DNA from: Candidatus Parcubacteria bacterium
GTDB lineage: Bacteria; Patescibacteriota; Minisyncoccia; UBA6257; 2-01-FULL-56-20
Direction of reading: 5' to 3'
Assembly: GCA_027355945.1 (NCBI GenBank)
Contig: DAIEHA010000002.1
Span: 15,071-79,070 of the forward strand
Length of the DNA stretch: 64,000 bases
Positions 1 through 64,000 of this stretch are shown piece by piece. How positions within the stretch are numbered: the first letter of the stretch is position 1; every line of letters starts with the position of its first letter. The position numbers were made by a program, and so were the translations under genes. The notes below the pieces were generated by a model. That model did not search any database. It was not told where the DNA came from and was given only the letters and a program-made list of their open reading frames with translations.

Positions 1-1694
1 TGCGCGCGAACGTGAGAACCGCGGAAGCCGCAAAGAAAGGCATGGCTCCCGCGCTCGCCATCGCGTTCGAGGGAGGTTCCGTGACGGGACTCCTTGTGGT
101 GGGTCTTGCACTTCTTTCAGTCGCAGGATTCTATGGCGCAACACATGACATCCCGGCGCTCATCGGCCTTGGATTCGGTGCAAGCTTGATCTCGGTGTTT
201 GCGCGCCTTGGGGGAGGCATCTTCACGAAAGGTGCTGACGTAGGCGCCGATCTCGTGGGGAAGGTGGAGGCGGGCATCCCGGAGGACGATCCGAGGAATC
301 CTGCAGTGATCGCCGATAACGTCGGTGACAATGTGGGGGATTGCGCCGGCATGGCAGCCGATCTTTTTGAGACGTATGCAGTGACGGCCATCGCCGCAAT
401 CATCCTTGGGAATCTCGTGTTCCCGGGCGTCACCGCGATGCTCGGCCTGCCTCTTATGATTGGAGGCATTTCGATCATCTCCTCGATCATCGGCGTGTTC
501 TTTGTCCGTCTCGGGAAGAACGGCTCTATCATGGGAGCTCTGTATAAGGGGCTCATCGCCTCGAGCGTTCTTTCGCTCATCGGCTTCTGGTTCCTTGCAG
601 AGAGCTACTCCGGTACGACGATCGTGGCATCCCATCTTTTCTGGCCCATGTTCATCGGCATCGTAGTGACCGCGCTCATCGTGCTCATCACCGAATACTA
701 CACCTCCAAGAGCTTCCGTCCCGTTCGTTCGATCGCGCAGGCGTCGACCACCGGGCATGGAACGAACATCATCACGGGTCTTTCGGTCGGCATGGAATCC
801 ACCGCGCTTCCCGTCATCGTCATTGTTGCGGGTATCTTCTCGGCCTATGCGATAACGGGGATCTACGGTGTCGCGCTTGCCACGATGAGCATGCTTTCGA
901 TGGCGGGGATCGTGGTGGCGATCGATGCATTCGGTCCCATCACCGATAACGCGGGAGGAATCGCCGAGATGGCGGGTCTTCCTGAGGACGTGAGGAAGGT
1001 GACCGATGCCCTTGATGCGGTGGGCAATACCACGAAAGCGGTGACCAAGGGATATGCCATCGGTTCCGCCGGACTTGCTGCGGTGGTGCTCTTCTCGTCG
1101 TATGTCCAATCGCTGCAGAATCATCTCGGCGGCAAAACGATCAATTTCGATCTTAGCAACCCCCGCGTGATCATCGGACTTCTCATAGGTGGGATGATTC
1201 CGTATCTTTTCGCATCGATCTCCATGCGCGCGGTCGGCAAGGCCGCCGGGAGCGTGGTTGAAGAGGTCCGCCGCCAGTTCCGTGAGATACCGGGTATCAT
1301 GGAGGGAACGGCAAAGCCTGATTATGCGAAGAGCGTCGACCTCGTGACGTCGGCGGCGATCAAAGAGATGATCGTGCCCGCGCTCCTTCCGGTGCTTCTT
1401 CCGATCGCCGTCGGGTTCCTCCTCGGACCTATCGCGCTCGGAGGGCTTCTTGTCGGATCGATCGTCACGGGCATATTCGTTGCGATCTCGATGACGTCCG
1501 GAGGCGCTGCATGGGACAATGCGAAGAAATACGTCGAGGAAGGCAACTTTGGCGGGAAAGGTTCCGAGGCGCATAAAGCTGCAGTGACAGGGGATACGGT
1601 GGGCGATCCCTATAAGGACACTGCTGGCCCCGCGATCAATCCTGTGATCAAGATCATCAACATTATCGCACTGCTCCTCATTCCATTCTTGTAA
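1..1694 (+). CDS. hppA: Membrane-bound H+-translocating pyrophosphatase (V-type PPase), C-terminal ~560 aa; 5' end lies outside the window
   Basis: Frame of ORF 12..1694 is open back to position 1. Carries the [18 protein letters not shown] and [12 protein letters not shown] signature motifs of H+-PPases. Polytopic hydrophobic protein. Confidence 0.9.
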
Positions 1695-1725
1695 TATTGC
1701 AGCACACAAACGCATAATAAAGAAC

Positions 1726-2325
1726 ATGGAATACGAAAACCAATACCTCATCCCGACCGTCATCGAAAAGTCGCAGTATGGCGAGCGTGCATACGATATC
1801 TACTCCCGCCTTCTCAAGGAAAGGATCATCTTCCTCGGAGGCCCGGTGACGGATGCCGTCGCGAATATCGTCATTGCGCAGCTTCTCTTCCTTCAGCATG
1901 AGGATTCCAAGAAGGATATCAATCTCTACATCAACAGTCCGGGCGGTTCGGTGACCGCGGGAATGGCCATTTACGACACAATACAGTTCGTGAAGCCGGA
2001 TGTAGTGACGACATGCGTGGGCATCGCCGCATCGATGGGGGCATTCCTTCTCGCAGCGGGAAAAAAGGGGAAGCGATTTTCCCTTCCGAATTCCGAGATC
2101 CTGCTCCATCAGGTTGCGGTGGATTCCATCGGGGGACAGGCCACTGAGATCGAGATTTCCGCACGCCAGATCATCAAAACCAAGCAGCGTCTCAACCAGA
2201 TCCTTGCAAAGAGCACCGGACAGAGCCTTGCAAAGGTGGAAAAGGACACGGAACGGGATTTCTGGCTTTCCGCCGATGAGGCGAAGGCCTACGGCGTGAT
2301 CGACGAGATAATCAAGAAATCATAG
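1726..2325 (+). CDS. clpP: ATP-dependent Clp protease proteolytic subunit
   Basis: 199 aa. [17 protein letters not shown] and [16 protein letters not shown] motifs around the catalytic Ser and His; typical ClpP length. Confidence 0.95.
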
Positions 2326-2350
2326 CCTTCGAAGGCCGCGAAGTTATCCA

Positions 2351-2381
2351 CAGGCGCCCGTTTTACGCGGGCGCCTGTTTT
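2351..2381 (+). terminator. Rho-independent terminator after clpP
   Basis: GC-rich inverted repeat CAGGCGCCCG...CGGGCGCCTG followed by TTTT. Confidence 0.6.
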
Positions 2382-2971
2382 GGTATACTGAATGCAGTCC
2401 TCTGATAGAAGAATATGAAGTTTACCGCGTGAAACGCGGCGATAATGTGACGAATCTGTCACGTTGATGCGACACTGGATGTCGCGCAGTTGGTTCGGTG
2501 TTATCATGCAAAAGGGCAATCCCTAATTTTTTTACAAAAGGGCATTGCCCTTTGCGAGTTTTTGGGGGTATGGCTGCGATTCCGGAACCTGAGATCTGTG
2601 GCCGAAGATCGGTGCACGACCTCCCTATTTTCATATTGGACCCCAAGAGGAACCCGAAGGTCGCAGTGAATACATATCATAATGCCCCATCGATTGAGCG
2701 TGGTGCGTGTTGCATCACAGCAGCACTCCAGCAAAAGGGATATCTTCCGAACTTGAGCGGGCAACGGGAGTCGGACCCGTGTCTTCACCTTGGAAGGGTG
2801 ACATAATACCGTTATACCATGCCCGCATCGGCCGACCCTGCGGGATTATTGTAGCCTCTCGTCCGGAGAATCTCAATAGCGCCATGGCGGATAAGCCCCA
2901 TTTTCATCGAGGAGACCTCGAAAAATACTTGCTTTTTGACCCTGTTTTTGTTAGAACTATTCATATTGTCC

Positions 2972-3568
2972 ATGGCCAATTTCTCGCGAAAGATCAAGTT
3001 AGTCCTTATATTTGTTGCAATAATCGTAGCGGGTTATGCGCTTGCGTTCTACTGGCAGACGAGGAATAGGGTCCCTCTTGCGTTCGTGAATGCCCGCAAT
3101 CAGGGGGCGATCATCGCCCAGAGCATCGTAAGCACCTCGAACAGCTCCACTGCCACGCTCGAAAAAATAGATCAGTATGACAGGGAGGGGAACTATGCCC
3201 AGGCCCTTGCTCTCACCCAGGGGCTCGTGAGTCAGAGCGTGGATCTTCGCAATCAGGCCATCAACCTTTCCAATCAGATCGAAACGATGACCCAGTCCCT
3301 TTCCGGCATAAAGGACTTCACTGCCCAACAGGATGCCCTCGAAGCGATATCGAGCCATCTTGCGCTCATCAATCAGCTCATCAATTACAGCGGCGATCTT
3401 GGGAAGCTTCTTGATACCCTCCAGATGCGTTTCAGCGGGCAGACGGGGACTTTGGGCGAAGTGACGGGCCAGGTTGCCCAGATAAACATCGACATCAACG
3501 CCATCAACAATTTCAACAATCAGGCTCAGCAATCCATGCAGGCATTTGATAAAATAGAGAACAAGTGA
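2972..3568 (+). CDS. Hypothetical signal-anchored coiled-coil protein
   Basis: ORF 2936..3568. The internal start at MANFSRKIKLVLIFVAIIVAGYALAF gives a charged N-terminus plus TM anchor. The rest is Q/N/L-rich predicted coiled coil. No recognisable family. Confidence 0.45.
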   Translation: MANFSRKIKLVLIFVAIIVAGYALAFYWQTRNRVPLAFVNARNQGAIIAQSIVSTSNSSTATLEKIDQYDREGNYAQALALTQGLVSQSVDLRNQAINLSNQIETMTQSLSGIKDFTAQQDALEAISSHLALINQLINYSGDLGKLLDTLQMRFSGQTGTLGEVTGQVAQINIDINAINNFNNQAQQSMQAFDKIENK

Positions 3569-3588
3569 GACCCTGTCCGGAGTATGAT

Positions 3589-3660
3589 GGGCACATAGCT
3601 CAACGGTAGAGCAGACGTCTTATACACGTCCGGTTCTAGGTTCGAATCCTAGTGTGCCCA
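3589..3660 (+). tRNA. tRNA-Ile with anticodon UAU (reads AUA)
   Basis: Manual cloverleaf: acceptor GGGCACA/TGTGCCC, D stem GCTC/GAGC, anticodon stem GACGT/ACGTC, loop CTTATAC (U33, anticodon TAT, A37), T arm CTAGG-TTCGAAT-CCTAG, discriminator A. CCA not encoded. Confidence 0.75.
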
Positions 3661-3664
3661 CAAA

Positions 3665-3690
3665 AATCCCCGCATGTGCGGGGATTCTTT
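3665..3690. terminator. Bidirectional rho-independent terminator between the tRNA (+) and ftsH (-)
   Basis: Perfect hairpin AATCCCCGCA-TGT-GCGGGGATT, flanked by an A-run upstream and TCTTTT downstream. Confidence 0.6.
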
Positions 3691-5519
3691 TATGCAGTGA
3701 TCGGCTTTATTTTGAACGGTCTTAGGACGGCGTTGAAATCATCCTGTTCGAGCACCTCCTTTTCCATGAGCGTGTCCGCGACCTTCTTGAGGGCCGCTTT
3801 ATGGGACTTGAGCACTTTTTCGGCGACATCGTAGGCGTGCATGAGGAACTTCTTCACTTCCTCATCGATCTCCGATGCCACCTTCTCCGAATAGTTCTTT
3901 TCCGAGGAGATCTCCCTTCCAAGGAACATCATCTCCTCCGTTTTTCCGAACGTCATGGGGCCCAGTTCGCTCATGCCGTATTTCGTCACAAGCTTCCTTG
4001 CAAGGTCGGATGCCTCTTTTAGATCGTTCGACGCCCCAGTGGAGATATCCCCGAACGTAAGCTTTTCCGAGGCATAGCCTCCCATCATCATGGCAAGATC
4101 CGCGAGGAATTGCGCCCTTGTTTTGAGGTGCACATCCTCATTGGGGAGTTTCATGGTATATCCTCCCGCAAAACCGCGGCTTATGATGGAGACCTTTTGC
4201 ACGGGATCGGCATCCTTCAGAGATGCAGCCACGAGCGCGTGCCCGCCTTCGTGATATGCGGTTATCTCTTTCTCGTGCTGGGAAATGACACGACTCCGGC
4301 GCTCCGGCCCCATAATCACCTTCTCCGCTGCTTCAAGAAGGTCCGCCTGACCGATCATCTTCTGTCCGTGCCTCGCGGCGGCGATGGCCGCCTCGTTCAT
4401 GAGATTCGCGAGATCCGCTCCCGAAAAGCCCGGTGTGCGTTGCGCCACCCTCCGAAAGTCCACGTCCTTCCCGATGGTCTTCCCTTCGGCATGGATCCTG
4501 AGGATCGCTTCCCGATCCTTCATGTCGGGAAGATCGAGGATGATGCGACGATCGAAACGGCCCGGGCGGAGAAGCGCCGGATCGAGGACGTCCGGACGAT
4601 TCGTCGCCGCGAGGACGATGACCCGCGTATCCCTATCAAAGCCGTCCATTTCCACGAGGATCTGGTTCAGCGTCTGTTCGCGCTCATCGTTGCCTCCGCC
4701 CATGCCTGCGCCGCGCTGGCGTCCCACCGCGTCGATCTCATCGATGAAGAGGATCGCAGGAGCCGCCCGTTTCGCGGTAAGGAATGCATCTCTTGTGCGC
4801 GAGGCGCCTACCCCCACGAACATCTCCACGAACTCGGATGCGGAGATGAAGAAGAAAGGAACATTGCTTTCGCCTGCAATCGCCCTTGCGACGAGGGTTT
4901 TTCCGGTTCCCGGGGGTCCCATGAGCAGGATCCCGCGGGGGATCCTTGCCCCAAGATCGAGGAATTTCTTGGGGGTTTTAAGGAAATCAACGACCTCGAT
5001 GAGCTCCTCTTTTGCCTCCTTGAGCCCGGCCACGTCCTTGAACATGACACGATCCTTGAATGAGGAGACTTTGAGGTTGGAACGGCCGAAATTGAAGGCC
5101 TGGTTCACCCCTGATCGCGCCTGTCGGAACATAAGCCAGAAAAGGACGCCGACCAGAAGCAGTTCGAGAAGGGGAGGAAGGAGTAGGCTTGCCCAATATT
5201 GCGCCCCGCTCTGATTGACCACCTGGAGGTCCATATTTTGAAGCGCCTGATCGTTCACGCCGAGATTCTTGAGGGTGCTCGTGATGTCGGCGCCATCCTC
5301 CTTCTGCGATACCGCAGCACTGCCGTCGGTCATCGTAATATCAAGCTCGGACCCATTCACCTTTATCTGTTTTACCTGTCCTGCGTTGATGTCGCTTGCG
5401 AGCTGGCTCAGGCTGAGCGTCTTTGCCGAGGGAGCGGGAGTGAAAAAGAACGAGAATATGAGCGATATCACGATGAGCGTGATGACGGCCCATATGATGT
5501 TTTTTGAGAGGTTTGACAT
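3690..5519 (-). CDS. ftsH: ATP-dependent zinc metalloprotease FtsH
   Basis: Walker [21 protein letters not shown] region, and HEGGHAL zinc-binding motif. N-terminal [19 protein letters not shown]. The ORF extends to 5543, but the MSN start at 5519 matches FtsH N-termini better. Confidence 0.93.
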
Positions 5520-5595
5520 ATGGAATATTATAAAAAGTTTCAATTAAATCGTCAAAATAAGCGAGGAATACCCCTGCGCGACCTTGCACGAACGC

Positions 5596-5952
5596 TTATT
5601 CTCCGAACCAATGATAGTGATACACGATAAGGAGATAGATCGCCGCAAGCACGAAGAATCCCGCAAGGCCGGCACCGATAGCGATCCTCGACCCGTATCG
5701 AGGGGCGACGTAGGCGACGATCGCCATATAGGGGACCCACGAAACGAGTGTTCCGACAAGCACGAACCAGGCATTTTCGCTCACCGCTTTGGGCCCGCTC
5801 GTTTCGCCTATGAATGCATACGCCACAAGCGTGAATACAGGCATGAGCGTCGCAAACCCCGAGAGCATTCGATATCCGCTTTCCTCCGCGGCAACGATGA
5901 GCGTTGTGAATATGCCACCGGTGAGAAAATAGAGTACGTAACTTTTGAGCAT
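5596..5952 (-). CDS. Small polytopic membrane protein, hypothetical
   Basis: 118 aa with four hydrophobic helices. No family recognised. Confidence 0.45.
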   Translation of the reverse strand: MLKSYVLYFLTGGIFTTLIVAAEESGYRMLSGFATLMPVFTLVAYAFIGETSGPKAVSENAWFVLVGTLVSWVPYMAIVAYVAPRYGSRIAIGAGLAGFFVLAAIYLLIVYHYHWFGE

Positions 5953-6152
5953 CGAGGGAATGCGGATTATTCCATGAAGGGATGCACTTATAATACCACG
6001 TTTTCAGGAAAAAAAGTCCTTTTCGGAGGCATTTCCTGGGGGTATCGGTGTTATGCGGAGGTATCTTGCTGGGAGGTGGGAAGGCGGCACTAATGGGATA
6101 TCCCCCATGGCGTCTCTGGAATATTTTACGCTCAAGATTTACCATATAGTTC

Positions 6153-6788
6153 ATGGCATCATCCTATAGGACGTTTTTCACGAAAGATCGGATCCGCTCC
6201 CTCCTTGTGGCGCTCGTCCTTTTCGGGCTTGCGGTCATATTCCAATTCTATGCGTCGGCATATTCGAGCCGCGTGCCGAGCAATGCCGTTCCCGATCTCA
6301 TCCTGGGAGCCCTTCCCGTGATCAATTTGAATGCCATCATCGTGGAAGGTGCGCTTACGGCCATCGCCGGTTCCATCGCCCTTCTCCTTACCAAACCCAA
6401 ATATCTCATCTTCGCCCTTAAAGCCGCCGCGATATTCATTGCCACTCGCGCAGTGTTCGTCTCGGTCACGCACCTCGGCATTTATCCCGGACAAGCGGGA
6501 CCGGATCCCACGGGATTCTTCGACGGGATCTATACGGGGCTCGGCCTCGAGGCAGGATTCTTCTTTTCGGGACATACCGGCCTTACATTCCTCATGGCCC
6601 TCGTATTCTGGGATGAGAAATTCTGGCGCTATCTCTACCTCGGACTTTCGATGCTCTTCGGCATCTCCGTGCTCTTTGCGCACGTGCATTATTCGATAGA
6701 TGTCCTTGCGGCCCCTTATATCACCTATACCATTTTCAAAATATCCCAGTATTTCTTCAAGGAGGACTACGCGTTGATATCGGGGTAG
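6153..6788 (+). CDS. PAP2-superfamily-like integral membrane protein (inferred)
   Basis: 211 aa polytopic protein. FFSGHTG and HVHYSIDVLAAP resemble PAP2 motifs 2 and 3 (SGH, and H-x3-D). Confidence 0.5.
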   Translation: MASSYRTFFTKDRIRSLLVALVLFGLAVIFQFYASAYSSRVPSNAVPDLILGALPVINLNAIIVEGALTAIAGSIALLLTKPKYLIFALKAAAIFIATRAVFVSVTHLGIYPGQAGPDPTGFFDGIYTGLGLEAGFFFSGHTGLTFLMALVFWDEKFWRYLYLGLSMLFGISVLFAHVHYSIDVLAAPYITYTIFKISQYFFKEDYALISG

Positions 6789-6910
6789 GTCCCCAATGCC
6801 GGTTTTTGCATCCCGTGTTGCGCATCGCGCATCACGTATTTCGTATCCTGCATCCTGTATCCTGTATGGGATCCCTGGATATCACCGGCTCTCTGAAATG
6901 CGCGATGATG

Positions 6911-7411
6911 TCATCCCGTTCCCTTGATCGCGTTGCGATGACGGAAGATGGATCCATAAATAAGACTTGCAGCAATGACCATGGCGATACTGCCCGCAAT
7001 ATCCGCAGCGTGATGAACGCCAACGTAGATACGCGCCCATCCTATGAGGAGCGCGAGGATCCAAAGCGCGACACTCCATTTTTTATCATAGAACCAGATG
7101 ATCATCGCCACCGCTCCCGTGAGAAGGACATGATCCGAGGGGAAGCCGTTGTCGGCGGCATGCGCGATGAGCGGTACGAAATGGCCTACGACGAATGGGC
7201 GGGGATCGTAGTAGAAATAGGAGGATATCCTCGAGATCAAAAATGCGATGGGTGCAATGATCGCGCCGCAGATCGCCATGCTTTTTTTTATGGTCCATGG
7301 CTGCAGGAGGAAGAAGACGATTGCGAGGAGAAGTACGAAAAGATAGAGATATTGTGCGATGAAGATCGCGACGCCATTGATGATCATGCCTTTCACTATA
7401 GTACGTTTCAT
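6911..7411 (-). CDS. PAP2 family phosphatase (undecaprenyl-diphosphatase / PgpB-like)
   Basis: 166 aa. YDPRPF, FPSDH and ARIYVGVHHAADIAG match the three PAP2 motifs. Confidence 0.8.
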   Translation of the reverse strand: MKRTIVKGMIINGVAIFIAQYLYLFVLLLAIVFFLLQPWTIKKSMAICGAIIAPIAFLISRISSYFYYDPRPFVVGHFVPLIAHAADNGFPSDHVLLTGAVAMIIWFYDKKWSVALWILALLIGWARIYVGVHHAADIAGSIAMVIAASLIYGSIFRHRNAIKGTG

Positions 7412-7673
7412 TCAATAGTTTAAATCCACCCCTTAAAACCGACGCCGTATTCGGCGTCGTTCATTGCAGGTGATCATATGTCTTGAAGCGGCCCTCCCTG
7501 CGCATTGCCTTGAAAAACATCGAGTTTATCCTGTTCGATATTCCTTTCGCATATTTATCTCCCCAGTCCTTTGTTTTGCCATTTTCCCGTAATGAATATC
7601 CGGTGTGAGGGTAATAGGATATGGATGGTTTTGAGGGATAGTGCGGAACGATTGCCAAAGTAATACCAAAAAC

Positions 7674-8609
7674 ATGAAAAAGAACATACCTCTTCTTATC
7701 CTTGCCTCGTTTTTCATCTCTCTCTGCACGCCATTCGATGGCGCGTTCGCTGCGAGCCAAGGTGCGGGTGGCGGAGGCAATGCGGGGGGTGGCGGGTCGG
7801 GCGGCGGAGGGAGCAGCGGTATGGGCGGTCTTGCGGTGAGCAATACCGCAGGGGTTGCTGCTCCAAGCGGCACATTGCTGCAGGATCAGGATCGTCTTCG
7901 TTTGCAGATCCACGTAACCTCGACGGCAACTGCGGCCACATCGGCATCATTCCTGCCGACCTCCACCTCTTCGACTTCTGCGGGATATGGCGATCAGCTT
8001 CAGGATCGCGATAGGACCCAGGATCAACAGAGGCTTCGGGATGGCAGCGGACTCGGGGATCAGAACCAATATCAGGTTCGGGCGCAGTATCAATCCCAGA
8101 ATTCCACCACGGGTTCCGGACAAAATCAGGGTCAGGGATACGGCTCTCAGTTCATGAACCAGGAGCAGATTGCTCAGGGTACGGGAACCCTTATGCAGAT
8201 ACGGATGCAGGTGCAGACCGCGGCGCGAGCCCTCATTCAGGCGGGTGCGAACGCGACGACAAGCGGGCTCGGGGAACAGATAAGGATGATTGCGCAGAAT
8301 CAGGTTGAAAACCAGGCGCGCATCCAATCTTCCATAGAAAAGATCCAGCAGCGTTCTGGGTTGGCGAAGCTTTTCATCGGTCCGAATTACGGCGAGGTGA
8401 ATAACGCCCAGAGGCTCATCACGCAGAACACCCAGCAGATCCGACAGCTTGAGCAGGTCGCCGCGCAAGTCTCCGGTTCAGGGGATCGACAGGCTATCAC
8501 TACACAGGTCAAAACCCTTCAGGAGGCGAACAACCAGCTTGGAAATTCATTGGACGAGGCGCGCGGAGGATTCAGTCTTTTCGGTTGGATCATCAAGTTG
8601 TTCAGCTGA
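7674..8609 (+). CDS. Secreted low-complexity Gly/Gln-rich protein, hypothetical
   Basis: Signal peptide MKKNIPLLILASFFISLCTPFDGAFA, then a poly-G/S tract and Q/D/R-rich repeats. ORF track start is 7641; the internal Met at 7674 is preferred. Confidence 0.5.
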   Translation: MKKNIPLLILASFFISLCTPFDGAFAASQGAGGGGNAGGGGSGGGGSSGMGGLAVSNTAGVAAPSGTLLQDQDRLRLQIHVTSTATAATSASFLPTSTSSTSAGYGDQLQDRDRTQDQQRLRDGSGLGDQNQYQVRAQYQSQNSTTGSGQNQGQGYGSQFMNQEQIAQGTGTLMQIRMQVQTAARALIQAGANATTSGLGEQIRMIAQNQVENQARIQSSIEKIQQRSGLAKLFIGPNYGEVNNAQRLITQNTQQIRQLEQVAAQVSGSGDRQAITTQVKTLQEANNQLGNSLDEARGGFSLFGWIIKLFS

Positions 8610-8669
8610 TGCATCCGCATCCCTTCCGAGAGGCGCATGGATCGTTCCTGTTGCGGAACGATCTTTGTG

Positions 8670-9755
8670 TCATTGTGCGATCACCGAAACGGAGTCGATG
8701 ATCATCTTTGCTGTCGCGGCAGTGGTGCCATATATCGAGAATCCGATACCCCCGTTCTGCGGGGAGGTCATTGCGGTCTTTCCTGCACCGACACCCTCGT
8801 TCGAAACGGAGCCCCCATTCAGCGAGCAGGTGACATAGACGCCCCGTATCGAGATCCCCGTATCCATCGGTCCCGCAGTCGAGCTCCCTTTTCCTATCGT
8901 GATCGCGGGCGATAGCGGGATCCTGTAGCCATTGATGTATTGAAGCGCCCGTACGGACACCCCGTTTCCCGAAGGGGTGTATTCGCACATCACATAATTG
9001 CTTGCGTTCCGATAGGCGGCCATCAATCCGAATGATGATCCGCTGGCCCACTCTATTGGGGCGGTCATGGAGTAGTCGTTCCACTCAAAGGAATTTTTCA
9101 GATATACGCCCGCGCCAAGGCTGTTTGGTCCGGCGGCAAGAAGGAGGCCGCCTCCGTTCGAGGGAGTCGCGGTGCCCCACGTCGTTTGCCACGCTACGTC
9201 ATTCGAGAAATTCGTTTCTTCATATGGCAGAAGCAGCGCGCTTCCCGAGGAGGACAGCGTGGGAGATCCGGCGGTCAGCAATCCTGGCGGAGCAGGGATC
9301 TTCGGCGTTACCGTGATCGTTGCGGTGGCGACCGGAAGAAGGGAGGGTGGCGGCGGCGTAAGGACGGTTTGGGCCGGTTGTATCGTTGAAGTTTTCGCGG
9401 ATGTCGTTGCGGGTGCGGACGCGTGTATCGGTGAAGAAGGCGTCAAAGGTGCGGATGTCGTTGCGGACGCGGATATAGATGTGGATGCAGATGCGGATAC
9501 GGATGAAGGGAGGGGAGCAGACAGGGATCCCGATGGCGTGGCTGTTGCGACTGCGGCTCCCTGTGGCTCTTGCGCGGTCCCTTGTGCGATCCCCGAAAGA
9601 TTTTGCGCAATATCCGCCGTGAATCCGTTCGCCTGCGATCCTTGGGTAAGGAGCGCAAGGATATCCTTCGGCGGCGACATGGCGAAAAAGAGCACAAGGG
9701 TGCTGAGCGCCATGAACCCAAGGATGGTGGCGATCGTACCGAACACCTTTTTCAT
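8670..9755 (-). CDS. Secreted protein with Ser/Thr/Pro-rich linker and C-terminal beta-rich domain, hypothetical
   Basis: 361 aa. N-terminal signal anchor MKKVFGTIATILGFMALSTLVLFF, a long S/T/P/A low-complexity tract, and a globular C-terminus. Confidence 0.55.
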   Translation of the reverse strand: MKKVFGTIATILGFMALSTLVLFFAMSPPKDILALLTQGSQANGFTADIAQNLSGIAQGTAQEPQGAAVATATPSGSLSAPLPSSVSASASTSISASATTSAPLTPSSPIHASAPATTSAKTSTIQPAQTVLTPPPPSLLPVATATITVTPKIPAPPGLLTAGSPTLSSSGSALLLPYEETNFSNDVAWQTTWGTATPSNGGGLLLAAGPNSLGAGVYLKNSFEWNDYSMTAPIEWASGSSFGLMAAYRNASNYVMCEYTPSGNGVSVRALQYINGYRIPLSPAITIGKGSSTAGPMDTGISIRGVYVTCSLNGGSVSNEGVGAGKTAMTSPQNGGIGFSIYGTTAATAKMIIDSVSVIAQ

Positions 9756-9953
9756 GGTTCTATACTACCATACCGCATATGCGATTTTGCGGGGTGCGAG
9801 AGATGTGATTCTGCGTTATACGTTGATGCGCGTACCTTGAGATGCGTACCTTCCATGCCGTGCATGGGAATGCCATCGACGCGCATGCCCGAGGATTTCT
9901 ATGGAAAAGCCGATCGGCCTGGAGTATACTCCCACACAGAAAGGAGGCACGCC

Positions 9954-10667
9954 ATGGACGCGCGCTTCGTCAGGTTTTGGAAACCTATCGCGGAAGCCGT
10001 CGCGATCCTATTCCTCTTTCTCGTCTTTTTCGGGAAATTCCAGATCGCGGAGCGGTTATTCTTGTCGTTTGTGAACGGTGAATCTTCGGTGGCGTTCTGG
10101 GTCGCTGCGGGGACCCCTTTCGTGCCTGCGGTGGCCATTGCCATTGCGTGCAGCAGCTTCGATATATTCTCCTATTATTGCGGGTTTGCCCTCCTCAAGC
10201 GTTTTTATAAGGAGATGGCAAAACCGTTGTATGAGGAGATCGACAGCAGGACCGATCTTTCCGCCATCGATGGAAACGCCGAATGGGCAAGGAACGCATA
10301 TCGCTGGGGGATCGGGATCTATCGGTTTGCGGTGCCTCAGCCATCGGAGGATGAGCGTGAAGGATCGCGTTCTTCGCGGAGGATGCTGTGGCATTACGCC
10401 CAGCTATATCGCTACGGTCTTACTCCCGGATCCATCTGGACGGGTGTGGGATACAGCTTCGCGTTCAAAATGGACCTTCTTGCCTCGGGTATCGTCGTGG
10501 GTATCGGAAATATCACGAAGATGCTCCTTTGCGGATATTTCTCCATAAAGATACCCCTCTGGAGCGTGATCCCCGTATTCGTCCTTGGACCTATGTGTTT
10601 GCGACATGCCATAGGTCGGCTACGAAGGCACTGTTCCGTGGCACACCCTTTTCCTGCAAAGGAATAA
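9954..10667 (+). CDS. Hypothetical polytopic membrane protein
   Basis: ORF 9570..10667 overlaps the converging gene. The internal ATG at 9954 is preceded by AAAGGAGG at good spacing. Hydrophobic helices downstream. Confidence 0.5.
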   Translation: MDARFVRFWKPIAEAVAILFLFLVFFGKFQIAERLFLSFVNGESSVAFWVAAGTPFVPAVAIAIACSSFDIFSYYCGFALLKRFYKEMAKPLYEEIDSRTDLSAIDGNAEWARNAYRWGIGIYRFAVPQPSEDEREGSRSSRRMLWHYAQLYRYGLTPGSIWTGVGYSFAFKMDLLASGIVVGIGNITKMLLCGYFSIKIPLWSVIPVFVLGPMCLRHAIGRLRRHCSVAHPFPAKE

Positions 10668-10702
10668 GGGTGTTTTTTATGCGAAAGTCCCGCGTATGCC
10701 GG

Positions 10703-11575
10703 TTAAGAAGTTTCGCGAGCTGTTTCCGCGATTCGTTCTGCGGCAAGTACTTCGCGCGCGGTGAAGATGAACGCGGGCACTGCGACGAGTAGCATGAAAA
10801 AGGTGATAAGCACGTATCCTGCATCCACTGGAAGATTGCGATCGAGGCCGAGAAGCGTGATGATGCCAAACACGCCGAAGAGGATCCCTCCGAAGAACAG
10901 CGTGCGTCCGCCGGTCTTCGCACCGATCTGCTGGATGGCGCGCTCGCTCAGGCGGAACCATCGGAGTGATGCGCCAAAGAGGTATCCTATGACGACGAGT
11001 GCGATCATGGTCCCGATCCCGAAAACGAGCCCCGGCAGAAATCCAAGCCATGGGCTTCGCATCGCCGGCGCAGCGATGGTGTTCACGAAAAGCGAGAATC
11101 CGCCGAGACCGAACCCGGCGATGAAACCGTGGATCATCGTCCAGCGGATGGGGGGCACGCCCTTATCGCCGGATGGCGTTTCGTGATGGTGCGCTGAGAG
11201 CAATCCGCTGACCGATCTTCCCATCTCCGCTTCGCTCTTATGATGATGGCCGAGAAGATGCAAATGGATGTACCGATTCTTGCCGATGACGAAGAAGCCC
11301 GCAGCGGACATCGCGATGCCCACCACGAGATATACGATACCGTTAATATCCGGGTTGAGGAGGAACGGGGCGAGCGCAAGATAGGCGATCTCCGAGAGGA
11401 GCATCCGTTGTACCGTGAATGCGGCGGAAAAGAAAAGACCCGCCTTCATTCCCTCGCGTCCGCTTGCCCCCCCGACCGCATAGCTGAACGTGATCGGCCA
11501 TGTGTGCTCGTCCGGCAGCACGCCATGGAGGATGCCGAAGAAGAAGGAATAGATTACCGCAGTGAGGGGGGTCAT
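10703..11575 (-). CDS. Putative NicO/RcnA-like metal (Ni/Co) transporter with His-rich loop
   Basis: 290 aa polytopic protein with the loop HLHLLGHHHKSEAEMGRSVSGLLSAHHHE between TM bundles. N-terminal GILHGVLPDEH segment. Family assignment is inferred. Confidence 0.5.
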   Translation of the reverse strand: MTPLTAVIYSFFFGILHGVLPDEHTWPITFSYAVGGASGREGMKAGLFFSAAFTVQRMLLSEIAYLALAPFLLNPDINGIVYLVVGIAMSAAGFFVIGKNRYIHLHLLGHHHKSEAEMGRSVSGLLSAHHHETPSGDKGVPPIRWTMIHGFIAGFGLGGFSLFVNTIAAPAMRSPWLGFLPGLVFGIGTMIALVVIGYLFGASLRWFRLSERAIQQIGAKTGGRTLFFGGILFGVFGIITLLGLDRNLPVDAGYVLITFFMLLVAVPAFIFTAREVLAAERIAETARETS

Positions 11576-11802
11576 ATCGTATGTGTATCGGTGCGAAGGA
11601 AGGTGATGCGATTCTCTCGCCGACCTACGCGGGACATATGCTTATGGTAGTCTCGCAGAGTGCAAAGTCAAATAATCGTACTCATAAGGATACAAGGAAG
11701 GAACTTCGCCTTGATCGGCGCGCAACCTTTTAATCGCAATGCGCTCTGCGGATGATATCGCACGGCTCTTTTCCTTTGAAAACGATCACGATCTTTTATA
11801 TG

Positions 11803-11836
11803 AAAAAACGGCGATCGCGTTGTGAGCAAATCGCCG
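11803..11836 (-). terminator. Rho-independent terminator for the PDZ-protein gene
   Basis: Stem CGGCGA...TCGCCG with a T-run on the minus strand, immediately 3' of the stop at 11867. Confidence 0.4.
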
Positions 11837-11866
11837 CCGATGATGACGCATCTTCGAAAGATCCCG

Positions 11867-12262
11867 TTAGTCGACGGGGATCTCCAGGAAGTGCAGGCGC
11901 CTTCTCCGGAAGGAATATGCAATGGATCTGCCGCTCCTGTCGATGGTGATATTGGTCAGCGTGCCTTCCCGACCGCTTATCAGGTTTCTGAGCCGAGCAG
12001 CTTTCTGCTCCGAGGGCGCAATGATGGCGACCCCGTCCACTTCAAGGATCCTGTCCCCAGCTTCGATGATGCCCGCAGCCGGAGTGTTGGGCTGGACCTT
12101 GGTTACGAAGAGGCCGTATCCATGGTCAACCGGACGAATATCGATGAAGACACCGATGCCCATCTGATCGAGCAGGCCGACTTTCGCAGCAACGAGGATC
12201 AAGGGTATTGCGATGTACGCAAGTACGCATGCGCCAATGATATACGGAACTGCGCTGTTCAT
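11867..12262 (-). CDS. PDZ-domain membrane protein
   Basis: ORF 11867..12370. The internal start MNSAVPYII follows AAAGGGG. TM helix, then a PDZ-like GLFVTKVQPNTPAAGIIEAGDRILEVDGVAI segment. Confidence 0.6.
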   Translation of the reverse strand: MNSAVPYIIGACVLAYIAIPLILVAAKVGLLDQMGIGVFIDIRPVDHGYGLFVTKVQPNTPAAGIIEAGDRILEVDGVAIIAPSEQKAARLRNLISGREGTLTNITIDRSGRSIAYSFRRRRLHFLEIPVD

Positions 12263-12559
12263 GAGATCCCCTTTCTTTGGGTTGCGATTTTTCCGAGGCT
12301 TCGGGAAGCATAGCAATGTTTTTCTTGTTTGAAAAGCCGTCAATGTCGGCAAAATAGGCGTTCGTATCATATCCGCACCTTTATCCGCAGATGGCGATCC
12401 GCGCCCTCCTTCTCGGCGAACGAAGCGTCGGGCGCAACCATATCCTCGGCAGCACCGCTCGTCGCGACCGGACCGCTCGCGCCATAAGTACGGTCCATGA
12501 ATGGGAGGTTTTTACTCGCAGAGAATGCGGAAGATATAAAGGGATTGAGAGTGCGGTAT

Positions 12560-12583
12560 GCTCAAAACCCAACAAGGGGTGCC
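12560..12583. repeat. Direct repeat copy of the tRNA-His 3' end plus trailer (left copy)
   Basis: gctcaaaacccaacaaggggtgcc matches 24629..24653 gctcaaaatccaacaggggggtgcc (2 mismatches, 1 indel), same orientation. Confidence 0.6.
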
Positions 12584-12616
12584 CGGGTGGAGGAAGTCAG
12601 GACCTGTTTCAGAGAG
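12577..12616. repeat. Conserved intergenic motif, copy A (GGGTGCC-N3-GTGGAGGAAG-YCRGGAC-YTGTY)
   Basis: Aligns with copies at 13201..13240 and 14316..14354. All lie between consecutive minus-strand genes. Confidence 0.55.
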
Positions 12617-12617
12617 T

Positions 12618-13073
12618 TTAGCGCAATTGTTCCCAATATCCTTTTTCCCTAACCTTCGCTTCTATTTTCGCTTTCAGTACTGTGATATCCATAGAATCCG
12701 GAGACGGAGATGCCTCCTGTTCTGCGAGAGATGCCCGAAGAGAATCAATTTCTTTTTCAAGCGCTTCAAATTTATTACGCCGGGATGCGTCGCGATCCTC
12801 CCTCTCTTTACGAGACGCCAACCATTGATTGACTTCGAGATCCGTTTCAAGTGCTTTTTCGTGCGCGACATCAACTGGGGAGATTTTTCTCTCGAAGAGC
12901 TTTCCGGAGAGTGCTCTATCGAGAAATCCGCTGCCGTTCTTGAGATCGGCACGGAATTTGAATTCCTCATCGGATTCTTTGCGTGAACGCTGCATGCGGG
13001 CTTGCCAGGACTCCTCGCTTTCGTTGGTATGTTTCCAACTTTCCGATCCGCCCATAGGAAAATTTTGGGACAT
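12618..13073 (-). CDS. Hypothetical charged coiled-coil protein
   Basis: 151 aa, E/K/R-rich, no TM. Codon pattern consistent with coding. Confidence 0.45.
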   Translation of the reverse strand: MSQNFPMGGSESWKHTNESEESWQARMQRSRKESDEEFKFRADLKNGSGFLDRALSGKLFERKISPVDVAHEKALETDLEVNQWLASRKEREDRDASRRNKFEALEKEIDSLRASLAEQEASPSPDSMDITVLKAKIEAKVREKGYWEQLR

Positions 13074-13200
13074 AATAAAATCATATCATAAGGTCAAACT
13101 TCCTTTAGGGATATATCAAATCAGCCCCATAAAATTTATCCAAAAAATCGCTGGATCAGAGGGGTGTGCCCGAACCATCGGTTCAAATAAGAACCACTTT

Positions 13201-13240
13201 GGGTGCCTTAGTGGAGGAAGCCGGGACTTGTCTGATGAGT
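13201..13240. repeat. Conserved intergenic motif, copy B
   Basis: GGGTGCCTTAGTGGAGGAAGCCGGGACTTGTCTGATGAG; same orientation and core as copies A and C. Confidence 0.55.
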
Positions 13241-13273
13241 GGATGACGAAAAGGAGGACCTCAAGCAGGAGTT

Positions 13274-14194
13274 CTATGGGGTGATGCTAAACGGAGAGCT
13301 GAATGCGTTTGTAGCGCCATAGCCAACCACCACTTCATAGTTATTACCAGGGGGAACATTGGACGGCACTGTCCAGAGATAATTTCCTACATAGCTCCCC
13401 GTCGATGCCGGAGCATCGCTCACTATTCCGTATTGGTCGCCACTCGACGCATTTATGAGATTGATCGAAACAGTGGTCAGGCCGGAGGAGTTCCATGAGA
13501 TTCTTTCCTTTTCCCCCACCCTCCATAGCGACCCCTGGATCGGCGAGACTATCTGGATCGAGGCCTTTGATTGTGACGCATTCTTTGTGGAACCGGAGGG
13601 CGTTGTTACCGCAGGGAGGGTTGTCGAAGAAGAGGTGGCAATACTCGGTAGGATACCTCCCGAACTCGTTGTGTTTGTGGAAGATGTCGCGAGGGGATTC
13701 GCATATTCTTGAGCGATTTTTTGCTCTTGTTGCTGTGCGTATTGATTTTGTTGTCCAGTTACATAGAAACTTATCGCAAAATAAAGGGCGCACAGAACGA
13801 ATGTCGCTATGATTTTGAAGGCAACACTACTGCCGAGACGATCGGAAAAATCATCATGATTTTTCTCCGGTGGCAACGGATCGTCGCCGTATTGATTTGG
13901 GCCCGCTGTCCCAGACCGAAGGAGAAGGCCCAGAAGGAGATAGACATTGAAGACAGGGACGAGCATGGCGAGCACATACAAGCCTGATTTCCCGAGGTCG
14001 TGGAAGCGTCGGAAGGTTATAAAGATCGTAAAAATAAAAACGACGATATAAAAAAGGGATGCAACAAGCCCCGCTACAATAAAATTGGGAATAAGAACGG
14101 AAGAAATCAAATAAATACCGCCTGTAGCAACAACGGCCAATGCGACGCTCCAAATAAGGAAACGCAAACGGCCGATTCGACCTCCAATTTCCAT
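13274..14194 (-). CDS. DUF805-like membrane protein with Ser/Thr-rich linker and C-terminal extracytoplasmic beta-sandwich-like domain
   Basis: 306 aa. N-terminal RRFHDLGKSGLYVLAMLVP resembles the DUF805 (YhaH-like) family. Several TM helices, an S/T tract, and a C-terminal IQIVSPIQGSLWRVGE...YEVVVGYG domain. Confidence 0.55.
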   Translation of the reverse strand: MEIGGRIGRLRFLIWSVALAVVATGGIYLISSVLIPNFIVAGLVASLFYIVVFIFTIFITFRRFHDLGKSGLYVLAMLVPVFNVYLLLGLLLRSGTAGPNQYGDDPLPPEKNHDDFSDRLGSSVAFKIIATFVLCALYFAISFYVTGQQNQYAQQQEQKIAQEYANPLATSSTNTTSSGGILPSIATSSSTTLPAVTTPSGSTKNASQSKASIQIVSPIQGSLWRVGEKERISWNSSGLTTVSINLINASSGDQYGIVSDAPASTGSYVGNYLWTVPSNVPPGNNYEVVVGYGATNAFSSPFSITP

Positions 14195-14315
14195 GTTTTT
14201 ATTATAGCAAACGCCCTCGCCGAAAATTTTGCCCTACGCCGCATTTTTACTTATCGGTCCAAACTTGCATCAGGGTCCTCCCTGTAAGTCCCCTACAACC
14301 CATCGAATTTTGGGT

Positions 14316-14354
14316 GGGTGCCTTGATGAAGGAGGTCAGAACCTGTTCGGTGAG
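14316..14354. repeat. Conserved intergenic motif, copy C
   Basis: GGGTGCCTTGATGAAGGAGGTCAGAACCTGTTCGGTGAG. Confidence 0.5.
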
Positions 14355-14377
14355 ATAAATCCCTCTTTTGGAGAAAA

Positions 14378-14406
14378 TAAAATACCCGCCAAGCGGGTAT
14401 TTTATT
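14378..14406. terminator. Bidirectional rho-independent terminator
   Basis: AAAATACCCGC-CAA-GCGGGTATTTT perfect hairpin flanked by A and T runs, directly 3' of the stop of the minus gene at 14412. Confidence 0.55.
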
Positions 14407-14411
14407 GCTTA

Positions 14412-14753
14412 TTACTTTGTGCTCGTTGCTTGCGGGGCATTTTGATAATATCCTCGCATCATGCCGCCGGGCCCGTAATAATAGGTCGGGGCTCCCGCAG
14501 ACTGGGTGGGAGCCGCGTTTTGGCTCTGATAGTAATATCCACCCATCATCGGCATATAGCCGTAGGGATAAGGAGAGCCGCCATAATAGCCATTTTCCAT
14601 CATGCCGGGCCACATGCCATATCCGTAATAGCCAAGGGTAGTTTTGAACTCACCCACTTTGACGCCCATACAGAAGACCACGATCAAGATAAGAATGCCG
14701 AGGACCCAGCGAAGCAATTTATGATGACCGTCTTCGTGCGTATGTTCTTCCAT
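14412..14753 (-). CDS. Small Met/Tyr/Gly-rich membrane-anchored protein with His-rich N-terminus (possible metal-binding)
   Basis: ORF to 14873. The internal start MEEHTHEDGHHKLL precedes one TM, then a GYYGYGMWPGMMENGYYGG...MPMMGGYYY tail. Divergent from csoR. Confidence 0.5.
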   Translation of the reverse strand: MEEHTHEDGHHKLLRWVLGILILIVVFCMGVKVGEFKTTLGYYGYGMWPGMMENGYYGGSPYPYGYMPMMGGYYYQSQNAAPTQSAGAPTYYYGPGGMMRGYYQNAPQATSTK

Positions 14754-14810
14754 AGTAATTAATTTTTTGTTGGCGACCTTTATCCTAAGACGACAGTACA
14801 TTATGTATAA

Positions 14811-14825
14811 TACCCCTATAGGGTA
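14811..14825. promoter_or_regulatory. CsoR-type operator box 1 (TACCC-N5-GGGTA)
   Basis: Inverted repeat TACCCCTATAGGGTA overlapping a TATAAT hexamer (14806..14811). Resembles the B. subtilis CsoR box. Confidence 0.55.
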
Positions 14826-14843
14826 TACTGTCAAATACTCAAT

Positions 14844-14873
14844 TTGACACGCGATACCCAGTGGGGGTATCAT
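14844..14873 (+). promoter_or_regulatory. csoR promoter: TTGACA-N18-TATCAT with operator box 2 (14855..14869) in the spacer
   Basis: TTGACA at 14844..14849, TACCCAGTGGGGGTA inverted repeat, TATCAT at 14868..14873. Identical architecture to 21275..21304. Confidence 0.6.
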
Positions 14874-14879
14874 AAGGAT

Positions 14880-15149
14880 ATGGATAAGGTAATAAAGAAA
14901 AAAGCCTTACGAAGGCTTCAGATCGTAAAGGGGCAGATCAAAGGCCTCGAAAAAATGATCGACGATGAAAAGTATTGCATCGACGTTATTACACAATCAT
15001 CCGCTATCAAGCAGGCTCTTTCTGGCGTTGAAGATCTTTTATTAGAGAACCATCTTGCTACACATGTGGCGATGCAAATGAAGAGCGGAGAAAGTAAGAA
15101 GGCGACCGCAGAGATGGTAAAAGTATATAAGCTATCAAAGCGAATATAA
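14880..15149 (+). CDS. csoR: CsoR/RcnR-family (DUF156) metal-sensing transcriptional repressor
   Basis: RLQIVKGQIKGLEKMIDDEKYCIDVITQSSAIKQALSGVEDLLLENHLATHV matches the CsoR-family core with conserved Cys and His ligands. ORF track start is 14844; 14880 chosen (near-leaderless from the TATCAT -10). Confidence 0.8.
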   Translation: MDKVIKKKALRRLQIVKGQIKGLEKMIDDEKYCIDVITQSSAIKQALSGVEDLLLENHLATHVAMQMKSGESKKATAEMVKVYKLSKRI

Positions 15150-15150
15150 T

Positions 15151-15564
15151 ATGAGATCAGTGCTTGCGATCGTGATTATGGTGGCTGCGATCTTCGCTCT
15201 CGTGGCGGGTAGTTTCGCCATGGTCAATATGGGATCCGGCAGTCATACAAACTGTCTTGCGGCGATTCCCGGGAGTCCAAAATGTCTTGGAAGGATGGAT
15301 CTGTTTCAATTCGCAATAACGCATATTAGTACACTCCTCGGCATATCGCTCGGGATCGTCAGTCCAATAACAGCTTTTCTCTTGGCTGCGTTCGCAGTGC
15401 TCGTATGGATCGCAGTTTCTAATTCGTTCAACTTACTGTTGGGTTCCTTGGGCTATTCAAGGGTTTTTATTGAGGCAGAAATAGGTAGCGCTCGTAAGCA
15501 ACACCACTGGATCTCCCTTCTTGAGAAACGCGATCCGTCTTCGTCTTGCGCTATGAACGTCTAA
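15151..15564 (+). CDS. Hypothetical membrane protein co-transcribed with csoR
   Basis: Starts 1 nt after the csoR stop. 137 aa, three TM helices, a Cys pair (HTNCLAAIPGSPKC), and C-terminal SSSCAMNV. Confidence 0.5.
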   Translation: MRSVLAIVIMVAAIFALVAGSFAMVNMGSGSHTNCLAAIPGSPKCLGRMDLFQFAITHISTLLGISLGIVSPITAFLLAAFAVLVWIAVSNSFNLLLGSLGYSRVFIEAEIGSARKQHHWISLLEKRDPSSSCAMNV

Positions 15565-15599
15565 GCGAATCAATCTCGCCGCGTCGTTTATAGCGCCCC

Positions 15600-15622
15600 A
15601 AACCGCATCCCTGCGGTTTTTT
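15600..15622 (+). terminator. Rho-independent terminator
   Basis: AACCGCA-TCCC-TGCGGTT followed by TTTTT. Confidence 0.55.
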
Positions 15623-15822
15623 CGTTGCACATAAATTCATCGGTCTATTGCCATGCATAAAAGCAAAAAGGTCGTTATCAGTAAAACAGAGCCATTCTTC
15701 ATCATCCTGACACTTGTCGGTGCGTTCGCGTTGTTTACATAGCAAACGTTGCGGATGGCGCAATATCACATGAGTGCGCCCCCTCTCCAGTAAAGCACTA
15801 CCACTATAATCTCCCAATCCAA

Positions 15823-16314
15823 ATGAATAGAAAACCAACGTTAGAAGAGTTCCTTAAAAAAATTGAATCAACAAAAGAAAAGGCGGGCGTTGATCTGTCG
15901 ACGGCTGAAGATCTGAGCATCGCAGTCATGAACCTCATAAGCCTCGAAGAGCATTTTTTCTTCACGGGAATAAAAACGAAAAAAGATGAGTACTTCGACA
16001 CAGTGCAAGAGATCCGGGAGTTGCGTAAACAATTTCTCACGCAATTAATGCCTAAGCACGAAGGGGAAACGTGGTGCATCTCAAAACATCTTCTTTCCGC
16101 CACGATGCGCCTTATTGAAGTGGGCAATAAGTTGCAATCGGAAGGCATAAAAGAAAAAGCGAAGCAAACATTTGAAGGAGCCTATAAGGTCTACTCGATC
16201 TTTTGGGCCCTCAAATTGGATCTCGTTAATGGCAGCGAGATTAAGGAAGCGGCAAGGGGCGGCTCCGACTTAGAAACAATTATCGCTAAGATGGCCGATT
16301 GCTGCAATGAATAG
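15823..16314 (+). CDS. Hypothetical cytoplasmic protein ending in DCCNE
   Basis: 163 aa, helical and charged, no TM. C-terminal vicinal cysteines. Confidence 0.45.
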   Translation: MNRKPTLEEFLKKIESTKEKAGVDLSTAEDLSIAVMNLISLEEHFFFTGIKTKKDEYFDTVQEIRELRKQFLTQLMPKHEGETWCISKHLLSATMRLIEVGNKLQSEGIKEKAKQTFEGAYKVYSIFWALKLDLVNGSEIKEAARGGSDLETIIAKMADCCNE

Positions 16315-16331
16315 TAACAACGATAAATAAA

Positions 16332-17297
16332 ATGGAACACGAAACACATCATCACGAACAAGAAACAGAGTTAATGGAAGAGCTTCTTCCGGAGACGGTG
16401 GTAAAAAGCCATAAAAAAGACTTGTTCTTACCACTCAGTATTCTTGCAGTAGCACTGCTTATCGCTTCAGCATTCGTCTATCTTGGCAATCAGAGAACGG
16501 CATCGGGGCGCAGCACTCCTATACAAAATATCTCAGCCGCTACATTGCAGGAAAAGGTAATTCCGGCAAACGGCGTGATATTGCCGGTTCGCTGGGGCGA
16601 TCTCGGGAGGCAGCTTGTATCGGCGGGTGTCATTAATGAGCCGCAATTCCTCGCGCTCTATGCGCAGCGCGGGGGGTTATCGCCCGACATGAAGGCGCTT
16701 CTTGATAATGCAGATAATGGGAATCTCATTATTACATTGCAAAATTCCGGCACCATATTAAATCTTTTATGGGCGCTTGGCCTTGGGAACAATAATCCAA
16801 TCCTTACGAGCGGGCCCATGGAGAATCCTCAATACGGAGGCGCAAAGAACTTTGCTTCGACTGGCGGTTGGACGCTTTCAGTCGGCAATGCGATGAACCA
16901 TTATAGCGCTCATTCGTTCGTAACGCTTACCGCCGATCAGCAAGCACGTGTGGTGCGTGTCGCACAAAACATCTATCGCCCGTGCTGCGGAAACTCCACG
17001 TTATTCCCGGATTGCAATCATGGCATGGCGATGCTTGGACTCCTTGAGCTCATGGCATCGCAGGGCGTTTCGGAAGCGGACATGTACAAGGCCGCGCTCG
17101 CGGTGAATTCGTATTGGTTCCCTGATACCTATCTCACACTTGCAACCTACTTCCAAAGCCAGGGCGTCGATTGGAGTGCTGTCGACTCAAAGACGGTGCT
17201 TGGTGCTGGATATTCAAGTGCTCAAGGATACCAGCAGATAGTAAATAAAATAACTCCAGTGCAGGCGCAATCGTCGGGCGGCTGCGGGGTGCAATAA
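16332..17297 (+). CDS. Membrane-anchored extracytoplasmic protein with His-rich N-terminus and C-terminal SGGCGVQ tail
   Basis: 321 aa. MEHETHHHEQETE N-terminus, single TM, Cys-rich PCCGNSTLFPDCNHG motif. The C-terminal tail is shared with the next ORF. Confidence 0.55.
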   Translation: MEHETHHHEQETELMEELLPETVVKSHKKDLFLPLSILAVALLIASAFVYLGNQRTASGRSTPIQNISAATLQEKVIPANGVILPVRWGDLGRQLVSAGVINEPQFLALYAQRGGLSPDMKALLDNADNGNLIITLQNSGTILNLLWALGLGNNNPILTSGPMENPQYGGAKNFASTGGWTLSVGNAMNHYSAHSFVTLTADQQARVVRVAQNIYRPCCGNSTLFPDCNHGMAMLGLLELMASQGVSEADMYKAALAVNSYWFPDTYLTLATYFQSQGVDWSAVDSKTVLGAGYSSAQGYQQIVNKITPVQAQSSGGCGVQ

Positions 17298-17313
17298 CCA
17301 AAATTGAAATCTT

Positions 17314-17505
17314 ATGAAATCAACGAATGACAATTTCTGGTTATTCATAAGCATCGGATTGTTTGTAATCATCGTCGGAACTGCGGGAGCTTATGCATTT
17401 CGGTCATTCAGTACGAATGCCGTATCACAAGAGAACGCCACTGTCGTTGCGCCATCACAAACCCAAACACCTTCATCCGGCCAAAGCGGCGGATGTGGGG
17501 TCTAA
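17314..17505 (+). CDS. Small membrane-anchored peptide ending in SGGCGV
   Basis: 63 aa with one TM (FWLFISIGLFVIIVGTAGAYAF). Its C-terminus QSGGCGV parallels the upstream protein's SSGGCGVQ although encoded by different codons. Confidence 0.45.
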   Translation: MKSTNDNFWLFISIGLFVIIVGTAGAYAFRSFSTNAVSQENATVVAPSQTQTPSSGQSGGCGV

Positions 17506-17510
17506 TCGCT

Positions 17511-18374
17511 ATGGAAACAATAATCAGTACATCACTCATTGCGGCATTTATCGCAGGCATCGCGGCCTTGTTCGCGCCATGCTGCGTTACGGTGCTTCTG
17601 CCCGCATACTTCGGTTCGATCTTTCGCACGAGGCGGAAGGTGTTCCTCATGACATTCATTTTCTTCCTCGGCATCTTGACCGTATTCCTTCCGTTAGGAC
17701 TCGGTTTCTCGATGCTTGGACAGGTGTTCAGTCGTTATCATCGCGAGATCTTCACGGTCATTGGTATGGTACTTTTCGCTTTGGGAATCTCACTTCTCTT
17801 AGGAAAGAGGCTCCCTATGCCGAAATCAATGCGCCTCAAACCGGAACTCACTGGAAATGAGAACGCTGGATCAGTGTATCTTCTTGGCATCTTCTCCGGC
17901 ATCGCAACCACTTGTTGTGCGCCGGTACTCGCGGGAGCGCTCGCGCTTTCGGTGTTGCCGGGTTCGTTCATCTGGGGAATTATCTACACACTCGCCTACG
18001 TGCTCGGCATGGTGACCCCACTCTTTGTCCTTGCGGCAGCACTTGACCGGACCAAGATGTCCGAACGTCTCCTTGGCGTGCGGAAGCCGTTGGAATTCAC
18101 GCTATTCGGAAAGGCCATTCGCATGAGGATCTCCGACCTCCTTGCGGGACTGACTTTCTCGATCATGGGAGCACTCACGCTCTACTGGGCATCGATGAAT
18201 CAGGTTGCCGTGCATTCGATGTTGCAAGTGAATATCAACATCTATCTCACGCAGCTGAATAATTTCCTTACCCCCTATATCGGGTGGGTGCCGCAATACG
18301 CGTGGGCGGTCATGTTCGTCGGACTCCTCGTAGCGCTCGTGGTGCTTGCTCTCAAGCAATTCAAAAAGGACTGA
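17511..18374 (+). CDS. CcdA/DsbD-superfamily thiol-disulfide transporter-like membrane protein with vicinal Cys pairs
   Basis: FIAGIAALFAPCCVTVLLPAYF parallels the CcdA TM1 motif (SPC-x3-LLP-x-Y). GIATTCCAPVLAGAL parallels the TM4 motif. Both carry CC instead of a single Cys, as in MerT TM1. ORF track start is 17493. Confidence 0.7.
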   Translation: METIISTSLIAAFIAGIAALFAPCCVTVLLPAYFGSIFRTRRKVFLMTFIFFLGILTVFLPLGLGFSMLGQVFSRYHREIFTVIGMVLFALGISLLLGKRLPMPKSMRLKPELTGNENAGSVYLLGIFSGIATTCCAPVLAGALALSVLPGSFIWGIIYTLAYVLGMVTPLFVLAAALDRTKMSERLLGVRKPLEFTLFGKAIRMRISDLLAGLTFSIMGALTLYWASMNQVAVHSMLQVNINIYLTQLNNFLTPYIGWVPQYAWAVMFVGLLVALVVLALKQFKKD

Positions 18375-18392
18375 TTAAAAAAACATAAAACC

Positions 18393-19013
18393 ATGAAAAA
18401 AAATACATCAAACGGTACTATGGCGGTTAAAGTGATCGGCATTTTTGCTATCTCGATATTTATCCTCGGAGGTATCGCTCTACTCAGTTATGAGAACAGC
18501 GACGCAGCACCTCAGGCGGGCGCCACAGGGTCTGGTAGCTTCGGCAGTGCACTCATCGGCAAGCCCGCGCCGCAATTTTCGCTGAAAGATCGCAACGAAG
18601 TCACATACACCCCAGATAGTTTGAAAGGAAAGAATGTGATTCTTTTCTTTAACGAGGGAATTATGTGCTATCCCGCATGCTGGAATCAGATGGTCGCGCT
18701 CGCGACGGATCCTCGGTTTCAAACATCCGATACGATCGCGCTTTCCATCGTGATCGACTCTCCGGATCAATGGCAGTCGGCGATCCAGAAAATGCCGGAC
18801 CTTGGGAAGGCAACCGTTCTCTTTGACACCGATAAATCCATTTCGCAGGAATACGGGATGCTCACCGCACTATCTTCGATGCATTACGGTTCCTACCCAG
18901 GTCATTCGTTCGTGATCCTCGACAAACAAGGGATCGTCCGCTTCGTCTATGATGACCCAGCTATGGGCATTGATGACGATCGTATCGCGGCCGATCTCCA
19001 AACGTTGAAATAG
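18393..19013 (+). CDS. SCO1/SenC-like copper-binding thioredoxin-fold protein
   Basis: Signal anchor. KNVILFFNEGIMCYPACW gives a CxxxC motif after a beta strand, as in SCO proteins. Downstream HSFVILDKQGIVRFVY matches the conserved SCO His region. Confidence 0.65.
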   Translation: MKKNTSNGTMAVKVIGIFAISIFILGGIALLSYENSDAAPQAGATGSGSFGSALIGKPAPQFSLKDRNEVTYTPDSLKGKNVILFFNEGIMCYPACWNQMVALATDPRFQTSDTIALSIVIDSPDQWQSAIQKMPDLGKATVLFDTDKSISQEYGMLTALSSMHYGSYPGHSFVILDKQGIVRFVYDDPAMGIDDDRIAADLQTLK

Positions 19014-19014
19014 C

Positions 19015-19464
19015 ATGCATAGACCGATCACGAAATCCTTTATCGGAGGGTCTATTGCGACGGGCACGCTCATCGCGGCATATTTCGCAATCGTTTCCCT
19101 CATATCGGGATTTGCATTCGCCGGAAGTCAGTTTGTGGAATTCTGGTTCTACTTCGTGGGATTGGCACTCGGCTTCGGCATTCAGATCGGGCTTTACATC
19201 TATCTGAAGCAACTGGTCCGTGGCGCAAGCGGCGGGCCAGTGGTGGCGGTGACGGGGATGACCTCGACCGCCGCCATGGTTGCGTGCTGCACCCACTATC
19301 TCGTGAACATTCTGCCAATTCTTGGAATAAGCGCCTTCGCCTCATTTGTCGGCGAATATCAGGTTCAGTTCTTTTGGGTTGGTATCGCATTCAATCTTGT
19401 GGGTATCGTCTATATTGCAAGTCGAGTTATAAAAGTCAGGGGGAATATGCAGCACATTGCATGA
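19015..19464 (+). CDS. Hypothetical four-TM membrane protein, possibly the N-terminal half of a split ICMT-like methyltransferase
   Basis: 149 aa, hydrophobic. Ends 4 nt into the next ORF, in a different frame. Contains ACCTHY. Confidence 0.45.
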   Translation: MHRPITKSFIGGSIATGTLIAAYFAIVSLISGFAFAGSQFVEFWFYFVGLALGFGIQIGLYIYLKQLVRGASGGPVVAVTGMTSTAAMVACCTHYLVNILPILGISAFASFVGEYQVQFFWVGIAFNLVGIVYIASRVIKVRGNMQHIA

Positions 19465-19748
19465 ACAAATCAAATCTTGCATGGACTGTCCTCTGTGAAG
19501 CACAGAAAGAACATACGCTTGCAATCGCGGGGCCGTATGCCCGCATTCGTCATCCACAATACATGGCATTCATACTTGTTATGCTTGGGTTCCTGTTTCA
19601 GTGGCCGACCATTCTCACGCTTGCTATGTTTCCGGTACTTCTGTGGATGTATGTGCATCTCGCGCGAACCGAAGAGAGAGAAGCGCAAGCGATCTTTGGC
19701 GTGGAATGGAATGCATATGCGGCGCAAACACCCGCGTTCATTCCCTAA
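19461..19748 (+). CDS. Isoprenylcysteine carboxyl methyltransferase (ICMT/PEMT) family C-terminal catalytic fragment
   Basis: AGPYARIRHPQYMAF (the RHPxY motif) and EEREAQAIFGVEWNAYAAQTPAFIP (C-terminal EE...FG..Y..Y motif). Only ~95 aa from the ATG at 19461. Confidence 0.5.
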   Translation: MNKSNLAWTVLCEAQKEHTLAIAGPYARIRHPQYMAFILVMLGFLFQWPTILTLAMFPVLLWMYVHLARTEEREAQAIFGVEWNAYAAQTPAFIP

Positions 19749-19790
19749 TGGAAACGAAACAATAAATCATTGAAATAAAAATCAACACCT

Positions 19791-19966
19791 ATGTTCAGAA
19801 TCTTTAAGAAAAAGTGTCCGATTTGCAGGATGGCACTCGAAGAAGGAAAACAATATCCTGAGGAATTCGGTAAACAATTCTGTTCGGAAAGATGCAAGAC
19901 ACAGTATCAAGAATTAACAAATAAAAAGAAGCAATCGCAACATTCCAGCCATGGTGGGTGTTGTTA
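19791..19966 (+). CDS. YHS/TRASH-domain small metal-binding protein ending in GGCC
   Basis: Hand translation: MFRIFKKKCPICRMALEEGKQYPEEFGKQFCSERCKTQYQELTNKKKQSQHSSHGGCC. C-x2-C...C-x3-C matches the TRASH/YHS pattern. Shorter than 60 aa, so absent from the ORF track. Confidence 0.55.
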
Positions 19967-19979
19967 AGAGTTCAACGCT

Positions 19980-21278
19980 ATGCGGTTATCGTTTCTTTTG
20001 ATCGGACTCGGATTTGTCGCGGTTTTGGCCGTCGGGGGTATTTCGAGTTCTCGTGCAGTAGCTGCAACGGTGGTAGCTACGAGTACTGGCGGCAATGCTT
20101 CGCAAGTCCAGATCAATACGGATAACCAACAGATCGCAGACCTCAACCAAAAAATAGCATCCTACCAAGCGCAACTTCGGAAAGTAGGTGCGGATAAGAA
20201 AACGCTCCAAGCGGCTATTCACGCGCTCGATTTGCAACGCAGCAACGCACAAGTGCAGGTTGCCGTTACCCAACTGCAGATCAACGCAACCCAGGCCCAG
20301 ATCAAACAGTTGGGCGGAGAGATATTGGGAGCGAAGCAGACGATAGCAGGGGATCAGGCGGCGCTCGGAGAATATCTTCAAAGTCTTCAAAAAGCCGACG
20401 ATAAGCCGTTGATCGTGCAGATGCTTTCATCGGGCGGTCTTGTTCAAGCATGGGATGATATTAATGCGACAGTAAAGATGCAAACCGCCGTCCAAAATCA
20501 AATGCAGGCGCTTCGTGTCCAGGAAGACAGCCTTGCCAACTCGCAGACAGTTTCAAAACAGAAACAGGAAGCACTCACATCGCAAAAACAGGCATTGGCA
20601 TCACGGCAGCAATCGCTTATCGCGACGGAACAATCTAAAAGTCAGCTGCTCGCCGAAACCAAGTCGCAAGAATCTGCTTATCAAAAATTGCTTGCCGCGG
20701 CGCACGCGGAGCTCAGTAGCTTCTCGACGTTTACAGAGAACGCGGGCGGATCAAAACTGCTTGCCAATCAGACCAGTTGCGACTCGTGGGGCTGCTATTA
20801 TAATCAGCGTGATTCGGCATGGGGCGCTACTCCTCTTGATGGGACAAAATATACGCTTGCACGCGCAGGGTGCCTCATTGCATCCGTGGCGATGGTGCTC
20901 ACGCATTACGGGTATAAGGATGTGACGCCTGCGACCATCAACTCGAACCCCGATAACTTCGCGGGGTATTCACCCGATCTGCTGCTCGCGTCGATCGACG
21001 TTGACGGTGTGACCGTTATGCGAAAGGCCATCAGGGTGAAAGGTGCCACTGCCGCACGAAAAATTTCAGTTATTGATGCGATGCTTGCGACTGGCCATCC
21101 GGCAATCGTCGGCATGAATGCCCTCGGCGGCACGCATTTTGTCGTACTCACGAGCGGGAGCAATGGTGATTACCTCATGCGCGATCCGTATGTAGCGAAT
21201 GGTAACGGTATCAGCTTCACCTCCTATTATTCATTGAAGGAGATATATAGCATTGCGAAGATCGTGATCGGGAGTTGA
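19980..21278 (+). CDS. Secreted coiled-coil protein with C-terminal C39-like (papain-fold) cysteine peptidase domain
   Basis: Signal peptide, ~250 aa Q/A-rich coiled coil, then SCDSWGCYYNQ...AGCLIASVAMVLTHYGY...GGTHFVVL resembling Peptidase_C39_2 with its Cys and His. PcsB-like architecture. Confidence 0.55.
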   Translation: MRLSFLLIGLGFVAVLAVGGISSSRAVAATVVATSTGGNASQVQINTDNQQIADLNQKIASYQAQLRKVGADKKTLQAAIHALDLQRSNAQVQVAVTQLQINATQAQIKQLGGEILGAKQTIAGDQAALGEYLQSLQKADDKPLIVQMLSSGGLVQAWDDINATVKMQTAVQNQMQALRVQEDSLANSQTVSKQKQEALTSQKQALASRQQSLIATEQSKSQLLAETKSQESAYQKLLAAAHAELSSFSTFTENAGGSKLLANQTSCDSWGCYYNQRDSAWGATPLDGTKYTLARAGCLIASVAMVLTHYGYKDVTPATINSNPDNFAGYSPDLLLASIDVDGVTVMRKAIRVKGATAARKISVIDAMLATGHPAIVGMNALGGTHFVVLTSGSNGDYLMRDPYVANGNGISFTSYYSLKEIYSIAKIVIGS

Positions 21279-21304
21279 CAGTAAATACCCCCTAGGGGTA
21301 TCAT
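21275..21304 (+). promoter_or_regulatory. ATPase promoter: TTGACA-N18-TATCAT with CsoR-type box TACCCCCTAGGGGTA (21286..21300) in the spacer
   Basis: Same hexamers, same 18 nt spacer and same box offset as the csoR promoter. ATG lies 13 nt after the -10. Confidence 0.6.
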
Positions 21305-21316
21305 TAAGAAAATAAT

Positions 21317-23689
21317 ATGAGCCACGACCATATGCATCACAACGAAGGGGCTGTTCGGCAACCGAATTGTGCCTGCGGCAAGAAGTGTTCCGGGTGCTCT
21401 GCGGAAAAACTAGCTGTTAATTGTGGTTGTGATATGGAAGCAAAACAGTTTGAATCCGATATGGATCATTCTTGCTGCCACAATACGCATAATAAAAAGA
21501 CGAGCGCTCCGGCCGTCGCAATGAGTGCGGAGGGAGGATCATATTATACCTGCCCAATGCATCCGGACGTGAGATCGAAAGTGCCCGGTAAGTGTCCGGG
21601 GTGCGGCATGGACCTTATCCTTAAAAAGGGCGAAGTTGCTTCGCAAGGTGATCATGCAAATCATGATATGCAGGCCATGAGCCATATGGATCATGAGGCG
21701 GCGATGACGAGCCCGCAATTGGCGAAGCAGATGGAGCGGGATATGCGTCGCCGATTTTGGATTTCATTCATACTCTCGATCCCGATCTTTCTTTATTCGC
21801 CGGTCGGCACAGCAGTGTTCAAGGTCGCGCTTTGGAGCCCCATCCCAATCAATTGGCTATTATTGATCCTCACCACGCCGATCGTATTTTGGACGGGCTC
21901 GATCTTCATCACAGGGACATACTATTCCCTGAAAGCAAAAAAGCTGAACATGGCGGTGCTTATTGCGACAGGGGTGTTGGCCGCCTATCTTTTTAGCGTT
22001 CTTCTCACCGTTATCGGAAGCCCCGATACTTTTTATGAGGCAGCAGCACTTTTGGTTACCTTCGTGCTCTTTGGCCATTGGATGGAGATGAAGTCTCGGC
22101 GTGGCACTTCGGAATCTTTGCGGGCCCTATTTGATCTTGTGCCGCCAAAGGCAACGGTTATCCGCGATGGTAGGGAGATCTCGATCCCAAGCGCCGAGAT
22201 TATGCATGATGACATTGTAGTAGTGCGGCCCGGCGACAAATTACCGGTGGACGGCGTTGTGACCGAAGGCGAGAGCGCGGTTGACGAGTCGCTCGTTACG
22301 GGAGAATCAATCCCAGTCACAAAAATGATCGGCGACAAAGTCACCGGTGGATCGGTCAACCAAACAGGGACCCTTAAGTTCAAGGCGACGCAGGTGGGTG
22401 CGGAAACCGTCCTCGCGCAGATCATTAAGCTCGTTGAGACGGCCCAGAATTCCAAAGCGCCGGGTCAGCGCCTTGCCGATCGCGCTGCTGGCTGGCTCGT
22501 TATCTTGGCCGTTGGTTCGGGTATCGTGACATTTCTTGGCTGGTATTTTTGGGGCCACACAGGATTCATCACTGCGCTGACATTCGCCATTTCAGCAGTG
22601 GTGATCGCGTGTCCGGATGCTTTGGGGCTTGCGACGCCGACCGCCGTGGCGGTGGGTACTGGTATCGGGGCAAAACATAATATCCTCATTAAAGATGCCG
22701 CGACACTAGAGAACACTTCCAAGTTGAATGCGGTTGTGCTCGATAAAACAGGGACGTTGACGGAAGGGAAGCCAAAGGTAACCGATATTGTTCCACTGAA
22801 TGGTTTTAACGAAGAAGATGTCTTGCGGTATGAGGCGAGCATTGAAAACAATTCCAATCATCCGGTTGCAAAGGCTATCGTGGACGAGGCCGCCAAGCGT
22901 GGCGTTTCTCTCGTGGAGTCTTCGCAATTCGAATCTATCCCTGGCTATGGCATAAAGGCGACCATCCTTGGCAAGCGGGTACTCGCGGGGAATGAACGAT
23001 TGATGACAACGAATGGCGTGGATGTGGTGTCGGCGAGGATGACCATCGACAAGCTTGCGAACGAAGGGAAGACGATCAGCCTGCTTTCCATCGATGAGAA
23101 GATCGCAGGGGTTACCGCCGTCGCCGATACCGTGCGCCCAAGCGCGAAACAGGCGATCAAACGACTCCAAGACCTCGGTATCGAAGTGGCGATGATAACG
23201 GGTGATCATAAAGTCGTCGCGGAAGCGGTCGGAAAGGAGCTTGGCATCAATCGTGTTTTTGCAGAAGTGCTCCCTAAAGATAAAGCGAGTTATGTGAAGA
23301 AACTGCAGGACGAAGGAAAATTTGTTGCGATGGTGGGCGATGGTGTGAATGACGCTCCGGCGTTGGCGCAATCGGACATCGGTATCGCGATCGGCGCGGG
23401 TACTGATGTAGCGATCGAGACCGGTAACATAGTGCTTATGAAATCCGATCCGAACGATATTGCCTCGGCAATCATCCTGAGCAAAGCAACGGTTGCTAAA
23501 ATGAAGCAGAATCTTTTCTGGGCGGCAATCTATAACGTGTCCGCGATTCCCGTTGCGGCAGGCGTATTCGCAGGGATCGGTATCACGCTCCGTCCGGAGA
23601 TTTCGGCGCTCCTAATGTCCGCGTCATCTATTATTGTTGCCACCAATGCGGTGCTCTTAAAGAGAGTCGAAAGTAAGCTTAAAAGCTAA
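21317..23689 (+). CDS. copA: Heavy-metal (Cu+-type) P1B ATPase with N-terminal His/Cys-rich metal-binding region
   Basis: DKTGT phosphorylation site, GDGVNDAP hinge, TM7 YN and TM8 MSASS (P1B-1 Cu+ signature). TM6 motif is CPD rather than CPC. N-terminal [10 protein letters not shown]...GKCPGCGM metal-binding domain plus His-rich stretches. Confidence 0.92.
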
Positions 23690-23723
23690 AAGGTCGCGAG
23701 GTAAATAATTAATTACTATTACA

Positions 23724-23972
23724 TTGCTTTCACTTAAACGGTATGGATGGCTCTGCGTGCTTGGTATCGAAGTGGCCTATGTTGGCTGCATGATCTATCG
23801 CTTTTTCCTGAACGGCGCGGCTCTTAGCTTGCATGCATCACTCTTTGAACTCCTTCCAGGATTTTCATGGGGAATTGGCGGCATGGTCATCGGTGCAATA
23901 GACCTCTTTATCTTTGCATGGATTTTTGCGTGGTACATGGTCTGGATGCACAATACGAGCATCCAGAAATAG
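23724..23972 (+). CDS. Small hydrophobic protein, hypothetical
   Basis: 82 aa, two TM segments. Weak. Confidence 0.3.
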   Translation: MLSLKRYGWLCVLGIEVAYVGCMIYRFFLNGAALSLHASLFELLPGFSWGIGGMVIGAIDLFIFAWIFAWYMVWMHNTSIQK

Positions 23973-24025
23973 TGGTGGATTTCTCCCACATGTCCACACT
24001 TATAAAATGCCCTTTCGGGGGCATT

Positions 24026-24496
24026 TTAATTTGCAGGCACTATTTTTTCATTACGCCAATTTCTAATACATAAATCTCCCCATCCGTGGCCGAACCACAG
24101 GGCGAGGAATACAAGAACATAAATGACTGCCGCTCCGATGTCCGTCGACCCCGCAGTGTACGGGCCACCGAATCCTTCGGCGGTGGACCAGATGACGAGA
24201 CTCATTGCGATACCACCCCACGTTGCGACGCGTGACGCGATGCCGAAGATGAGCGCAAGAGCAATTGCTGTTTCTGCAGTTGCAACGAGTAGTGCAAAAA
24301 GCCCCGGGTTTACTCCTATTATATGAATCCAAAGTGTGATCCAATTTTTAACGAGCAGTGGCTGGCCGTCGAGGTTCCCCGAGAGATAACTCGTAAAGTT
24401 TGTGAAGAAATCTGGCTGCCATTTGAAATAAGCGTCAATTCCCCAAATGGCGCCGAAAGCGATTCGGAGCCATGCGAACTTACGCTGGTCGGTCAT
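24026..24496 (-). CDS. DoxX-like small membrane protein (inferred)
   Basis: 156 aa, four TM, Trp-rich. Family assignment is tentative. Confidence 0.4.
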   Translation of the reverse strand: MTDQRKFAWLRIAFGAIWGIDAYFKWQPDFFTNFTSYLSGNLDGQPLLVKNWITLWIHIIGVNPGLFALLVATAETAIALALIFGIASRVATWGGIAMSLVIWSTAEGFGGPYTAGSTDIGAAVIYVLVFLALWFGHGWGDLCIRNWRNEKIVPAN

Positions 24497-24628
24497 GATT
24501 TTATTTTACCTTATCCGGAGGTGCATTAAAATCAATATGCATTCATGCTTAAACCAGCCCATTATTTTAAATGAGAGGCTTGGACCTGCAAAAACGCAGA
24601 TGATATAAAGGAATCAAGAACGTTGTAC

Positions 24629-24653
24629 GCTCAAAATCCAACAGGGGGGTGCC
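24629..24653. repeat. tRNA-His 3' end plus trailer; right copy of the direct repeat
   Basis: Matches 12560..12583. Confidence 0.6.
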
Positions 24654-24719
24654 TAACGGGAATCGAACCCGTATCATCGGAGCCACAATCCGAGGCTCTA
24701 CCATTAAGCTATAGGCACC
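24648..24719 (-). tRNA. tRNA-His (GUG) with encoded G-1
   Basis: Manual fold: G-1 plus acceptor GTGCCTA/TAGGCAC, D stem GCTT/GAGC, anticodon stem TCGGA/TCCGA, loop TTGTGGC (anticodon GTG), T arm ACGGG-TTCGATT-CCCGT, discriminator C. Confidence 0.85.
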
Positions 24720-24813
24720 ATCATGGATGCCGCGTCCTGCGCCGCGAGTATCCGCATACATAATCTACACGGAATCGGCTGTTTTTTCAACATTTTTGGA
24801 GTATGATTGACCC

Positions 24814-26064
24814 ATGATCTATCCTGAGCTGGAAAAAGAGGATTCGCAGGTCTATGAGATCGTGAAGCGGGAGGAGCGGCGGCAAAAGGAGGGTATCGAG
24901 CTCATTGCGAGCGAGAATTATGCCTCTCGCGCGGTCCTCGAAGCGATGGGGTCCGTGCTTACGAATAAATACAGTGAAGGGTATCCCGGAAAGCGGTATT
25001 ACGGCGGGAACGGAGTGATCGACGAGGCGGAAGCACTTGCCATTTCCCGGGCAAAGGAGCTTTTTGGCGCTGAACACGTGAACGTGCAACCGCTTTCCGG
25101 TTCTCCCGCGAATCTCGCCGTCTATATGGCGCTTCTCCAGCCAGGCGACAAAGTGCTGGGATTCTCGCTCGATCAGGGCGGACATCTTTCCCATGGCCAT
25201 CCACTGAACTTCTCCGGGAAACTCTATTCCATCATCCCGTACTTCGTGGATAAAGAACGGGAGGTCATCGATATGGACGAAGTGGAATCGATCGCACTCC
25301 GCGAAAAGCCGAAGATGATCCTTGCGGGATTCTCCGCATATTCGCGCTCCCTTGATTGGAAGCGCTTCCGGGAGATCGCAGACGCATGCGGCGCATATCT
25401 CTTCGCGGACATCGCCCACATCGCAGGGCTCATTGCGGGCAAACAACTTGAAAACCCCGTGCCATATTGTGACGTGGTTTCCACGACGACGCATAAGACC
25501 CTCCGGGGTCCTCGCGGTGCGATGATCATGTCAAAGGAGCGCTTTGCGGCTGCGATCGATAAAGCGGTGTTCCCGGGCGTGCAGGGAGGTCCTCATGACC
25601 ATATCACCGCGGCAAAAGCGGTGGCATACGGAGAGGCGCTCAGGCCGGAGTTCGCCGAGTATGCCGCGCACGTGATCGCGAACGCCCGTGCGCTCGCCGC
25701 GGCGCTCGCCGCCAAAGGGTACCGCATCATATCCGGAGGTACGGACAACCATCTCATGCTTGTGGATGTGGCGGGGAGCAAAGGCATCACCGGAAAAGAG
25801 GCGGAAAAAGCGCTGGAACAGGTGGGCATATCCGTCAATAAAAATATGATCCCATTCGATCCCCGAAAACCTCTCGATCCCTCGGGTATCCGTCTCGGCA
25901 CCCCCGCACTCACTACCCGCGGATGCGGCGAAGAGGATATGCGGACCGTCGCAAGCCTTATCGATGAGGCTCTTGCGGCACGCAATGACGATGCGGCGCT
26001 CGGCCGCATACAGGAAAAGGTCAGGGAGTTCGCGCTCAAGTTCCCCGTCCCGGGGATCGAGTGA
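24814..26064 (+). CDS. glyA: Serine hydroxymethyltransferase
   Basis: 416 aa. ELIASENY, TNKYSEGYPGKRYYGG and TTTHKTLRGPRG (PLP-lysine region) motifs. Confidence 0.95.
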   Translation: MIYPELEKEDSQVYEIVKREERRQKEGIELIASENYASRAVLEAMGSVLTNKYSEGYPGKRYYGGNGVIDEAEALAISRAKELFGAEHVNVQPLSGSPANLAVYMALLQPGDKVLGFSLDQGGHLSHGHPLNFSGKLYSIIPYFVDKEREVIDMDEVESIALREKPKMILAGFSAYSRSLDWKRFREIADACGAYLFADIAHIAGLIAGKQLENPVPYCDVVSTTTHKTLRGPRGAMIMSKERFAAAIDKAVFPGVQGGPHDHITAAKAVAYGEALRPEFAEYAAHVIANARALAAALAAKGYRIISGGTDNHLMLVDVAGSKGITGKEAEKALEQVGISVNKNMIPFDPRKPLDPSGIRLGTPALTTRGCGEEDMRTVASLIDEALAARNDDAALGRIQEKVREFALKFPVPGIE

Positions 26065-26107
26065 TCGCATTGCTATCGCGTCCGTTCTGCGGCACAATAT
26101 TCCGGAT

Positions 26108-26947
26108 ATGATCATCGATGGGAAGGCCATTGCGGCCGAAATCATGGAACGACTGAAGGCCCTTCCGAAACAGGACCGCTTCTTCGGCGCGGTTCTCGTC
26201 GGACGCGATCCCGCGTCGGTGAACTTTCTTGCACAGAAGGAGCGCGTTGCGCGCGAACTCGGCATCGATTTCCGCCTCTATGAATTCCCTGAAGCGACGA
26301 CGACCGATGTCCTTCGCGCGGAGATCGGACGTCTTGCCGCCCCCAAGGCTTGCGGCGCCCTCATCGTCCAACTTCCTCTCCCGGAACATGTGAACCGGCA
26401 TTATGTCCTTAATGCGATCCCGAAAGGCAAGGATGCCGACTGTCTCGGCGAGTCCGCGCTCGGTGCGTTTTATACCGGAAGGGGGGCGATCGTCCCTCCC
26501 TCTGTTGCCGTGGTGGAGGAGGTCATTCGGAGGGAGATTCGAGGAGACCTTCGCACGCTCAATGCGGCGGTGGTGGGCGCCGGGTTCCTCATCGGCAAAC
26601 CGGTGGGATTCTGGCTCCAGAACCGCGTAGGGGAGCTCGTCGTGCTCGATATCTCCGTACGGGACGTGCACGCGAAGCTTGGCGAAGCCGATATCGTGGT
26701 GAGCGGCACCGGACACGCGCACCTTTTCAACGCAGCCCATCTGAAGCCCGGCGCGCTTGTGATCGATTTCGGGTTTGCCCGTGACGCTTCCGGAAAGATC
26801 GCGGGCGATTTCGATCCCGCCGGGGCCGAAGAAAAGGGGATACGCTACACGAGGACCCCCGGCGGCACCGGCCCCCTGCTCGTTGCAAAGCTCTATGAGA
26901 ATTTCTATAGCCTCAATTCCCCATCATCCGTCTTTGGTGCGCGCTGA
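26108..26947 (+). CDS. folD: Bifunctional methylenetetrahydrofolate dehydrogenase/cyclohydrolase
   Basis: MIIDGKAIAAEI start and typical FolD core (VVVGAGFLIGKP-like NAD(P) binding). ORF track start 25964 lies inside glyA; start at 26108 preferred. Confidence 0.88.
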   Translation: MIIDGKAIAAEIMERLKALPKQDRFFGAVLVGRDPASVNFLAQKERVARELGIDFRLYEFPEATTTDVLRAEIGRLAAPKACGALIVQLPLPEHVNRHYVLNAIPKGKDADCLGESALGAFYTGRGAIVPPSVAVVEEVIRREIRGDLRTLNAAVVGAGFLIGKPVGFWLQNRVGELVVLDISVRDVHAKLGEADIVVSGTGHAHLFNAAHLKPGALVIDFGFARDASGKIAGDFDPAGAEEKGIRYTRTPGGTGPLLVAKLYENFYSLNSPSSVFGAR

Positions 26948-27009
26948 GGGATTTGAACCCCCGACCCACTCCGTGTAAAGGAGTTGCTCTACCCCTGAGC
27001 TAAGCGCGC
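26935..27009 (-). tRNA. tRNA-Val (UAC) with encoded CCA
   Basis: Manual fold: acceptor GCGCGCT/AGCGCGC, D stem GCTC/GAGC, anticodon stem ACTCC/GGAGT, loop TTTACAC, T loop TTCAAAT, 3' ACCA. Overlaps the folD stop by ~13 nt. Confidence 0.85.
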
Positions 27010-27121
27010 ATGCCCATTCATCCTATAGGGATTTATGAAAAAGTAAACCTTTCGGGGGAGCGGTCCGCGGAACGGTGCCGGAATCCCGATGGAATGGGGG
27101 AGGGAGGGGCATGCGACCGGT

Positions 27122-27150
27122 AAAAAAATCCCCACGGCATGCCGTGGGGA
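27122..27150. terminator. Bidirectional terminator 3' of PhoH2
   Basis: TCCCCACGGC-AT-GCCGTGGGGA hairpin with an A-run on + and a T-run on -. Confidence 0.55.
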
Positions 27151-27184
27151 GCGGTCCGGGGACCGGACCATTTCCTATCTGCGA

Positions 27185-28699
27185 TCAAAGGAGCTTTGCG
27201 GCGATCTCTGCAAGGATCGAACGTTCGCTCCTTGAGAACGTGATGTGTCCGAAGAGCGGTTGGCCCTTCATCCGTTCCGTCACGTGTGAGAGTCCGTTCG
27301 TCACCGGATCGAGGTAGATGTTGTCGATCTGATCGATGTCGCCCGTGAGGACGATCTTCGACCCCTTGCCGATGCGGGTGATCACCTTCTTGATGTCGGG
27401 AGCCGTGAAGTTCTGCGTCTCATCGACGATCACGAACTTGTGGTGCAGCGACCGTCCTCGCACGAAGTTGATGGGTTGGATCTGGATGCTCGGATTCTTC
27501 CCGTTGATCATCGCTTCGAGATCGTAATTCTTGCGGCGGGTTTCGTCCGAGGGCTTCGTTTCGTATTGTTCAAGCTCCCTTCCGATGGAGAGAAGCTCCA
27601 GCGAGTCGAGGATGGGCTGCGCCCATGGGCCCCATTTCGCCACCATATCCCCCTTGAGGAATCCCAGAGGGGTCCCTATCTCGGAGTTCGCCCGGTACAC
27701 GAGGATCTGTTCATAGATCCCCTTCCCGGTCTTCGGTGTCGTCTGGTTGGTTCCCGCGAGGAGCGCCATCAGTGTTTTGCCTCCGCCGGCGATGCCGGAG
27801 AGGGAGATGATCTGGATCTCCGGGTCCATGAGCAGGGCATATGCGAACGCCTGTTCGATGTTGCGGGGCCTTATCTCCCTACCCTTCTCTTCGGAAGGTT
27901 TCGCTACCGGAGAGAAGTACGGAACGGTTCCGGGGGTCGCTTTCGAAAGGGCGAGGACGTGCTTGCCCTTACCGTCATCGGAACGGAACACGCAGCACTG
28001 GTTCGGAAAAAGTTCGGGGATATCCGCGAAGCGGCGTGCATCCTCTGCCTCAAGACGTCCCGAACCATTGGCTTCGAAAAGCCTCGTTGCGATCTCCCGG
28101 AGTCCTCCGGGATCGTGCGTTACGATCTCTGCGATGCCGGAATAGAGCTTGTCCGGAGTATCGACGAGACGGTCCTTTTTGTAGTCCTCGGCCCTTATCT
28201 TCAGAGCGTCAGCCTTGATCCTCAGGTTGATGTCCTTCGTGACGACCATGACGTCCCCGATCGGGCCGAACCTCGAGTAGAGATTCGCGCCTTTCCGGTT
28301 GTCGTCATTCTTCTTCTGCTTTTTGTTCTCCGTGCGAAGGGATTTCTGGTGCTTCCATCGAAGTGCGACGCCGAGGATGAAATCATCGGCCTTCGTCATA
28401 TCGAGGAGGTTTCCGCTTATACCCTGGGGTATGTAGACCTGCGTGCTTACCAGCAGGAATCCTCCCCCGGGGGTGGGAACGCCTTCGCACAGCGATCCGC
28501 GTTTCTGGAAATCGTCGAGCAGTCGTATCACTTGGCGTGCTGCCGCTGCAGTGCCATTCCCTCCTCTTTCTTTGTGGTGGTCCAGTTCCTGCAGTACGGC
28601 AAAGGGGATATCCACGATATTGTCCTGAAAGGACAATATCGCCTTGGGGTCATGCAAGAGAAGCGATGTGTCGACGATGATCGTTTTTCGAACGTTCAT
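27185..28699 (-). CDS. PhoH2-type protein (N-terminal PIN domain fused to PhoH-like ATPase)
   Basis: IIVDTSLLLHD (PIN Asp) at the N-terminus. GIAGGGKTLMALLAG Walker A in the C-terminal PhoH domain. Confidence 0.88.
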   Translation of the reverse strand: MNVRKTIIVDTSLLLHDPKAILSFQDNIVDIPFAVLQELDHHKERGGNGTAAAARQVIRLLDDFQKRGSLCEGVPTPGGGFLLVSTQVYIPQGISGNLLDMTKADDFILGVALRWKHQKSLRTENKKQKKNDDNRKGANLYSRFGPIGDVMVVTKDINLRIKADALKIRAEDYKKDRLVDTPDKLYSGIAEIVTHDPGGLREIATRLFEANGSGRLEAEDARRFADIPELFPNQCCVFRSDDGKGKHVLALSKATPGTVPYFSPVAKPSEEKGREIRPRNIEQAFAYALLMDPEIQIISLSGIAGGGKTLMALLAGTNQTTPKTGKGIYEQILVYRANSEIGTPLGFLKGDMVAKWGPWAQPILDSLELLSIGRELEQYETKPSDETRRKNYDLEAMINGKNPSIQIQPINFVRGRSLHHKFVIVDETQNFTAPDIKKVITRIGKGSKIVLTGDIDQIDNIYLDPVTNGLSHVTERMKGQPLFGHITFSRSERSILAEIAAKLL

Positions 28700-28965
28700 A
28701 AAGCCCTTTCTGCCCGGGCATCATGCGTGATGTCTGGCGGCGGGTTGGGGTTGATGGTTGTAAAGCTTCCTATCCGCATTCTATAACCTTCCTCGCCCGA
28801 TGCGCAATGCGCTACCAGGAAAAGTTTTCCACATTTTTTCCAGTGTTGCACGGGGCGGGATCGCGATATGGATCCCTCATTCTTTTGTAGACGCCTTGCC
28901 CGCAGTATTCTGCGTCCGGTTTGAGGGTGGGGAAGGGATGAGCGGCGGGTGCGTACCGCCATTCG

Positions 28966-30264
28966 TCATTGTTCCGCGTTATAAAGCGCAAGCACCTCTG
29001 CCGGTGAGAGCGCTCTATTATAAAGACGGATATCCTCTATCGTCCCATCCAGATACATGGAGCTGCCGTTATACATATCCCATCGTCCCAGGTAAAGCGG
29101 ATCCCCGGCTCCCGGATCGGGGATCGCGGAATTGTAATAGTTGCTGCTCGCAAGCTGCCCGTTTATGTAAAGATATGCCGTATCCGAGGCATAAACGCCG
29201 GTGACGAGATACCATGAGTTTGCATTGAATTGCAGCGAACCAAAATCGGCATCGTTCCATCCGTTGTTGTCGTAATACGTCGACCAGCCGAGCGATGCTA
29301 TATAGATGTTGTTGTTGACCATCCCAAGAAAATAATCCGTTCCGGTAGCGACGGTCCCGTTCCTTGAGATGAATGGATAGGCGACCCCCGACGCGGGCAC
29401 GGTCGGTAGATTCGCCCATGCGGATACGGTCCATGGCCCTGGGAGATCGAGCGAGGCTGCATCCGCCACGTTCACATATTGATTCGTGCCATTGAACGAG
29501 AGGGCGTTTCCGAATAATCCGGCGGTCCATCCGGGGCCGTTCACGAGGGTTCCATTGTTCCCGTTCCCCGACTGGTCGAGGGCGGCGGTGCCGGTGCCCT
29601 CGTTGAGCGGCCAGTAGCCTACGAGGCCCTGGGTGTTCCAGAGCGGGGAGATCGTGAGTGCGGACCCTTGCGCTAAGACGCCTGGATATCCGGAGATCAT
29701 AGGATTCGCCTCAAGGGCCGCTTTCTGCTTGTTCGACTCCGGAATGGCGGTCGTCATATAGAAGGATCCCGAAGGGGAATATGTGTAATAGAGGCCGGAG
29801 GAGGAGGCGTTCACGGGGTCCACGGGAAGGGATCCAAAGGGGCTTCCCGAGGAGATTATTTTGAAATCGACGGGGATCCATCCTGTACCATCGGTATTCC
29901 TGAGAGACGTCCCGGAGTCGCATTGATAGGTATATCCCGAAGGAAGTGCAGGAAGGCCGAGGGATGCGCAGGTAGAGGTCTGTGTTCCCGTAAGCGTGGG
30001 ATCGGGGAGGGAGACATAGACGGAGGAGGCGTTGCCAAGAGAGAACGTCGATGCGCCCGATTGATCGGCCTCATAGATGCCAAGGGCAGAATGCAACGTT
30101 GCCGCATCGGACGCCCGGTTCGCATCCCGTGATTGCGCAAGCAATTGGGCGGGATTCAGCACAAGCACCACGACGACCGCGAGGATCGCGATGATCGCGA
30201 TCACGACGAGAAGCTCGATGAGGGTGAAGGCATTCTCCGGCTCATTCCAAGGGATTTCTTTCAT
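28966..30264 (-). CDS. Type IV pilin / pseudopilin-like protein with C-terminal LamG (concanavalin-like) domain
   Basis: The internal start MKEIPWNEPENAFTLIELLVVIAIIAIL is the prepilin cleavage/methylation motif. C-terminal ...DIRLYNRALSPAEVLALY is typical of LamG domain ends. ORF track extends to 30408. Confidence 0.7.
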   Translation of the reverse strand: MKEIPWNEPENAFTLIELLVVIAIIAILAVVVVLVLNPAQLLAQSRDANRASDAATLHSALGIYEADQSGASTFSLGNASSVYVSLPDPTLTGTQTSTCASLGLPALPSGYTYQCDSGTSLRNTDGTGWIPVDFKIISSGSPFGSLPVDPVNASSSGLYYTYSPSGSFYMTTAIPESNKQKAALEANPMISGYPGVLAQGSALTISPLWNTQGLVGYWPLNEGTGTAALDQSGNGNNGTLVNGPGWTAGLFGNALSFNGTNQYVNVADAASLDLPGPWTVSAWANLPTVPASGVAYPFISRNGTVATGTDYFLGMVNNNIYIASLGWSTYYDNNGWNDADFGSLQFNANSWYLVTGVYASDTAYLYINGQLASSNYYNSAIPDPGAGDPLYLGRWDMYNGSSMYLDGTIEDIRLYNRALSPAEVLALYNAEQ

Positions 30265-30363
30265 ACGGTGCGTATAATATATTATATAATTTTTTGATTC
30301 ATATATTCTATACGCATGGCAAAACAGCCCTACGCTCGGGATTTTCCATTGGGGAAAACGATG

Positions 30364-30437
30364 ATTGGTCGGGCCGCCGGGAATCGAACCCGGTCTATCT
30401 GCTCCCAAAGCAGACGTACTACCGGTATACTACGGCC
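30364..30437 (-). tRNA. tRNA-Pro (UGG) with encoded CCA
   Basis: Manual fold: acceptor CGGGCCG/CGGCCCG, anticodon stem TCTGC/GCAGA, loop TTTGGGA (G37), T arm CCGGG-TTCGATT-CCCGG, 3' ACCA. Confidence 0.85.
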
Positions 30438-30553
30438 CGAGATCAAGGGAATCGCCCCGCACGATACGGGGGGCGATGACCGCGACGCGGCCAGACGGCC
30501 GTTCGCATCCCTTTAAATTATCTTACTTTTGGTCTATTATCAATGCGCGATAC

Positions 30554-30626
30554 GCCCCCGTAGCTCAATGGATCAGAGCAGGACTCTTCTAAGGTCTCGA
30601 TGTGGGTTCGATTCCTACCGGGGGTA
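30554..30626 (+). tRNA. tRNA-Arg (UCU)
   Basis: Manual fold: acceptor GCCCCCG/CGGGGGT (G1-U72), D stem GCTC/GAGC with a 9 nt loop, anticodon stem GGACT/GGTCT (two GU pairs), loop CTTCTAA, T arm GTGGG-TTCGATT-CCTAC, discriminator A. Confidence 0.75.
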
Positions 30627-30751
30627 CAACCGAGAAAAAGCATTTCGAGAGAGCGGTATTCCGGTCTCCCGGGTCGCGCCGCCGGGATGCGGCATTTTCC
30701 CCCGGGAAGGATCGGTCGGCGTGCGAGGGGATCGTGCGCGATCCCCGGATA

Positions 30752-31081
30752 TCACTCCGGGTCTTTCCGGAATATGCTGGCCCTCATCTCTTCGAGTCCC
30801 TGCTCCTTCTTCAATGAGCGCTCCTCGTTCTCAAGCTCCTTATATTTCTTTATGGCAGCCGTTTGGAATTTTCCGACCTCCTCATCTTCCTGCGATACGG
30901 CCCCCATTGAGAGCGTTTTCTCCAGGAATCCCATCACGATCCCATCCCTGACCTCCGGAGGGAATTCTTTGATATGGTCCACAAGGAACCGTTCGGCCTC
31001 ACGCTCGTCGTTCTTTTCGAGTATGACGAGAAATTCGCCGATCAATTTTTGGAACGGTGTCTCTGCCGTGAATGGGATCAT
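30752..31081 (-). CDS. Hypothetical acidic protein (second gene of a two-gene operon)
   Basis: The internal start MIPFTAE overlaps the upstream stop in an ATGA arrangement. E/K-rich. Confidence 0.4.
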   Translation of the reverse strand: MIPFTAETPFQKLIGEFLVILEKNDEREAERFLVDHIKEFPPEVRDGIVMGFLEKTLSMGAVSQEDEEVGKFQTAAIKKYKELENEERSLKKEQGLEEMRASIFRKDPE

Positions 31082-32172
31082 GGTTTCAAAATTTCCATGA
31101 AGGCCTGTTTGAGCATCGGGAAAAGGATGGTGGCCCAATGGCCCTTTTTGTCGCCCATCTTCTTCTTCACCTCCTCGTCGTACCATTGCGAGTCGAAATC
31201 CTTTTCATCGAATGACTGGTTGTTCCTTTGAGCCTCTGCGCGCGCTTGGTCAAGCGACGTTCTATATCTCCTTCTCAGGTCGGCCTGCTCCTCGTTCCCA
31301 AACGACCCCCCCAACATGTTCCGTATCTCAGGAAGGGATATATCCTCAGGTTCGCTTTCGTGGGTATTGATGCTCAGATTCTTGGTGAGTTCCGTATGCA
31401 TCATGCTGTTCTTCGAAAGCGTATCGCGAAGCGCGAGTCCCACCATTTTTCTCGCTCCTTCGACGTCCTTGAGCCGGGTCTTCATATCGTCCGCAACATC
31501 CATGAGGTCGTTGGTCGCCTCTTGGATGAAGTCCCCCCGATAAAGCGCCGCACGCTGCCAGATACCCCTGAAACGGGTGCTCCCCGCGATCATCTTCTCG
31601 AGTTTCTTGCGATCGCCGTCCCACATCGCCTTGAAGATCTCCGATTCCGTGAATTTCCCCTCGAGGCCGGCATTTTTTATGACGTTCTTCACCTCTTCGT
31701 TCGACGAGGTGAATTTTTCATACTTCTTTTCGACTTCGGCGAACTCGGACTCCATCTTTTTGAAGGAGGCTTCATCGGTGATGGCAAGTTCGTGGAGCTT
31801 TCTCGCGAATATCCCCTTTACATTGTCCGCGCCAAAACTGTCGACGAGCCTTTTGAATTCGGGCGAGTGTACGAGGACCTTTTCAAGGTCGCCGGATATC
31901 TTTTGATTGAGCTTTTCCGCACGGGTCCCGAGCTTCAGATACTCCTCCCTGCTTTTCATGAGCGCCTCCGTCTCATGCTCTTGGAGCTTTCCTTTGAGCA
32001 TATTCTCCGATACAGCCTTATCCACCCCTTTTTCTTGAAGGTATTTTCCAAAAAGGAGGGATTGTTCCCGATCCCCTCTGATTTCATTGAGGGTCGGTCC
32101 TTGCGGTTCTTCCGGAGCGTTCCTTGCTGCCGTCTCTTCGCTTTTTCTTTCCCATTGCTCGGCGATTCCCAT
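31078..32172 (-). CDS. Hypothetical charged alpha-helical protein
   Basis: 364 aa, E/K/R-rich, coiled-coil-like. No family recognised. Confidence 0.5.
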   Translation of the reverse strand: MGIAEQWERKSEETAARNAPEEPQGPTLNEIRGDREQSLLFGKYLQEKGVDKAVSENMLKGKLQEHETEALMKSREEYLKLGTRAEKLNQKISGDLEKVLVHSPEFKRLVDSFGADNVKGIFARKLHELAITDEASFKKMESEFAEVEKKYEKFTSSNEEVKNVIKNAGLEGKFTESEIFKAMWDGDRKKLEKMIAGSTRFRGIWQRAALYRGDFIQEATNDLMDVADDMKTRLKDVEGARKMVGLALRDTLSKNSMMHTELTKNLSINTHESEPEDISLPEIRNMLGGSFGNEEQADLRRRYRTSLDQARAEAQRNNQSFDEKDFDSQWYDEEVKKKMGDKKGHWATILFPMLKQAFMEILKP

Positions 32173-32239
32173 GTATATATATAATCACAAACATCCCGTT
32201 GATACAACGTGGATAGCGGGGGAACATGACCTCTTTTTG

Positions 32240-32310
32240 TGCCGCGGGGTAGAATCGAACTGCCGTACTCCGCTCTTCAGGCGGATGCTCTACCATTGAG
32301 CTACCGCGGC
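32240..32310 (-). tRNA. tRNA-Phe (GAA)
   Basis: Manual fold: acceptor GCCGCGG/CCGCGGC, D stem GCTC/GAGC, anticodon stem TCCGC/GCGGA, loop CTGAAGA. T arm GGCAG-TTCGATT-CTACC has one C-A mismatch. Discriminator A. Confidence 0.75.
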
Positions 32311-32465
32311 GTGAACAAGGATTAGAATACGGCATTCTTCCTGAAAATGAAAGTATTGACAATATACAATTTATATATTATCATATATGCTTAGTAGCAC
32401 CATTACGTCCGCGGAGACGGAAAACCCGCATATGATGCCGCCGCAAGCGCATCGCGAGGAGGAGT

Positions 32466-32900
32466 ATGCACAATCGGTCGTTTTTCCATTTCATCGCGAT
32501 CGCGATGGTAGCGGTCGTCATGGTTCTTTTTGCGGGATGCTCCCGCAAAAGTGAATGCAATCTTTCCAACCTAAGGATACGCAGCGTGGAGCTCGACGGA
32601 AGCGACAGCGCGTACATTGCCGACGCGTTGAAAGCAGAACTTTATTCTCGAGGTGCACGATACGATCCCTCGGGGGGCGTAGTGAAAGGGATTATTTACT
32701 CTAACGAGAACGGCGTTCCTTACGCCGTATCAATAGAGGTCCAGTCGACGTCGTATGCCGGCACCGCCACAGCAACGGAGCAGCCCGCCGACCCCCCGTT
32801 CCACGGAAAGGCCCCAGACGGATCCGCAGAAAGGAGGATCGCAGTGGTGGCAGCAGTGGATTTGTGCCGCTGTGCGCAAGAGACGGATCGGAAACCTTAG
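32466..32900 (+). CDS. Putative lipoprotein, hypothetical
   Basis: Signal peptide ending in lipobox-like LFAGC. 144 aa. Confidence 0.45.
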   Translation: MHNRSFFHFIAIAMVAVVMVLFAGCSRKSECNLSNLRIRSVELDGSDSAYIADALKAELYSRGARYDPSGGVVKGIIYSNENGVPYAVSIEVQSTSYAGTATATEQPADPPFHGKAPDGSAERRIAVVAAVDLCRCAQETDRKP

Positions 32901-32928
32901 ATAGATAGGTATTTCAAATCGAGGGAGG

Positions 32929-32954
32929 CCGCGAGAGAATCTCGCGGCTTTTTC
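32929..32954 (+). terminator. Rho-independent terminator
   Basis: GCCGCGAG-AGAAT-CTCGCGGC followed by TTTTT. Confidence 0.55.
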
Positions 32955-32990
32955 TATTCATATCACGCCACTCCGAATGCGGGCCAAATG

Positions 32991-33017
32991 AAAAAGCCCC
33001 TTGCGGGGCTTTTTTTA
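32991..33017. terminator. Bidirectional terminator 3' of rpsA
   Basis: AAAAAGCCCC-TTGC-GGGGCTTTTTTT. Confidence 0.6.
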
Positions 33018-34109
33018 TTTCTTCATCTTCAATGTGATGCGCTTCTCCTCGGTCCTTACCTGATCGATGACGAAAGAATAGGTCTGGCCCACTGCGAGCG
33101 CTTTCTTCATCTCTTCCTGTCCTCCGAATTCTGAGATATGCACCATGCCCTGGAGATCGCCTTCAAGCGCGATCACCGCTCCGAATGGATTGAATTTGTA
33201 TACCCGTCCCTGGACTGCGGCGCCGGGCTTTATCTCGGGGGAGAGTTTTGCCCACGGATCCTCCTTGAGGGCTTTGAGGGAAAGGAATACGCGGCCCTCC
33301 TTGATATCGATGATCTTCGCCTTGAGAGGGTCGTTCACTTTCACGAGCTCTTTGGGGTTGTCGATGAGTTTGTAATCGAGCTCCGAGATGTGGATCATGC
33401 CTTCGATCTGAGGATTGTCAGCGAAGCGGACGAAGACGCCGAAATCGGCGACGCCCGAGACGATGCAGTCGACCACCTGGCCGACGGTATACGATGCGAG
33501 AAGCTCCTTCACGTTTGCCGTGAGCGTTTCGCGCTCGGAGACGATCACTTTGTTCGTACGAGGATTCGCGTCGATGATCTTCACGTTGAGTTCCTGGCCC
33601 ACGAACTTCTTGAGCTCCTCCGCGATCTTCGTGCGGTCCCCATCCGGGACTTTGGGATAATGTTCGAGGGAAAGCTGGGATACGGGGAGGAATGCTTTGA
33701 GGTCTTCGATGACCGTCGTCATAAGACCGCCCGCATTCGCTGCCACGATCTTCGCCTTGATGACCTCTCCCGCCTCCACGAGGTCCTTTACCTGTGCCCA
33801 AAGTTTCTGCTTGCCCGCCTCTGCGAGGGAAAGTTCAATGAGACCCTCTTCGCCATCAAGCGCCACGATCTTCGCCTGCACTTTTTCACCGGGATTGAGG
33901 TTTCGGAGCGCTTCGCGCGCGTTCGATACTTCGACGCCATACACGATGCCCGTTCCGAAACGGCCCATATCGAAGTAGGCCTTCCGTGGGAATTTCTTCA
34001 TAAGCTCCACGTCGAGGATCATTCCTTCCTTGGGCCATGCGGCCGAGGAGAGCTCCGTCTTGATCGCCTGCGCGATCGCCGATGCTTTGGGTTCTTCTGT
34101 TTGCGGCAT
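33015..34109 (-). CDS. rpsA: 30S ribosomal protein S1 (short form, four S1 domains)
   Basis: Four repeats of the S1 fold (for example GEVIKAKIVAANAGGLMT, GQELNVKIIDANPRTNKVIVSE, GQVVDCIVSGVADFGVFVRF, GAAVQGRVYKFNPFGAVIAL). The start at MPQTEEP is chosen over the 591 aa ORF extension, which overlaps the MBL gene. Confidence 0.82.
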   Translation of the reverse strand: MPQTEEPKASAIAQAIKTELSSAAWPKEGMILDVELMKKFPRKAYFDMGRFGTGIVYGVEVSNAREALRNLNPGEKVQAKIVALDGEEGLIELSLAEAGKQKLWAQVKDLVEAGEVIKAKIVAANAGGLMTTVIEDLKAFLPVSQLSLEHYPKVPDGDRTKIAEELKKFVGQELNVKIIDANPRTNKVIVSERETLTANVKELLASYTVGQVVDCIVSGVADFGVFVRFADNPQIEGMIHISELDYKLIDNPKELVKVNDPLKAKIIDIKEGRVFLSLKALKEDPWAKLSPEIKPGAAVQGRVYKFNPFGAVIALEGDLQGMVHISEFGGQEEMKKALAVGQTYSFVIDQVRTEEKRITLKMKK

Positions 34110-34251
34110 GAGGATGATTATAGAGGAAATCTTCGTTTTTGCAAGGGCTTCCGCATGTGATGCGTCCCCCGGCATCCTTGTGTGGCTTTTTTCGAAAACA
34201 GGCCGAAAATGGGCTGGAAATCGATGCTCGCTTCTGGTAAAATATACGCAT

Positions 34252-34833
34252 ATGGTGATCACGTATTTCGGCAACGGCTGTTTCCGCCTCCAGAGCGGGG
34301 AGACATCCGTGCTCGTCAATCCTGAGAATTCCCGTTTGAAGGCCGATATAATCCTCAAGACCCTTACTTCGACCGCTTCGGCCGATGCTTCGGCCGATGC
34401 CGATGCCGCCGGGCTCACGATCCCCTTTCCGGGGGAGTATGAGGAGAAGGATATCGAGGTCCTCGGATATTCCATCTCGGCCGAATCGACCGATACATTC
34501 GTCAAAACGGCATATACGGTCCTTTGGGAGGGTATGAAGTTCGTGTTCCTCGGCCATCTTTCCGCCCCCCTCGATGCGAATCTCATGGAAGAGCTTGCCG
34601 AACCGGATGTGCTCATCCTTCCGGTCGGAGGCGGGCATTTCCTCGAGCCCGAGGTTGCGGCGAAGATCGCGAAGCAGCTCGAGGCGCGCATCATCATCCC
34701 CTCGTTCTTCAAGGATGCCGCACCGTTCTTGAAAGCGCTTGGTACGAAGGGGGAGGAGGCCGACAAGTTCGTGTTCAAGCAGAAGGACATTGCCGAGGAT
34801 AAAGGCCGCGCGATCGTGCTGCGCGTCGATTGA
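34252..34833 (+). CDS. MBL-fold metal-dependent hydrolase (UPF0173-like)
   Basis: Start MVITYFGNGCFRLQSGETSVLVNPE is characteristic of the small MBL-fold hydrolase family. ORF track start 34030 overlaps rpsA. Confidence 0.65.
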   Translation: MVITYFGNGCFRLQSGETSVLVNPENSRLKADIILKTLTSTASADASADADAAGLTIPFPGEYEEKDIEVLGYSISAESTDTFVKTAYTVLWEGMKFVFLGHLSAPLDANLMEELAEPDVLILPVGGGHFLEPEVAAKIAKQLEARIIIPSFFKDAAPFLKALGTKGEEADKFVFKQKDIAEDKGRAIVLRVD

Positions 34834-34860
34834 GCGCGTCACGATCCTTCGGATACGGCC

Positions 34861-35256
34861 ATGGAGTGGAACACGACGGACCTGCTCGAAAAGATTCGTT
34901 CCCTCGATGAGACGAGGAAGCGGAACGTGCTCATCGCGACAAGCGCGTTCATCATGATCATCATCGTGTTCGTGTGGATCCAGTATTTCAATGCGATGCT
35001 CATGGTTCCGGCCCGGAATTCTGCGGCCCAAATGGCCGCTGTCGGATCGGGATCCGATGCGGCGGGCGCCACTCCCGCCTTTGTATCTGCGTCTGCATCT
35101 GCATCTGCGACAGCCCCCTCCTCTTCCTCTGTTTCCCCGGCTCCTACGGCTTCCGCCGGCTCCGGCCAGGGCTTCTGGCATGTTCTTGGAAACGATCTTT
35201 CCGGGATCGGACAGATCTTCGCTGGCGGTACGCAATATATACGGCCCTCGCAATGA
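34861..35256 (+). CDS. Hypothetical membrane-anchored Ala/Ser-rich protein
   Basis: 131 aa. One TM (VLIATSAFIMIIIVFVWI), then an A/S low-complexity region. Confidence 0.35.
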   Translation: MEWNTTDLLEKIRSLDETRKRNVLIATSAFIMIIIVFVWIQYFNAMLMVPARNSAAQMAAVGSGSDAAGATPAFVSASASASATAPSSSSVSPAPTASAGSGQGFWHVLGNDLSGIGQIFAGGTQYIRPSQ

Positions 35257-35287
35257 TGCCGTTCTCCATATATAATCAACCAGTATT

Positions 35288-37717
35288 ATGGCCGAAATCG
35301 AACCACGTGAGATAACCTCCGAACTCGGACAGTCGTATCTCGACTACGCAATGTCGGTGATTGTTTCGCGCGCCCTTCCCGATGTGCGCGACGGATTGAA
35401 GCCCGTCCATCGCCGCATCCTTTGGGACATGTGGGATAGCGGTCTTATTGCGAGCGCGAAGTTCCGCAAGTCCGCCAACGTGATCGGACAGGTGCTTGCC
35501 CGATACCATCCCCACGGAGATGCATCGGTATACGATGCCATGGTCCGCATGGCGCAGGATTTCTCCATGCGCTATCCGCTCGTGCATGGGCAGGGAAACT
35601 TCGGATCCATCGACGGCGATTCTCCCGCAGCCTACCGCTATACCGAAGCGAAGCTCGCCAAGATCGCCGAGGAGATGCTCTTCGATATCGAAAAGGAGAC
35701 GGTCGAGTGGATGCCCAACTATGACGCCACCCGCAATGAGCCTAAAACCCTTCCCGCCAAGCTCCCGAACCTTCTTTTGAATGGTACGCTCGGTATCGCT
35801 GTCGGCATGGCGACGAGCATCCCACCCCACAATCTGAGCGAGATCATCGATGCCGTCCTTCATCTTGCGGACAATCCTGATGCGACGAGCGAGGACCTCA
35901 CCGAGTTCATCAAAGGCCCCGATTTCCCTACCGGAGGCATCATCTATGATACGAAAGCGATCCGCGCGGCATACATGTCCGGCAAGGGGGCGATCCTCGC
36001 CCGGGCAAAAGCGGAGATCATCGAGAAGAAGAACAGCCGGCAGTTCGATATCATCGTCACGGAAATCCCGTACCAAGTGAACAAGTCCGAGCTCATCAAG
36101 ACGATCGCCGAGCTCGCGCAGGATAAGAAGATCGAGGGCATCCGCGATCTCCGCGATGAATCCGATCGCGAAGGCCTTCGCATCGTGATCGAGCTCAAGA
36201 ACGACGTGGCGCCCCAGAAGGTGCTCAATTGGCTCTACAAGCACACCGATCTCGAGAAGAATTTCAATATGAACATGATCGCGCTGGTATCCGAGAACGG
36301 GGGCCTTGTCCCGCGGCTTCTTGCGCTGAAGGATATCCTGAGCGAATATCTCGCCTATCGCAAAGAGGTCATCAAGCGGCGCACGCAGTTCGATCTGCGC
36401 AAGGCGGAAGAGCGCGCGCATATCCTCGAAGGGTTGATGATCGCACTCGATGCGATCGACCGCGTGATCGCGACGATCCGGAAATCAAAGGACCGGGACG
36501 AGGCGCACAGCCAGCTCATGAAGCTTTTCAAATTGAGCGACGTACAGGCTACCGCGATCCTTGAGATGCGCCTCCAATCGCTTGCCGCGCTCGAACGCCT
36601 CAGGATCGAGACGGAACTCAAGGAGAAAAGGGCCCTCATCGAGGACCTCAAGGCCATTCTGAAGAGCTCTGCGAGGATCATGCAGATCATCAAGGATGAG
36701 GTGGGAGCGATCCGTGCCAAATACGGCGACGAGCGGCGCACGCGCGTCGTGTCCCGCGCGCCGGAAGCGGTCTCCGACGAGGATCTCGTGCCGGAAGAGG
36801 AGGCGATGGTGACGGTCTCCGCGGGGGGGTATATCAAGCGTCTCCCGCCCGATACGTTCAAGGTCCAGCGCCGTGGGGGCAAAGGCCTCATCGGTTCGGA
36901 TGTCGCGGATGAGGATTTCCTCTCTCACTTCTTCAGTGCGAACACCCACGATAACGTTCTTTTCTTCACGGATAAGGGGCGCGTGTTCCAGACGAAGATC
37001 TACGAGATCCCTCAGGCAACGCGTACATCCAAAGGGAGGGCGATCCAGAACTTCCTCGAACTTCCCTCCGACGAGCACGTGAATGCGATCGTCAATTATT
37101 CCTCGAAGAAGGAACCGAAGAAATATCTCATGATGGTGACGAAGCACGGGATCATCAAAAAGACGCCTCTCGCGGATTTCGAGAACATCCGCCGCAATGG
37201 CATCATCGCAATGAAGCTGAAAAAGGGCGATCAGCTCAAGTGGGCGAAACTCACCACGGGGTCCGATCAGGTCGTTCTCGCCACCCGACAGGGCCAGTCG
37301 ATCAGGTTCGATGAGAAGCAGGCCCGTCCCATGGGGCGCACCGCTGCCGGGGTCCGGGCCATCAAACTGAAGAAGCAGAACGACGAGGTCGCGGGATTTG
37401 ATATAATCAAAGGAGACGATGCAGTGCTCCTTATCGTCATGGAACACGGTTTCGCAAAACAGACCTCCCTCAAGGAATATAAGAAGCAGGCCCGAGGAGG
37501 TTCCGGCATCAAGACCGCAGAGGTCACTCCGAAGACCGGACTCGTCATTTCCGCGCATATCGTCTCCGGTGAAAAGGAGATATTCGCCCTTTCCGCCAAG
37601 GGACAGATGATCCGTACGGAGCTTGCGACCGTTCGCAAGACCGGTCGTTCCGCCCAGGGCGTCCGGATCATGAACCTCAACTCCGGCGATCGCCTTGCGG
37701 GCACGGTCATAGTCTGA
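35288..37717 (+). CDS. gyrA: DNA gyrase subunit A
   Basis: [10 protein letters not shown], the active-site Tyr region AAMRYTEAKL, YHPHGD, and the GyrA box QRRGGKG in the C-terminal domain. Confidence 0.95.
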
Positions 37718-37772
37718 TCCCTTCCCTCGGAATCCCGCGGAAGGGAATCGCCCGCACTTCTCTCCCTTCCCC

Positions 37773-39083
37773 ATGCCCAAAAAGCTCACCCAACGCCAAG
37801 CAGCCATCCTCATTGCCGTCGTGGTCATCGTGATCGGCGGACTTGCATTGTTCGTCCTCAATCTTCGTACCGGAAGCAGCGGCGGCGCATCAGCGAACCT
37901 CACGGTGTGGGGTACCGACAGCCCCAAAGCGTTCAATGATATGATCTCCAAATATGCGGGGCCGGGTTCGGGGTCGCAGGCCAGCATCAAATACACCCAG
38001 ATCGATCCGGCGAATTACGGCAGCCAGGTGCTTCAAGCCATCGCTGCGGGCACCGGACCCGATGTCTTCGAGATAGGGAATAGGGACCTTCCCCAGTGGA
38101 GGAGCGTCCTTATGCCCCTCCATTCCGCATTTGCCTCCACATTCAATCTTTCGATGCTCCAGCAGGATTTCCCCGATGTGGTCTCACGGGATTTCGTTTC
38201 CGGAGGATATATCTACGCCCTCCCTCTTTCCATCGATACGATGGCCATGATCTATAACAGGGATCTTTTCAATACGGCGGGAATCGTGACCCCTCCGAAG
38301 ACGTGGAGCCAGCTTGATGCGGACATCGCCCTTCTCCGGCAAGAGAATTCCTCGGGCCAGATCACCCAAGCGGCGTTCGCACTCGGAGGATCCGAGGCTT
38401 CGATCTCCGATGCTCCCGATATCGTCTTCCTCATGATGATCCAGAACGGTAGCCAGATGATCTCAAGCGACGGCTCTTCGGTGACATTCGCGAGCACAGG
38501 AGGAGCTTCCGGTACGGCCGGTCAGAACGCTTTCAATTTCTACCTCCAATTCTCCAATGCGGCATCGCAATATTACACGTGGAATGACAGCATGGGAGAT
38601 GCTCTCGATGCGTTCGCACAGGGGAAGGTGGCTGCTATTTTCGATTATTCTTCGGCGCTTCCCACCATCCGGGCAAAAGCCCCATTCCTTAATTACGGCG
38701 TCGCACCGATGCCTCAGGCCGATAATGCGCAGACCGCCGTGGCATATGCCGATTATCGCGGCCTTGCGGTGAACAAGAACAGTCCGAATGCGGCGGCGGC
38801 ATGGCAATTCATCATTGGCTTGACCACAAACCCCACGGATGCGAGTATTTATACATCGGATACCGGTGCCCCTCCGGCGCTTCGGAGCTTGATTTCCGCA
38901 GGTATGACCGACCCGGTGATGGCGGTGTTCGCGTCCCAGGCGCTCGAGGCGAAGTCGTGGTATGAGGCGAACAGTGTGAACATCGATACCGCAGTGAACG
39001 CTGCCATCACGAGCGTATTGCAGGGGTCCGCCGATTCGACGACCGCCCTCAACGAAGCCCAGTCACAGATAAACGGAGGATAG
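37773..39083 (+). CDS. Extracellular solute-binding protein (ABC-type, family 1-like), orphan
   Basis: Signal anchor. LTVWGTD...AAGTGPDVFEIG pattern typical of sugar-type SBPs. No permease or ATPase nearby. Confidence 0.6.
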   Translation: MPKKLTQRQAAILIAVVVIVIGGLALFVLNLRTGSSGGASANLTVWGTDSPKAFNDMISKYAGPGSGSQASIKYTQIDPANYGSQVLQAIAAGTGPDVFEIGNRDLPQWRSVLMPLHSAFASTFNLSMLQQDFPDVVSRDFVSGGYIYALPLSIDTMAMIYNRDLFNTAGIVTPPKTWSQLDADIALLRQENSSGQITQAAFALGGSEASISDAPDIVFLMMIQNGSQMISSDGSSVTFASTGGASGTAGQNAFNFYLQFSNAASQYYTWNDSMGDALDAFAQGKVAAIFDYSSALPTIRAKAPFLNYGVAPMPQADNAQTAVAYADYRGLAVNKNSPNAAAAWQFIIGLTTNPTDASIYTSDTGAPPALRSLISAGMTDPVMAVFASQALEAKSWYEANSVNIDTAVNAAITSVLQGSADSTTALNEAQSQINGG

Positions 39084-39103
39084 GCGAATCATCAATCGAG
39101 GCA

Positions 39104-39676
39104 ATGCCAAAGACATTCCGCAGATCATCGCTTCTCAGGACACTCCCCATCCTTGCGATCCTTGCATCCATGGCGTTTCCTTTTGCTGCGTCCGCGGCGA
39201 CGATGCCGTCGATCTGGCCTACGGGATGGTGGGGGCCCATCGTCTCGTGCACCGGGAACTACATTCCCAATTCCCCGCAGATACCGGTGAATGGATCGCA
39301 GCCCAAACCTTGCACCAGCCTTGATGATCTCGTGCAGACCCTGCTGAATGCGCTTTCGCTCCTTATGTCCATCGCGCTCTTCATCATCGCCCCTATCCTT
39401 GTCGCGGTAGGGGGTATCATGCTTATGATGGGTGGCGCGAATCCCGAGATGTTGGGAAGAGGGAAGAGCATCCTTACGGGGACCGTCATCGGTGCCGTTA
39501 TCATCTTGTCCTCGTATCTCATCATCAGCACCGTCCTTACCGCGTTCGGCGTCGTGCAATGCTTCGGAGGATTCGGTCCCGGATGCGCCACTGCGGGATC
39601 CTCATTCATATATCCGATGAAAGGTCTTGGGGAAACGGCGTTCGCCGCCGCACTTTTCAAAAATGCGATTCTTTGA
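39104..39676 (+). CDS. VirB2/TrbC-like pilin paralog 1 (inferred)
   Basis: Signal peptide plus two hydrophobic helices separated by the GGANPEMLGRGKSILTG loop. Paralogous to 41260, 41741 and 42274. Confidence 0.5.
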   Translation: MPKTFRRSSLLRTLPILAILASMAFPFAASAATMPSIWPTGWWGPIVSCTGNYIPNSPQIPVNGSQPKPCTSLDDLVQTLLNALSLLMSIALFIIAPILVAVGGIMLMMGGANPEMLGRGKSILTGTVIGAVIILSSYLIISTVLTAFGVVQCFGGFGPGCATAGSSFIYPMKGLGETAFAAALFKNAIL

Positions 39677-40517
39677 GAAGACCTCTTCCTTCTTTGCGCT
39701 CGCCGCATCCGCGGCCGCATTCATCGTCCCCTCGATCTCCTTTGCCGCGGTTCAGATTTCCACATCCATCCCCGGCGGGGTATATAGCACCTCAAGCGTG
39801 GGTATCGGGGCCTATGTGGGCAATTTCTACGCATTCGCGCTCTGGGCAGGGGGTATCCTCGCTTTTGCGGTCGTCGTCTTTGGAGGGGTGAAGTACATGG
39901 TATCCGTGGGGAATCCCTCGAACCAGGAGGATGCGAAGGAATGGATCAAATCCGCGCTTCTGGGGGTCCTCCTCCTTGCAGGCGCCTACTTCATCCTCAA
40001 TCTCGTCAATCCCCAACTCACCAACCTCACCCCTCCCGCCCTTGCTCCTGTGAATCTGCAGCAGTCATTGCAGAACTCCTTCAGTGCGGTCTCGCCGCTC
40101 AATAGCACGCAATATCCGCAATCCTATAATGCCAGCCGTCTTTCTCAAGCCGGCGTGGGAGTGTTCAGCTCCGGAAATTGCAGCACGCAGAGCAATGCCG
40201 CCTGCACCAGCCTGCAGGGCATGCGCACGGATACTGTGAATGAGGTGGTGACCCTGAAAAAGGATTGCGGATGCACCGTTACCGTCACCGGAGGCACGGA
40301 AGCGGGTCATGCCGTATCCGCGAACGGTATCGATCACGCCGATGGATATAAAGCCGATCTTGCGGCGAACAGCGGGCTTACCAATTATATCGAGAGTACA
40401 TTCGCGCCCGTGGGATATCGGGGAAGCGACGGAGCCCAGCAATGGAAGGACAATACCACCGGGGCGATCTATGCATACGAACCCTGGAGCAACCATTGGG
40501 ATATCACCGTGCCATAA
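39663..40517 (+). CDS. Pilin-like paralog 2 with ~190 aa Cys-containing C-terminal extension
   Basis: Same signal, TM, GNPSNQEDAKEWIKSALLG loop, TM architecture. Then a Q/S/N-rich region with CSTQSNAAC and CGC. The internal MRFFEK start is preferred (ORF track 39627). Confidence 0.5.
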   Translation: MRFFEKTSSFFALAASAAAFIVPSISFAAVQISTSIPGGVYSTSSVGIGAYVGNFYAFALWAGGILAFAVVVFGGVKYMVSVGNPSNQEDAKEWIKSALLGVLLLAGAYFILNLVNPQLTNLTPPALAPVNLQQSLQNSFSAVSPLNSTQYPQSYNASRLSQAGVGVFSSGNCSTQSNAACTSLQGMRTDTVNEVVTLKKDCGCTVTVTGGTEAGHAVSANGIDHADGYKADLAANSGLTNYIESTFAPVGYRGSDGAQQWKDNTTGAIYAYEPWSNHWDITVP

Positions 40518-40526
40518 ATCCGATCG

Positions 40527-41228
40527 ATGCAAACAATCATGAAAAAATTATTCATTGTTCTCGGAGTGCTCGCGGCGGGCGTGGCGGTATGGTTCATTGC
40601 ACGGGGTGCGGCTCCTGCGTCCGCGCAGGGACTTCCTCCTCCTTCTGCCGCCCCCACTCCCACTCCTGTTCCCGCTCCTGTTCCCGTAAGCGCGGTGCCG
40701 ATCTATCAGACATCCACGGCTGGCGCGAATGGGGGAGGATCTTCTTCAGGGTCCCCCGTGCATGCGGTGCCGATCTATCAGACATCCACGGCTGGCGCGA
40801 ATGGGGGAGGCCTTTTGGGTACGGCAGCGCCGGTTGCGGGAGCTTCGGGAGGAGGGGCGCTCGGTCTCGTTCCCGTCTATAAGGTTCCCAGTTCTTCCGT
40901 GATCACGATCCAAACCCAATCGGGCGGCATTCCGTTGAATAATTTCTATTCTTCCGCGCTCGGAGCCCAGGATGAATTCGTGGTGCTCGCGCGAACGGGT
41001 TCTTATGAGATAGATTACGATACCTATACCAGCGGATTCGACATCGATATCCTCGGCGGCTCGCTCAGTGCGGATCAACCCCCCGCAGAGGCCGCGTTCC
41101 TTGCCATGCTTGGCATTGCTAAGACAAACGCCTGTCGTCTTACGGTTGCGGTGAGCGAGACGGCGGTAAGCAGTACCATGCGGCTCCCCCTGAGTTTCTG
41201 CGCCTCATCGTCGGCCTTTTCGCAATAA
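40527..41228 (+). CDS. Secreted Pro/Ala-rich protein with duplicated AVPIYQTSTAGANGGG segment
   Basis: Signal peptide, PTPTPVPAPVPV linker, and an exact 46 nt direct repeat (40693..40738 and 40765..40810). Confidence 0.5.
   Translation: MQTIMKKLFIVLGVLAAGVAVWFIARGAAPASAQGLPPPSAAPTPTPVPAPVPVSAVPIYQTSTAGANGGGSSSGSPVHAVPIYQTSTAGANGGGLLGTAAPVAGASGGGALGLVPVYKVPSSSVITIQTQSGGIPLNNFYSSALGAQDEFVVLARTGSYEIDYDTYTSGFDIDILGGSLSADQPPAEAAFLAMLGIAKTNACRLTVAVSETAVSSTMRLPLSFCASSSAFSQ
40693..40810 (+). repeat. Two exact 46 nt direct repeats, 72 nt period, inside a CDS
   Basis: gcggtgccgatctatcagacatccacggctggcgcgaatgggggagg occurs twice. Confidence 0.8.
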
Positions 41229-41259
41229 CATCCATTTGCTGGTGGTGTATAATTAAGCC

Positions 41260-41703
41260 ATGGCCCCAAAAAAGAGAAACAACTGGAGAAGGAATATCAT
41301 GCTGGGGGCGGCTTTGCTTTCATTGGGCATTCTCCTGGCCGCATCGGGGGGGGTTGTGCATGCGCAAACCAACGATAGCAATGTGAATAATCTTATGAAT
41401 ACTCTCCGGGGTCATCCCAGCTCGGGAGGGTCCTCCCAGGTCACGCTCTTCGACCCTCTCCAGGGCCAGGGTTTCAGCGCCATTCTTGCGAGCGTAGTGA
41501 ATTTTCTCGTTGTCGATATCGCCATTCCGCTCACCTCCATTATGGTGCTCGTCGGGGCGTTCCAGATGATCACCTCCTCCGGCGATCCCGAGAAGTACGG
41601 CAAGGGAAGGAAGACGCTTCTCTGGGCCGCGATCGGGTTCGTGGTCTCCCTCGTTGCCACAAGCGTCGTGACGCTTATCAGGGGGATCTTCGGGGTGGGG
41701 TAG
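41260..41703 (+). CDS. VirB2/TrbC-like pilin paralog 3 (inferred)
   Basis: Signal peptide. TM1 ...MVLVGAFQMITSSGDPEKYGKGRKTLLWAAIGFVVSL... TM2. Confidence 0.5.
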   Translation: MAPKKRNNWRRNIMLGAALLSLGILLAASGGVVHAQTNDSNVNNLMNTLRGHPSSGGSSQVTLFDPLQGQGFSAILASVVNFLVVDIAIPLTSIMVLVGAFQMITSSGDPEKYGKGRKTLLWAAIGFVVSLVATSVVTLIRGIFGVG

Positions 41704-41740
41704 GTTCGATCGGATAACAGGTCGTCATCCAAGAAAACAA

Positions 41741-42205
41741 ATGAACAAACATATTTTACAGATAAGATCATCGGTGCAGAGGGCAACTTCGTTCCTGATC
41801 ATACTCGGAGGGGTTGCGGCGGCACCTCTCGCATTCGCCCAGGGTGCCGGAGGCCTTGGCGGATTGGACACGAGCGTGTTCAATAGCGGTCAGCCGACCG
41901 TGACGTACGGGGGAGCCGCCCCATCCCTTTCTTTGAGCAGTGCAAGCGATGTGGTGAACAAGATATTATGTCCCACCTTCAGCCTGATGTTCTGGATACT
42001 GATGGCGGTTTCCATGATCATGGTCCTCATGGCGGGATTCCAATATGCCACGGCCGGGGATGATACCGAAAAGACCACGAAGGGAAGGAAGACGCTTACC
42101 TGGGCCGCCGTCGGCATCGTAGTGGCGCTTTCCGCCAAGGCATTCCCCGTGCTCGTAGCAAGCATCTATGGAGTGACTGGTGTTCTTCAGTGCGCAGCCT
42201 TCTAG
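41741..42205 (+). CDS. VirB2/TrbC-like pilin paralog 4 (inferred)
   Basis: ...MVLMAGFQYATAGDDTEKTTKGRKTLTWAAVGIVVAL... Confidence 0.5.
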   Translation: MNKHILQIRSSVQRATSFLIILGGVAAAPLAFAQGAGGLGGLDTSVFNSGQPTVTYGGAAPSLSLSSASDVVNKILCPTFSLMFWILMAVSMIMVLMAGFQYATAGDDTEKTTKGRKTLTWAAVGIVVALSAKAFPVLVASIYGVTGVLQCAAF

Positions 42206-42273
42206 TTTGCCCGTATCTCTAAATGGAGTATACTGGAAGGGTAACGTGAAAGGTCGAGTTATCGAACAAGCTT

Positions 42274-42669
42274 ATGGATAAAGCGATCAGTTTTGCGAAA
42301 AAAGTTGGCCCCACCATGATTTCTTTCGTGGTGCCTGCCCTTGCGTTTGCGCAGGGCATTCAGAATCCGCTGCCCGGTACGGGGGTGAGCAATGTTCCTG
42401 TTGCCAATATCACGAGCCTGCAGTCCATCCTCAACGATCTCTGCGTCGTGTTTGCCTGGATGTTCTACTTCTTGATCGTGGTGGCAATCATCTTCGTCGT
42501 CGTTGCGGCATTCAAGTATCTGACCGCAGGAGGCGATCCGGAGAAGGTGAAGAGCGCAGGAGCAACCCTCCTCTATGCCGCGGTCGCGATCGGTGTTGCG
42601 CTTCTCGCGAAGGCAATCCCGCTCGTCGTCGGAAACTTCCTCGGAGCAGGTACGGTCACGTCCTGCTAG
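42274..42669 (+). CDS. VirB2/TrbC-like pilin paralog 5 (inferred)
   Basis: ...VVVAAFKYLTAGGDPEKVKSAGATLLYAAVAIGVAL... Confidence 0.5.
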   Translation: MDKAISFAKKVGPTMISFVVPALAFAQGIQNPLPGTGVSNVPVANITSLQSILNDLCVVFAWMFYFLIVVAIIFVVVAAFKYLTAGGDPEKVKSAGATLLYAAVAIGVALLAKAIPLVVGNFLGAGTVTSC

Positions 42670-42697
42670 GCGGAAAGTTCCATCGTGGAATCATGCG

Positions 42698-42727
42698 AAA
42701 TCCCGCAGCAATGCGGGATTTTGTTTT
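42698..42727 (+). terminator. Rho-independent terminator closing the pilin-like cluster
   Basis: AATCCCGCA-GCAA-TGCGGGATT followed by TTGTTTT. Confidence 0.6.
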
Positions 42728-42799
42728 GCATCCTATTAAGACAAAAATTTACCCCGCATGCGTCGACGTTGTGCGTCATTGCATGCGGGGCTGATGATC

Positions 42800-43279
42800 T
42801 CATTGGGCGGCGCTCCATACTGCCACCCAGACGATCGCTGCCGCGAGAAGCAATACTATCATGATCCCGCCTTCCACTTCGACATTTTTATTCCTGTACC
42901 AGGGCCGTGTAGCCCTGGGAGCGGACGGGGCAGGAATCATCGGGATCGGCAGTTTTGCGACGTGGTATCTTGCCGCAATCTTGCGCCGTTCATCCCACCG
43001 CGATGACTCCATCTGATGAGGGTCATTCTTTCCGCCAACCCTCACCGACATTACATGGAACTGCTGCTTCTCCTCGGTCACCTTCACGGCGACCGAAGCG
43101 GGGACGTAGATCCCCTCTTCTTTTAGATGGATGAGGACTTTCATTGTGAATTCCCCATCCTCCGTCATTTTGAATACTTTTTTCGCACGCTTCTCGAGCG
43201 CGCTCGAGAGAGGGTCTACCAATGGCCCTCCCAGTTTTTCTGCGACTTTTCGCCGCAGAAGTTCCAACCAAGAGAACAT
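42800..43279 (-). CDS. Hypothetical protein with C-terminal TM anchor
   Basis: The internal start MFSWLELLRR is chosen. C-terminal IMIVLLLAAAIVWVAVWSAA helix. Confidence 0.4.
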   Translation of the reverse strand: MFSWLELLRRKVAEKLGGPLVDPLSSALEKRAKKVFKMTEDGEFTMKVLIHLKEEGIYVPASVAVKVTEEKQQFHVMSVRVGGKNDPHQMESSRWDERRKIAARYHVAKLPIPMIPAPSAPRATRPWYRNKNVEVEGGIMIVLLLAAAIVWVAVWSAAQ

Positions 43280-43393
43280 GGTTCCTCCTCTGTTCTTCGC
43301 GCCGTCGTGCTGCGCTACTACATTATATATCATATATAATATATTTTGTCAAATATCACGGTATGGGTTAGGATAAAGGTCGTGGTACTGTCT

Positions 43394-43474
43394 GCTGGGG
43401 TGGCGAAATGGCAGACGCACCGGCTTTAGGAGCCGGCGCCGCAAGGCATGTGGGTTCAAGTCCCACCCCCAGCA
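43394..43474 (+). tRNA. tRNA-Leu (UAG), class II with long variable arm
   Basis: Manual fold: acceptor GCTGGGG/CCCCAGC, anticodon stem CCGGC/GCCGG, loop TTTAGGA, variable arm GCCGCAAGGC, T arm GTGGG-TTCAAGT-CCCAC, discriminator A. Confidence 0.82.
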
Positions 43475-43596
43475 CATCGAAGTCCGGCGAGCGCGAGCAG
43501 AGCAACACGGGCGAGTATCTGCTTCACTGTATCTTCCGATAGCGTGACGATTAAAAAATAGACCCCCGTCCACGGATTTTCGTGGAGGGGGGTCTC

Positions 43597-43974
43597 TCAT
43601 GCGTCCAGCGCGGTACGCAATTTGTTCAACATCTGCTTGATCGATCTTCCCGCCGCCTTCTGAAGCAGCGGGTTTTCCATCACCGACGCAATCTCTTCTT
43701 CGGTAAGGCCCAACTTCTTCGAAAGGAATTCGGTCGCAGTATTTCCATTGGATTTGCTGCGATCGTCAAACTCGATGCCTTCTCCGAGAAGTGATTGTAT
43801 CGCACCCCGATATTTCAGGGTGACGGTTCGATCTCCCGATTCCCACCGGGAGATCAGGCTTGCAAAGCTCACCACCGATGTTTTCGAGCGCATGTTGGGG
43901 ATCAGTGGAAAGAGCTTTTCCGCGAATTCACGTATTCCCCATCCTTTTGCAACGCGTGCTTCCTTGAGAAGCAT
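43597..43974 (-). CDS. XRE-family helix-turn-helix transcriptional regulator
   Basis: LLKEARVAKGWGIREFAEKL is HTH_3-like. 125 aa. Confidence 0.55.
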   Translation of the reverse strand: MLLKEARVAKGWGIREFAEKLFPLIPNMRSKTSVVSFASLISRWESGDRTVTLKYRGAIQSLLGEGIEFDDRSKSNGNTATEFLSKKLGLTEEEIASVMENPLLQKAAGRSIKQMLNKLRTALDA

Positions 43975-44181
43975 AGTGCTCCTTTCGTCGAGAGAGGCCC
44001 GACGACAGATTTTATTATATTACATAATCAGTATTTTGTCTATATATTCTCCTGGATGCAGGAGTTTTGATCGAGGCGTATCGCGGTGCACTCAGCGTTC
44101 CTGCGTCATTCTTTCATCGATCGTGATGACTCCCGCGGTGCTGCATGCCGCGATCGGCGCCGCGGCACATCCTTTTTCATG

Positions 44182-45132
44182 CTATTGCTGCCTGCCGTGG
44201 AACTTCTCATGCACCTCGCGAAGCTGTTTGTTCGTGAGATGGGTATAGATCTGCGTGGTTGCAATGTTCGCATGGCCGAGCAGTTCCTGGACGGAACGGA
44301 GGTCGGCGCCGTTTATGAGAAGGTCGGTCGCAAAGCTGTGGCGGAGGAGATGGGCGTGGATGCGTTCGGGGATGCCCGCTTCCTTTGCGCGGCGTTCCAC
44401 GATCCGCTGGACGGCGCGATGGGTGATCGGGCCGATCGCTTTGTCCATCCTGTCCAGGCTCACGAACAATCTTTCTTCCGGATCGGTGCGCATATCGAGA
44501 TAGGTTTTTATCGCATCGCGTGCGCGGTCGGAGATGAATACGACGCGCAGCTTGTCGCCTTTGCCCCGCACGGAGATCTCGCCGCGCTTCCAGTCGGCAT
44601 ACCGCGAGAGCGCACAAAGCTCGGCGAGGCGAAGTCCCGTCGAAAAGAACGTTTCAAGGATCGCGCGGTCCCGCAGATCGCGGAGCGAGGGGGCGCGTTT
44701 TTTTGCGGCTGCCGATGCGAGCGGTGCCTCGAGGAGCCGGACGAGGTCCTCTGGTCGTATCGTCTCGATCTGGCGCGAACCGATCTTCGGCAATTCGATC
44801 TTTTCCGCGGCGAGCGTCTCGATGTCGCGCTTGCGCAGGAATTTGAGAAAGTTGCGGATCGCGATCACGTAATAGCCCTGTGTCACTTTTTTGAGCCCTT
44901 GTTCGTCGAGTGAGTTGCGGAAACCGCTTACGAGATCGATCGTGATGTCGGAGGGGGATGATATCCCCGTAAATTCAACGAATTTGCCGAGGCAGCGTCC
45001 GTAGTTTTCACGCGTCTTCCTTGAGCGGTTCTTTTCGACGGTAAGATAGTTGAGATAGGTGCGGACCCATCGTTCGAGTTCTGTGCGCGGTGCAGGCTCT
45101 TTTTCGGGCATTCGTTCCTTTGGCGGAGGCAT
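44182..45132 (-). CDS. Tyrosine recombinase (XerC/XerD-like integrase)
   Basis: Catalytic-domain motifs HLLRHSFATDLL and LLGHANIATTQIYTHL. N-terminal SAM-like core-binding region. Start MPPPKE preceded by GGAGG. Confidence 0.85.
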   Translation of the reverse strand: MPPPKERMPEKEPAPRTELERWVRTYLNYLTVEKNRSRKTRENYGRCLGKFVEFTGISSPSDITIDLVSGFRNSLDEQGLKKVTQGYYVIAIRNFLKFLRKRDIETLAAEKIELPKIGSRQIETIRPEDLVRLLEAPLASAAAKKRAPSLRDLRDRAILETFFSTGLRLAELCALSRYADWKRGEISVRGKGDKLRVVFISDRARDAIKTYLDMRTDPEERLFVSLDRMDKAIGPITHRAVQRIVERRAKEAGIPERIHAHLLRHSFATDLLINGADLRSVQELLGHANIATTQIYTHLTNKQLREVHEKFHGRQQ

Positions 45133-45243
45133 GATTTCATTATACCTCCATCTGTCGCACAATGTGATAGCGTCGTATCGGTACGACGGGGATATGACGC
45201 GGACCCCTTGCTAAATTTTCCGGAATAGGTTATCATATCATCA

Positions 45244-45510
45244 ATGCTTACCAAAAGAGTTAAATCCCGCATCGTCGGGGAAAATAAGACCCACGATAAG
45301 GATACGGGTTCCGCCCAGGTTCAGATCGCGATGACGAGCCGTCAGATCGACGAGCTTGCGGCCCATCTCAAAAAGAATCCGAAGGACAATCACTCGCGCC
45401 GCGGTCTTTTGAAGATGGTTTCACGAAGGCGCAAGCTTCTTGCATATCTGAAGAAGCATGAACCTTCCTCCTACGAAAAGTTGATCAAGAAGCTCGAACT
45501 TAAGAAATAA
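45244..45510 (+). CDS. rpsO: 30S ribosomal protein S15
   Basis: 88 aa. GSAQVQIAMTSRQIDELAAHLKKNPKDNHSRRGLLKMVSRRRKLLAYL is canonical S15. Confidence 0.95.
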   Translation: MLTKRVKSRIVGENKTHDKDTGSAQVQIAMTSRQIDELAAHLKKNPKDNHSRRGLLKMVSRRRKLLAYLKKHEPSSYEKLIKKLELKK

Positions 45511-46166
45511 TGAGACAGCGTGCGGCCAATTCCAACCAGCGGGTTGGAATTTTCGTTGATGTGTCGAATCTCTACCATTCGGCGAAGAATCTCTATCAAG
45601 GCAGGGTGAACTATGCCGAGCTTATCAAGCATCTTGTGGCTGATCGGCAGCTCATCCGGGCAATGGCGTATGTCGTGAAAAGCGAGGGCATCGAGCCTCA
45701 GCATTCCGCGCGCGATGAAAAGGGACAGCAAGGGAGGGGGCGGTCCCTCCATTCCACAGGATCCTTTGCGGCCCCTTCGGCATCCGCCGATGCGAGCGCG
45801 GGCGGCGGATCCTCCGAGGCAAGCTTCTTTGAGGCTCTTGAGAAGGCGGGATTCGAGCTCCGGATGAAGGACCTTCAGATCTTTGCGGGAGGTATGAAGA
45901 AGGGCGATTGGGACGTTGGCATCGCGGTGGATGCCATTCGGATGATGCCGTCGCTCGACGTCGTCATTCTTGTGACGGGCGACGGCGATTTCGTGCCGCT
46001 CGTCAACTATCTGAAATGGGCGGGAGGGTGCGTGGTCGAGGTCGCCTCATTCAGGCGGAGCGCATCATCGAAGATCGTGGAGGCGGCGGACGAGTTCATC
46101 AACATCGAGACGATCCCGCGCGCGGTCATGAAGACGCGGTATCGGCGGACTCCGGTGGAGAGGTAG
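45510..46166 (+). CDS. NYN-domain (LabA-like, PIN-fold) protein
   Basis: VGIFVDVSNLY...DVGIAVDAIRMMPSLDVVILVTGDGDFVPLV matches the NYN/LabA catalytic core. Start overlaps the rpsO stop (TAATG). Confidence 0.7.
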   Translation: MRQRAANSNQRVGIFVDVSNLYHSAKNLYQGRVNYAELIKHLVADRQLIRAMAYVVKSEGIEPQHSARDEKGQQGRGRSLHSTGSFAAPSASADASAGGGSSEASFFEALEKAGFELRMKDLQIFAGGMKKGDWDVGIAVDAIRMMPSLDVVILVTGDGDFVPLVNYLKWAGGCVVEVASFRRSASSKIVEAADEFINIETIPRAVMKTRYRRTPVER

Positions 46167-46301
46167 ATCAAAAAAATAACCGAGGTGCGATAAAGGGAGG
46201 TCATTCCGAGCGGTGTGTGCGATCCGCGGCAGGTGCTGCGAGGGATCGTACCCAGCGCTCAGGATGACATTGCTCCCGAGGTTCGCGCTTCATACTGCAT
46301 A

Positions 46302-48455
46302 ATGCTGCAAGGAAAGGAATTTTCGACGGAGATTGCGGGAAAGAAACTTACGATCGAGGTGTCCTCCCTCGCCGAACAGGCGAATGCCGCGGTCATCGCG
46401 AGATACGGCGACACGGTGGTGCTTGCGACGGCCGTCATGGGGCGCAAGGACGTGGACCTCGATTATATGCCCCTCAAAGTGGATTATGAGGAGCGTTTCT
46501 ATGCTGCGGGGAAGATCATCGGAAGCCGATACGTACGCCGCGAGGGGCGCGCCTCAGAGGAGGCGATCCTTGCCGGCCGTCTCGTGGACCGCACGATCCG
46601 TCCTCTGTTCGACGGGCGCATGCGCCGCGACATCCAGGTCGTCGTGACTGTTTTACAGATCGATGAAGAGAACGATCCGGAGTTCGTGGGGCTTCTCGGC
46701 GTCTCGACCGCGCTCTTCATCTCGGACATCCCGTGGAATGGTCCGGTCGCAGGCCTGCGCGTGGCGCAGTTCCCCGCGGATGATACGAATCCGGCCCCTT
46801 ATTTCAGGATCAACCCCGACAATTCCTACGTGAAATCCCATGAGCCCATCTTCGATGCGTTCGTGTCCGGTTCGCGCGACAGGATCAATATGATCGAGCT
46901 CGGCGGTCTCGATGCCCAGGAGAAGGACATGGTCGCCGGCTTTACGCTCGCGCAGCAGGATATCAACACGTTGATCGCATTCCAGGAGGGGATCCGCAAG
47001 GAGATCGGCAAGCCGAAAACGGAGGTGGCATATGCGGAGCCGGATGCGGAACTGAAGGCCGCCATCCAATCCTATCTTTCCGAGGGCGACAAGCTTGAAA
47101 AGGCGGTCTATCAGCCTACGAAGATGGAGCACGCAAGCGCGATCGGAGCGCTTAAGACGGCGATGTTCATTCATCTGAGGGATACCTTCGAAGCGAACGG
47201 CAAACCGGTGAACTGGAAGGCCGCAGACATGATGTTCGAGGACGAGATCAACGATCTCGTGCACAAGAACGTCATTGAGCGCGATCTCCGCCCCGACGGC
47301 CGCAAACTCGATGAGGTGCGGCAGCTTACGACCGAGGCGGGCGTCCTTTCGAGGACGCACGGTTCAGGCGTCTTCGTGCGCGGCAATACGCAAGCGCTTG
47401 CGGTCGTGACCCTCGCCCCTCCGGGCGCGGAACAGATAATCGAAACGATGGAGACCGACGCCAAACGGCGTTTCATGCTCCATTATAACTTCCCGCCGTT
47501 TTCCGTGGGCGAGATAGGGAACTTCCGAGGTCCCGGCCGCCGCGAGATCGGGCACGGCAATCTTGCGCGCAAATCGCTCGAACGCCTCATTCCCACGAAA
47601 GAGGAGTTCCCGTACACGATCCGCGTGGTATCCGAGATCATGTCTTCGAATGGATCGTCCTCCCAGGCGACGGTCTGTGCGGCATCGCTCGCACTCATGG
47701 ATGCGGGCGTGCCCCTCAAGAAGCCGGCTGCTGGCATCGCGATGGGCCTTATGATGGCCTTCAATGCGGATGGCATCGCCGACGTCGGACACTATAAGGT
47801 ACTCACCGACATCCAGGGTCCGGAGGACCATCATGGCGATATGGACCTCAAGGTTGCCGGTACTGCGGACGGCGTGACGGGAATGCAGATGGATGTGAAG
47901 GTGGATGGTCTTACGATAGAGATCCTCGGCAAGGCGTTCGCCCAGGCCCGTGATGCACGCCTCCATATCCTCAATGCCATCGTTGCCACGCTTCCGAAAC
48001 ACCGCGATCGGCTTTCGCCGTTCGTGCCGACCATCCGCCAGTTCAAGATCGATCCTTTGAAGATCGGCATGGTGATCGGCCCCGGTGGTAAAATGATCAA
48101 CGGGCTCATCGCGAAGTACGAGCTCGCCGGCATCGATATCGAGGAGGACGGAGGAGTGTTCGTATCCGGCACCAAGCTCGAGAACGTCGAGGCTGCGGTC
48201 GCGGAGATCATGGGGATGACCCGCGAGTACAAAGTGGGCGAGATCGTGGAGGGCAACGTGGTGAAGATCCTCGAGTTCGGCGCCATCGTCGATATCGGCG
48301 GCGGCCGCGACGGCATGATCCACGTATCGGAGCTCAAACCCGGTTTCGTGAAGAAGGTTGAGGACGTGGTGAAGCTCGGCGATTTCGTCCGCGCAAAGAT
48401 CATCAAGGCGGAAGACGGCAAGATCGGTCTTTCACTCAAGCAGATGCAGGAATAG
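46302..48455 (+). CDS. pnp: Polyribonucleotide nucleotidyltransferase (PNPase)
   Basis: Two RNase PH-like domains, a KH domain, and a C-terminal S1 domain (GEIVEGNVVKILEFGAIVDIGGGRDGMIHVSEL). Start MLQGKEF chosen within ORF 46215..48455. Confidence 0.93.
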   Translation: MLQGKEFSTEIAGKKLTIEVSSLAEQANAAVIARYGDTVVLATAVMGRKDVDLDYMPLKVDYEERFYAAGKIIGSRYVRREGRASEEAILAGRLVDRTIRPLFDGRMRRDIQVVVTVLQIDEENDPEFVGLLGVSTALFISDIPWNGPVAGLRVAQFPADDTNPAPYFRINPDNSYVKSHEPIFDAFVSGSRDRINMIELGGLDAQEKDMVAGFTLAQQDINTLIAFQEGIRKEIGKPKTEVAYAEPDAELKAAIQSYLSEGDKLEKAVYQPTKMEHASAIGALKTAMFIHLRDTFEANGKPVNWKAADMMFEDEINDLVHKNVIERDLRPDGRKLDEVRQLTTEAGVLSRTHGSGVFVRGNTQALAVVTLAPPGAEQIIETMETDAKRRFMLHYNFPPFSVGEIGNFRGPGRREIGHGNLARKSLERLIPTKEEFPYTIRVVSEIMSSNGSSSQATVCAASLALMDAGVPLKKPAAGIAMGLMMAFNADGIADVGHYKVLTDIQGPEDHHGDMDLKVAGTADGVTGMQMDVKVDGLTIEILGKAFAQARDARLHILNAIVATLPKHRDRLSPFVPTIRQFKIDPLKIGMVIGPGGKMINGLIAKYELAGIDIEEDGGVFVSGTKLENVEAAVAEIMGMTREYKVGEIVEGNVVKILEFGAIVDIGGGRDGMIHVSELKPGFVKKVEDVVKLGDFVRAKIIKAEDGKIGLSLKQMQE

Positions 48456-48546
48456 CCCGGAAGAGCCGTGCAAGCATCCCTTTCGGGGATGCGTAAAAAG
48501 GACCCTCGTTATACAAGGGTCCTTTTTCTTATGAGATCAGATCGGG

Positions 48547-49875
48547 TTATTTCGAGATCAGGAACGATTTCAGGGAAAACCCTGCAGTGCTTGTGGCGAC
48601 AAGCGTCGGGGGAGCGTCCACCCCCTGGAGATACAGGGATGATGAACCCGTGCGTGTGATGATATGGCCGGCTTGGCTTGTGCCGGAGAATGGCACGGCA
48701 GTCGCTTCATATACGAGGTGATCCTTATCAAGCGCGCCGAGAAGCGTGAGAATCGCGATCGGCTGCTGCGGTGCGGGGAGAGGATAGTAATTCCTCTCTT
48801 CGGCGATGTCGTAGTAGCCCAGGGCGTATCCTGAGGGGCTTGTACCGCCGCCGGCGTTTACCGCATACGAGGAGGTGTAATAGAAGACCCCCTTGCCGTC
48901 ATTGCTGAACACCGCGCCTCCCACCGTGTCTGTCGCGGAGAAGGTCGCATCCCCCAGTATCTTTAGAGAGCCGAGGGAACCCGGGTTGTCGTAGACCGGA
49001 TTTCCCGCGCTTCCGATAAGCTGTCGCACGGTGAATCCTCCGTATTGGAGATAGGCATATTCCGTACCATCCGGGCTTACGCGGGAGCGCATCGGAGGCA
49101 CCGTGAGCCACGAGCTCCGTGCAGTCGTTCCATTCGCAAGATCGAGCTTCCATATCTGAGGAGACGTAGTTGTATCCGGTCCCTGTTCGGTCATGGGGAT
49201 GGTGACATAGGAGAGCGACGCGCCATCCCTTGAGAAGTAAGGATTGTTCGATTCCTCGCCGGTGTAGCATGCCGGCGTGGGAAGCGAATCGAATACGCTG
49301 CTGCTTCCGGTCTCCGCGTTCAACACCGTGAATTGGCCCTCATCGTCGCAGTAGGCGATGAGTTCCGATGCGGATGAGATCCCCACCGAAGCGTTCGGAT
49401 CGATGATGGGGGAGCGGGTTATGGAAACGTCATTCAGGATATCCTTCTGCGGATCGAAGAATTCCACCTCCGACGTCGAAGGGGTGCCGTCATAGAGCGT
49501 CGAGAGGATTATGGGCGTTCCCTCGGGCGTGTTCCATTGCCAAGGTTGTGTCGAGGTTGCGAAGGACGCGTTGAATGCTTTGAGCGTTTCCGATGTCCCA
49601 TTGTGTGTATCATATACCGCGAACTCGGCATCGTTATAAGGATCGCCGCCTATGAACCGGTCGTTCTCATATATGAATCCCACCGAAGGGGATGATGACG
49701 TTTCCGGACCTGCGGCAGTCGTGAAGGCAGTGGAGGAGGACGATGTCCCTGCAACTGCGGCCGTGCCAGGAGATGCGTGGTTGCTGCGTGCGGCAGAGAG
49801 CCATATTTCCGCCGCGACGGCCGCGATCGCAGCAATGATAAGAAGCGCGATCCACACATATTTCTTTCGTCCCAT
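48547..49875 (-). CDS. Secreted beta-rich (beta-propeller-like) protein, hypothetical
   Basis: Signal anchor MGRKKYVWIALLIIAAIAAVAA, an S/T tract, and repeated YxD/G-rich beta segments. Confidence 0.5.
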   Translation of the reverse strand: MGRKKYVWIALLIIAAIAAVAAEIWLSAARSNHASPGTAAVAGTSSSSTAFTTAAGPETSSSPSVGFIYENDRFIGGDPYNDAEFAVYDTHNGTSETLKAFNASFATSTQPWQWNTPEGTPIILSTLYDGTPSTSEVEFFDPQKDILNDVSITRSPIIDPNASVGISSASELIAYCDDEGQFTVLNAETGSSSVFDSLPTPACYTGEESNNPYFSRDGASLSYVTIPMTEQGPDTTTSPQIWKLDLANGTTARSSWLTVPPMRSRVSPDGTEYAYLQYGGFTVRQLIGSAGNPVYDNPGSLGSLKILGDATFSATDTVGGAVFSNDGKGVFYYTSSYAVNAGGGTSPSGYALGYYDIAEERNYYPLPAPQQPIAILTLLGALDKDHLVYEATAVPFSGTSQAGHIITRTGSSSLYLQGVDAPPTLVATSTAGFSLKSFLISK

Positions 49876-49927
49876 CTTCCCATTATAGCAGAATCACCCC
49901 AGTATCATTCTATGGTAAAATTGCGAT

Positions 49928-50374
49928 ATGGATACGCAAAATGATATTCCCGGGGTCCCTCCGCCGCCCGCGGAAGTGAAGGTGAGAACCATGCGCTCCG
50001 ATATCGAATCGATGACGAAAAGCGGAGGCGGACTCCCTCAATTCCAGAATGTCACAGTGCGAGGCCTTGCCATCGAGCGGGAGATATCGACGGCAGCGGC
50101 CCCGGAAAGCGTGGCGGAGATGGTGCATGCCCAGGCAGGAAGGGGGCCGGCTGCCGTTGCCGCCGCGGCCGCGGCCGAATCCCCATCTTCTGCGGAGGAC
50201 GTTCCCGGAGGGTCCCACAAGATGGCAGGCATCGTTCTTGTTGTGATCGTCGCGCTTGTCGCGGTGCTTGCGGTATCATATTTCGCATACAAAGAGCTTT
50301 GGAGTTCGAGTGCGGGGTCTTCTGCCCCCGCTGCACCCGCCGTTCCTGCCGCAGGGCAGTCCGCCGCAGGATGA
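49928..50374 (+). CDS. Hypothetical membrane-anchored Ala/Pro-rich protein
   Basis: 148 aa with one TM (IVLVVIVALVAVLAV). Weak. Confidence 0.3.
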   Translation: MDTQNDIPGVPPPPAEVKVRTMRSDIESMTKSGGGLPQFQNVTVRGLAIEREISTAAAPESVAEMVHAQAGRGPAAVAAAAAAESPSSAEDVPGGSHKMAGIVLVVIVALVAVLAVSYFAYKELWSSSAGSSAPAAPAVPAAGQSAAG

Positions 50375-50447
50375 TATTCCGGGACTGAAAACGCCGCGGA
50401 TGGCCGCGGCGTTTTTTAATATCCTGCGTTCCTTTCTCCCCGGAGCA

Positions 50448-51533
50448 TCATTCCTCCGTTTCCCCATCGGACCCTTTCGCGTCCGAATTCTCCCCGGAGC
50501 TCGCAACTTTCTCTTTGATCGCATCGAGAACCTTCTTGTCCTCTTTGAGCTTTGCGCGTGCCGCTTCGAACCCCACCCCGAGCCGCTCGCCTTCGAAACT
50601 AAGGCTCGACCCTGATTTTTTCACCACGCCTTTCGCGACGGCAGCGTTCAGCACATCGCCCTCATAGGATATCCCCTCATTGAAAAGGATATCGAATTCC
50701 GCGAATCTGAATGGAGGCGCCACTTTGTTCTTCACGACTTTCGCTTTCACGCGGTTGCCGACCACATTCTCCCCCCTCTTCACCTGGGCGATGCGGCGGA
50801 TATCGATGCGAACCGATGCCGCGAAGGGGAGCGCGCGGCCGCCCGGCGTCGTCTCCGGATTGCCGAACATCACGCCTATCTTCATGCGGATCTGATTTAT
50901 GAAAATGATCATCGTCTGCGTGTTCGCAGCGAGCGCGGTCAGCTTGCGGAGCGCCTGTCCCATCATGCGGGCCTGGCGGCCGACATGCTGCTCTCCGATC
51001 TCCCCTTCAAGCTCCGCTTGCGGGGTGAGCGCTGCCACGGAATCCACGACGACGACCGATATCATCCCTGAACGGACGAGGCTTTCAAGGATGTTGAGCG
51101 CTTCTTCGCCGCTATCCGGCTGCGAGATGAGGAGCTCGTTGACGTTCACGCCGAGCTTCTTCGCATATTCGGGGTCCATGGCGTGCTCCGCATCGATGAA
51201 TGCGCACTTGCCTCCCTTCTTCTGCGCCTGGGCGACGACGTTCAGCGCGAGCGTGGTTTTTCCGCTCGATTCCGGACCGAAGATCTCGACGATCCTTCCG
51301 CGAGGAAGACCTCCCACGCCGAGTGCGAGATCGAGGGAGAATGATCCCGTTGAGACCACGGCGACGTCCACCTTGCTCACTTCGCCGAGCCGCATGATGG
51401 CCCCTTCGCCGAATTTTTCCTGGAGCGATGAAAGAAGGTTCTCGAAGTCCTTTTGAGATCCTGCGGAGCTTTGTTTCGGTTCCGCGTGTTTCATCCTCGG
51501 CGGTGCCGCCTTCGCTTTTTTGTATGGTGTCAT
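50448..51533 (-). CDS. recA: Recombinase RecA
   Basis: [10 protein letters not shown], Walker [16 protein letters not shown], and L2 loop region. Acidic C-terminal tail. Confidence 0.95.
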
Positions 51534-51587
51534 GGGTTCATTATAACAGAACCCGGATAAAGAAACCCCTAAGAAAATAGGGCCGCA

Positions 51588-52361
51588 TCAGGGATGCACG
51601 GGGCTTGATGAGGGGGCGATGCCCGTCTGAGGGCCGCCAGCGTTCGCGGGGGTGCCTGACGCAGTGGACGACGCGGAAAGGGAGGTCGTGCTGCCGAATG
51701 CGGGGGTCCCGGAGGCGGAGCCCGTCGTTTCATAGAAGACGTTTTCCGTGATGACGGCGGTGCCGCCAAGGAATTTCTTGGCCGATATTTTGAACGGATT
51801 GGGACCTGCGCCGAGGAGCACCGTCTCCTGCCATGAACCATCGGGGGCTACGGGTATCTCCTGGGTGTCGTTCAGATAGAGCGTATCGGCATTGGTCACC
51901 GTGCCCGAGAACGTGATCGTGTTCGAGGCTGTCGTATAAGGGTTGCCCGTAGGGAAGGTCACGGTGATGACCGGGGTTCCCAGGATGCGATGCGCCTGGA
52001 AGGCGAAGTAGATCGCGAGGATCACCACGACGACGATCGCCCAGATGTATTTCGGCGGAGTTTGCTTGATGAAGCGGTTGCGGGGAAGTATGTCCCCGGG
52101 ACCGGAATAGTTCTTGACCGCACCGTCCCTTCGGAGGCGCTTCCACCATTCCTCGCCGTCAAAGCCGAGCTCGTCGCCGAGGCGCAAAAGGTAGCCCCTC
52201 AAATAAGGTGCAGAGGGGAGCGCTTCGAAATCCCCCCGCAGGAGGCTTTCGATGTGCATAGGCGCGATCCCCGTCACATCGGCGAGTTTTTTGAGCGAAA
52301 CACCTCTTTCCTTTATCCGTTCGGAGAAGAATTGCTCGAATGAGGAAGTCTCCGTTTCCAT
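51588..52361 (-). CDS. RodZ-like cytoskeleton protein (N-terminal HTH, TM, extracytoplasmic domain)
   Basis: HTH segment LKKLADVTGIAPMHIESLLRGD, then TM IWAIVVVVILAIYFAF, then a T/S-rich C-terminus. Confidence 0.6.
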   Translation of the reverse strand: METETSSFEQFFSERIKERGVSLKKLADVTGIAPMHIESLLRGDFEALPSAPYLRGYLLRLGDELGFDGEEWWKRLRRDGAVKNYSGPGDILPRNRFIKQTPPKYIWAIVVVVILAIYFAFQAHRILGTPVITVTFPTGNPYTTASNTITFSGTVTNADTLYLNDTQEIPVAPDGSWQETVLLGAGPNPFKISAKKFLGGTAVITENVFYETTGSASGTPAFGSTTSLSASSTASGTPANAGGPQTGIAPSSSPVHP

Positions 52362-52405
52362 GCCCTCATTCTAGGCTTTGACGGGGAAATAGTCCACCGC
52401 GGGGC

Positions 52406-54652
52406 CTATGAAAGCCTCTCTTCTATCTTTTCCACATCCACGTCGCGCGGCTTGGCGCCTTCGCCGGGGCCTATGTAACCGGCGGATTCCATGAGATCGA
52501 GCAGTCGCGCCGCGCGTGCGTATCCCACTTTCAAGCGGCGCTGGAGGAGCGATGCGGACGCCTTCTTCGCCTCCGCGACCGTCGCGAGCGCCTCGTCGAA
52601 GAGATCATCCTCCGCCTCATCGCCTTCCGCGCCGCCGCCGCCGTTCAGGAATGCGTCGAGGCCTTGCGGCACGATGGGCCCTGCTTTATCGATGTTCTCT
52701 TGTTCCGCATCCACCTCGGGCTTCCCGTTGCCTTCGGACGATCCATCCATCTGCGGGGTGTTATGCTCTTTGATGAAACTCACGACGGACTTGAGCTCTT
52801 CCTCAGTGATATAGGAACCCTGGATGCGTTTGGGTTTTGAAAGGTCTGCGGAAAGGAAGAGGAGATCGCCGTGTCCGAGAAGTTTCTCCGCGCCGGCGGT
52901 ATCGAGGATGGTCCTCGAATCGATCTGCGATGCGACCTGCAGCGCCACGCGCGAAGGGATGTTCGCTTTGATGAGGCCCGTGATGACCTCTACCGACGGC
53001 CGCTGGGTTGCGAGGAGGAGATGGATCCCTGTCGCGCGCGCCATCTGGGCGAGACGTACGATGGCGCCTTCGACGTCGCGTCCGAAGGAGCTCATGAGAT
53101 CGGCCATCTCGTCGATGCCGATAAGCACGTAGGGGAGCGCCTCCGGACCCTTATGATTCGCATTGTAGCTCTTGATGTCGCGGCTCCCGGCGCGCTGGAG
53201 AAGCTCGTAGCGGCGTTCCATCTCGCTGATCGCCCAGCGGAGCACGCCAAGCGCCTTTTTGTTCTCAGTGATGACCGGCGTGATGAGATGGGGGATCCCG
53301 TCGTACATGGAGAGTTCCACGCGTTTGGGGTCGATGAGCGCGAGCCGGAGCGTCTGCGGCGAGTTCTTATAAAGGAGCGAGGTGATGAGGCCGTGCACGA
53401 GGATGGATTTCCCTGAACCCGTCGCGCCCGCGACGAGCATGTGCGGCATCTTCTCGATGTTCGCGAAGATCGGCTCTCCCGAAACGTCGCGTCCGAGTGC
53501 GAAGCTCAGAGGGCCGGACGACTGGAACTCGGGATAATTCATGAGCGAGCCGAGGCGTACGAGCGCGGCAGCCTTGTTCGGGACCTCGATGCCCACGAGC
53601 GATTTTCCAGGGATCGGCGCTTCGATACGCACCGGATGCGCCGCGAGTGCGAGCGCAAGATCGGGGTTGAGTGCTGTGATGCGCGAGAGCTTCACGCCTT
53701 CCGCGGGTTTCAGTGTATAGCGAGTGACGGCGGGTCCCACGTTGATCTCCCCCATTTCCACGGCGATACCGAATGATTCGAGGGTCCTCTTTATTATGTT
53801 CGCATTCGCGAGAAGGTCGCCCGTGGTCGGTTTGCTGCTGTCCGATTTAAGGAGCGAGAGCGGAGGAGGGACATAGTTCGCAAAAACGGGCGCCTTTCCC
53901 GGCTTTTGGGCCTTCCCTCCGAGCTCATTCCCATCTTTCGCATGTATGACCGGGATCTCATCCTTTCCTGCCGGCGCAGCCTTTTTCTCTTTGTCGCCGT
54001 TCTTTTCCTTCTTCGCATCCGCAGACACCTCCTTCCCGGAGGGTTCCTCTTCATTCTCGCCGGTCACGATGAGCGCCTCCTCCTCTCCGTCCTCATCCTC
54101 ATCGATGTCCGCATCCTTTTCGGGCCATTTTATCTTGAGGGGGATGTTCGCAGTGACGAGGACCGAGATCACAAGTATGAAAATATCGATGATGAGCGCC
54201 GCGATCACGCCGAAGGGTATCCGGAGGGATCCCAATATGAGCCCGAGCCATCCTCCGTTCCCCGGCGAGATCACTTCGATGACGCCCAGGAATGAAAGGA
54301 TGAGGAGGCCCGCACCGAAGGTCGTGATGCCGATTATCTTTTTTCGCCCCGCGACGAGGAGCACGATCCCGTTGAAGACGAGCGCTCCGGGAAGGATGAA
54401 ATAACCCCAGCCGAGCAGCGCATCGAGGCCATTATAGATAGCGGCCCCCGCCGGACCCGCTTTCGCGAATCCTGCAAGCGTGAGCACGATCGCGATGCCG
54501 AAGAATGCGATCGCCCAGATGGAGTTCGCGGTCTCCGGATGGAGGAGCTGTTCCCGGTCCTCTTTGATGCTTCGCGGTGCGGGATCCGCCCCTTTCCCAT
54601 TCTTCCGATTCTTTCCGTTCCTGCCGTTCTTGCTCCGTGTGCGTGGTGCCAT
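52406..54652 (-). CDS. ftsK: DNA translocase FtsK/SpoIIIE
   Basis: N-terminal TM helices, a charged linker, a motor domain with VAGATGSGKS Walker A, and a C-terminal gamma-domain-like wHTH. Confidence 0.9.
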   Translation of the reverse strand: MAPRTRSKNGRNGKNRKNGKGADPAPRSIKEDREQLLHPETANSIWAIAFFGIAIVLTLAGFAKAGPAGAAIYNGLDALLGWGYFILPGALVFNGIVLLVAGRKKIIGITTFGAGLLILSFLGVIEVISPGNGGWLGLILGSLRIPFGVIAALIIDIFILVISVLVTANIPLKIKWPEKDADIDEDEDGEEEALIVTGENEEEPSGKEVSADAKKEKNGDKEKKAAPAGKDEIPVIHAKDGNELGGKAQKPGKAPVFANYVPPPLSLLKSDSSKPTTGDLLANANIIKRTLESFGIAVEMGEINVGPAVTRYTLKPAEGVKLSRITALNPDLALALAAHPVRIEAPIPGKSLVGIEVPNKAAALVRLGSLMNYPEFQSSGPLSFALGRDVSGEPIFANIEKMPHMLVAGATGSGKSILVHGLITSLLYKNSPQTLRLALIDPKRVELSMYDGIPHLITPVITENKKALGVLRWAISEMERRYELLQRAGSRDIKSYNANHKGPEALPYVLIGIDEMADLMSSFGRDVEGAIVRLAQMARATGIHLLLATQRPSVEVITGLIKANIPSRVALQVASQIDSRTILDTAGAEKLLGHGDLLFLSADLSKPKRIQGSYITEEELKSVVSFIKEHNTPQMDGSSEGNGKPEVDAEQENIDKAGPIVPQGLDAFLNGGGGAEGDEAEDDLFDEALATVAEAKKASASLLQRRLKVGYARAARLLDLMESAGYIGPGEGAKPRDVDVEKIEERLS

Positions 54653-54725
54653 GACGAAATTATTTTAGCACCAATCGCGCAATCGTGCATGAGTTCCGGG
54701 AATGGCCCCGGCTCCCTTTCCGGCA

Positions 54726-56555
54726 CTATCCCACGGTGAACGGCGTGTCTGCGAGGATGCGTTCGAAGAGCTCCGCTCCGGCGCGTTCGATGGCCTCCGC
54801 CTCGCGGTCCACCTCCTCCTTCGTCCGTTCCCCGATCGTTCCGCGGACCGCGGTATAGTATTTCATTTTCGGTTCCGTTCCCGAGGGGCGGATATGGAGC
54901 GCCGTCCGTTCGTCCGCGGAAAAGAAGAACGAGAGCATATCCCCGCGATCCCATTCCCTTGATTCGAGGACCGCGCCGGTCGCGCCGTCCCTCACCTCTC
55001 CTGTGAGGCGGTCCATCACTTTGAGCACGGGTATGCCTCCGATCTCCTTCGGGAGCGCGCCGCGGAGCTTTTTCATGGCGAGGTTCATCCTATCGAATGC
55101 GCCGAGTCCTTCGATCTCCCTGCCGTAGAGCCGCTGGGCATAGTATCCGTAGTGCGCGTATACCGATTCCAGGAGGTCCATGACCGTCATGCCTTTCGTC
55201 CTGCACCATGCCGCCATCTCCGCCGCGATGACCGCGGGCGTCTCGGCACCCTTGTCCCGATAGGCGGTGCCGAAGAGATAGCCGCAGCTTTCCTCGCAGC
55301 CCGCGATGAACTGCCGTTCCGGAGGGAGATGCTCGAGACGGTCCCCGATGAACTTGAATCCCACAAGAAGATCGCCGATCACTTCGGCATGGAAACGATC
55401 GGCGATATCCCGCACGAGGTCGGTCGTCACCGAGGTCTTTATGATCACCGGATGGGAGGGCATCGTGCCGGCCTCAGCCCGTCCTTCCATCGCGAAATGC
55501 ACGAGGAGCGCCGCAGTCTGGTTGCCGGTGAGCACGTGCCATTCGCCCTGCATGTCCGGCGCCGCAACGCCAAGCCGGTCCGCATCCGGGTCTGAGACGA
55601 TCGCGATATCCGCCTTCCGTTCCTTTGCGAGCGCGATCACTTGTGCATACACCGCGGGAAACTCCGGATTCGGGAAGTGTCCTTTCACGGTGGGGAACCG
55701 GCCGTCGAGCGTCATCTGTTCTTCCACGACGGCAATATCCTCGAAGCCCGCGCCTTTGAGTGCGGGAAGCACCGATTGCGATCCCACGCCATGGAGCGGC
55801 GAATATGCGATGCGGACGTCCCGCAGCGGGCGCAGGGATACCGCTTTCGCCGCTTCGATGAACGCATCATCCGTCTCCTTTTCGATCGTGCGCACAAGTC
55901 CTTGGGCGACGGCATCCTCGAACGCCATCTTCTTTATGGTCGATGCGCTTGCATTGAACTCCTTTTCAATGAGAAGGCCTTCATCGGGGAGCACTTGGAC
56001 GCCATGTTCGTCATATACTTTATAGCCGTTGAATTGCGGCGGATTATGGCTTGCGGTGATCACGATGCCCCCTCCGAGGGAACGATGACGAACGGTGAAG
56101 GAAAGCTCCGGCGTTGCGCGGTAGTACGGGAACACATACGCGGGGATGCCGTTCGCGGCGAGCACCCGGGCGGTTTCTTTCATGAATCCCTCCGAATTAA
56201 GCCTGCTGTCGTATGCGATGGCGATCCCTTTGCGGGCGGCCTCGCGCTTATATTCAAGGAGATATTGTGCATAGGCCTGGGATGCCCACCGGATCGTGTG
56301 ATTGTTGATGCGGTTCGTGCCGATATCCATGACGCCGCGAATGCCCCCTGTGCCGAAGAGCACCGTCCGGTAGAACGCATCCATCAGGAACTCCCATGCA
56401 CCCTCCGCGACCCTCCTCTCGATCTCCGGAACGAACTCCTCGAACTCCTCCTCTGCAAGCCATCTCCCGATCTCGTCGTAGGCCCTGCGGTCCAGCTCTT
56501 TGCGTGCAAGCGCCTCCTTCAGCCCCGTTTCCGTTGATGCATTCATATCGTCCAT
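54726..56555 (-). CDS. Phosphoglucomutase/phosphomannomutase family protein
   Basis: Active-site TASHNPPQFNGYK and Mg-binding loop DPDADR. Confidence 0.88.
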   Translation of the reverse strand: MDDMNASTETGLKEALARKELDRRAYDEIGRWLAEEEFEEFVPEIERRVAEGAWEFLMDAFYRTVLFGTGGIRGVMDIGTNRINNHTIRWASQAYAQYLLEYKREAARKGIAIAYDSRLNSEGFMKETARVLAANGIPAYVFPYYRATPELSFTVRHRSLGGGIVITASHNPPQFNGYKVYDEHGVQVLPDEGLLIEKEFNASASTIKKMAFEDAVAQGLVRTIEKETDDAFIEAAKAVSLRPLRDVRIAYSPLHGVGSQSVLPALKGAGFEDIAVVEEQMTLDGRFPTVKGHFPNPEFPAVYAQVIALAKERKADIAIVSDPDADRLGVAAPDMQGEWHVLTGNQTAALLVHFAMEGRAEAGTMPSHPVIIKTSVTTDLVRDIADRFHAEVIGDLLVGFKFIGDRLEHLPPERQFIAGCEESCGYLFGTAYRDKGAETPAVIAAEMAAWCRTKGMTVMDLLESVYAHYGYYAQRLYGREIEGLGAFDRMNLAMKKLRGALPKEIGGIPVLKVMDRLTGEVRDGATGAVLESREWDRGDMLSFFFSADERTALHIRPSGTEPKMKYYTAVRGTIGERTKEEVDREAEAIERAGAELFERILADTPFTVG

Positions 56556-56669
56556 TATACCACCCGCATATCGCCCGTCCGCAGTGTGTTTCGCGCGGGC
56601 GGCGCCGGCGCCGGCATGCGCAGCCCGGATTCATTGACACCCTTCGGACAAACACCTATATTCCAGGTG

Positions 56670-57149
56670 ATGACGGAATTCCTCAATGGTTCGAATGGCA
56701 TCCCGCTTACCGTTGACCAGGTGGTCGCGGAGATCGGTGCGTTCATGAGGGCGGCGCCGGAGCGGCGTTATAAAGTGACCCTCGGCACCGACTCCGAACT
56801 TCTCGCCGACAAAGATGCCGATTTCGTCACCGCGATCGTCGTACACCGCGTGGGCAACGGCGGACGCTATTATTGGCGGCGTTTCGAGCTCGGTAAATTC
56901 CACACGCTCCGCGACCGCATGATCCGCGAGGCGCTCATCTCCCTCGAGCTTGCCCGCAAAGTCCTCCTCGAGCTCAAAAAGGAGTCCCTTCCGGATTTCG
57001 AGTTCGAGATCCATGCGGATATCGGCGAACAAGGTCCGACACGGGCCGTGATCCAGGAGATCGTCGGAATGATCCGTGCGAACAATTTCGAGGTCCGCAT
57101 CAAACCCTTCAGCTATGCGGCGACGAACGTCGCCGACAGGCACGTATAG
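56670..57149 (+). CDS. Hypothetical protein (possibly YkuK/DUF458-like RNase H-fold)
   Basis: Start MTEFLNG chosen within ORF 56586..57149. Weak family resemblance only. Confidence 0.35.
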   Translation: MTEFLNGSNGIPLTVDQVVAEIGAFMRAAPERRYKVTLGTDSELLADKDADFVTAIVVHRVGNGGRYYWRRFELGKFHTLRDRMIREALISLELARKVLLELKKESLPDFEFEIHADIGEQGPTRAVIQEIVGMIRANNFEVRIKPFSYAATNVADRHV

Positions 57150-57166
57150 ACCCCTCATCCCATCCC

Positions 57167-57742
57167 ATGGCATTGGACACCATCGTATTCGATATCGAAA
57201 CCCAGAACTTCTTCACCGACCCCGGCGTGGGTCGGGATAATTTCGGCGCACTCAAGATCTCCGTGGTGTGCGCATACTCCTATCTCGAGGATCGCTATCA
57301 CTGCTACGAAGAGCATGAGATGGACAAGCTTGCGGAACTCTTTTCCTCCGCAAAGCGCATCGTCGGGTTCAGCATGAACCGGTACGATATCCCGGTCCTC
57401 ACCCATTATTTCAAAAAGCTCAAAGGTGCTGCCCCGGACCTTTGGAAGATGGACCGTGTGGACCTTCTTGAGGAGATCGAGCTTGCGACCGGGCATCGCA
57501 TCGGCCTTGCGCGTCTCGCGGAGGCGAACCTCGGAGCTACCAAAAGCCATCACGGGTCCGAGGCGGGTACGCTCTATGATGAAGGGAAGATGGATGAACT
57601 CAAGGAATACTGTACGAATGATGTGAAGCTCACCAAAGACCTTTATGACCTTTACCGCACCCGCCACTTCCTTCTCATACCCCGCCGGGACGGCGATCCA
57701 TTGAGGATCGATTTCGCAAAGCCTGCAGGCGCCGCGGCATGA
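57167..57742 (+). CDS. Predicted 3'-5' exonuclease, RNase H-like/DEDD superfamily (YprB-like)
   Basis: IVFDIETQNF (Exo I motif with D and E), then GFSMNRYDIPVL and YCTNDVKLTKDLY segments. Confidence 0.55.
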   Translation: MALDTIVFDIETQNFFTDPGVGRDNFGALKISVVCAYSYLEDRYHCYEEHEMDKLAELFSSAKRIVGFSMNRYDIPVLTHYFKKLKGAAPDLWKMDRVDLLEEIELATGHRIGLARLAEANLGATKSHHGSEAGTLYDEGKMDELKEYCTNDVKLTKDLYDLYRTRHFLLIPRRDGDPLRIDFAKPAGAAA

Positions 57743-58995
57743 TCCCGAACCATTCCCACGCCATGCTCACGCGCACGTATCTCGACCATGCCGCAGGGAC
57801 GCCCGTCGATCCGCAAGTGGAGCGGACGATGCGCCCCTATTTCCTCAAAGAGTTCGGCAATCCCGGATCCCTCCATTCCTTCGGCCAGGAGGCGATCGCG
57901 GCGCTCGATGCCGCGCGCGAATCCTTCGCGGGCCTCATCGGCGCGGATTTCCGCGAGGTCGTGTTCACCGGGTCTGCGACCGAGGCGAACAATCTCGCGC
58001 TCCGCGGCGCGGTGAGGGCGTGGAACGGTGAACCCCGCCATCGCGGCCTTGCGCCGAGGATCATCGTGAGCGCCATCGAACATGAATCAGTGCTCGAGAC
58101 CGCTGCGGATCTTGCGCGGGAAGGAGCGGAAACGGTCTATGCACCCGTCGACGGCCGTGGTGCCGTCGATCCCTCGTGGATCGCGCAGGCGATCGGCGAT
58201 GATGGGCGCACTGCGATCGTCTCCGTGATGCATGTGAACAATGAGACGGGGACCGTTCAGCCTGTGGCCGCCATTGCGGATGCGGTGCGCGAACTACGCA
58301 TACACGCGAACGCGAACGTGAGGGGCGCGGCGGGAGCTTCCGGCAGGGTTCCGGCGCGATGGCCGCTCTTCCATACGGATGCCGTGCAGGCATTCCCCTA
58401 TCTCTCCTGCGACATGCGTCGGATCGCTGCGGATATGATGACGCTTTCGGCGCATAAGATATGCGGGCCGAAGGGGGTGGGAGCCCTTTTCGTGCGTACG
58501 GGAACGCCGCTCGCGCCCATCGTCACCGGAGGGGGACAGGAGTTCGGGTTCCGGTCCGGAACGGAGAACGTACCGCTCATCGCAGGATTCGCCAAAGCAG
58601 CTGCGCTTGCCGCGGCATCGAGGGAGAAGGAGGCGGCGCGCCTCCATTCCCTCAGGGATCATTGCATAAAGGGGATCAAAAAGACCTTAAGGGGTGCGAT
58701 GTTCCATGGGCCGACGCGCAGATCATCCGCGGCGCCACATATCGTGAACTTTTCCGTTCCCGGAAGGGATGCTGCGGACCTTGTCGTGATGCTCGATCTT
58801 GCCGGCATCGCGGTTTCTTCGGGATCCGCATGCCGTGCCCGCGCCGCAGCCCCCTCCTACGTCCTCCGCGCGCTTCATGGGGATGGCCTCGCACCGGGCG
58901 AACATGCGCCATCCGGCGTCCGCGTGAGTTTCGGGAGGACCACCACAAAGGAGGACGTGAACCGTTTCCTCCGCGCGCTCAAGTCCCTTCGCTGA
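57739..58995 (+). CDS. Cysteine desulfurase (NifS/IscS class V aminotransferase)
   Basis: PLP-lysine motif SAHKICGPKGVGALFVR. Active Cys loop SGSACRARAAAPS. Overlaps the upstream stop (ATGA). Confidence 0.88.
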   Translation: MIPNHSHAMLTRTYLDHAAGTPVDPQVERTMRPYFLKEFGNPGSLHSFGQEAIAALDAARESFAGLIGADFREVVFTGSATEANNLALRGAVRAWNGEPRHRGLAPRIIVSAIEHESVLETAADLAREGAETVYAPVDGRGAVDPSWIAQAIGDDGRTAIVSVMHVNNETGTVQPVAAIADAVRELRIHANANVRGAAGASGRVPARWPLFHTDAVQAFPYLSCDMRRIAADMMTLSAHKICGPKGVGALFVRTGTPLAPIVTGGGQEFGFRSGTENVPLIAGFAKAAALAAASREKEAARLHSLRDHCIKGIKKTLRGAMFHGPTRRSSAAPHIVNFSVPGRDAADLVVMLDLAGIAVSSGSACRARAAAPSYVLRALHGDGLAPGEHAPSGVRVSFGRTTTKEDVNRFLRALKSLR

Positions 58996-59067
58996 AACTT
59001 TTTCATCTCTGGGGACGTAGTAAGGGATAAAAGGCCTGACCTCATTTTTTAGTATCAACATATTGCA

Positions 59068-60348
59068 ATGTCCATGAAGAAAAAAGCGGCAGTCATCGCA
59101 GTAGGCATCGTAGCCGCGGGTGCGTTCGGGTTCGCGTTCCGTGGCGCCATCATCGCACGCGCCGCCACAAACCCCTTTTCTACGTTTTGGAGCGATCTCA
59201 CGCGTCCGTTCGCGGGCGGAGGGTCCGGCGCCGTTACGGGAGGAAGCTCCTCGACCTCCGTGCCGCTCTATTCTCCCGTCGACCAATATGAGAGTGACGT
59301 GATGAGCGCGGTGAAGAACGTATCGCCTGCGGTCGTCTCGATCGTCATCTCGGAGAACGTACCCATCACCCAGAACTGCCCCAGCGATTTTTTCTACGGT
59401 TTTCCCCAGGGATTCTCGCAATTCTTCGGGAATCTTCCGACGTCCACTTCGTGTACGACGGGAAAGACCCAGCTTGAACAGGTGGGCGGAGGTTCGGGGG
59501 TCATCATCTCCTCGAGCGGGCTCATCCTCACGAACAAGCATGTCGTCGCAAATGCGAATGCCCAGTATTCCGTGATCATGAGCGACGGGAAGACCTATGC
59601 CGCCAAGGTGCTCGCGCGGGATCCCAATCAGGATCTCGCAGTGATCAAGATCGATGCCACGGGCCTTCCGACGGTCACCCTTGGGGATTCGAACGGCCTC
59701 CAGCTCGGTCAAACGGCGATCGCGATCGGCAATGCACTCGGCCAGTACTCGAACACCGTGTCCGTGGGCGTCGTGTCCGGACTTGAGCGTACCGTGACCG
59801 CGGCATCGCCCGATACGGGCGCTCAGGAGACCCTTACCGGGGTCATCCAGACCGATGCGGCGATCAACCCGGGCAATTCGGGCGGGCCGCTCGTCGACCT
59901 CCGCGGAGACGTGATCGGCATCGATACTGCGATCGCGTCGAACGCCCAGAACATAGGGTTCGCGATCCCCATCGATCAGGCAAAATCGGCGATCGCGTCC
60001 GTGGAGTCTACTGGGCAGATCAAAGTGCCTTATCTCGGCGTCCGCTATGAACCCGTGACCGCCGCCCTTGCCGCCGCGAAGAAGCTCCCCATCTCGTATG
60101 GCGCGCTTGTGACCGCGGGCACCTCGGGCAAGCCGGCCGTCACCGCCAATTCGCCGGCGGAGGCGGCGGGCATCAAAGCGGGGGATATCATAGAGTCCGT
60201 GAACGGGACCCAGATCGATGCCAGTAACGACCTTGCGAATCTCATCGACCAGTATTCGGTGGGTGATACCGTGACGCTCGTCATCGATCGCGCCGGCAAG
60301 ACGCTCACGCTCACACTCACGCTCGCGGAGCGTCCTGCGGGTGTCTGA
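59068..60348 (+). CDS. HtrA/DegP-family serine protease with C-terminal PDZ domain
   Basis: Catalytic triad context TNKHVV (His), NQDLAVIKI (Asp), GNSGGPLV (Ser). PDZ segment VTAGTSGKPAVTANSPAEAAGIKAGDIIESVNGTQI. Confidence 0.9.
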   Translation: MSMKKKAAVIAVGIVAAGAFGFAFRGAIIARAATNPFSTFWSDLTRPFAGGGSGAVTGGSSSTSVPLYSPVDQYESDVMSAVKNVSPAVVSIVISENVPITQNCPSDFFYGFPQGFSQFFGNLPTSTSCTTGKTQLEQVGGGSGVIISSSGLILTNKHVVANANAQYSVIMSDGKTYAAKVLARDPNQDLAVIKIDATGLPTVTLGDSNGLQLGQTAIAIGNALGQYSNTVSVGVVSGLERTVTAASPDTGAQETLTGVIQTDAAINPGNSGGPLVDLRGDVIGIDTAIASNAQNIGFAIPIDQAKSAIASVESTGQIKVPYLGVRYEPVTAALAAAKKLPISYGALVTAGTSGKPAVTANSPAEAAGIKAGDIIESVNGTQIDASNDLANLIDQYSVGDTVTLVIDRAGKTLTLTLTLAERPAGV

Positions 60349-60476
60349 TACGCCATTAGCAATCCCTCCGCTTGATTGACAATCCCGATCACGAAGGAGT
60401 ATAATGAAAACAAAGTGAGGAGGGTTGGCCCCGCAATCCGCCGCCTCCGATCCATCATCATCACTATCAATATCCA

Positions 60477-63188
60477 ATGCCCAACTTCCATCGTTTCACC
60501 ATCAAAGCCCAGGAGGCGCTCCAGAACGCCCAGGAGATCGCCGCAAAGAAAAATCATGGGGAGCTCAAATCGCTCCACCTTCTCGCTGCGCTTCTCGAGG
60601 ATGAACAGTCACTCGTGATCCCCGTGCTTGAGCGTTCCGGCGTGGATATCGAACGGCTCGATGAGCAGGTGGAAGAGGAGCTGGACCGCATCCCGCCCAT
60701 CCTCTCGAATTCCGCGGTCGGCCAGCTGTACCTCTCGCAGGAGCTCATGCGCGTGCTCGACCAGGCCGCGAAGATCGCGGCGCAGCAGAAGGACGAGTTC
60801 GTTTCGTGCGAGCACTTCCTTCTCGCGCTCCTCGATATCCCCGGTGCAGCGAAATCGCTCCTCGAGAAGTTCGGCATACGGCGCGAACAGGCGTTCCGCG
60901 TCCTTGCCCAGCTCCGCGGTTCGGTCCGCGTGACGGACGAGACGCCGGAGACCAAATTCCAGGTGCTTGAAAAATATGCCATCAATCTGAGCGAGAAGGC
61001 CAAGGCCGGCCAGCTCGATCCCGTCATCGGACGCGAAGAAGAGCTCCGGCGCCTCATGCAGGTGCTCTCCCGCCGCACCAAGAACAATCCGTGCCTCATC
61101 GGCGAGCCGGGCGTCGGCAAGACCGCCATCGTGGAAGGCCTCGCCCAGCGCATCGCGTCGGGCGACGTACCCGAGCTTCTCAAGGGCAAGCAGGTGCTCA
61201 TGCTCGATCTCGGATCGCTCATCGCGGGCACCAAGTTCCGCGGCGAGTTCGAGGACCGTCTGAAGGCCTTCGTAAAGGAAATCAAGAATTCCGCGGGCCA
61301 GATCATCCTTTTTATCGACGAGATCCATACGATCGTGGGCGCAGGCGCCGCCGAAGGCGCCATCGATGCATCGAATCTCCTGAAGCCGGCGCTCGCCCGG
61401 GGCGAGCTCCACGCGATCGGTGCGACGACCATCCGCGAATATCAGAAATATATAGAGAAGGATCCCGCACTCGAACGGCGCTTCCAGCCCATCACGGTGG
61501 AGGAGCCTTCCATCGAGGATTCCATTTCCATCCTCCGGGGGCTCAAGGAGAAGTACGAGATCCATCACGGGATGCGCATCAGCGACGAAGCGATCGTGGA
61601 AGCCGTGAACCTTTCCGCCCGCTATATCACCGACCGGTTCCTTCCCGACAAGGCGGTGGATCTCATCGATGAGGCCGCCGCCGCGCGGCGCCTCGAATCG
61701 GAGAGCCTTCCGAAGGAAATCGACGGCATCCGCAGGGACATCACGCGCCTCGAAGTGGAGAAGCAGGCGCTTCTTCAGGAAGGGGAGAGCCCGCGCACCG
61801 CGGAGCGCCTCAAGGAGATCGAGGTCCAGCTTGCCAAGCGCAAGGAGGATAACGACGAGCTTTCGAGCAAGTGGCATTCGGAGAAGATCAAATTCGAAAC
61901 GCTCCATCAGCTGCGGCAGAAAGTGGAGAACCTGAAGCGAGAGGCGGAGGTCGCCGAACGCGAGGGGAATCTCGAGCGCGTGGCGCAGATCATCTACGGC
62001 GAACTTCCCGTGGCGGAAAAGGACTTCCAGATGTTCGAAAAGAAGAACTTCGGCGCGCCGTCCGCCGCCGCGCGTCGCCGCGCCGCCGCACATAAGGCGG
62101 CCGCAGGCACCGACGCCGATGCGCCGTCCGCCGCCCGCACCGCCGCATCCGCGGACCGTTTCCTTAAAGAGGCCGTGGACAAGGAAGATGTGGCCGCGGT
62201 TGTGTCCGTGTGGACCGGCATTCCCCTCAAGCGCATGCTCGAGACCGAGACCGATAAGCTGATCCGCATCGAGGACGTGCTTCGCGAACGGGTGATCGGC
62301 CAGGAGGAGGGGATCACCGCCATCGCGTCCGCGCTTCGCCGCGCCCGCGCCGGCCTTTCGGACGCCAACCGCCCCATCGGATCGTTCATGTTCCTCGGTC
62401 CCACGGGCGTCGGCAAGACCGAGCTTGCCCGCGCGCTCGCCGAGTTCATGTTCAATGACGAAAAGGCGCTCATCCGGGTGGATATGTCCGAATACATGGA
62501 GCGCCATGCGACGAGCCGCCTCGTGGGATCGCCCCCGGGCTACGTGGGCCACGAAGAGGGCGGCCAGCTCACCGAGAAGATCCGTCATCGTCCCTACAGC
62601 GTCATTCTGTTCGACGAGATCGAAAAAGCGCACCCCGAGGTGTTCAATCTCCTCCTTCAGGTTCTCGACGAAGGGCGCCTTACCGACAGCAAAGGCAAGA
62701 CGGTGAATTTCAAGAACTCGATCATCATCATGACCTCGAACGTCGGAAGCCAGTATCTCCGCGCAATGTCCCGCATCGGGTTCAGCGCGGAAGGCGCGGC
62801 GGGATCCGCCGAGGAAGTGGATTACAAGGACAAGGTCATGGAATCCCTCCGCCAGAGCTTCCGGCCCGAGTTTCTCAACCGTATCGACGAGATCGTCGTT
62901 TTTAATCCGCTCCATAAGGCGGATATCGAGAAGATCGTGGACATCCAGCTCGGCCGCATCGGGCAGCAGATTGCCGACCGGAATATCCGTCTCGATATCG
63001 GTCCCGATGCCCGCGCATATCTCGCAAAAGAGGGATTCAGTCCGGAATTCGGCGCGCGGCCCCTCAAACGCCTCATCCAGAAGGTCATCCTCGACAGACT
63101 TGCGGACAAACTCATCCGTGGGGAGGTGAAGGAGGGCGGAAAGATCAAGGTGGGATTCAAGGCAAACGCGCTTACCTTCACGCCGTAA
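60477..63188 (+). CDS. clpB: Chaperone ClpB
   Basis: N domain. NBD1 [16 protein letters not shown]-domain coiled coil. NBD2 [15 protein letters not shown]. Sensor-2 GARPLKR. 903 aa including an Ala-rich insertion. Confidence 0.95.
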
Positions 63189-63278
63189 CGCGGGAAGGAT
63201 CCCCTTGCGGACCCTTCGCTATTCCAAAGGCCCTTCCTTCCGGAAGGGCCTTTGCGATATGGTATAGTCTACTTATAT

Positions 63279-64000
63279 ATGTTCGATACGCTCATAGAAC
63301 GTCTCCGGCCTTTGCGGGGAACGATGGTTCGTGCGCTCGCTTTCGGGCTTGCGTGGGCCATTCTCCCTTCCTGGCTTTTTGTCATCCTTGCCCTCTATCT
63401 CTTCTTCGTGCCTCCCGCGCAGGCGGGCACGGTCATCGTTCCCTTTATCGTCCTCCTCGGTCTTGCGCTTCTCACGCCGGGAGGATCCCTCCTTGCCGTC
63501 GTATTCGGCCTCCTTTTCTGGTATATCCTTCTTATCAAGGAGTTGTACCTCATCGACAGGAAGACCGCCTATGAGGTCCTTTCCTTCGTGCTCGTGTTCC
63601 TCGTGTTCCGCCTTTTCTATGACCGGCTCGGCGGCGGGGCCGATGCGGCGACCTTCTTCTTCGCCGCACTTGCCGCAATCGTCACCGGGATGCTTTTTTC
63701 GAGCTTCATTGCCGCATTCATGCCGGATCGTCCCGCGGAGGAATCCGGCAATGCCGCTTCCGCCGTCCGCCGGTTGCGGAGGGTCGCCTCGGCAACCATC
63801 GCATTTCTCGTGTTCGAGATCCTTCTTGCCGGACTTTTCCTTCCTCTCGATTTCATCTATCAGACGGCGGTGACCTTTCTTATCGCGCTCCTTCTCATGG
63901 ACCTTGCCGCGCGGCATCTCCTTGAGGGGCCCCTCTCCCGGGAGAGGATCCTTATTGTTTCGGGTACGGTAGGCGCCCTCCTCGTCATTCTCCTCGGTTC
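63279..64000 (+). CDS. Polytopic membrane protein, 3' end outside window
   Basis: Hand translation from ATG 63279 (MFDTLIERLRPLRGTMVRALAFGLAWAILPSW...) runs stop-free to the window end with hydrophobic helices. Absent from the ORF track because no stop is inside the window. The minus-strand ORF 63273..63917 is its antisense. Confidence 0.5.
   Translation, partial: MFDTLIERLRPLRGTMVRALAFGLAWAILPSWLFVILALYLFFVPPAQAGTVIVPFIVLLGLALLTPGGSLLAVVFGLLFWYILLIKELYLIDRKTAYEVLSFVLVFLVFRLFYDRLGGGADAATFFFAALAAIVTGMLFSSFIAAFMPDRPAEESGNAASAVRRLRRVASATIAFLVFEILLAGLFLPLDFIYQTAVTFLIALLLMDLAARHLLEGPLSRERILIVSGTVGALLVILLG

Follow-up and report, generated by a model that had tools for sequence, protein, structure and literature searches.

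In bacteria, AUA is canonically read by tRNA-Ile2(CAU) together with TilS, the lysidine system. The stretch of DNA analysed here (64,000 nucleotides, hereafter the window) carries a gene that had been read, from its letters, as a tRNA-Ile with the anticodon UAU encoded in the genome. This locus raises the question of whether such a gene is a genuine and selected tRNA, whether AUA still means isoleucine in its host, and whether it serves in place of the lysidine system or beside it.

Host and window

The host was identified through the ftsH gene next to the tRNA. The 80 genomes with the closest FtsH (GTDB species representatives, 63-90% identity) were all Patescibacteria/CPR MAGs, labelled Paceibacterota, Parcubacteria, Minisyncoccia, Harrisonbacteria, Liptonbacteria or Paceibacter, and were placed by NCBI taxonomy in the phylum Minisyncoccota, class Minisyncoccia. 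The complete chromosomes among them measured 0.80-0.90 Mb. The host is a small-genome Patescibacteria/CPR bacterium of the class Minisyncoccia (Paceibacteria/Parcubacteria). The window was found in a metagenome contig of 107.8 kb (ENA ERZ27236853 k141_2093859), for which Pfam lists cover positions 27,846-105,115 (77 kb). It encodes H+-PPase, ClpP, FtsH, CopA, SHMT, FolD, PhoH2, S1, GyrA, S15, PNPase, RecA, FtsK, cysteine desulfurase, HtrA and ClpB, as well as several T4SS-pilin genes in a row and numerous small genes that lack annotation.

Eight tRNAs are scattered over the 64 kb: Gly UCC (2755-2826), Ile UAU (3589-3660), His GUG (24645-24719), Val UAC (26935-27009), Pro UGG (30366-30439), Arg UCU (30554-30627), Phe GAA (32239-32310) and Leu UAG (43394-43475). 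All eight have U34 or G34, and the set looks like a minimal one, with one tRNA per decoding box. The divergent Pro/Arg pair and the Val and His tRNAs were syntenic in relatives. This number of tRNAs prompted a search for a phage origin, which was rejected: the phage collection gave no match, and the genes are those of chromosomal housekeeping (GyrA, RecA, FtsK, PNPase, ClpB).

Three other regions of the window were noted. GC content falls to 0.48-0.49 at 12000-20000, compared with 0.54-0.61 elsewhere; the genes there are DUF805/Kre9-like, DsbD-type, AhpC/TSA and peptidase C39-like, followed by a CopA-type P-type ATPase, and the stretch may be an acquired redox/metal island. Five small genes matching T4SS_pilin (PF18895), with one unannotated gene among them, lie at 39104-42669 on the forward strand, 3′ of GyrA and a solute-binding protein. 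An S1-domain ORF on the reverse strand (33015-34790) is open over 591 aa; the source-contig call gives 386 aa, and in the longer reading the S1-family matches begin only at about residue 230-300.

The features around the tRNA gene are as follows.

2755-2826, reverse strand: tRNA-Gly(UCC), called by ARAGORN; partner of tRNA-Ile(UAU) at 0.7-0.9 kb in close relatives
2876-2848, reverse strand: promoter-like site near tRNA-Gly(UCC), match 10 of 12
2972-3568, forward strand: called gene for a 198-aa membrane-anchored protein, no Pfam match
3589-3660, forward strand: tRNA-Ile(UAU) gene, 72 nt (ARAGORN; Rfam RF00005; family covariation)
3619-3625, forward strand: anticodon loop C32-U33-U34-A35-U36-A37-C38 (sequence; Rfam alignment)
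3621-3623, forward strand: anticodon U34-A35-U36 (sequence; invariant in 55 distinct family members)
3665-3696, forward strand: GC-rich hairpin (9 pairs, 6 of them G-C) followed by a T-run, terminator-like by site and sequence
3690-5519, reverse strand: ftsH (AAA and M41 protease, 609 aa; Pfam PF01434, PF00004, PF06480), convergent with tRNA-Ile(UAU)

The 198-aa protein has an N-terminal transmembrane helix and a Q/N-rich helical region. Its gene ends 20 nt upstream of tRNA-Ile(UAU) on the same strand, and its position was kept in about 65 related loci at 33-79% identity, indicating that the two genes are probably co-transcribed. The hairpin begins 5 nt past the 3′ end of the tRNA and directly adjoins the ftsH stop codon on the other strand; by its sequence it is a candidate shared (bidirectional) intrinsic terminator.

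The tRNA-Ile(UAU) gene and its conservation

The tRNA-Ile(UAU) gene at 3589-3660 on the forward strand reads GGGCACAUAGCUCAACGGUAGAGCAGACGUCUUAUACACGUCCGGUUCUAGGUUCGAAUCCUAGUGUGCCCA. ARAGORN called tRNA-Ile with the anticodon tat at 3589-3661 (+). Rfam RF00005 scored 72.6 bits on 3589-3660 (gathering score 29; E = 6e-14 for the whole window), the top tRNA score among the eight tRNAs of the window. The RF00005 alignment covered model positions 1-71 of 71 at maximal posterior probability and took CUUAUAC as the anticodon loop. The original prediction, which had folded the gene by hand into a canonical cloverleaf with the loop CTTATAC, was thus correct in its coordinates, fold and loop by both ARAGORN and RF00005. 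Both programs placed the anticodon at UAU, excluding another anticodon position. A lysidine-type tRNA has C at position 34; the window has T (3621). The discriminator A73 is position 3660, and CCA is not encoded (the next bases are CAA).

The IleRS identity set of E. coli, reportedly worked out by Nureki et al. in 1994, is said to consist of A35, U36, A37, A38 and A73 plus the pairs 4-69, 12-23 and 29-41. When the window tRNA was compared with this set, A35, U36, A37, A73, C4-G69, U12-A23 and C29-G41 were present, and C38 replaced A38. Across the family, A73 occurred in 55/55 sequences, U12-A23 in 52/55, C4-G69 in 46/55 and C29-G41 in 29/55, by rules that are those of E. coli and may not be those of this lineage.

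Selection on the structure was measured in an alignment of 55 distinct tRNA-Ile(UAU) family sequences. Cloverleaf pairing held in 99.6% of 1,154 cells. Compensatory (two-sided) changes were observed in 18 of the 21 pairs, and all five anticodon-stem pairs covaried. The covariation score was 0.747 against 0.177 in shuffles (0/500 reached it), and controls with slid partners gave 0.06-0.12. C32, U33, U34, A35, U36, A37 and A73 were invariant over the 55 distinct sequences. The anticodon arm was also searched, with N at position 34, against 241 million metagenome records. It gave 74 matches, with T34 in 74/74; the arm with C34 gave 0 matches in the same 241 million records.

Given this conservation, the possibility that the gene is a pseudogene or a chance tRNA-like sequence with no role in translation is negligible. 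When the tRNA was folded alone, its minimum-energy structure was not the cloverleaf, which could be taken in favour of a pseudogene; the anticodon hairpin was retained (z = -4.28), and a non-cloverleaf minimum is commonly seen when tRNA sequences are folded without modifications. Against it stand the highest Rfam tRNA score in the window, the compensatory covariation and invariant anticodon loop in the 55 sequences, the conserved synteny (see below) and the terminator-like hairpin after the gene. A pseudogene, which was one part of an outcome that would have overturned the original prediction, is excluded by the intact covarying stems, the invariant anticodon loop and the Rfam score.

The distribution of the gene was determined in the 80 FtsH-related GTDB species genomes. 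ARAGORN found tRNA-Ile(tat) in 64 of them, with TAT in all 64 copies, and the distinct sequences numbered 59, the window copy included. Both genes could be located in 60 loci, and in 55 of these the distance from the ftsH stop to the tRNA downstream of it was at most 1 kb (median 266 nt). Its arrangement differed with distance. In closer relatives the two genes converge, and tRNA-Gly(UCC) comes 0.7-0.9 kb after the tRNA, which is the order seen in the window; more distant relatives have the tRNA on the same strand as ftsH, with tRNA-Val(UAC) behind it, often at a distance of only 4-20 nt. The 74 metagenome contigs with the same anticodon arm provided a sample independent of the GTDB genome loci. 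FtsH was detectable on 41 of these contigs, with identity down to about 50%, and in 38 of the 41 the tRNA lay at most 1.6 kb from the FtsH C-terminal end. The presence of the same gene in 64 related species genomes and 74 metagenome contigs is far beyond chance. These results show that the structure and anticodon of tRNA-Ile(UAU) are under purifying selection in at least 64 species, and that the gene, anchored at ftsH, is the rule within this lineage and not an oddity.

The gene was missing at some loci. In eight, the sequence stops less than 1 kb past ftsH. Seven relatives (L027, L028, L033, L038, L043, L045, L057) had at least 2.7 kb downstream of ftsH without a UAU tRNA, yet had 5-19 AUA codons in ftsH, indicating that their AUA decoder is encoded elsewhere. 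The absence beside ftsH could reflect relocation or a second decoding system.

Variants of the locus were also observed. Two metagenome loci (L132, 246-431; L146, 1678-1863) carry a tandem pair of tRNA-Ile(UAU) genes, of two sequence subfamilies, 38 nt apart. At three loci (L099, 458-2279; L101, 1186-2925; L117, 3737-9325) the tRNA clusters with two CAU tRNAs, one of them the initiator (1:72 mismatch) and the second of either Met or Ile2 type, which brings all AUA/AUG decoders together in one place. In L101, a distant relative, a TrpRS-like gene lies between the tRNAs and ftsH.

AUA usage and the lysidine system

The original prediction had called for a look at AUA codon usage. AUA is in use and stands for isoleucine. 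Seventeen genes of the window that were identified with confidence contain 58 AUA codons among 8,587 (6.75 per 1000). AUA makes up 8.9% of Ile codons, at a frequency similar to that of AUU, and is present in 15 of these 17 core genes. The residues found in the alignment columns of 543 AUA codons from 76 FtsH orthologues were Ile (51%), Val (17%), Leu (16%) and Met (4%). The profiles of AUU and of AUC could not be told apart from it, and those of AUG, GUA and CUA differed, indicating that AUA is not reassigned; reassignment is excluded by the residue profile in these 76 orthologues.

These data bear on a reading in which the amino acid carried by the UAU tRNA is not isoleucine but, for example, Met, or in which this tRNA is a copy of tRNA-Val(UAC) or another neighbour with a mutated anticodon. 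AUA is read as Met in many mitochondria. Recoding is known in CPR, where UGA is read as Gly in Gracilibacteria (PMC13293708), and in distant relatives tRNA-Val(UAC) lies only 4-20 nt from the UAU tRNA. The residue profile speaks against altered meaning, and A73, A37, U12-A23 and C4-G69 fit the Ile identity set by the E. coli rules. As for a copied neighbour, mean identity was 71% within the tRNA-Ile(UAU) family and 62% to the neighbouring Val(UAC), and identity to the other tRNAs of the window was 44-61%. The family is thus coherent and no closer to Val(UAC) or other neighbour tRNAs, which argues that it is not a recent anticodon-shifted copy; an anticodon-shifted tRNA-Val was ruled out on these values. 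Similarity to E. coli tRNA-Ile2, tRNA-Met and tRNA-Ile1 was 64%, 61% and 61%, respectively, values too similar to favour or disfavour descent from a CAU tRNA-Ile2. Taken as a whole, non-isoleucine decoding is highly improbable.

Because the tRNA is genuine and selected and AUA is used as Ile, tRNA-Ile(UAU) can decode AUA without TilS acting on it. To this extent the TilS-independent decoding proposed in the original prediction is borne out; whether the lineage as a whole has dispensed with TilS is a separate matter, for which the lysidine system was searched directly.

According to the literature, about 98% of annotated bacterial genomes have tilS (PMC12514573, PMC11947777). No TilS-like PP-loop ORF was detected in the window by strict and relaxed motif scans in six frames, and no TilS appeared in the Pfam lists for 77 kb of the source contig (positions 27,846-105,115). 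The same was true of the 86 ftsH-anchored loci, window included (1.44 Mb, largely one syntenic region), and of the 74 metagenome loci (0.41 Mb), giving about 1.85 Mb of lineage DNA, mostly from the same syntenic region, without a TilS-like ORF. Upstream of ftsH, tilS was absent in about 120 loci, where other genes occupy the position. The PP-loop scans returned only two MnmA-like proteins and SHMT. The MnmA-like PP-loop proteins (tRNA 2-thiouridylase type) are encoded near ftsH in two distant relatives (L046, 3123-4367; L058, 8065-9309), and are the only candidates for U34 modification seen in the sampled DNA. CAU tRNAs near the UAU tRNA (L099, L101, L117, L153) never numbered three: they were the initiator and, at most, one more. 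No class I synthetase ORF with KMSKS of at least 700 aa was found in the ftsH loci, and none of at least 500 aa in the metagenome loci, indicating that ileS lies outside all sampled DNA.

A redundant decoder would also account for a functional UAU tRNA. On this account TilS and a lysidine-type tRNA-Ile2(CAU) are encoded elsewhere in the genome, and tRNA-Ile(UAU) is a second functional AUA reader. Both systems are documented together in some bacteria, namely Lactobacillus casei, Cyanothece and Ferrimonas (PMC3575796). The sampled DNA consists of loci, largely from one syntenic region, so that tilS and tRNA-Ile2(CAU) may sit elsewhere, and the seven relatives without a UAU tRNA at ftsH still use AUA. 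On the other hand, a redundant gene is expected to be patchy, whereas this one was found in at least 64 species, over FtsH divergence down to about 50-63% identity, with an invariant anticodon. No C34 form of this anticodon arm was detected in the metagenomes, no TilS-like ORF was detected in the approximately 1.85 Mb of sampled lineage DNA, upstream of ftsH included, and where CAU tRNAs adjoin there are only two (the initiator and one other). Conservation this deep, with an anticodon that never varies, speaks against a merely redundant role, and we regard a redundant decoder as possible but rather unlikely.

Proposed decoding and known systems

We consider it reasonably probable that tRNA-Ile(UAU) is the dedicated, probably sole, AUA decoder of this lineage, working like the systems of Mycoplasma mobile or Bifidobacterium/Neorickettsia. 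The minor tRNA-Ile would be made with an encoded UAU anticodon, in place of a CAU that TilS converts to lysidine. It would probably be transcribed with the small upstream 198-aa gene, and the transcript would stop at the hairpin shared with ftsH. After processing and post-transcriptional addition of the CCA end, IleRS would charge it with isoleucine, and U34 would pair with the A of AUA. As sole AUA decoder it would imply that the lysidine system was lost in the lineage. By analogy with known tilS-less bacteria, the IleRS of the lineage may accept U34 either because it is a eukaryote-type IleRS2 or because its zinc-binding domain is altered, with replacement of the Trp that contacts the wobble base. 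Misreading of AUG may be limited by the state of U34 (unmodified or specially modified) and/or by the ribosome, as in M. mobile.

A broader claim would be that the whole class Minisyncoccia dropped lysidine and TilS, and that an encoded tRNA-Ile(UAU), located at ftsH since early in the history of the class, decodes AUA. To this we give about an even chance. Minisyncoccia is one of the most species-rich bacterial classes. If the class-wide loss is true, no other bacterial clade known to decode AUA independently of TilS would come near it in size, and something adapted throughout the lineage, whether IleRS, U34 modification or the unusual ribosome of CPR, would keep AUG from being read as Ile. 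TIGR02432, the TilS family and a GTDB bac120 marker, and CAU tRNAs annotated as Ile2 would then not be expected in these genomes.

An encoded UAU tRNA-Ile is a known kind of bacterial gene, and the present case adds to it, probably by a whole class of members. Such genes had been recorded in 19 bacterial species in 2014 (PMC4013482). The original prediction had described a UAU tRNA-Ile as rare, which is true of that published record but not within this lineage, where 64 of the 80 species carry the gene and ftsH is its anchor. Automated MAG annotations surely list these tRNAs already. A search of open-access and bioRxiv full texts, in which few subscription journals are covered, found none linking CPR with AUA decoding or tilS. 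Nor is the link made in the paper that describes the one member of the class in culture (PMC12281837), or in a review on the phylum from 2026 (PMC13293708). Reviews and recent TilS papers place lysidine in almost all bacteria and list few exceptions (M. mobile, haemoplasmas, Bifidobacterium, Neorickettsia), and the present data show a UAU tRNA-Ile to be fixed in many species belonging to a major CPR class. Should the lysidine system truly be absent there, the exception would grow to a large slice of bacterial diversity, and dozens of natural sequence variants would become available for asking how a U34 tRNA avoids AUG. If TilS coexists, the gene would be an ordinary redundant tRNA of minor interest.

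Like the lysidine system, tRNA-Ile(UAU) serves to read AUA as Ile; it has Ile identity pairs of the E. coli type and is likewise associated with ftsH in the genome. In organisms such as Bacillus subtilis it is tilS that lies upstream of ftsH, in a tilS-hpt-ftsH cluster. The differences are that position 34 is U and not C, that TilS is not needed, and that tilS does not lie upstream of ftsH in about 120 loci.

Eukaryotic cytosolic tRNA-Ile(UAU) carries pseudouridines at 34 and 36 and usually an intron. It resembles the present tRNA in that an encoded UAU reads AUA, and it provides a case of a modified U34 that restricts AUG reading and serves IleRS2; Psi34 in the eukaryotic tRNA is cited in PMC11947777. 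In contrast, the tRNA described here has no intron and stands in a bacterial context.

Among bacteria, the closest experimental parallel is M. mobile, in which unmodified U34, an IleRS adaptation at Arg865 and ribosomal rejection of AUG were shown experimentally (Taniguchi et al., 2013; PMC3575796). The likeness lies in the reduced genome, the encoded UAU for AUA, the dedicated minor Ile isoacceptor and, in the DNA sampled here, no tilS. M. mobile is a single Mollicutes species, whereas here the gene is conserved over a class-level CPR lineage and anchored to ftsH. Bifidobacterium and Neorickettsia have tRNA-Ile(UAU) together with a eukaryote-type IleRS (IleRS2) and are without tilS (PMC3575796). 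They are likewise bacterial lineages with a UAU tRNA-Ile and offer a plausible model for an IleRS that accepts U34, although they belong to unrelated phyla.

Finally, tilS and tRNA-Ile(TAT) coexist in Lactobacillus casei, Cyanothece PCC 7424 and Ferrimonas balearica (PMC3575796), which share with this lineage a genome-encoded UAU tRNA-Ile. Those cases are sporadic, at the level of strain or species. The retention of the present gene, its anticodon unchanged, in at least 64 species points instead to an essential role.

Follow-up and report, generated by a model that had tools for sequence, protein, structure and literature searches.

The window analyzed here, a 64-kb stretch of DNA from a Candidatus Parcubacteria bacterium, carries an intact tRNA-His gene with glyA, the anchor for all comparative work, on its conserved right side and a block of copper, thiol/redox, and membrane protein genes beyond its 3′ end (Table 1). 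The first-pass annotation had placed CsoR, a Cu-ATPase, thiol/redox and Cys-rich membrane proteins, and three cassette-like small genes in this block, and had seen no recombinase there. Pfam and NCBIfam assignments bear out the gene content; the small genes are real, each followed by a copy of a repeat (D1) described below; and Pfam, phmmer, and tblastn found no recombinase inside the block. Nor did Pfam detect recombinase or transfer genes among the island ORFs. The 145-amino-acid (aa) protein of module 3 has no Pfam or NCBIfam match. CsoR-type operators are predicted at 14811-14825, 14855-14869, and 21286-21300 (three sites vs 0.04 expected), and they overlap sigma-70-like promoters.

Table 1. 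Features at the tRNA-His locus, in window coordinates
Feature	Position	Strand	Evidence and remarks
PDZ-domain gene, directly outside left repeat	11867-12262	(-)	Pfam; host-like
R84L, distal copy of 84-nt direct repeat	12500-12583	(-)	Local alignment; composition switch
D1a, 40-nt att-like repeat ending GGGCACCC	12577-12617	(-)	Repeat search; nhmmer E = 5e-10
Module 3 cargo, 145-aa charged coiled-coil-like protein	12618-13055	(-)	GC3 0.47
Degenerate fourth site, GGGCACACC then clade-wide "right arm" (AGCGATTTTTTGGATAAATTTTATGGGG...CCCTAAAGGAAG)	13087-13165	(-)	Profile and reading
D1b, att-like repeat ending AAGGCACCC	13201-13238	(-)	Repeat search; nhmmer E = 9e-8
Module 2 cargo, 306-aa membrane protein, DUF805 + Kre9/KNH-like Ig domain	13274-14194	(-)	Pfam; GC3 0.50
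D1c, att-like repeat ending AAGGCACCC	14316-14357	(-)	Repeat search; nhmmer E = 1e-10
Module 1, copper/thiol-redox module	14358-24569	.	Pfam, NCBIfam; GC3 0.46-0.65
His/Met/Tyr-rich 113-aa membrane protein	14412-14753	(-)	Module 1
csoR/ricR-like	14880-15149	(+)	Module 1
137-aa protein	15151-15564		Module 1
163-aa protein	15823-16314		Module 1
321-aa protein	16332-17297		Module 1
DsbD_TM	17493-18374		Module 1
AhpC/redoxin	18393-19013		Module 1
149-aa protein	19015-19464		Module 1
ICMT-like	19461-19748		Module 1
C39-like peptidase	19980-21278		Module 1
Cu P1B ATPase	21332-23689		Module 1
DUF5676	23724-23972		Module 1
DoxX-like	24026-24496	(-)	Module 1
R84R, tRNA-proximal copy of 84-nt direct repeat	24570-24653	(-)	Local alignment
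tRNA-His(gtg)	24645-24719	(-)	ARAGORN; Rfam tRNA, 70 bits; intact
glyA (SHMT), conserved right flank	24814-26064	(+)	Pfam
XerC/XerD-type tyrosine recombinase, full-length	44182-45162	(-)	Pfam, NCBIfam

The block differs from its flanks in composition. Regional GC is 0.48 to 0.49 inside and 0.55 to 0.58 outside, GC3 is 0.46 to 0.65 inside vs 0.63 to 0.80 in the flanks, and tetranucleotide correlation to background drops from ~0.9 to 0.45 to 0.68 only between about 12 and 24 kb. All three measures switch exactly at the repeats R84L and R84R: on the left, the PDZ gene (GC3 0.68) gives way at R84L to cassette 1 (GC3 0.47), and on the right, foreign DNA begins directly after the GGCACCC of tRNA-His. 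The PDZ gene belongs to a wider variable zone (11581-24644) because it is missing from a same-genus relative (L171), whose synteny with the window ends at 11580.

A repeat of the tRNA-His 3′ end had been reported on first pass as a 24- to 25-nt match between 12560-12583 and 24629-24653. That match is present as described and the repeat is real, but its length is 84 nt rather than 24: gapped local alignment gives about 74% identity with two indels, and on the tRNA strand the repeat starts at GGCACCCC, the tRNA-His 3′ end, and runs ~76 nt into the trailer. The tRNA-derived part is the last 8 to 9 nt of the gene (R84R comprises its final 9 nt plus about 76 nt of trailer). The alignment is significant, scoring 56 where the best score elsewhere in the window is 26 and shuffled queries reach at most 33, and the pair holds no exact core longer than 10 nt. 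Because a profile built from the pair picked up no further copies, either in the window or across about 170 other loci, the repeat is not dispersed or genome-wide. R84L, which begins with the GGCACCC that closes D1a, marks where the foreign DNA stops on the left; the proximal junction is the tRNA-His 3′ end (...TTAGGCACCC), an attB-like anchor.

The island is split by three copies of D1, each ending ...AGGCACCC as tRNA-His does. D1a lies directly 3′ of the stop codon of cassette gene 1, is fused to R84L, and is 94 to 97% identical to the D1 copies of L171 and another relative, L175. D1b lies 36 nt past the stop codon of the DUF805 gene. D1c, located after a terminator-like hairpin (14376-14406), closes the 10.3-kb copper module distally; a profile search found no D1 sites inside that module. 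At the degenerate fourth site, a right-arm profile trained on other genomes only matched 13087-13154 (E = 7e-8). The region 12584-24644 is best read as a tandem array in which a CsoR-controlled 10.3-kb copper/thiol module is joined by two cassettes of one gene each and a remnant. The earlier proposal of an integrated island is supported, the checks suggested with it having all turned out in its favor, except that the island is a composite of three to four modules separated by D1, not a single element.

D1 occurs in 16 copies in seven related Paceibacteria-like genomes, always on the tRNA-His strand, downstream of tRNA-His, and between unrelated cargo; none was found in the conserved flanks or in about 160 unrelated loci. 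The variable regions share D1 and nothing else. Only its final 8 to 9 nt correspond to the tRNA-His end: similarity of its 30-nt left arm to tRNA-His is not above chance. Every module is bounded by D1, R84, and the tRNA end, and modules range from 0.6 kb (one gene) to 10 kb, with genes in both orientations. The relatives carry KdpABCD with TrmB, an IS (rve), and a HepT/MNT toxin-antitoxin pair, cargo of the sort that mobile modules typically bear; the L082 array includes a toxin-antitoxin cassette. The locus is an instance of a conserved swap site, at which relatives hold different modules parted by a 40-base repeat. Independent duplications next to D1 also occur: in L086, a second copy of 79 nt of tRNA trailer follows the distal D1 (score 98 vs 29), and L193 has the same 65-nt right arm at all three of its sites. 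Trailer duplication is absent in four of the seven arrays, within the 10 kb available.

L171, on a 60-kb contig, retains a left flank matching window 8325-11580 and a right flank matching window 24628 onward; between them lie 5.9 kb of unrelated genes and two D1 copies. L171 and L173 are 99.65% identical over glyA and tRNA-His, have the same SHMT protein, and diverge directly after ...GGCACCCC; L175 and L176 are 99.66% identical, and their homology stops 4 nt past the tRNA end. Near-identical strains therefore part exactly after GGCACC|C. L173 is about 98% identical to the window on the island side, with R84R 100% identical, and about 83% identical on the chromosomal side; however, it is a 2.7-kb MAG contig that may be a chimera across 88 nt identical in both lineages, and the inference of between-lineage transfer is weakened because the window lineage has a sister strain. 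The comparison with related genomes suggested on first pass thus yielded conserved flanks around unrelated DNA in L171, but not a clean empty site: neither an empty site (tRNA-His-R84L-PDZ) nor a circular junction was found in assembled contigs. Window-lineage contigs from six or more samples are all collinear and so give no sign of current mobility. With an intact tRNA abutted, a distal direct repeat, odd composition, and relatives with differing content, the island is best interpreted as horizontally acquired and inserted at the tRNA-His 3′ end.

Phmmer and tblastn searches with serine, tyrosine, and DDE recombinases showed that the Xer-type gene is the sole recombinase gene in the 64 kb; it is the nearest tyrosine recombinase, adjoining tRNA-Leu, as the first-pass annotation had it. 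It is chromosomal and host-like (GC3 0.71), and no repeat of the tRNA-Leu end was found near it. Its product is a candidate, as yet unproven, for an enzyme acting in trans. Examination of the seven D1 arrays revealed neither a recombinase nor an integrase-bearing partner, and scans of viral contigs revealed no autonomous carrier. In L194 alone, a 542-aa large serine recombinase adjoins the tRNA-His 3′ end; L194 has no D1, and none of the 16 D1-bounded modules has such a recombinase.

We think it likely that the locus is an array of att-bounded modules without an integrase of its own, built up by accretion as site-specific recombination took place at the tRNA-His end, with the enzyme supplied in trans. 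Because a clean empty site, excision products, and a recombinase were not found, site-specific integration is something we infer, as are the recombination chemistry, the crossover position, the supply of enzyme in trans, and the donor-trailer explanation. The tRNA-His end would act as the attB-like site, and a D1-type site carried by an incoming circular module as the attP-like one; a recombinase encoded elsewhere would swap strands between them within GGCACC|C, and repeated events would pile modules beside tRNA-His. If the tRNA end recombined with any distal D1, one or several modules could be released as a unit, in a circle that joins D1 to whatever stood after the donor's tRNA. After integration, the R84R trailer would come from the donor and the R84L trailer would be the recipient's own, which would explain why the two copies are similar rather than identical.

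In favor of this array reading are the score of the 84-nt repeat, the composition switch, the conserved flanks around replaced content, the distribution and tRNA-fixed polarity of D1, the points at which near-identical strains part, the L173 comparison, the L086 and L193 duplications, the relatives' cargo, the recombinase-bearing element of L194, which uses the same tRNA-His target, and the precedents of ssrA islands and CIMEs discussed below. Weighing against it are the failure to find an empty site, a circular junction, or an autonomous carrier, the collinearity of the window-lineage contigs, the doubts over L173, the modest identity of the 84-nt pair, the arrays that lack a trailer duplication, the lack of a recombinase in all seven arrays, and the lack of D1 beside the L194 recombinase; the tRNA-His gene and D1 could also anchor homologous recombination.

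Homologous recombination (for example, after natural transformation) might by itself maintain a hypervariable locus, anchored on the invariant tRNA-His/glyA side and on the left flank or D1 repeats, with D1 and its arms serving as locus-specific intergenic regulatory repeats (terminator or promoter). We consider this unlikely. It would account for conserved flanks whose content is replaced, not merely present or absent, and for arrays without a recombinase, and tRNA-His, being 100% identical between lineages, would be a good homology anchor; however, D1 (40 nt, 75 to 97% identity) would be a marginal RecA substrate. A regulatory role is suggested by some D1 copies directly past stop codons, by right arms upstream of genes, and by the L086 distal site, a strong, long imperfect hairpin followed by a T-run (z = -4.3). 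On the other hand, D1 polarity is fixed to the tRNA and not to neighboring genes (the preceding gene points the same way in only 9 of the 16), conserved fold and covariation are absent (alignment fold -3.3 kcal/mol, 0 compensatory pairs), the window's own D1 sites fold no better than shuffles and form no dyad or hairpin, and promoter and terminator scans gave nothing conserved in both R84 copies. Regulation would also offer no reason for D1 to end in the tRNA's 8 to 9 nt, where near-identical strains diverge.

A sub-case of the array explanation names the enzyme: the host's single XerC/D-type protein would recombine the tRNA-His end with D1. IMEX and Acinetobacter pdif modules are integrase-less, rely on host Xer, and carry resistance, toxin-antitoxin, and transport cargo between repeated sites; the small repeat-bounded modules described here, with toxin-antitoxin, metal, and ion-transport cargo, resemble them. 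The Xer-type gene, as the only recombinase gene in the window, also fits, and in L082, L086, and L177 the tRNA end is centered in an imperfect palindrome, like Xer-type core sites; the window has no such dyad. Nevertheless, we doubt that Xer is the enzyme: neither D1 nor the window sites contain an evident dif-like dyad of the 11-6-11 type, pdif sites alternate in orientation while D1 sites are all direct, and the array is chromosomal and beside a tRNA gene, not at dif or on plasmids. Furthermore, the window covers 64 kb of a roughly 0.8-Mb genome, so other recombinases may exist.

Integrons string together small cassettes, toxin-antitoxin cassettes among them, with a repeated recombination site between neighbors, and CALINs are arrays of this kind without an integrase. 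In such a scheme, D1 plus its arm would be an attC site, folded single-stranded and recombined by an IntI-type integrase, with the tRNA-His end in the role of attI. The window's three one-gene cassettes, in one orientation with a repeat after each, the L082 toxin-antitoxin cassette, and the L086 hairpin recall this arrangement. It is, however, largely refuted, and we regard it as very improbable: there is no IntI (the only match to integron-integrase models is in the final 70 residues of the Xer-type protein) and no integrase gene adjoining the array; R″/R′ (RYYYAAC/GTTRRRY) boxes are absent at conserved positions; and D1 is conserved in sequence and not in structure, the opposite of attC, with no hairpin at the window sites and no conserved pairs. 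In addition, a tRNA gene rather than attI anchors the array, the breakpoint is mid-site rather than at the site's 3′ end, genes within modules point both ways, and module length extends to 10 kb. Finally, a reading without any island, in which the low-GC block is native and the two repeat copies resemble each other only by chance or at the level of a promoter, is refuted by alignment score, composition, the L171 synteny break, and the clade-wide architecture, despite the modest repeat identity and a -35/-10-like pair (TTGAGC...TTTATA) read by eye in both R84 copies, whose hexamers are 19 to 21 nt apart and which the promoter scan did not call.

Returning to the integrase-less array, a trans-acting enzyme, possibly the housekeeping Xer, would make for economical modular gene exchange, between integron cassettes and genomic islands. 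We tentatively extend this, as a possibility we would not yet favor, to a dedicated integron-like capture platform in Paceibacteria-like CPR bacteria, for which the 3′ end of the single tRNA-His gene would be the fixed entry site, D1 (40 nt plus the 65-nt arm) would tag modules from 0.6-kb single genes up to 10-kb operons, and a recombinase encoded on the chromosome or otherwise in trans (the lone Xer-type enzyme or a large serine recombinase) would shuffle them within and between lineages; by this means, genomes of roughly 0.8 Mb could compactly swap adaptive functions such as copper resistance, K+ uptake, and toxin-antitoxin systems. CPR/Patescibacteria have minimal genomes and their gene acquisition is little understood; this locus offers a concrete, repeatable route, with tRNA-His as one hotspot where close relatives carry different cargo (copper export, Kdp, toxin-antitoxin). 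Any assembly can be searched for the 40-nt D1 signature, which serves as a marker for the limits of acquired DNA in CPR MAGs, a setting in which island finders that rely on integrases would fail.

The closest analogue is the arrays of ssrA islands (ssrA-GIs) in Dehalococcoides, which are tandem islands downstream of a single-copy small-RNA gene (McMurdie et al. 2011, PMC3146451). Each island is low in GC, breaks synteny, and has at its bounds a direct repeat of the 3′ end of that gene, with a further conserved motif, one that cannot be aligned with the gene, just upstream of the repeat. Although the islands are defined by a large serine recombinase module (CcrB-like), about half lack an integration module and are read as cis-mobilizable elements (PMC3146451). 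The tRNA-His arrays are likewise tandem, low-GC, and synteny breaking, with end-of-gene repeats, and the 30-nt left arm of D1 matches the extra motif next to the repeat. They differ in target (tmRNA there, tRNA-His here), in length of the shared repeat (20 bp there, 8 to 9 nt here), in modules as small as 0.6 kb with one gene, in the lack of the large serine recombinase module from all 16 D1-bounded modules, and in host, here a CPR (Paceibacteria-like) bacterium. If the array reading is correct, the ssrA-island paradigm would extend to a very different phylum and a tRNA target.

Cis-mobilizable elements (CIMEs) of the Streptococcus ICESt1/ICESt3 family, known from the model of site-specific accretion, keep attL and attR and have lost integration and transfer genes; they occupy the 3′ end of a target gene in tandem, and presumably move when a related integrase acts in trans (PMC5704250). 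The tRNA-His modules similarly keep att-like sites without such genes. However, CIMEs are defined beside, or derived from, an ICE or IME with a known integrase, whereas no integrase-bearing partner was found in any D1 array, conjugation and mobilization genes are absent, and D1 is a conserved clade-wide family as opposed to decayed copies. Compared with classical tRNA-targeted islands and prophages, which have a tyrosine integrase, the locus has no integrase next to tRNA-His, is composite, and has a repeat that is mostly trailer (76 of 84 nt) rather than tRNA body; it shares with them insertion at the 3′ end, an intact tRNA, a distal repeat, atypical composition, and adaptive cargo.

The island at 12584-24644 is bounded by two direct copies of an 84-nt repeat (see table), which share ~74% identity with two indels in a gapped local alignment. 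Because tRNA-His lies on the minus strand, its 3' end and trailer face lower coordinates; read on the tRNA strand, the repeat starts with GGCACCCC, the last nucleotides of tRNA-His, and continues through ~76 nt of trailer. The first-pass annotation had described a 24-nt match at the tRNA-His end, which is present but understates the repeat. Aligned formally, as that annotation had suggested, the two copies score 56, whereas shuffled queries reach 33 and no other match in the 64 kb exceeds 26, and a profile of the pair detected no third copy in the window or in ~170 other loci; the repeat is real, unique, and nonrandom. A duplicated promoter or terminator was rejected, since scans gave no signal that is kept in both copies. 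In three relatives (L082, 9726-9775; L086, 9740-9790; L177, 9735-9790), the tRNA-His trailer repeats the T-arm and acceptor strand of that tRNA in inverted orientation, so that the tRNA end is centered in a 40- to 50-nt imperfect palindrome; a palindrome of this type is absent from the window.

Composition inside and outside the repeats, a comparison also proposed in the first-pass annotation, differs. GC content is 0.48 to 0.49 for 12584-24644 versus 0.55 and 0.58 in the flanks, and GC3 is 0.46 to 0.65 in island genes versus 0.63 to 0.80 in 14 flanking genes; tetranucleotide usage correlates with the remainder of the window at 0.86-0.96, but at 0.45-0.68 in chunks spanning ~12 to 24 kb and only there. 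The PDZ gene immediately beyond the left repeat has a host-like GC3 of 0.68, compared to 0.47 for the first gene within; thus, the composition boundaries coincide with the two repeat copies.

The island is a composite, split by a second repeat of ~40 nt, D1. Its three copies in the window all lie on the tRNA strand and terminate in (A/G)GGCACCC, the 8 to 9 nt that close tRNA-His; relaxed scans of the window found no others. All sites, in the window and in relatives, share one register, left arm-AGGCACC|C-right arm, with divergence directly past GGCACC|C. The left arm is the 30-nt 5' portion of D1, whose similarity to the tRNA-His T-arm does not exceed that of shuffles, arguing against a diverged T-arm. 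The right arm, a 65-nt sequence (CGGCGATTTTTAGATAGATTTTATAGG...ACCCCTAACGGGAAATAGAACC), is found behind numerous D1 copies and tRNA ends, and in the relative L193 it follows all three sites. The right-arm profile fails to detect the 84-nt repeat, and a reading of that repeat as a diverged right arm was dropped. Both in the window and in L175 (5399-5462), paired att-like sites lie nearly back to back, enclosing a module of ~0 to 46 nt; such pairs look like remnants of deleted modules, and they are not expected from simple excision between direct sites.

Coordinates and properties of features in the window
Feature	Position	Size	Remarks
tRNA-Ile, anticodon TAT (UAU)	3589-3661
84-nt repeat, distal copy	12500-12583	84 nt
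D1a	12577-12617		distal-most; fused to left 84-nt repeat
Cassette for 145-aa protein		0.6 kb	D1-delimited
Right-arm copy	13087-13154		E = 7e-8; profile trained without the window
Paired att-like sites	13155-13238
D1b	13201-13238
Remnant with degenerate site		46 nt	between cassettes
DUF805 cassette		1.1 kb	D1-delimited
D1c	14316-14357
Copper module		10.3 kb	D1-delimited; adjoins tRNA-His
Membrane protein	14412-14753	113 aa	no family match
CsoR/RicR-type repressor	14880-15149		Pfam and NCBIfam
Copper P1B-type ATPase	21332-23689		TIGR01511, 576 bits (cutoff, 397)
DsbD-type membrane protein	in island		Pfam/NCBIfam
AhpC/redoxin	in island		Pfam/NCBIfam
ICMT-like protein	in island		Pfam/NCBIfam
C39-like peptidase	in island		Pfam/NCBIfam
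DUF5676 and DoxX-like membrane proteins	in island		Pfam/NCBIfam
84-nt repeat, tRNA-proximal copy	24570-24653	84 nt
tRNA-His(gtg)	24645-24719		minus strand
N-methyl/Laminin_G_3 (pilin-like) protein	28966-30408		conserved flank
T4SS-pilin-like protein	42274-42669		conserved flank
Xer-type recombinase	44182-45162

Pfam and NCBIfam matches bear out the earlier assignment of a CsoR regulator, a Cu-ATPase, and thiol/redox and Cys-rich proteins to the interval between the repeats; several Cys/His/Met-rich island proteins match no family. Three predicted CsoR-type operators (TACCC-N-GGGGTA) occur in the window (0.04 expected by chance), all within the island and all overlapping sigma-70-like promoters, so that the copper regulon is self-contained. 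The 113-aa membrane protein, encoded divergently from csoR under a CsoR operator, has a His-rich N terminus (MEEHTHEDGHH) and a Tyr/Gly/Met/Pro-rich tail and may be copper binding. The ATPase retains the YN and MSASS motifs, carries CPD in TM6 in place of the canonical CPC, and has an unusually Cys/His-rich N terminus plus an HMBD (CPGC). In another Paceibacteria-like MAG (L195, 3148-6564), a diverged cluster encoding a DoxX-like protein (286 aa), an HMBD, and a P-type ATPase adjoins gatB, cmk, and tmk, with no tRNA-His or D1; an equivalent gene set thus occupies a different chromosomal site there, which is weak evidence on mobility.

A D1 profile recovered 16 copies in seven genomes (three in the window, four in L082, two each in L086, L171, L175, and L193, and one in L177), all on the tRNA-His strand in variable DNA downstream of tRNA-His, and none in the conserved flanks or in ~160 unrelated loci. 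When these variable regions were compared all against all, D1 was the only common sequence (81 to 97% identity); its subtypes are common to several genomes, with no homogenization within a genome. Cargo differs wholly from genome to genome: L086 carries TrmB and KdpABCD, L175 an insertion sequence (rve), and L082 a HepT/MNT toxin-antitoxin pair, SnoaL, ICMT, and others in 0.8- to 1.5-kb modules. D1 polarity tracks the tRNA rather than genes (9 of 16 copies are co-oriented with the preceding gene). Rfam contains no match to D1, the tRNA being the sole Rfam match. Only one of eight sites folded, the distal site of L086, forms a strong single-strand hairpin; the window sites fold no better than shuffles, and an alignment of six composite sites yields a fold of −3.3 kcal/mol with neither covariation nor compensatory pairs. 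The lack of an Rfam match or conserved fold, together with the tRNA-linked polarity, speaks against D1 being a terminator, a regulatory repeat, or an attC-like folded site.

Every comparison with relatives was anchored on SHMT (glyA), 95 nt from tRNA-His. The best relative in the genome collection is a distant Doudnabacteria MAG (SHMT 76% identical, 35% GC, no synteny); a metagenome scan and protein search found relatives, named Paceibacterota or Minisyncoccia at source, whose SHMT is 84 to 93% identical. The comparison suggested earlier, between loci with and without the insert, is provided by L171, as a replacement of content rather than a clean empty site. This key locus (60-kb contig, same samples; SHMT 93% identical) keeps both flanks: positions 2-3933 match window 8325-11580, and 9816 onward matches window 24628 onward (tRNA-His plus ~17 nt of trailer). 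Between them, 13 kb in the window gives way to 5.9 kb with unrelated genes (NUDIX, ATP-grasp, TPR, CofD, and others), with D1, 94% identical to D1a, as the sole common sequence. Neither a clean empty site nor an island-free contig with the exact PDZ protein was found among nine contigs. The otherwise syntenic left flank of L171 has an extra AhpC/redoxin gene (2360-2962) where the window has only ~40 nt (~10680-10719).

Two pairs of close relatives place the breakpoint at the tRNA end. L173 encodes exactly the SHMT protein of L171, with 99.65% nucleotide identity across glyA and tRNA-His, and the two diverge directly after ...TTAGGCACCCC; L175 and L176 are 99.66% identical, and homology stops 4 nt beyond the tRNA. 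Downstream of this point, L173 matches the island end of the window (97.8% over 783 nt, and 100% across the tRNA-proximal 84-nt copy and the tRNA), whereas its glyA/folD side is only ~83% identical. Taken at face value, these sequences would mean that the island was transferred between lineages with 17% core divergence, the switch lying at the tRNA. However, L173, a 2.7-kb MAG contig, may be a chimeric join: an identical 88-nt stretch at the junction is common to both lineages, and the window lineage has a sister strain. Contigs of the window lineage from at least six samples are all collinear and show nothing that points to present-day mobility. Contig breaks at tRNA-His (L163 and L164) are uninformative as to strain heterogeneity because breaks are found throughout the region, and four apparent structural variants (L166, L182, L184, and L185) are 100% collinear with the window, being gene-calling artifacts.

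The data fit a model in which att-bounded modules without an integrase accreted in tandem at the 3' end of tRNA-His. Crossover would fall within GGCACC|C, with recombinase provided in trans. Excision would join the distal D1 to whatever trailed the donor's tRNA; integration of the composite would then put the donor trailer beside the recipient tRNA, with the original trailer of the recipient ending up behind the distal D1. Such an exchange would explain why the two 84-nt copies are related yet 26% diverged. The same layout (tRNA, trailer, modules, D1, trailer-like copy) arises independently in L086, where the trailer-like copy after the distal D1 is 79 nt (score, 98 versus 29). The main rival, in which DNA is exchanged by homologous recombination with the invariant tRNA and the flanks as anchors and D1 is an intergenic repeat specific to this locus, would also replace content, but is disfavored because D1 polarity is tied to the tRNA and because D1 has the last nucleotides of the tRNA precisely at the breakpoint. 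The integrated island proposed in the first-pass annotation is supported and is extended here to a composite array.

That annotation had noted no recombinase inside the island, and we likewise found none there, nor in the D1 arrays of any of the seven genomes; a six-frame search of the window with serine, tyrosine, and DDE recombinases matched only the Xer-type gene, the nearest to the island. XerC, XerD, and XerA models align with its product over the full length, integron-integrase models only over the last 70 residues, and the gene has host-like GC3 and is set among core genes. It encodes a housekeeping-type enzyme, not IntI; although it lies beside tRNA-Leu, no tRNA-Leu-end repeat occurs nearby, which with its GC3 argues against its being an island integrase. 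The enzyme could act in trans on the sites. Recombinase-bearing elements do target tRNA-His in this clade: in L194, the gene directly adjoining tRNA-His encodes a 542-aa large serine recombinase, its ORF running through the antisense of the tRNA 3' end. D1 is absent from this element. In L194 (441-2080), tRNA-His is inverted and relocated beside ftsH, and with respect to glyA the entire variable segment seems to be inverted. An autonomous carrier of the att site was sought in four pattern scans of viral and mobile-element contigs, without a hit. In L190 (12401-16276) and L189 (13215-17090), the interval between a PhoH-like gene and tRNA-Pro/tRNA-Arg contains a cluster of two to three large serine recombinase genes and is a possible second hotspot of integration in these relatives.

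The closest match to the locus is the Dehalococcoides ssrA-island array: in both, islands are stacked in tandem downstream of a small-RNA gene, with a gene 3'-end repeat at each boundary and an adjoining conserved motif not alignable to the gene. About half of the ssrA islands are without an integration module (PMC3146451), whereas no D1-bounded unit seen here has one; the locus also differs in its tRNA target, 8- to 9-nt common core, modules as small as single genes, and CPR host. It works like a CIME/accretion array (PMC5704250) but has no cognate integrase-bearing partner, by which such arrays are recognized, and differs from an integron in lacking IntI and attC structure. We found no account of comparable CPR arrays in the searchable literature.

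The pilin-like proteins encoded in the conserved flanks may have a bearing on DNA uptake by the window lineage. The window also encodes tRNA-Ile(UAU), which is uncommon in bacteria, where AUA is usually read by a modified CAU tRNA.

Follow-up and report, generated by a model that had tools for sequence, protein, structure and literature searches.

Direct repeats in a tRNA-His-linked island of Patescibacteria match the last codons of a large serine recombinase gene and are probably recombination junctions of mobile elements

Large serine recombinases (LSRs) such as the integrases of phiC31, Bxb1 and A118 (LI integrase) combine Resolvase, Recombinase and zinc-ribbon domains and act at short attachment (att) sites with a small shared core, attP x attB giving attL and attR as hybrid junctions with one arm from each partner. 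In serine integrases the zinc-ribbon-domain motif is displaced by 5 bp between the two sites, attB having it closer to the centre (PMC3783163), and a 2014 survey knew of no serine-family integrase with a tRNA-gene target (PMC4383910). Crossover within the integrase gene at a tRNA target is a feature of the SSV1-type suicidal integrases of archaea and of IntP of the Myxococcus phage Mx8, tyrosine recombinases whose integration alters or splits the integrase ORF and leaves a C-terminal fragment at the far junction (PMC8371274; PMC4383910); one review describes self-disrupting recombinases as exclusively archaeal (PMC8371274). In SCC composite islands, serine recombinases insert at the 3' end of a conserved gene, and successive elements, some of them recombinase-less, pile up in tandem between direct site repeats (10.1101/336396). 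Repeated integration at one tRNA gene displaces older elements outward in the tycheposons and tRNA-linked islands of Prochlorococcus, leaving degenerate integrase fragments and repeated att scars in a variable island (10.1101/2020.12.28.424599). Integrons, for their part, hold short, mostly single-gene cassettes parted by a recurring site, attC, beside a fixed insertion point.

We analysed a 64-kb stretch of DNA, hereafter the window, in which three copies (A, B and C) of a short motif lie in an island linked to a tRNA-His gene. Comparison with related contigs makes it very probable that these repeats are recombination junctions of LSR-mobilised Patescibacteria elements that insert at the end of tRNA-His, the motif being the P' half-site. 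The features of the window are:

12437 to 12652, plus strand: LSR gene remnant (tblastn), the last ~57 codons with one in-frame stop, crossing copy A and terminating at the stop codon 12650-12652
12577 to 12617, plus strand: motif copy A, core GGGTGCC plus the putative P' arm, encoding GARVEEVRTCFRE...
13097 to 13154, plus strand: conserved non-coding Y arm (..TTCCTTTAGGGATATATCAAATCAGCCCCATAAAATTTATCCAAAAAATCGCTGG), by comparison with the Y arms of other loci
13201 to 13246, plus strand: motif copy B, encoding GALVEEAGTCLMSG and a stop, the conserved GTCAGAACC reading GCCGGGACT here
14316 to 14358, plus strand: motif copy C, encoding GALMKEVRTCSVR and a stop, with the GTCAGAACC block intact
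12577 to 24653, strand not assigned: tRNA-His-linked island, G+C 0.45-0.54 against 0.55-0.64 in the flanks
24564 to 24649, plus strand: frameshifted LSR 3'-end remnant (tblastn, residues ~503-531, ...NERLGPAK / KNADDIKESRTLYAQNPTGG), ending at the tRNA core
24645 to 24719, minus strand: tRNA-His(GTG), its 3' end reading on the plus strand as GGGTGCC (24647-24653), then TAACGGGAATCGAACCC

The three direct copies are real, exceed chance expectation and are the only ones in the window. Within the 64 kb a degenerate 32-nt pattern had just three matches, at 12577, 13201 and 14316 on the plus strand, and none in 100 shuffles, in agreement with the three same-orientation copies of the preliminary description. 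A repeat search recovered the same family, its copies 68-73% identical over 40 nt, and an nhmmer profile built from the three found no fourth copy in the window (next-best E 0.21). The ORF list also bears out their reported position between consecutive minus-strand genes (14412-14873, 13274-14194, 12618-13073 and 11867-12370); each copy is intergenic and precedes the start of its minus-strand gene by 100-200 nt, with a bidirectional terminator at 14376-14406 ahead of copy C. Every copy opens with GGGTGCC, indeed the 3' acceptor end of tRNA-His in reverse complement. Near-identical contigs, found by exact-protein look-up, carry identical motifs and are thus uninformative. Besides the three cassettes, the island contains a copper/redox block of a CsoR-type repressor, an HMBD P-type ATPase, DsbD, a redoxin and a C39-like peptidase, but no intact recombinase.

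Immediately left of copy A, positions 12524-12579 are 77% identical to positions 24593-24648 adjoining tRNA-His. The preliminary description had taken this as a tRNA-His trailer repeat fused to copy A; the repeat is real, but it is an LSR 3' remnant by tblastn and not a tRNA trailer. Positions 12437-12607 align to residues 484-540 of the LSR encoded at L014:1934-3568 (57 aa, 58% identity, E 2.9e-12), and the window ORF at 12497-12652, MNGRFLLAENAEDIKGLRVRYAQNPTRGARVEEVRTCFREF..., can be compared with the C-terminus of that protein, ...INERFGPAKNAEDIRELRTLYAQNSTRGAWVKDVRTCLLTI. At the DNA level 24564-24649 is closely similar to the 3' ends of the L040 and L045 LSR genes, which are intact and read into tRNA-His. 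The tRNA-His acceptor link and the trailer repeat were the right clue, while the coding nature of the motif lay beyond the earlier reader's view.

By these alignments the motif is identified as the 3' end of an LSR gene, encoding G-A-W/L-V-x-D/E-V-R-T-C-L. The L014 gene is unrecombined and encodes 544 aa with Resolvase (PF00239), Recombinase (PF07508) and Zn_ribbon_recom (PF13408) domains; its ORF runs 13 codons beyond the core, and its final codons are the motif. A second LSR C-terminal half, in L017 (46% identity), ends in a variant of the motif. Across 36 variants, differences from the consensus by codon position numbered 41/27/77, an excess of synonymous change that is modest when whole codons are counted and that comes from a sample biased by the motif-derived patterns used in the collection scans; changes in the V-R-T codons were almost all synonymous. 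A coding check by hand of the three window copies alone gave no third-position bias, the signal emerging only with more variants and the intact gene. In scans with motif patterns outside the window, all matches came from Parcubacteria/Paceibacterota/Minisyncoccia genomes or from metagenome contigs of soil or peat, with no match in the viral contigs scanned. At three of these loci (L010, L018 and L047) a tRNA-His gene is found 1.5-4.5 kb away, oriented relative to the motif as in the window. The LSR family itself is large: 5,103 of 8,000 candidates scored matched at E <= 1e-10, and those with a name were mostly from Patescibacteria. Other members have C-termini that read as antisense T arms (...RGWDSNPRPAG) and may use other tRNAs.

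Sequence comparison among contigs resolved four junction types, interconvertible by swapping arms at a short shared core:

P-core-motif junction: L014 and window copy A
P-core-tRNA junction: L040, L045, L053 and the window at 24.6 kb
x-core-motif junction: L073 and the arrays
Y-core-tRNA junction: L063, L066, L068 and L070

LSR genes abut the core in L040, L043, L045, L053-58 and L064. Intact genes read into antisense tRNA-His beside glyA in L040, L045 and L053-L058, the attR state, and beside other tRNA genes in L043; the LSR/tRNA junction runs ...CAACAAGG, then GGTGCC, then TAACGGGAATCGAACC. Among the 27 homologue sequences read, several end in ...STRGA and a stop, and others run on as a translation of antisense tRNA-His (RGASRESDPYCRCHRAELYH). 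The far junction of integrated elements was not found within 10 kb in L040, L043, L045, L053 and L064, these elements being longer, and was reached further upstream on the L040 contig. One complete element is present on a 103.7-kb contig, where a motif copy at L073:8225 (GAWVEDVRTCLLARA and a stop) lies 13.3 kb from an LSR/tRNA-His junction; the 531-aa LSR body and the displaced 13-aa tail of this 13.3-kb element add up to 544 aa, the length of the unrecombined L014 protein. Alleles of one population, identical in SHMT protein, break at the same point: L063, L064 and L068 diverge exactly at the core, and L068 equals L067 plus 3,505 bp, the extra segment being bounded by the core. In related Patescibacteria contigs, up to 5 motif copies are arrayed between small cassettes.

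By inspection the core reads CG.T.GG-TG-CC.A.CG, the left arms being less clear and that of L073 not fitting; from dyad symmetry we infer that TG is the crossover dinucleotide. On the right, GAACC occupies +12..16 from the core in the tRNA arm and +17..21 in the motif arm, an offset consistent with the 5-bp displacement of the zinc-ribbon-domain motif in serine integrase sites (PMC3783163). The outer recognition block would then sit 5 bp closer in on the host site than on the element site, as in known LSR sites. The three-domain recombinase, the short sites with a small common core and the hybrid junctions are as in known LSR systems. The present sites differ in that a tRNA gene provides the host site with its 3' end, the element site falls within the recombinase ORF, the bacteria are Patescibacteria and activity is putative.

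We propose that in the free element the LSR ORF crosses its own attP, with crossover some 12-13 codons short of its stop, within the core GGG-TG-CC, and that attB would be the tRNA-His 3' acceptor end, which has the same 7-8 nt as the core. Integration would leave the LSR body abutting antisense tRNA-His (attR), its ORF then ending in ...RGA and a stop, and would move the last ~12 codons (core plus TGGGTGAAGGATGTCAGAACCTGTTTG, encoding AWVKDVRTCL) to the far end of the insert (attL). An attP inside the LSR ORF and an ORF changed by integration are as found in the SSV- and Mx8-type integrases. Those are tyrosine recombinases, however, and the LSR is a serine recombinase that would work alike without being a member of that group; moreover only ~12 codons are lost here, and the integrated gene retains all recognisable domains. 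Recombination at these sites by the cognate LSR is putative, and the population alleles that break at the core point to it indirectly.

The three copies could alternatively stem from recombinase genes that decayed in place, or from local duplications, with no site-specific recombination at the motif. In its favour, copy A and the remnant beside tRNA-His are clearly fragments of pseudogenes, and copy B is degenerate. Random decay should leave varied left ends, yet in most of 41 distinct junctions similarity to the motif starts at GGGTGCC whatever the left-hand sequence; with the alleles of one population breaking exactly at the core and the displaced L073 tail completing a truncated LSR to exactly 544 aa, we regard this explanation as very unlikely. 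Still smaller is the probability we attach to an autonomous cassette site, of the integron attC or Xer/dif type, that serves another recombinase and overlaps the LSR tail only secondarily. It would account for single-gene cassette arrays in direct orientation and for the same conserved left arm at most array junctions, as in a self-contained site, and L014 offers a candidate enzyme in a tyrosine integrase (a 366-aa Phage_integrase protein) adjoining the LSR. That integrase was found only in L014 among the loci with proteins scanned or Pfam-tagged, whereas the LSR is the only recombinase consistently joined to the core; an attC-like hairpin and R''/R' boxes are absent, and some cassette genes run with the motif and others against it. 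The preliminary description had proposed cassette boundaries or recombination sites, of which the accreted att scars hold up and the integron-like version does not: the absence of a hairpin or dyad typical of attC, the lack of an integron-type integrase among the proteins scanned or Pfam-tagged at the loci, and the mixed orientation of the cassettes argue against integron attC. Unlike integron sites, which are imperfect palindromes served by IntI between cassettes of common orientation, the site here is conserved in sequence and not in structure.

Structure likewise bears on the proposal, also made earlier, of an RNA processing or stability element or a shared leader. A cis-acting RNA or DNA regulatory element (leader, processing site or operator) common to the small genes would fit the intergenic position of the copies at 100-200 nt from the gene starts. 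At gathering and at permissive thresholds, however, Rfam returned only tRNAs and a weak terminator-driven match beside copy C, with no family scoring even weakly on the motif; single-sequence folds of the three copies on both strands gave z-scores of +0.0 to +1.7, with no attC-like hairpin; and consensus folds (alifold) of 24 variants reached -2.1 and -2.5 kcal/mol on the two strands with 0 compensatory pairs. Orientation and distance to neighbouring genes vary among loci, and the motif is part of a protein-coding gene in L014 and L017, so that a regulatory element is extremely improbable. Rejection of a structured non-coding RNA follows from the same lack of an Rfam match, fold or covariation. 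A degenerate tRNA 3' half is discounted by the missing T-arm pairing and a tRNA-His match of only 7-8 nt, and an Islander-type direct repeat of a tRNA fragment by having only GGGTGCC(T) in common with tRNA-His, the next 30 nt differing from the T arm.

With the repeats taken as LSR recombination junctions, the window can be read as a series of insertions. Copy A is assigned as an attP-type junction (P-core-P'), apparently unrecombined, because it is contiguous with the LSR pseudogene tail. Copy B, the most decayed of the three, appears to be of attL type because no LSR-like sequence lies upstream, and copies B and C would both be attL-type scars within the low-GC copper-resistance island. At the other end, 24564-24649 would be the P arm of an attR-type junction, and the tRNA-His 3' end is the core and B' arm of the attachment site. 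Copy C is probably the distal end of the last-integrated element (14.3-24.6 kb); the stretch from C to the tRNA would then be the most recent element, now recombinase-less, and B and A would bound older cassettes. The 64-kb window holds no intact LSR, only the two pseudogene remnants, and the three copies are therefore probably relics, inert unless the rest of the genome encodes an LSR.

For the arrays, we infer a route in which repeated integration, partial excision and decay would leave several same-orientation tails with cargo cassettes between them. Such layering resembles SCC islands, although the SCC target is rlmH and not a tRNA gene, Ccr belongs to a different group, the SCC repeats are no part of a recombinase coding sequence and the hosts belong to another phylum. 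It also resembles tycheposons, which differ in relying nearly always on tyrosine recombinases and in having scars that are partial tRNA copies, whereas here 7-8 nt derive from the tRNA and the rest from the recombinase tail. More tentatively, and with considerable doubt, the LSR family may run cassette exchange at tRNA-His, with tails and tRNA-side sites as alternative partners and recombinase-less cassettes shuffled integron-like by serine-recombinase chemistry, clipping of the tail acting as a sensor of the integration state that alters recombinase activity or stability.

Novelty would lie in the variant, a candidate-phyla LSR family with a tRNA-gene target and an ORF spanning its own attP that builds cassette arrays; our literature search found nothing specific on such a system in candidate-phyla bacteria. 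To our knowledge few mobile elements have been described for Patescibacteria, and the relics in the window lead to a very large recombinase family, mostly in these tiny-genome organisms. Its putative departures from the textbook are a tRNA-targeting serine integrase, an integration that reversibly removes a conserved tail, and the build-up and shuffling of recombinase-less cassettes at one tRNA. Genes for defence, toxins and metal resistance are found in the cassettes and elements, so the tRNA-His locus is likely a hotspot of strain-level variation. Short, well-defined sites paired with their enzymes are also candidate genome-engineering tools.

Arrays are mostly of attL type (Y arm, core and motif), which the simple attP x attB rule does not predict; speculatively, extra steps could involve alternative attL partners at excision or insertion assisted by a recombination directionality factor (RDF), candidates for which are small neighbouring ORFs such as the DUF5659 and 136-aa proteins. 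The Y arm might be the left half-site of attB, an identification that is weak because the left arm of L073, the one complete element, is unlike it. In other genomes the Y arm directly abuts the core; in the window 46 nt lie between the Y arm and copy B, and positions 13160-13185 within them, a candidate decayed fragment, align weakly with antisense tRNA-His (score 23).

The preliminary description had placed three co-oriented repeats between four minus-strand genes, and both the repeats and their setting were confirmed in full. The degenerate pattern, which opens with the core GGGTGCC, the reverse complement of the tRNA-His 3' acceptor end, matched at 12577, 13201 and 14316 (copies A, B and C) alone, all on the plus strand, and matched none of 100 dinucleotide-preserving shuffles. 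A repeat search recovered the same three-member family, with 68–73% identity across 40 nt, and the suggested nucleotide profile of the three copies found no further copy in the window (next match, E 0.21). A bidirectional terminator at 14376–14406 does lie ahead of copy C, and all three copies sit in the gaps separating these open reading frames (ORFs):

Flanking ORF 1, minus strand, 153-aa membrane protein
Flanking ORF 2, minus strand, 306-aa DUF805/Kre9_KNH protein
Flanking ORF 3, minus strand, 151-aa protein without family
Flanking ORF 4, minus strand, PDZ-domain protein

At L014, a related locus, the motif forms the end of a 544-aa ORF (C-terminus ...NERFGPAKNAEDIRELRTLYAQNSTRG-AWVKDVRTCLLTI, then a stop) whose Pfam domains, Resolvase, Recombinase and zinc-ribbon, are those of a large serine recombinase (LSR). 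Searching with tblastn, we found 57 residues at 12437–12607 of the window that are 58% identical to the C-terminus of this LSR (E 2.9e-12, one in-frame stop), and copy A is therefore an LSR pseudogene tail. LSR residues 503–531 were also found at 24564–24649, frameshifted and ending exactly at the core within tRNA-His (24645–24719, minus strand). Thus the 'tRNA-His trailer repeat' to which copy A was said to be fused is recombinase sequence from a gene's 3' end; the resemblance itself stands, with 77% identity between the 56 nt left of copy A and the 56 nt beside tRNA-His. Another LSR C-terminal half, 46% identical to the L014 LSR by tblastn, ends in a motif variant at L017. Copies B and C encode GALVEEAGTCLMSG and GALMKEVRTCSVR, each followed by a stop, and nothing LSR-like was found upstream of either, the similarity beginning at the core. 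The motif is coding sequence, and this is the central result of the analysis. Across 36 distinct variants, differences from the consensus GGGTGCCTGGGTGAAGGATGTCAGAACCTGTTTG number 41, 27 and 77 at codon positions 1, 2 and 3, changes in the V-R-T codons are nearly all synonymous, and five different codons are used for the leucine. This pattern points to a coding history, the codon-position effect being modest when counted by whole codons and the variant sample being partly biased by the search patterns.

Among the roles first proposed for the repeats, accreted att scars held: on the sequence evidence, they are integration scars composed of recombinase tail. The readings as an RNA element or an attC site did not hold, the motif having neither an Rfam match nor a fold. 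At gathering thresholds Rfam gave only eight tRNAs in the window, and on the motif region itself its one weak match was terminator-driven. No copy was more stably folded than shuffled sequence, whichever strand was taken (z-scores 0.0 to +1.7), and consensus folds of 24 distinct variants reached only -2.1 and -2.5 kcal/mol, with zero compensatory pairs. Descent of the motif from the tRNA-His T arm was rejected, as the likeness ends after the first 7–8 nt, and so was integron-style expression logic, because cassette genes run in either orientation relative to the motif.

The integrated state is preserved elsewhere. At L040, L045 and L053–L058 an intact LSR gene runs into the antisense 3' end of tRNA-His beside glyA, and L043 has the same junction in a different tRNA-rich neighbourhood (...CAACAAGG/GGTGCC/TAACGGGAATCGAACC); the window closely resembles these gene ends at 24.57–24.65 kb. 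When the 103.7-kb contig of L040 was followed upstream, one motif copy came up (L073:8225, encoding GAWVEDVRTCLLARA and a stop), at 13.3 kb from the LSR/tRNA-His junction; the cargo of this 13.3-kb element includes a DUF5659 protein, a reverse transcriptase and an MmeI-type restriction-modification enzyme. The LSR body (531 aa, to ...RGA) and the displaced 13-aa tail sum to 544 aa, the exact length of the unrecombined L014 LSR. This is the signature of recombination between the element site attP and the host site attB where the crossover falls within the recombinase ORF. LSRs of this family are very numerous, with 5,103 matches at E <= 1e-10 among 8,000 candidates scored, the named ones mostly Patescibacteria. 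Among 27 homologues whose C-termini were read, several end in ...YAQNSTRGA, others run on as antisense tRNA-His translation (RGASRESDPYCRCHRAELYH), and further ones retain a tail of D/E-V/I-R-T type. More distant members (P0012, P0023, P0084, P0087) have ends such as ...RGWDSNPRPAG and ...PGSDSNRRPID; their resemblance to antisense T-arm translations suggests that they, too, have an ORF across attP, with other tRNA genes as targets.

Elements with an intact LSR (L040/L073, L045, L043, L053) carry defence-type cargo: a retron-like reverse transcriptase, an MmeI-type restriction-modification enzyme, N6/N4 and D12 methyltransferases, an NYN nuclease and a PBECR2-like nuclease. The small DUF5659 protein recurs in these elements, encoded upstream of the LSR at a distance of a few genes, and is a candidate directionality factor. 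At L014:136–1726, the unrecombined LSR is immediately preceded by genes for a 366-aa tyrosine integrase and an HTH protein, so that two recombinases of different families adjoin each other. Beyond the complete element, at a distance of 3.2 kb, L073:4962–4990 holds an isolated attB-like string (TATTATCGGTGGGTGCCTAACG), in which the Y-arm end and the core are followed by 5 nt from the start of the tRNA arm; it may be left over from an earlier junction.

Among contigs of different samples, those with an identical SHMT protein differ at the tRNA-His locus alone.

Arrangements at the tRNA-His locus (slashes delimit the core; Y arm, conserved non-coding sequence left of the core)
L063, L066, L068, L070: Y arm and tRNA-His, ...ATCGCC/GGGTGCC/TACCGGG, attB-type junction
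L064, L065: a different LSR and tRNA-His
L067, L069: X arm (decayed LSR tail) and tRNA-His
L068: X arm and motif copy, then 3,505 bp of cassettes, then Y-core-tRNA

L067 and L068 are otherwise 99.8–100% identical, and their two alignments share a 20-nt overlap at the core; an assembly artefact is unlikely, since this overlap should be shorter than assembler k-mers (e.g. k141 in some record names). L063 and L068 are 99.9% identical rightwards from 2 nt before a motif core and unrelated leftwards. Such population alleles, breaking at the core, argue that it is a live recombination point. Site geometry was inferred from sequence: the tRNA-side site around the core, CG.T.GG/TG/CC.A.CG, is an imperfect dyad with the non-palindromic centre TG. 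Counted after GGGTGCC, the block GAACC occupies +12..16 in the tRNA arm and +17..21 in the motif, an offset that fits the serine-integrase rule by which the zinc-ribbon-domain motif of attB is closer to the centre than that of attP by 5 bp (PMC3783163). Between CTAAAAAT of the Y arm and CTCAAAAT of the LSR-coding arm there is a comparable shift, of 4 nt; the left half-site assignment is uncertain, because the left arm of the complete L073 element departs from this pattern.

The Y arm (~70 nt, GTTCTATTTCCCGTTAGGGGTAYGCAAAATTAGCCCCATAAAATCTATCTAAAAATCGCC) is strongly conserved left of many motif copies (L063:300–405, L007:6730–6800, L028, L029, L035, L067, window 13097–13154). Its first part resembles a tRNA 3' end in sense orientation (T loop plus CCCGTTAGG) and forms an inverted repeat of the tRNA-His arm where the two abut; the Y arm may be a native trailer, a second att relic or a terminator. 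Between the Y arm and copy B, the 46-nt stretch at 13155–13200 (GGATCAGAGGGGTGTGCCCGAACCATCGGTTCAAATAAGAACCACTTT) may be a decayed core with an antisense tRNA-His fragment, the alignment being weak (score 23).

With one genome per species, a loosened pattern found five loci, three in records named Parcubacteria, Paceibacterota or Minisyncoccia and two in unclassified bacterial MAGs. A second pattern, built without GGGTGCC and scanned on metagenome contigs, gave 28 loci; 16 are true copies, all with GGGTGCC or a near-match, and the remaining 12 lack it and resemble chance matches. Viral contigs gave no match to the motif. Same-orientation arrays with copies 0.7–1.5 kb apart are frequent (five copies in L028, four in L018). 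Their junctions are attL-type (Y-core-motif) or attP-type (LSR tail-core-motif), and the array end at tRNA-His is an attB-type or attR-type junction, attL and attR being the hybrids left by integration. At L010, L018 and L047, where tRNA-His adjoins glyA, the nearest copy is 1.5–4.5 kb from that tRNA gene and is oriented relative to it as in the window. A two-gene module, encoding a 311-aa HTH-Fic/DOC protein and a divergent 100-aa protein, lies between motif copies at differing array positions (L018:3567–4830, L028:2181–3474, L039:430–1723, L038:2403–3440) and looks like a mobile toxin-antitoxin-type cassette. Immediately downstream of tRNA-His and convergent with it, L010:1296–1325 holds a T-arm-like antisense fragment, GGAATTGAACCCGCG.

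The window at ~12.6–24.6 kb has a G+C of 0.45–0.54, against 0.55–0.64 in the rest, and this stretch is bounded by copy A and tRNA-His. The island encodes a CsoR-type repressor, a P-type ATPase with a heavy-metal-binding domain, DsbD, a redoxin and a C39-like peptidase, and contains no recombinase gene. The last element to integrate would be the copper/redox block (~10.3 kb), delimited by copy C and by the LSR remnant at tRNA-His; of its recombinase gene, deletion has presumably spared ~29 codons. Copies B and A would belong to older cassettes, those of the DUF805 and 151-aa genes. Copy A, which retains 57 recombinase codons, reads as an attP-type junction; decay has gone furthest in copy B, where the GTCAGAACC block has become GCCGGGACT. 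As tblastn with the L014 LSR found no intact LSR in the 64-kb window, copies A–C are most likely relics, and probably inert. We speculate that arrays could arise by two routes, both compatible with known serine-integrase rules. Excision might pair attR with a nearer or farther attL, so that resident cassettes are lost from or gained by the recombinase module. Alternatively, attP-type and attB-type sites in direct orientation might recombine and delete the intervening DNA, which would convert the L068 arrangement into that of L067; the reverse, insertion, would require a directionality factor.

Site-specific integration beside a tRNA gene is known as a kind, and chemistry and site logic here are those of large serine integrases. 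Three respects are unusual: the tRNA gene as target, the ORF across attP, and recombinase-less cassettes in tandem. According to a 2014 survey, tRNA genes were not known as targets of serine-family integrases (PMC4383910). A reading frame likewise crosses attP in SSV-type archaeal elements and phage Mx8, but their integrases are tyrosine recombinases (PMC8371274, PMC4383910); one review calls this arrangement exclusively archaeal (PMC8371274). Recombinase-less cassettes build up in tandem in SCC composite islands (10.1101/336396) and tycheposon islands (10.1101/2020.12.28.424599), as here. In mycobacteriophage integration-dependent immunity, a C-terminus clipped by integration can serve as a regulatory switch (PMC9262239). 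Full-text literature searches returned no description of an LSR/tRNA-His system in candidate-phyla bacteria.

Elsewhere in the window, TATAAT-like boxes seen by eye at 14195–14215 and 13074–13110 (minus strand) lie only ~7–10 nt before the ATG of the 306-aa and 151-aa genes, neither of which has a visible Shine-Dalgarno sequence; together these features suggest leaderless or near-leaderless mRNAs. The boxes are absent from the list of a promoter scan of the window. Three tandem units of ~475 nt each at 41584–42626, with a 62-nt core 61–77% identical, probably represent small paralogous genes or a gene with repeated domains. At 40683–40810 lies a pair of 56-nt direct repeats with 93% identity, 72 nt apart.
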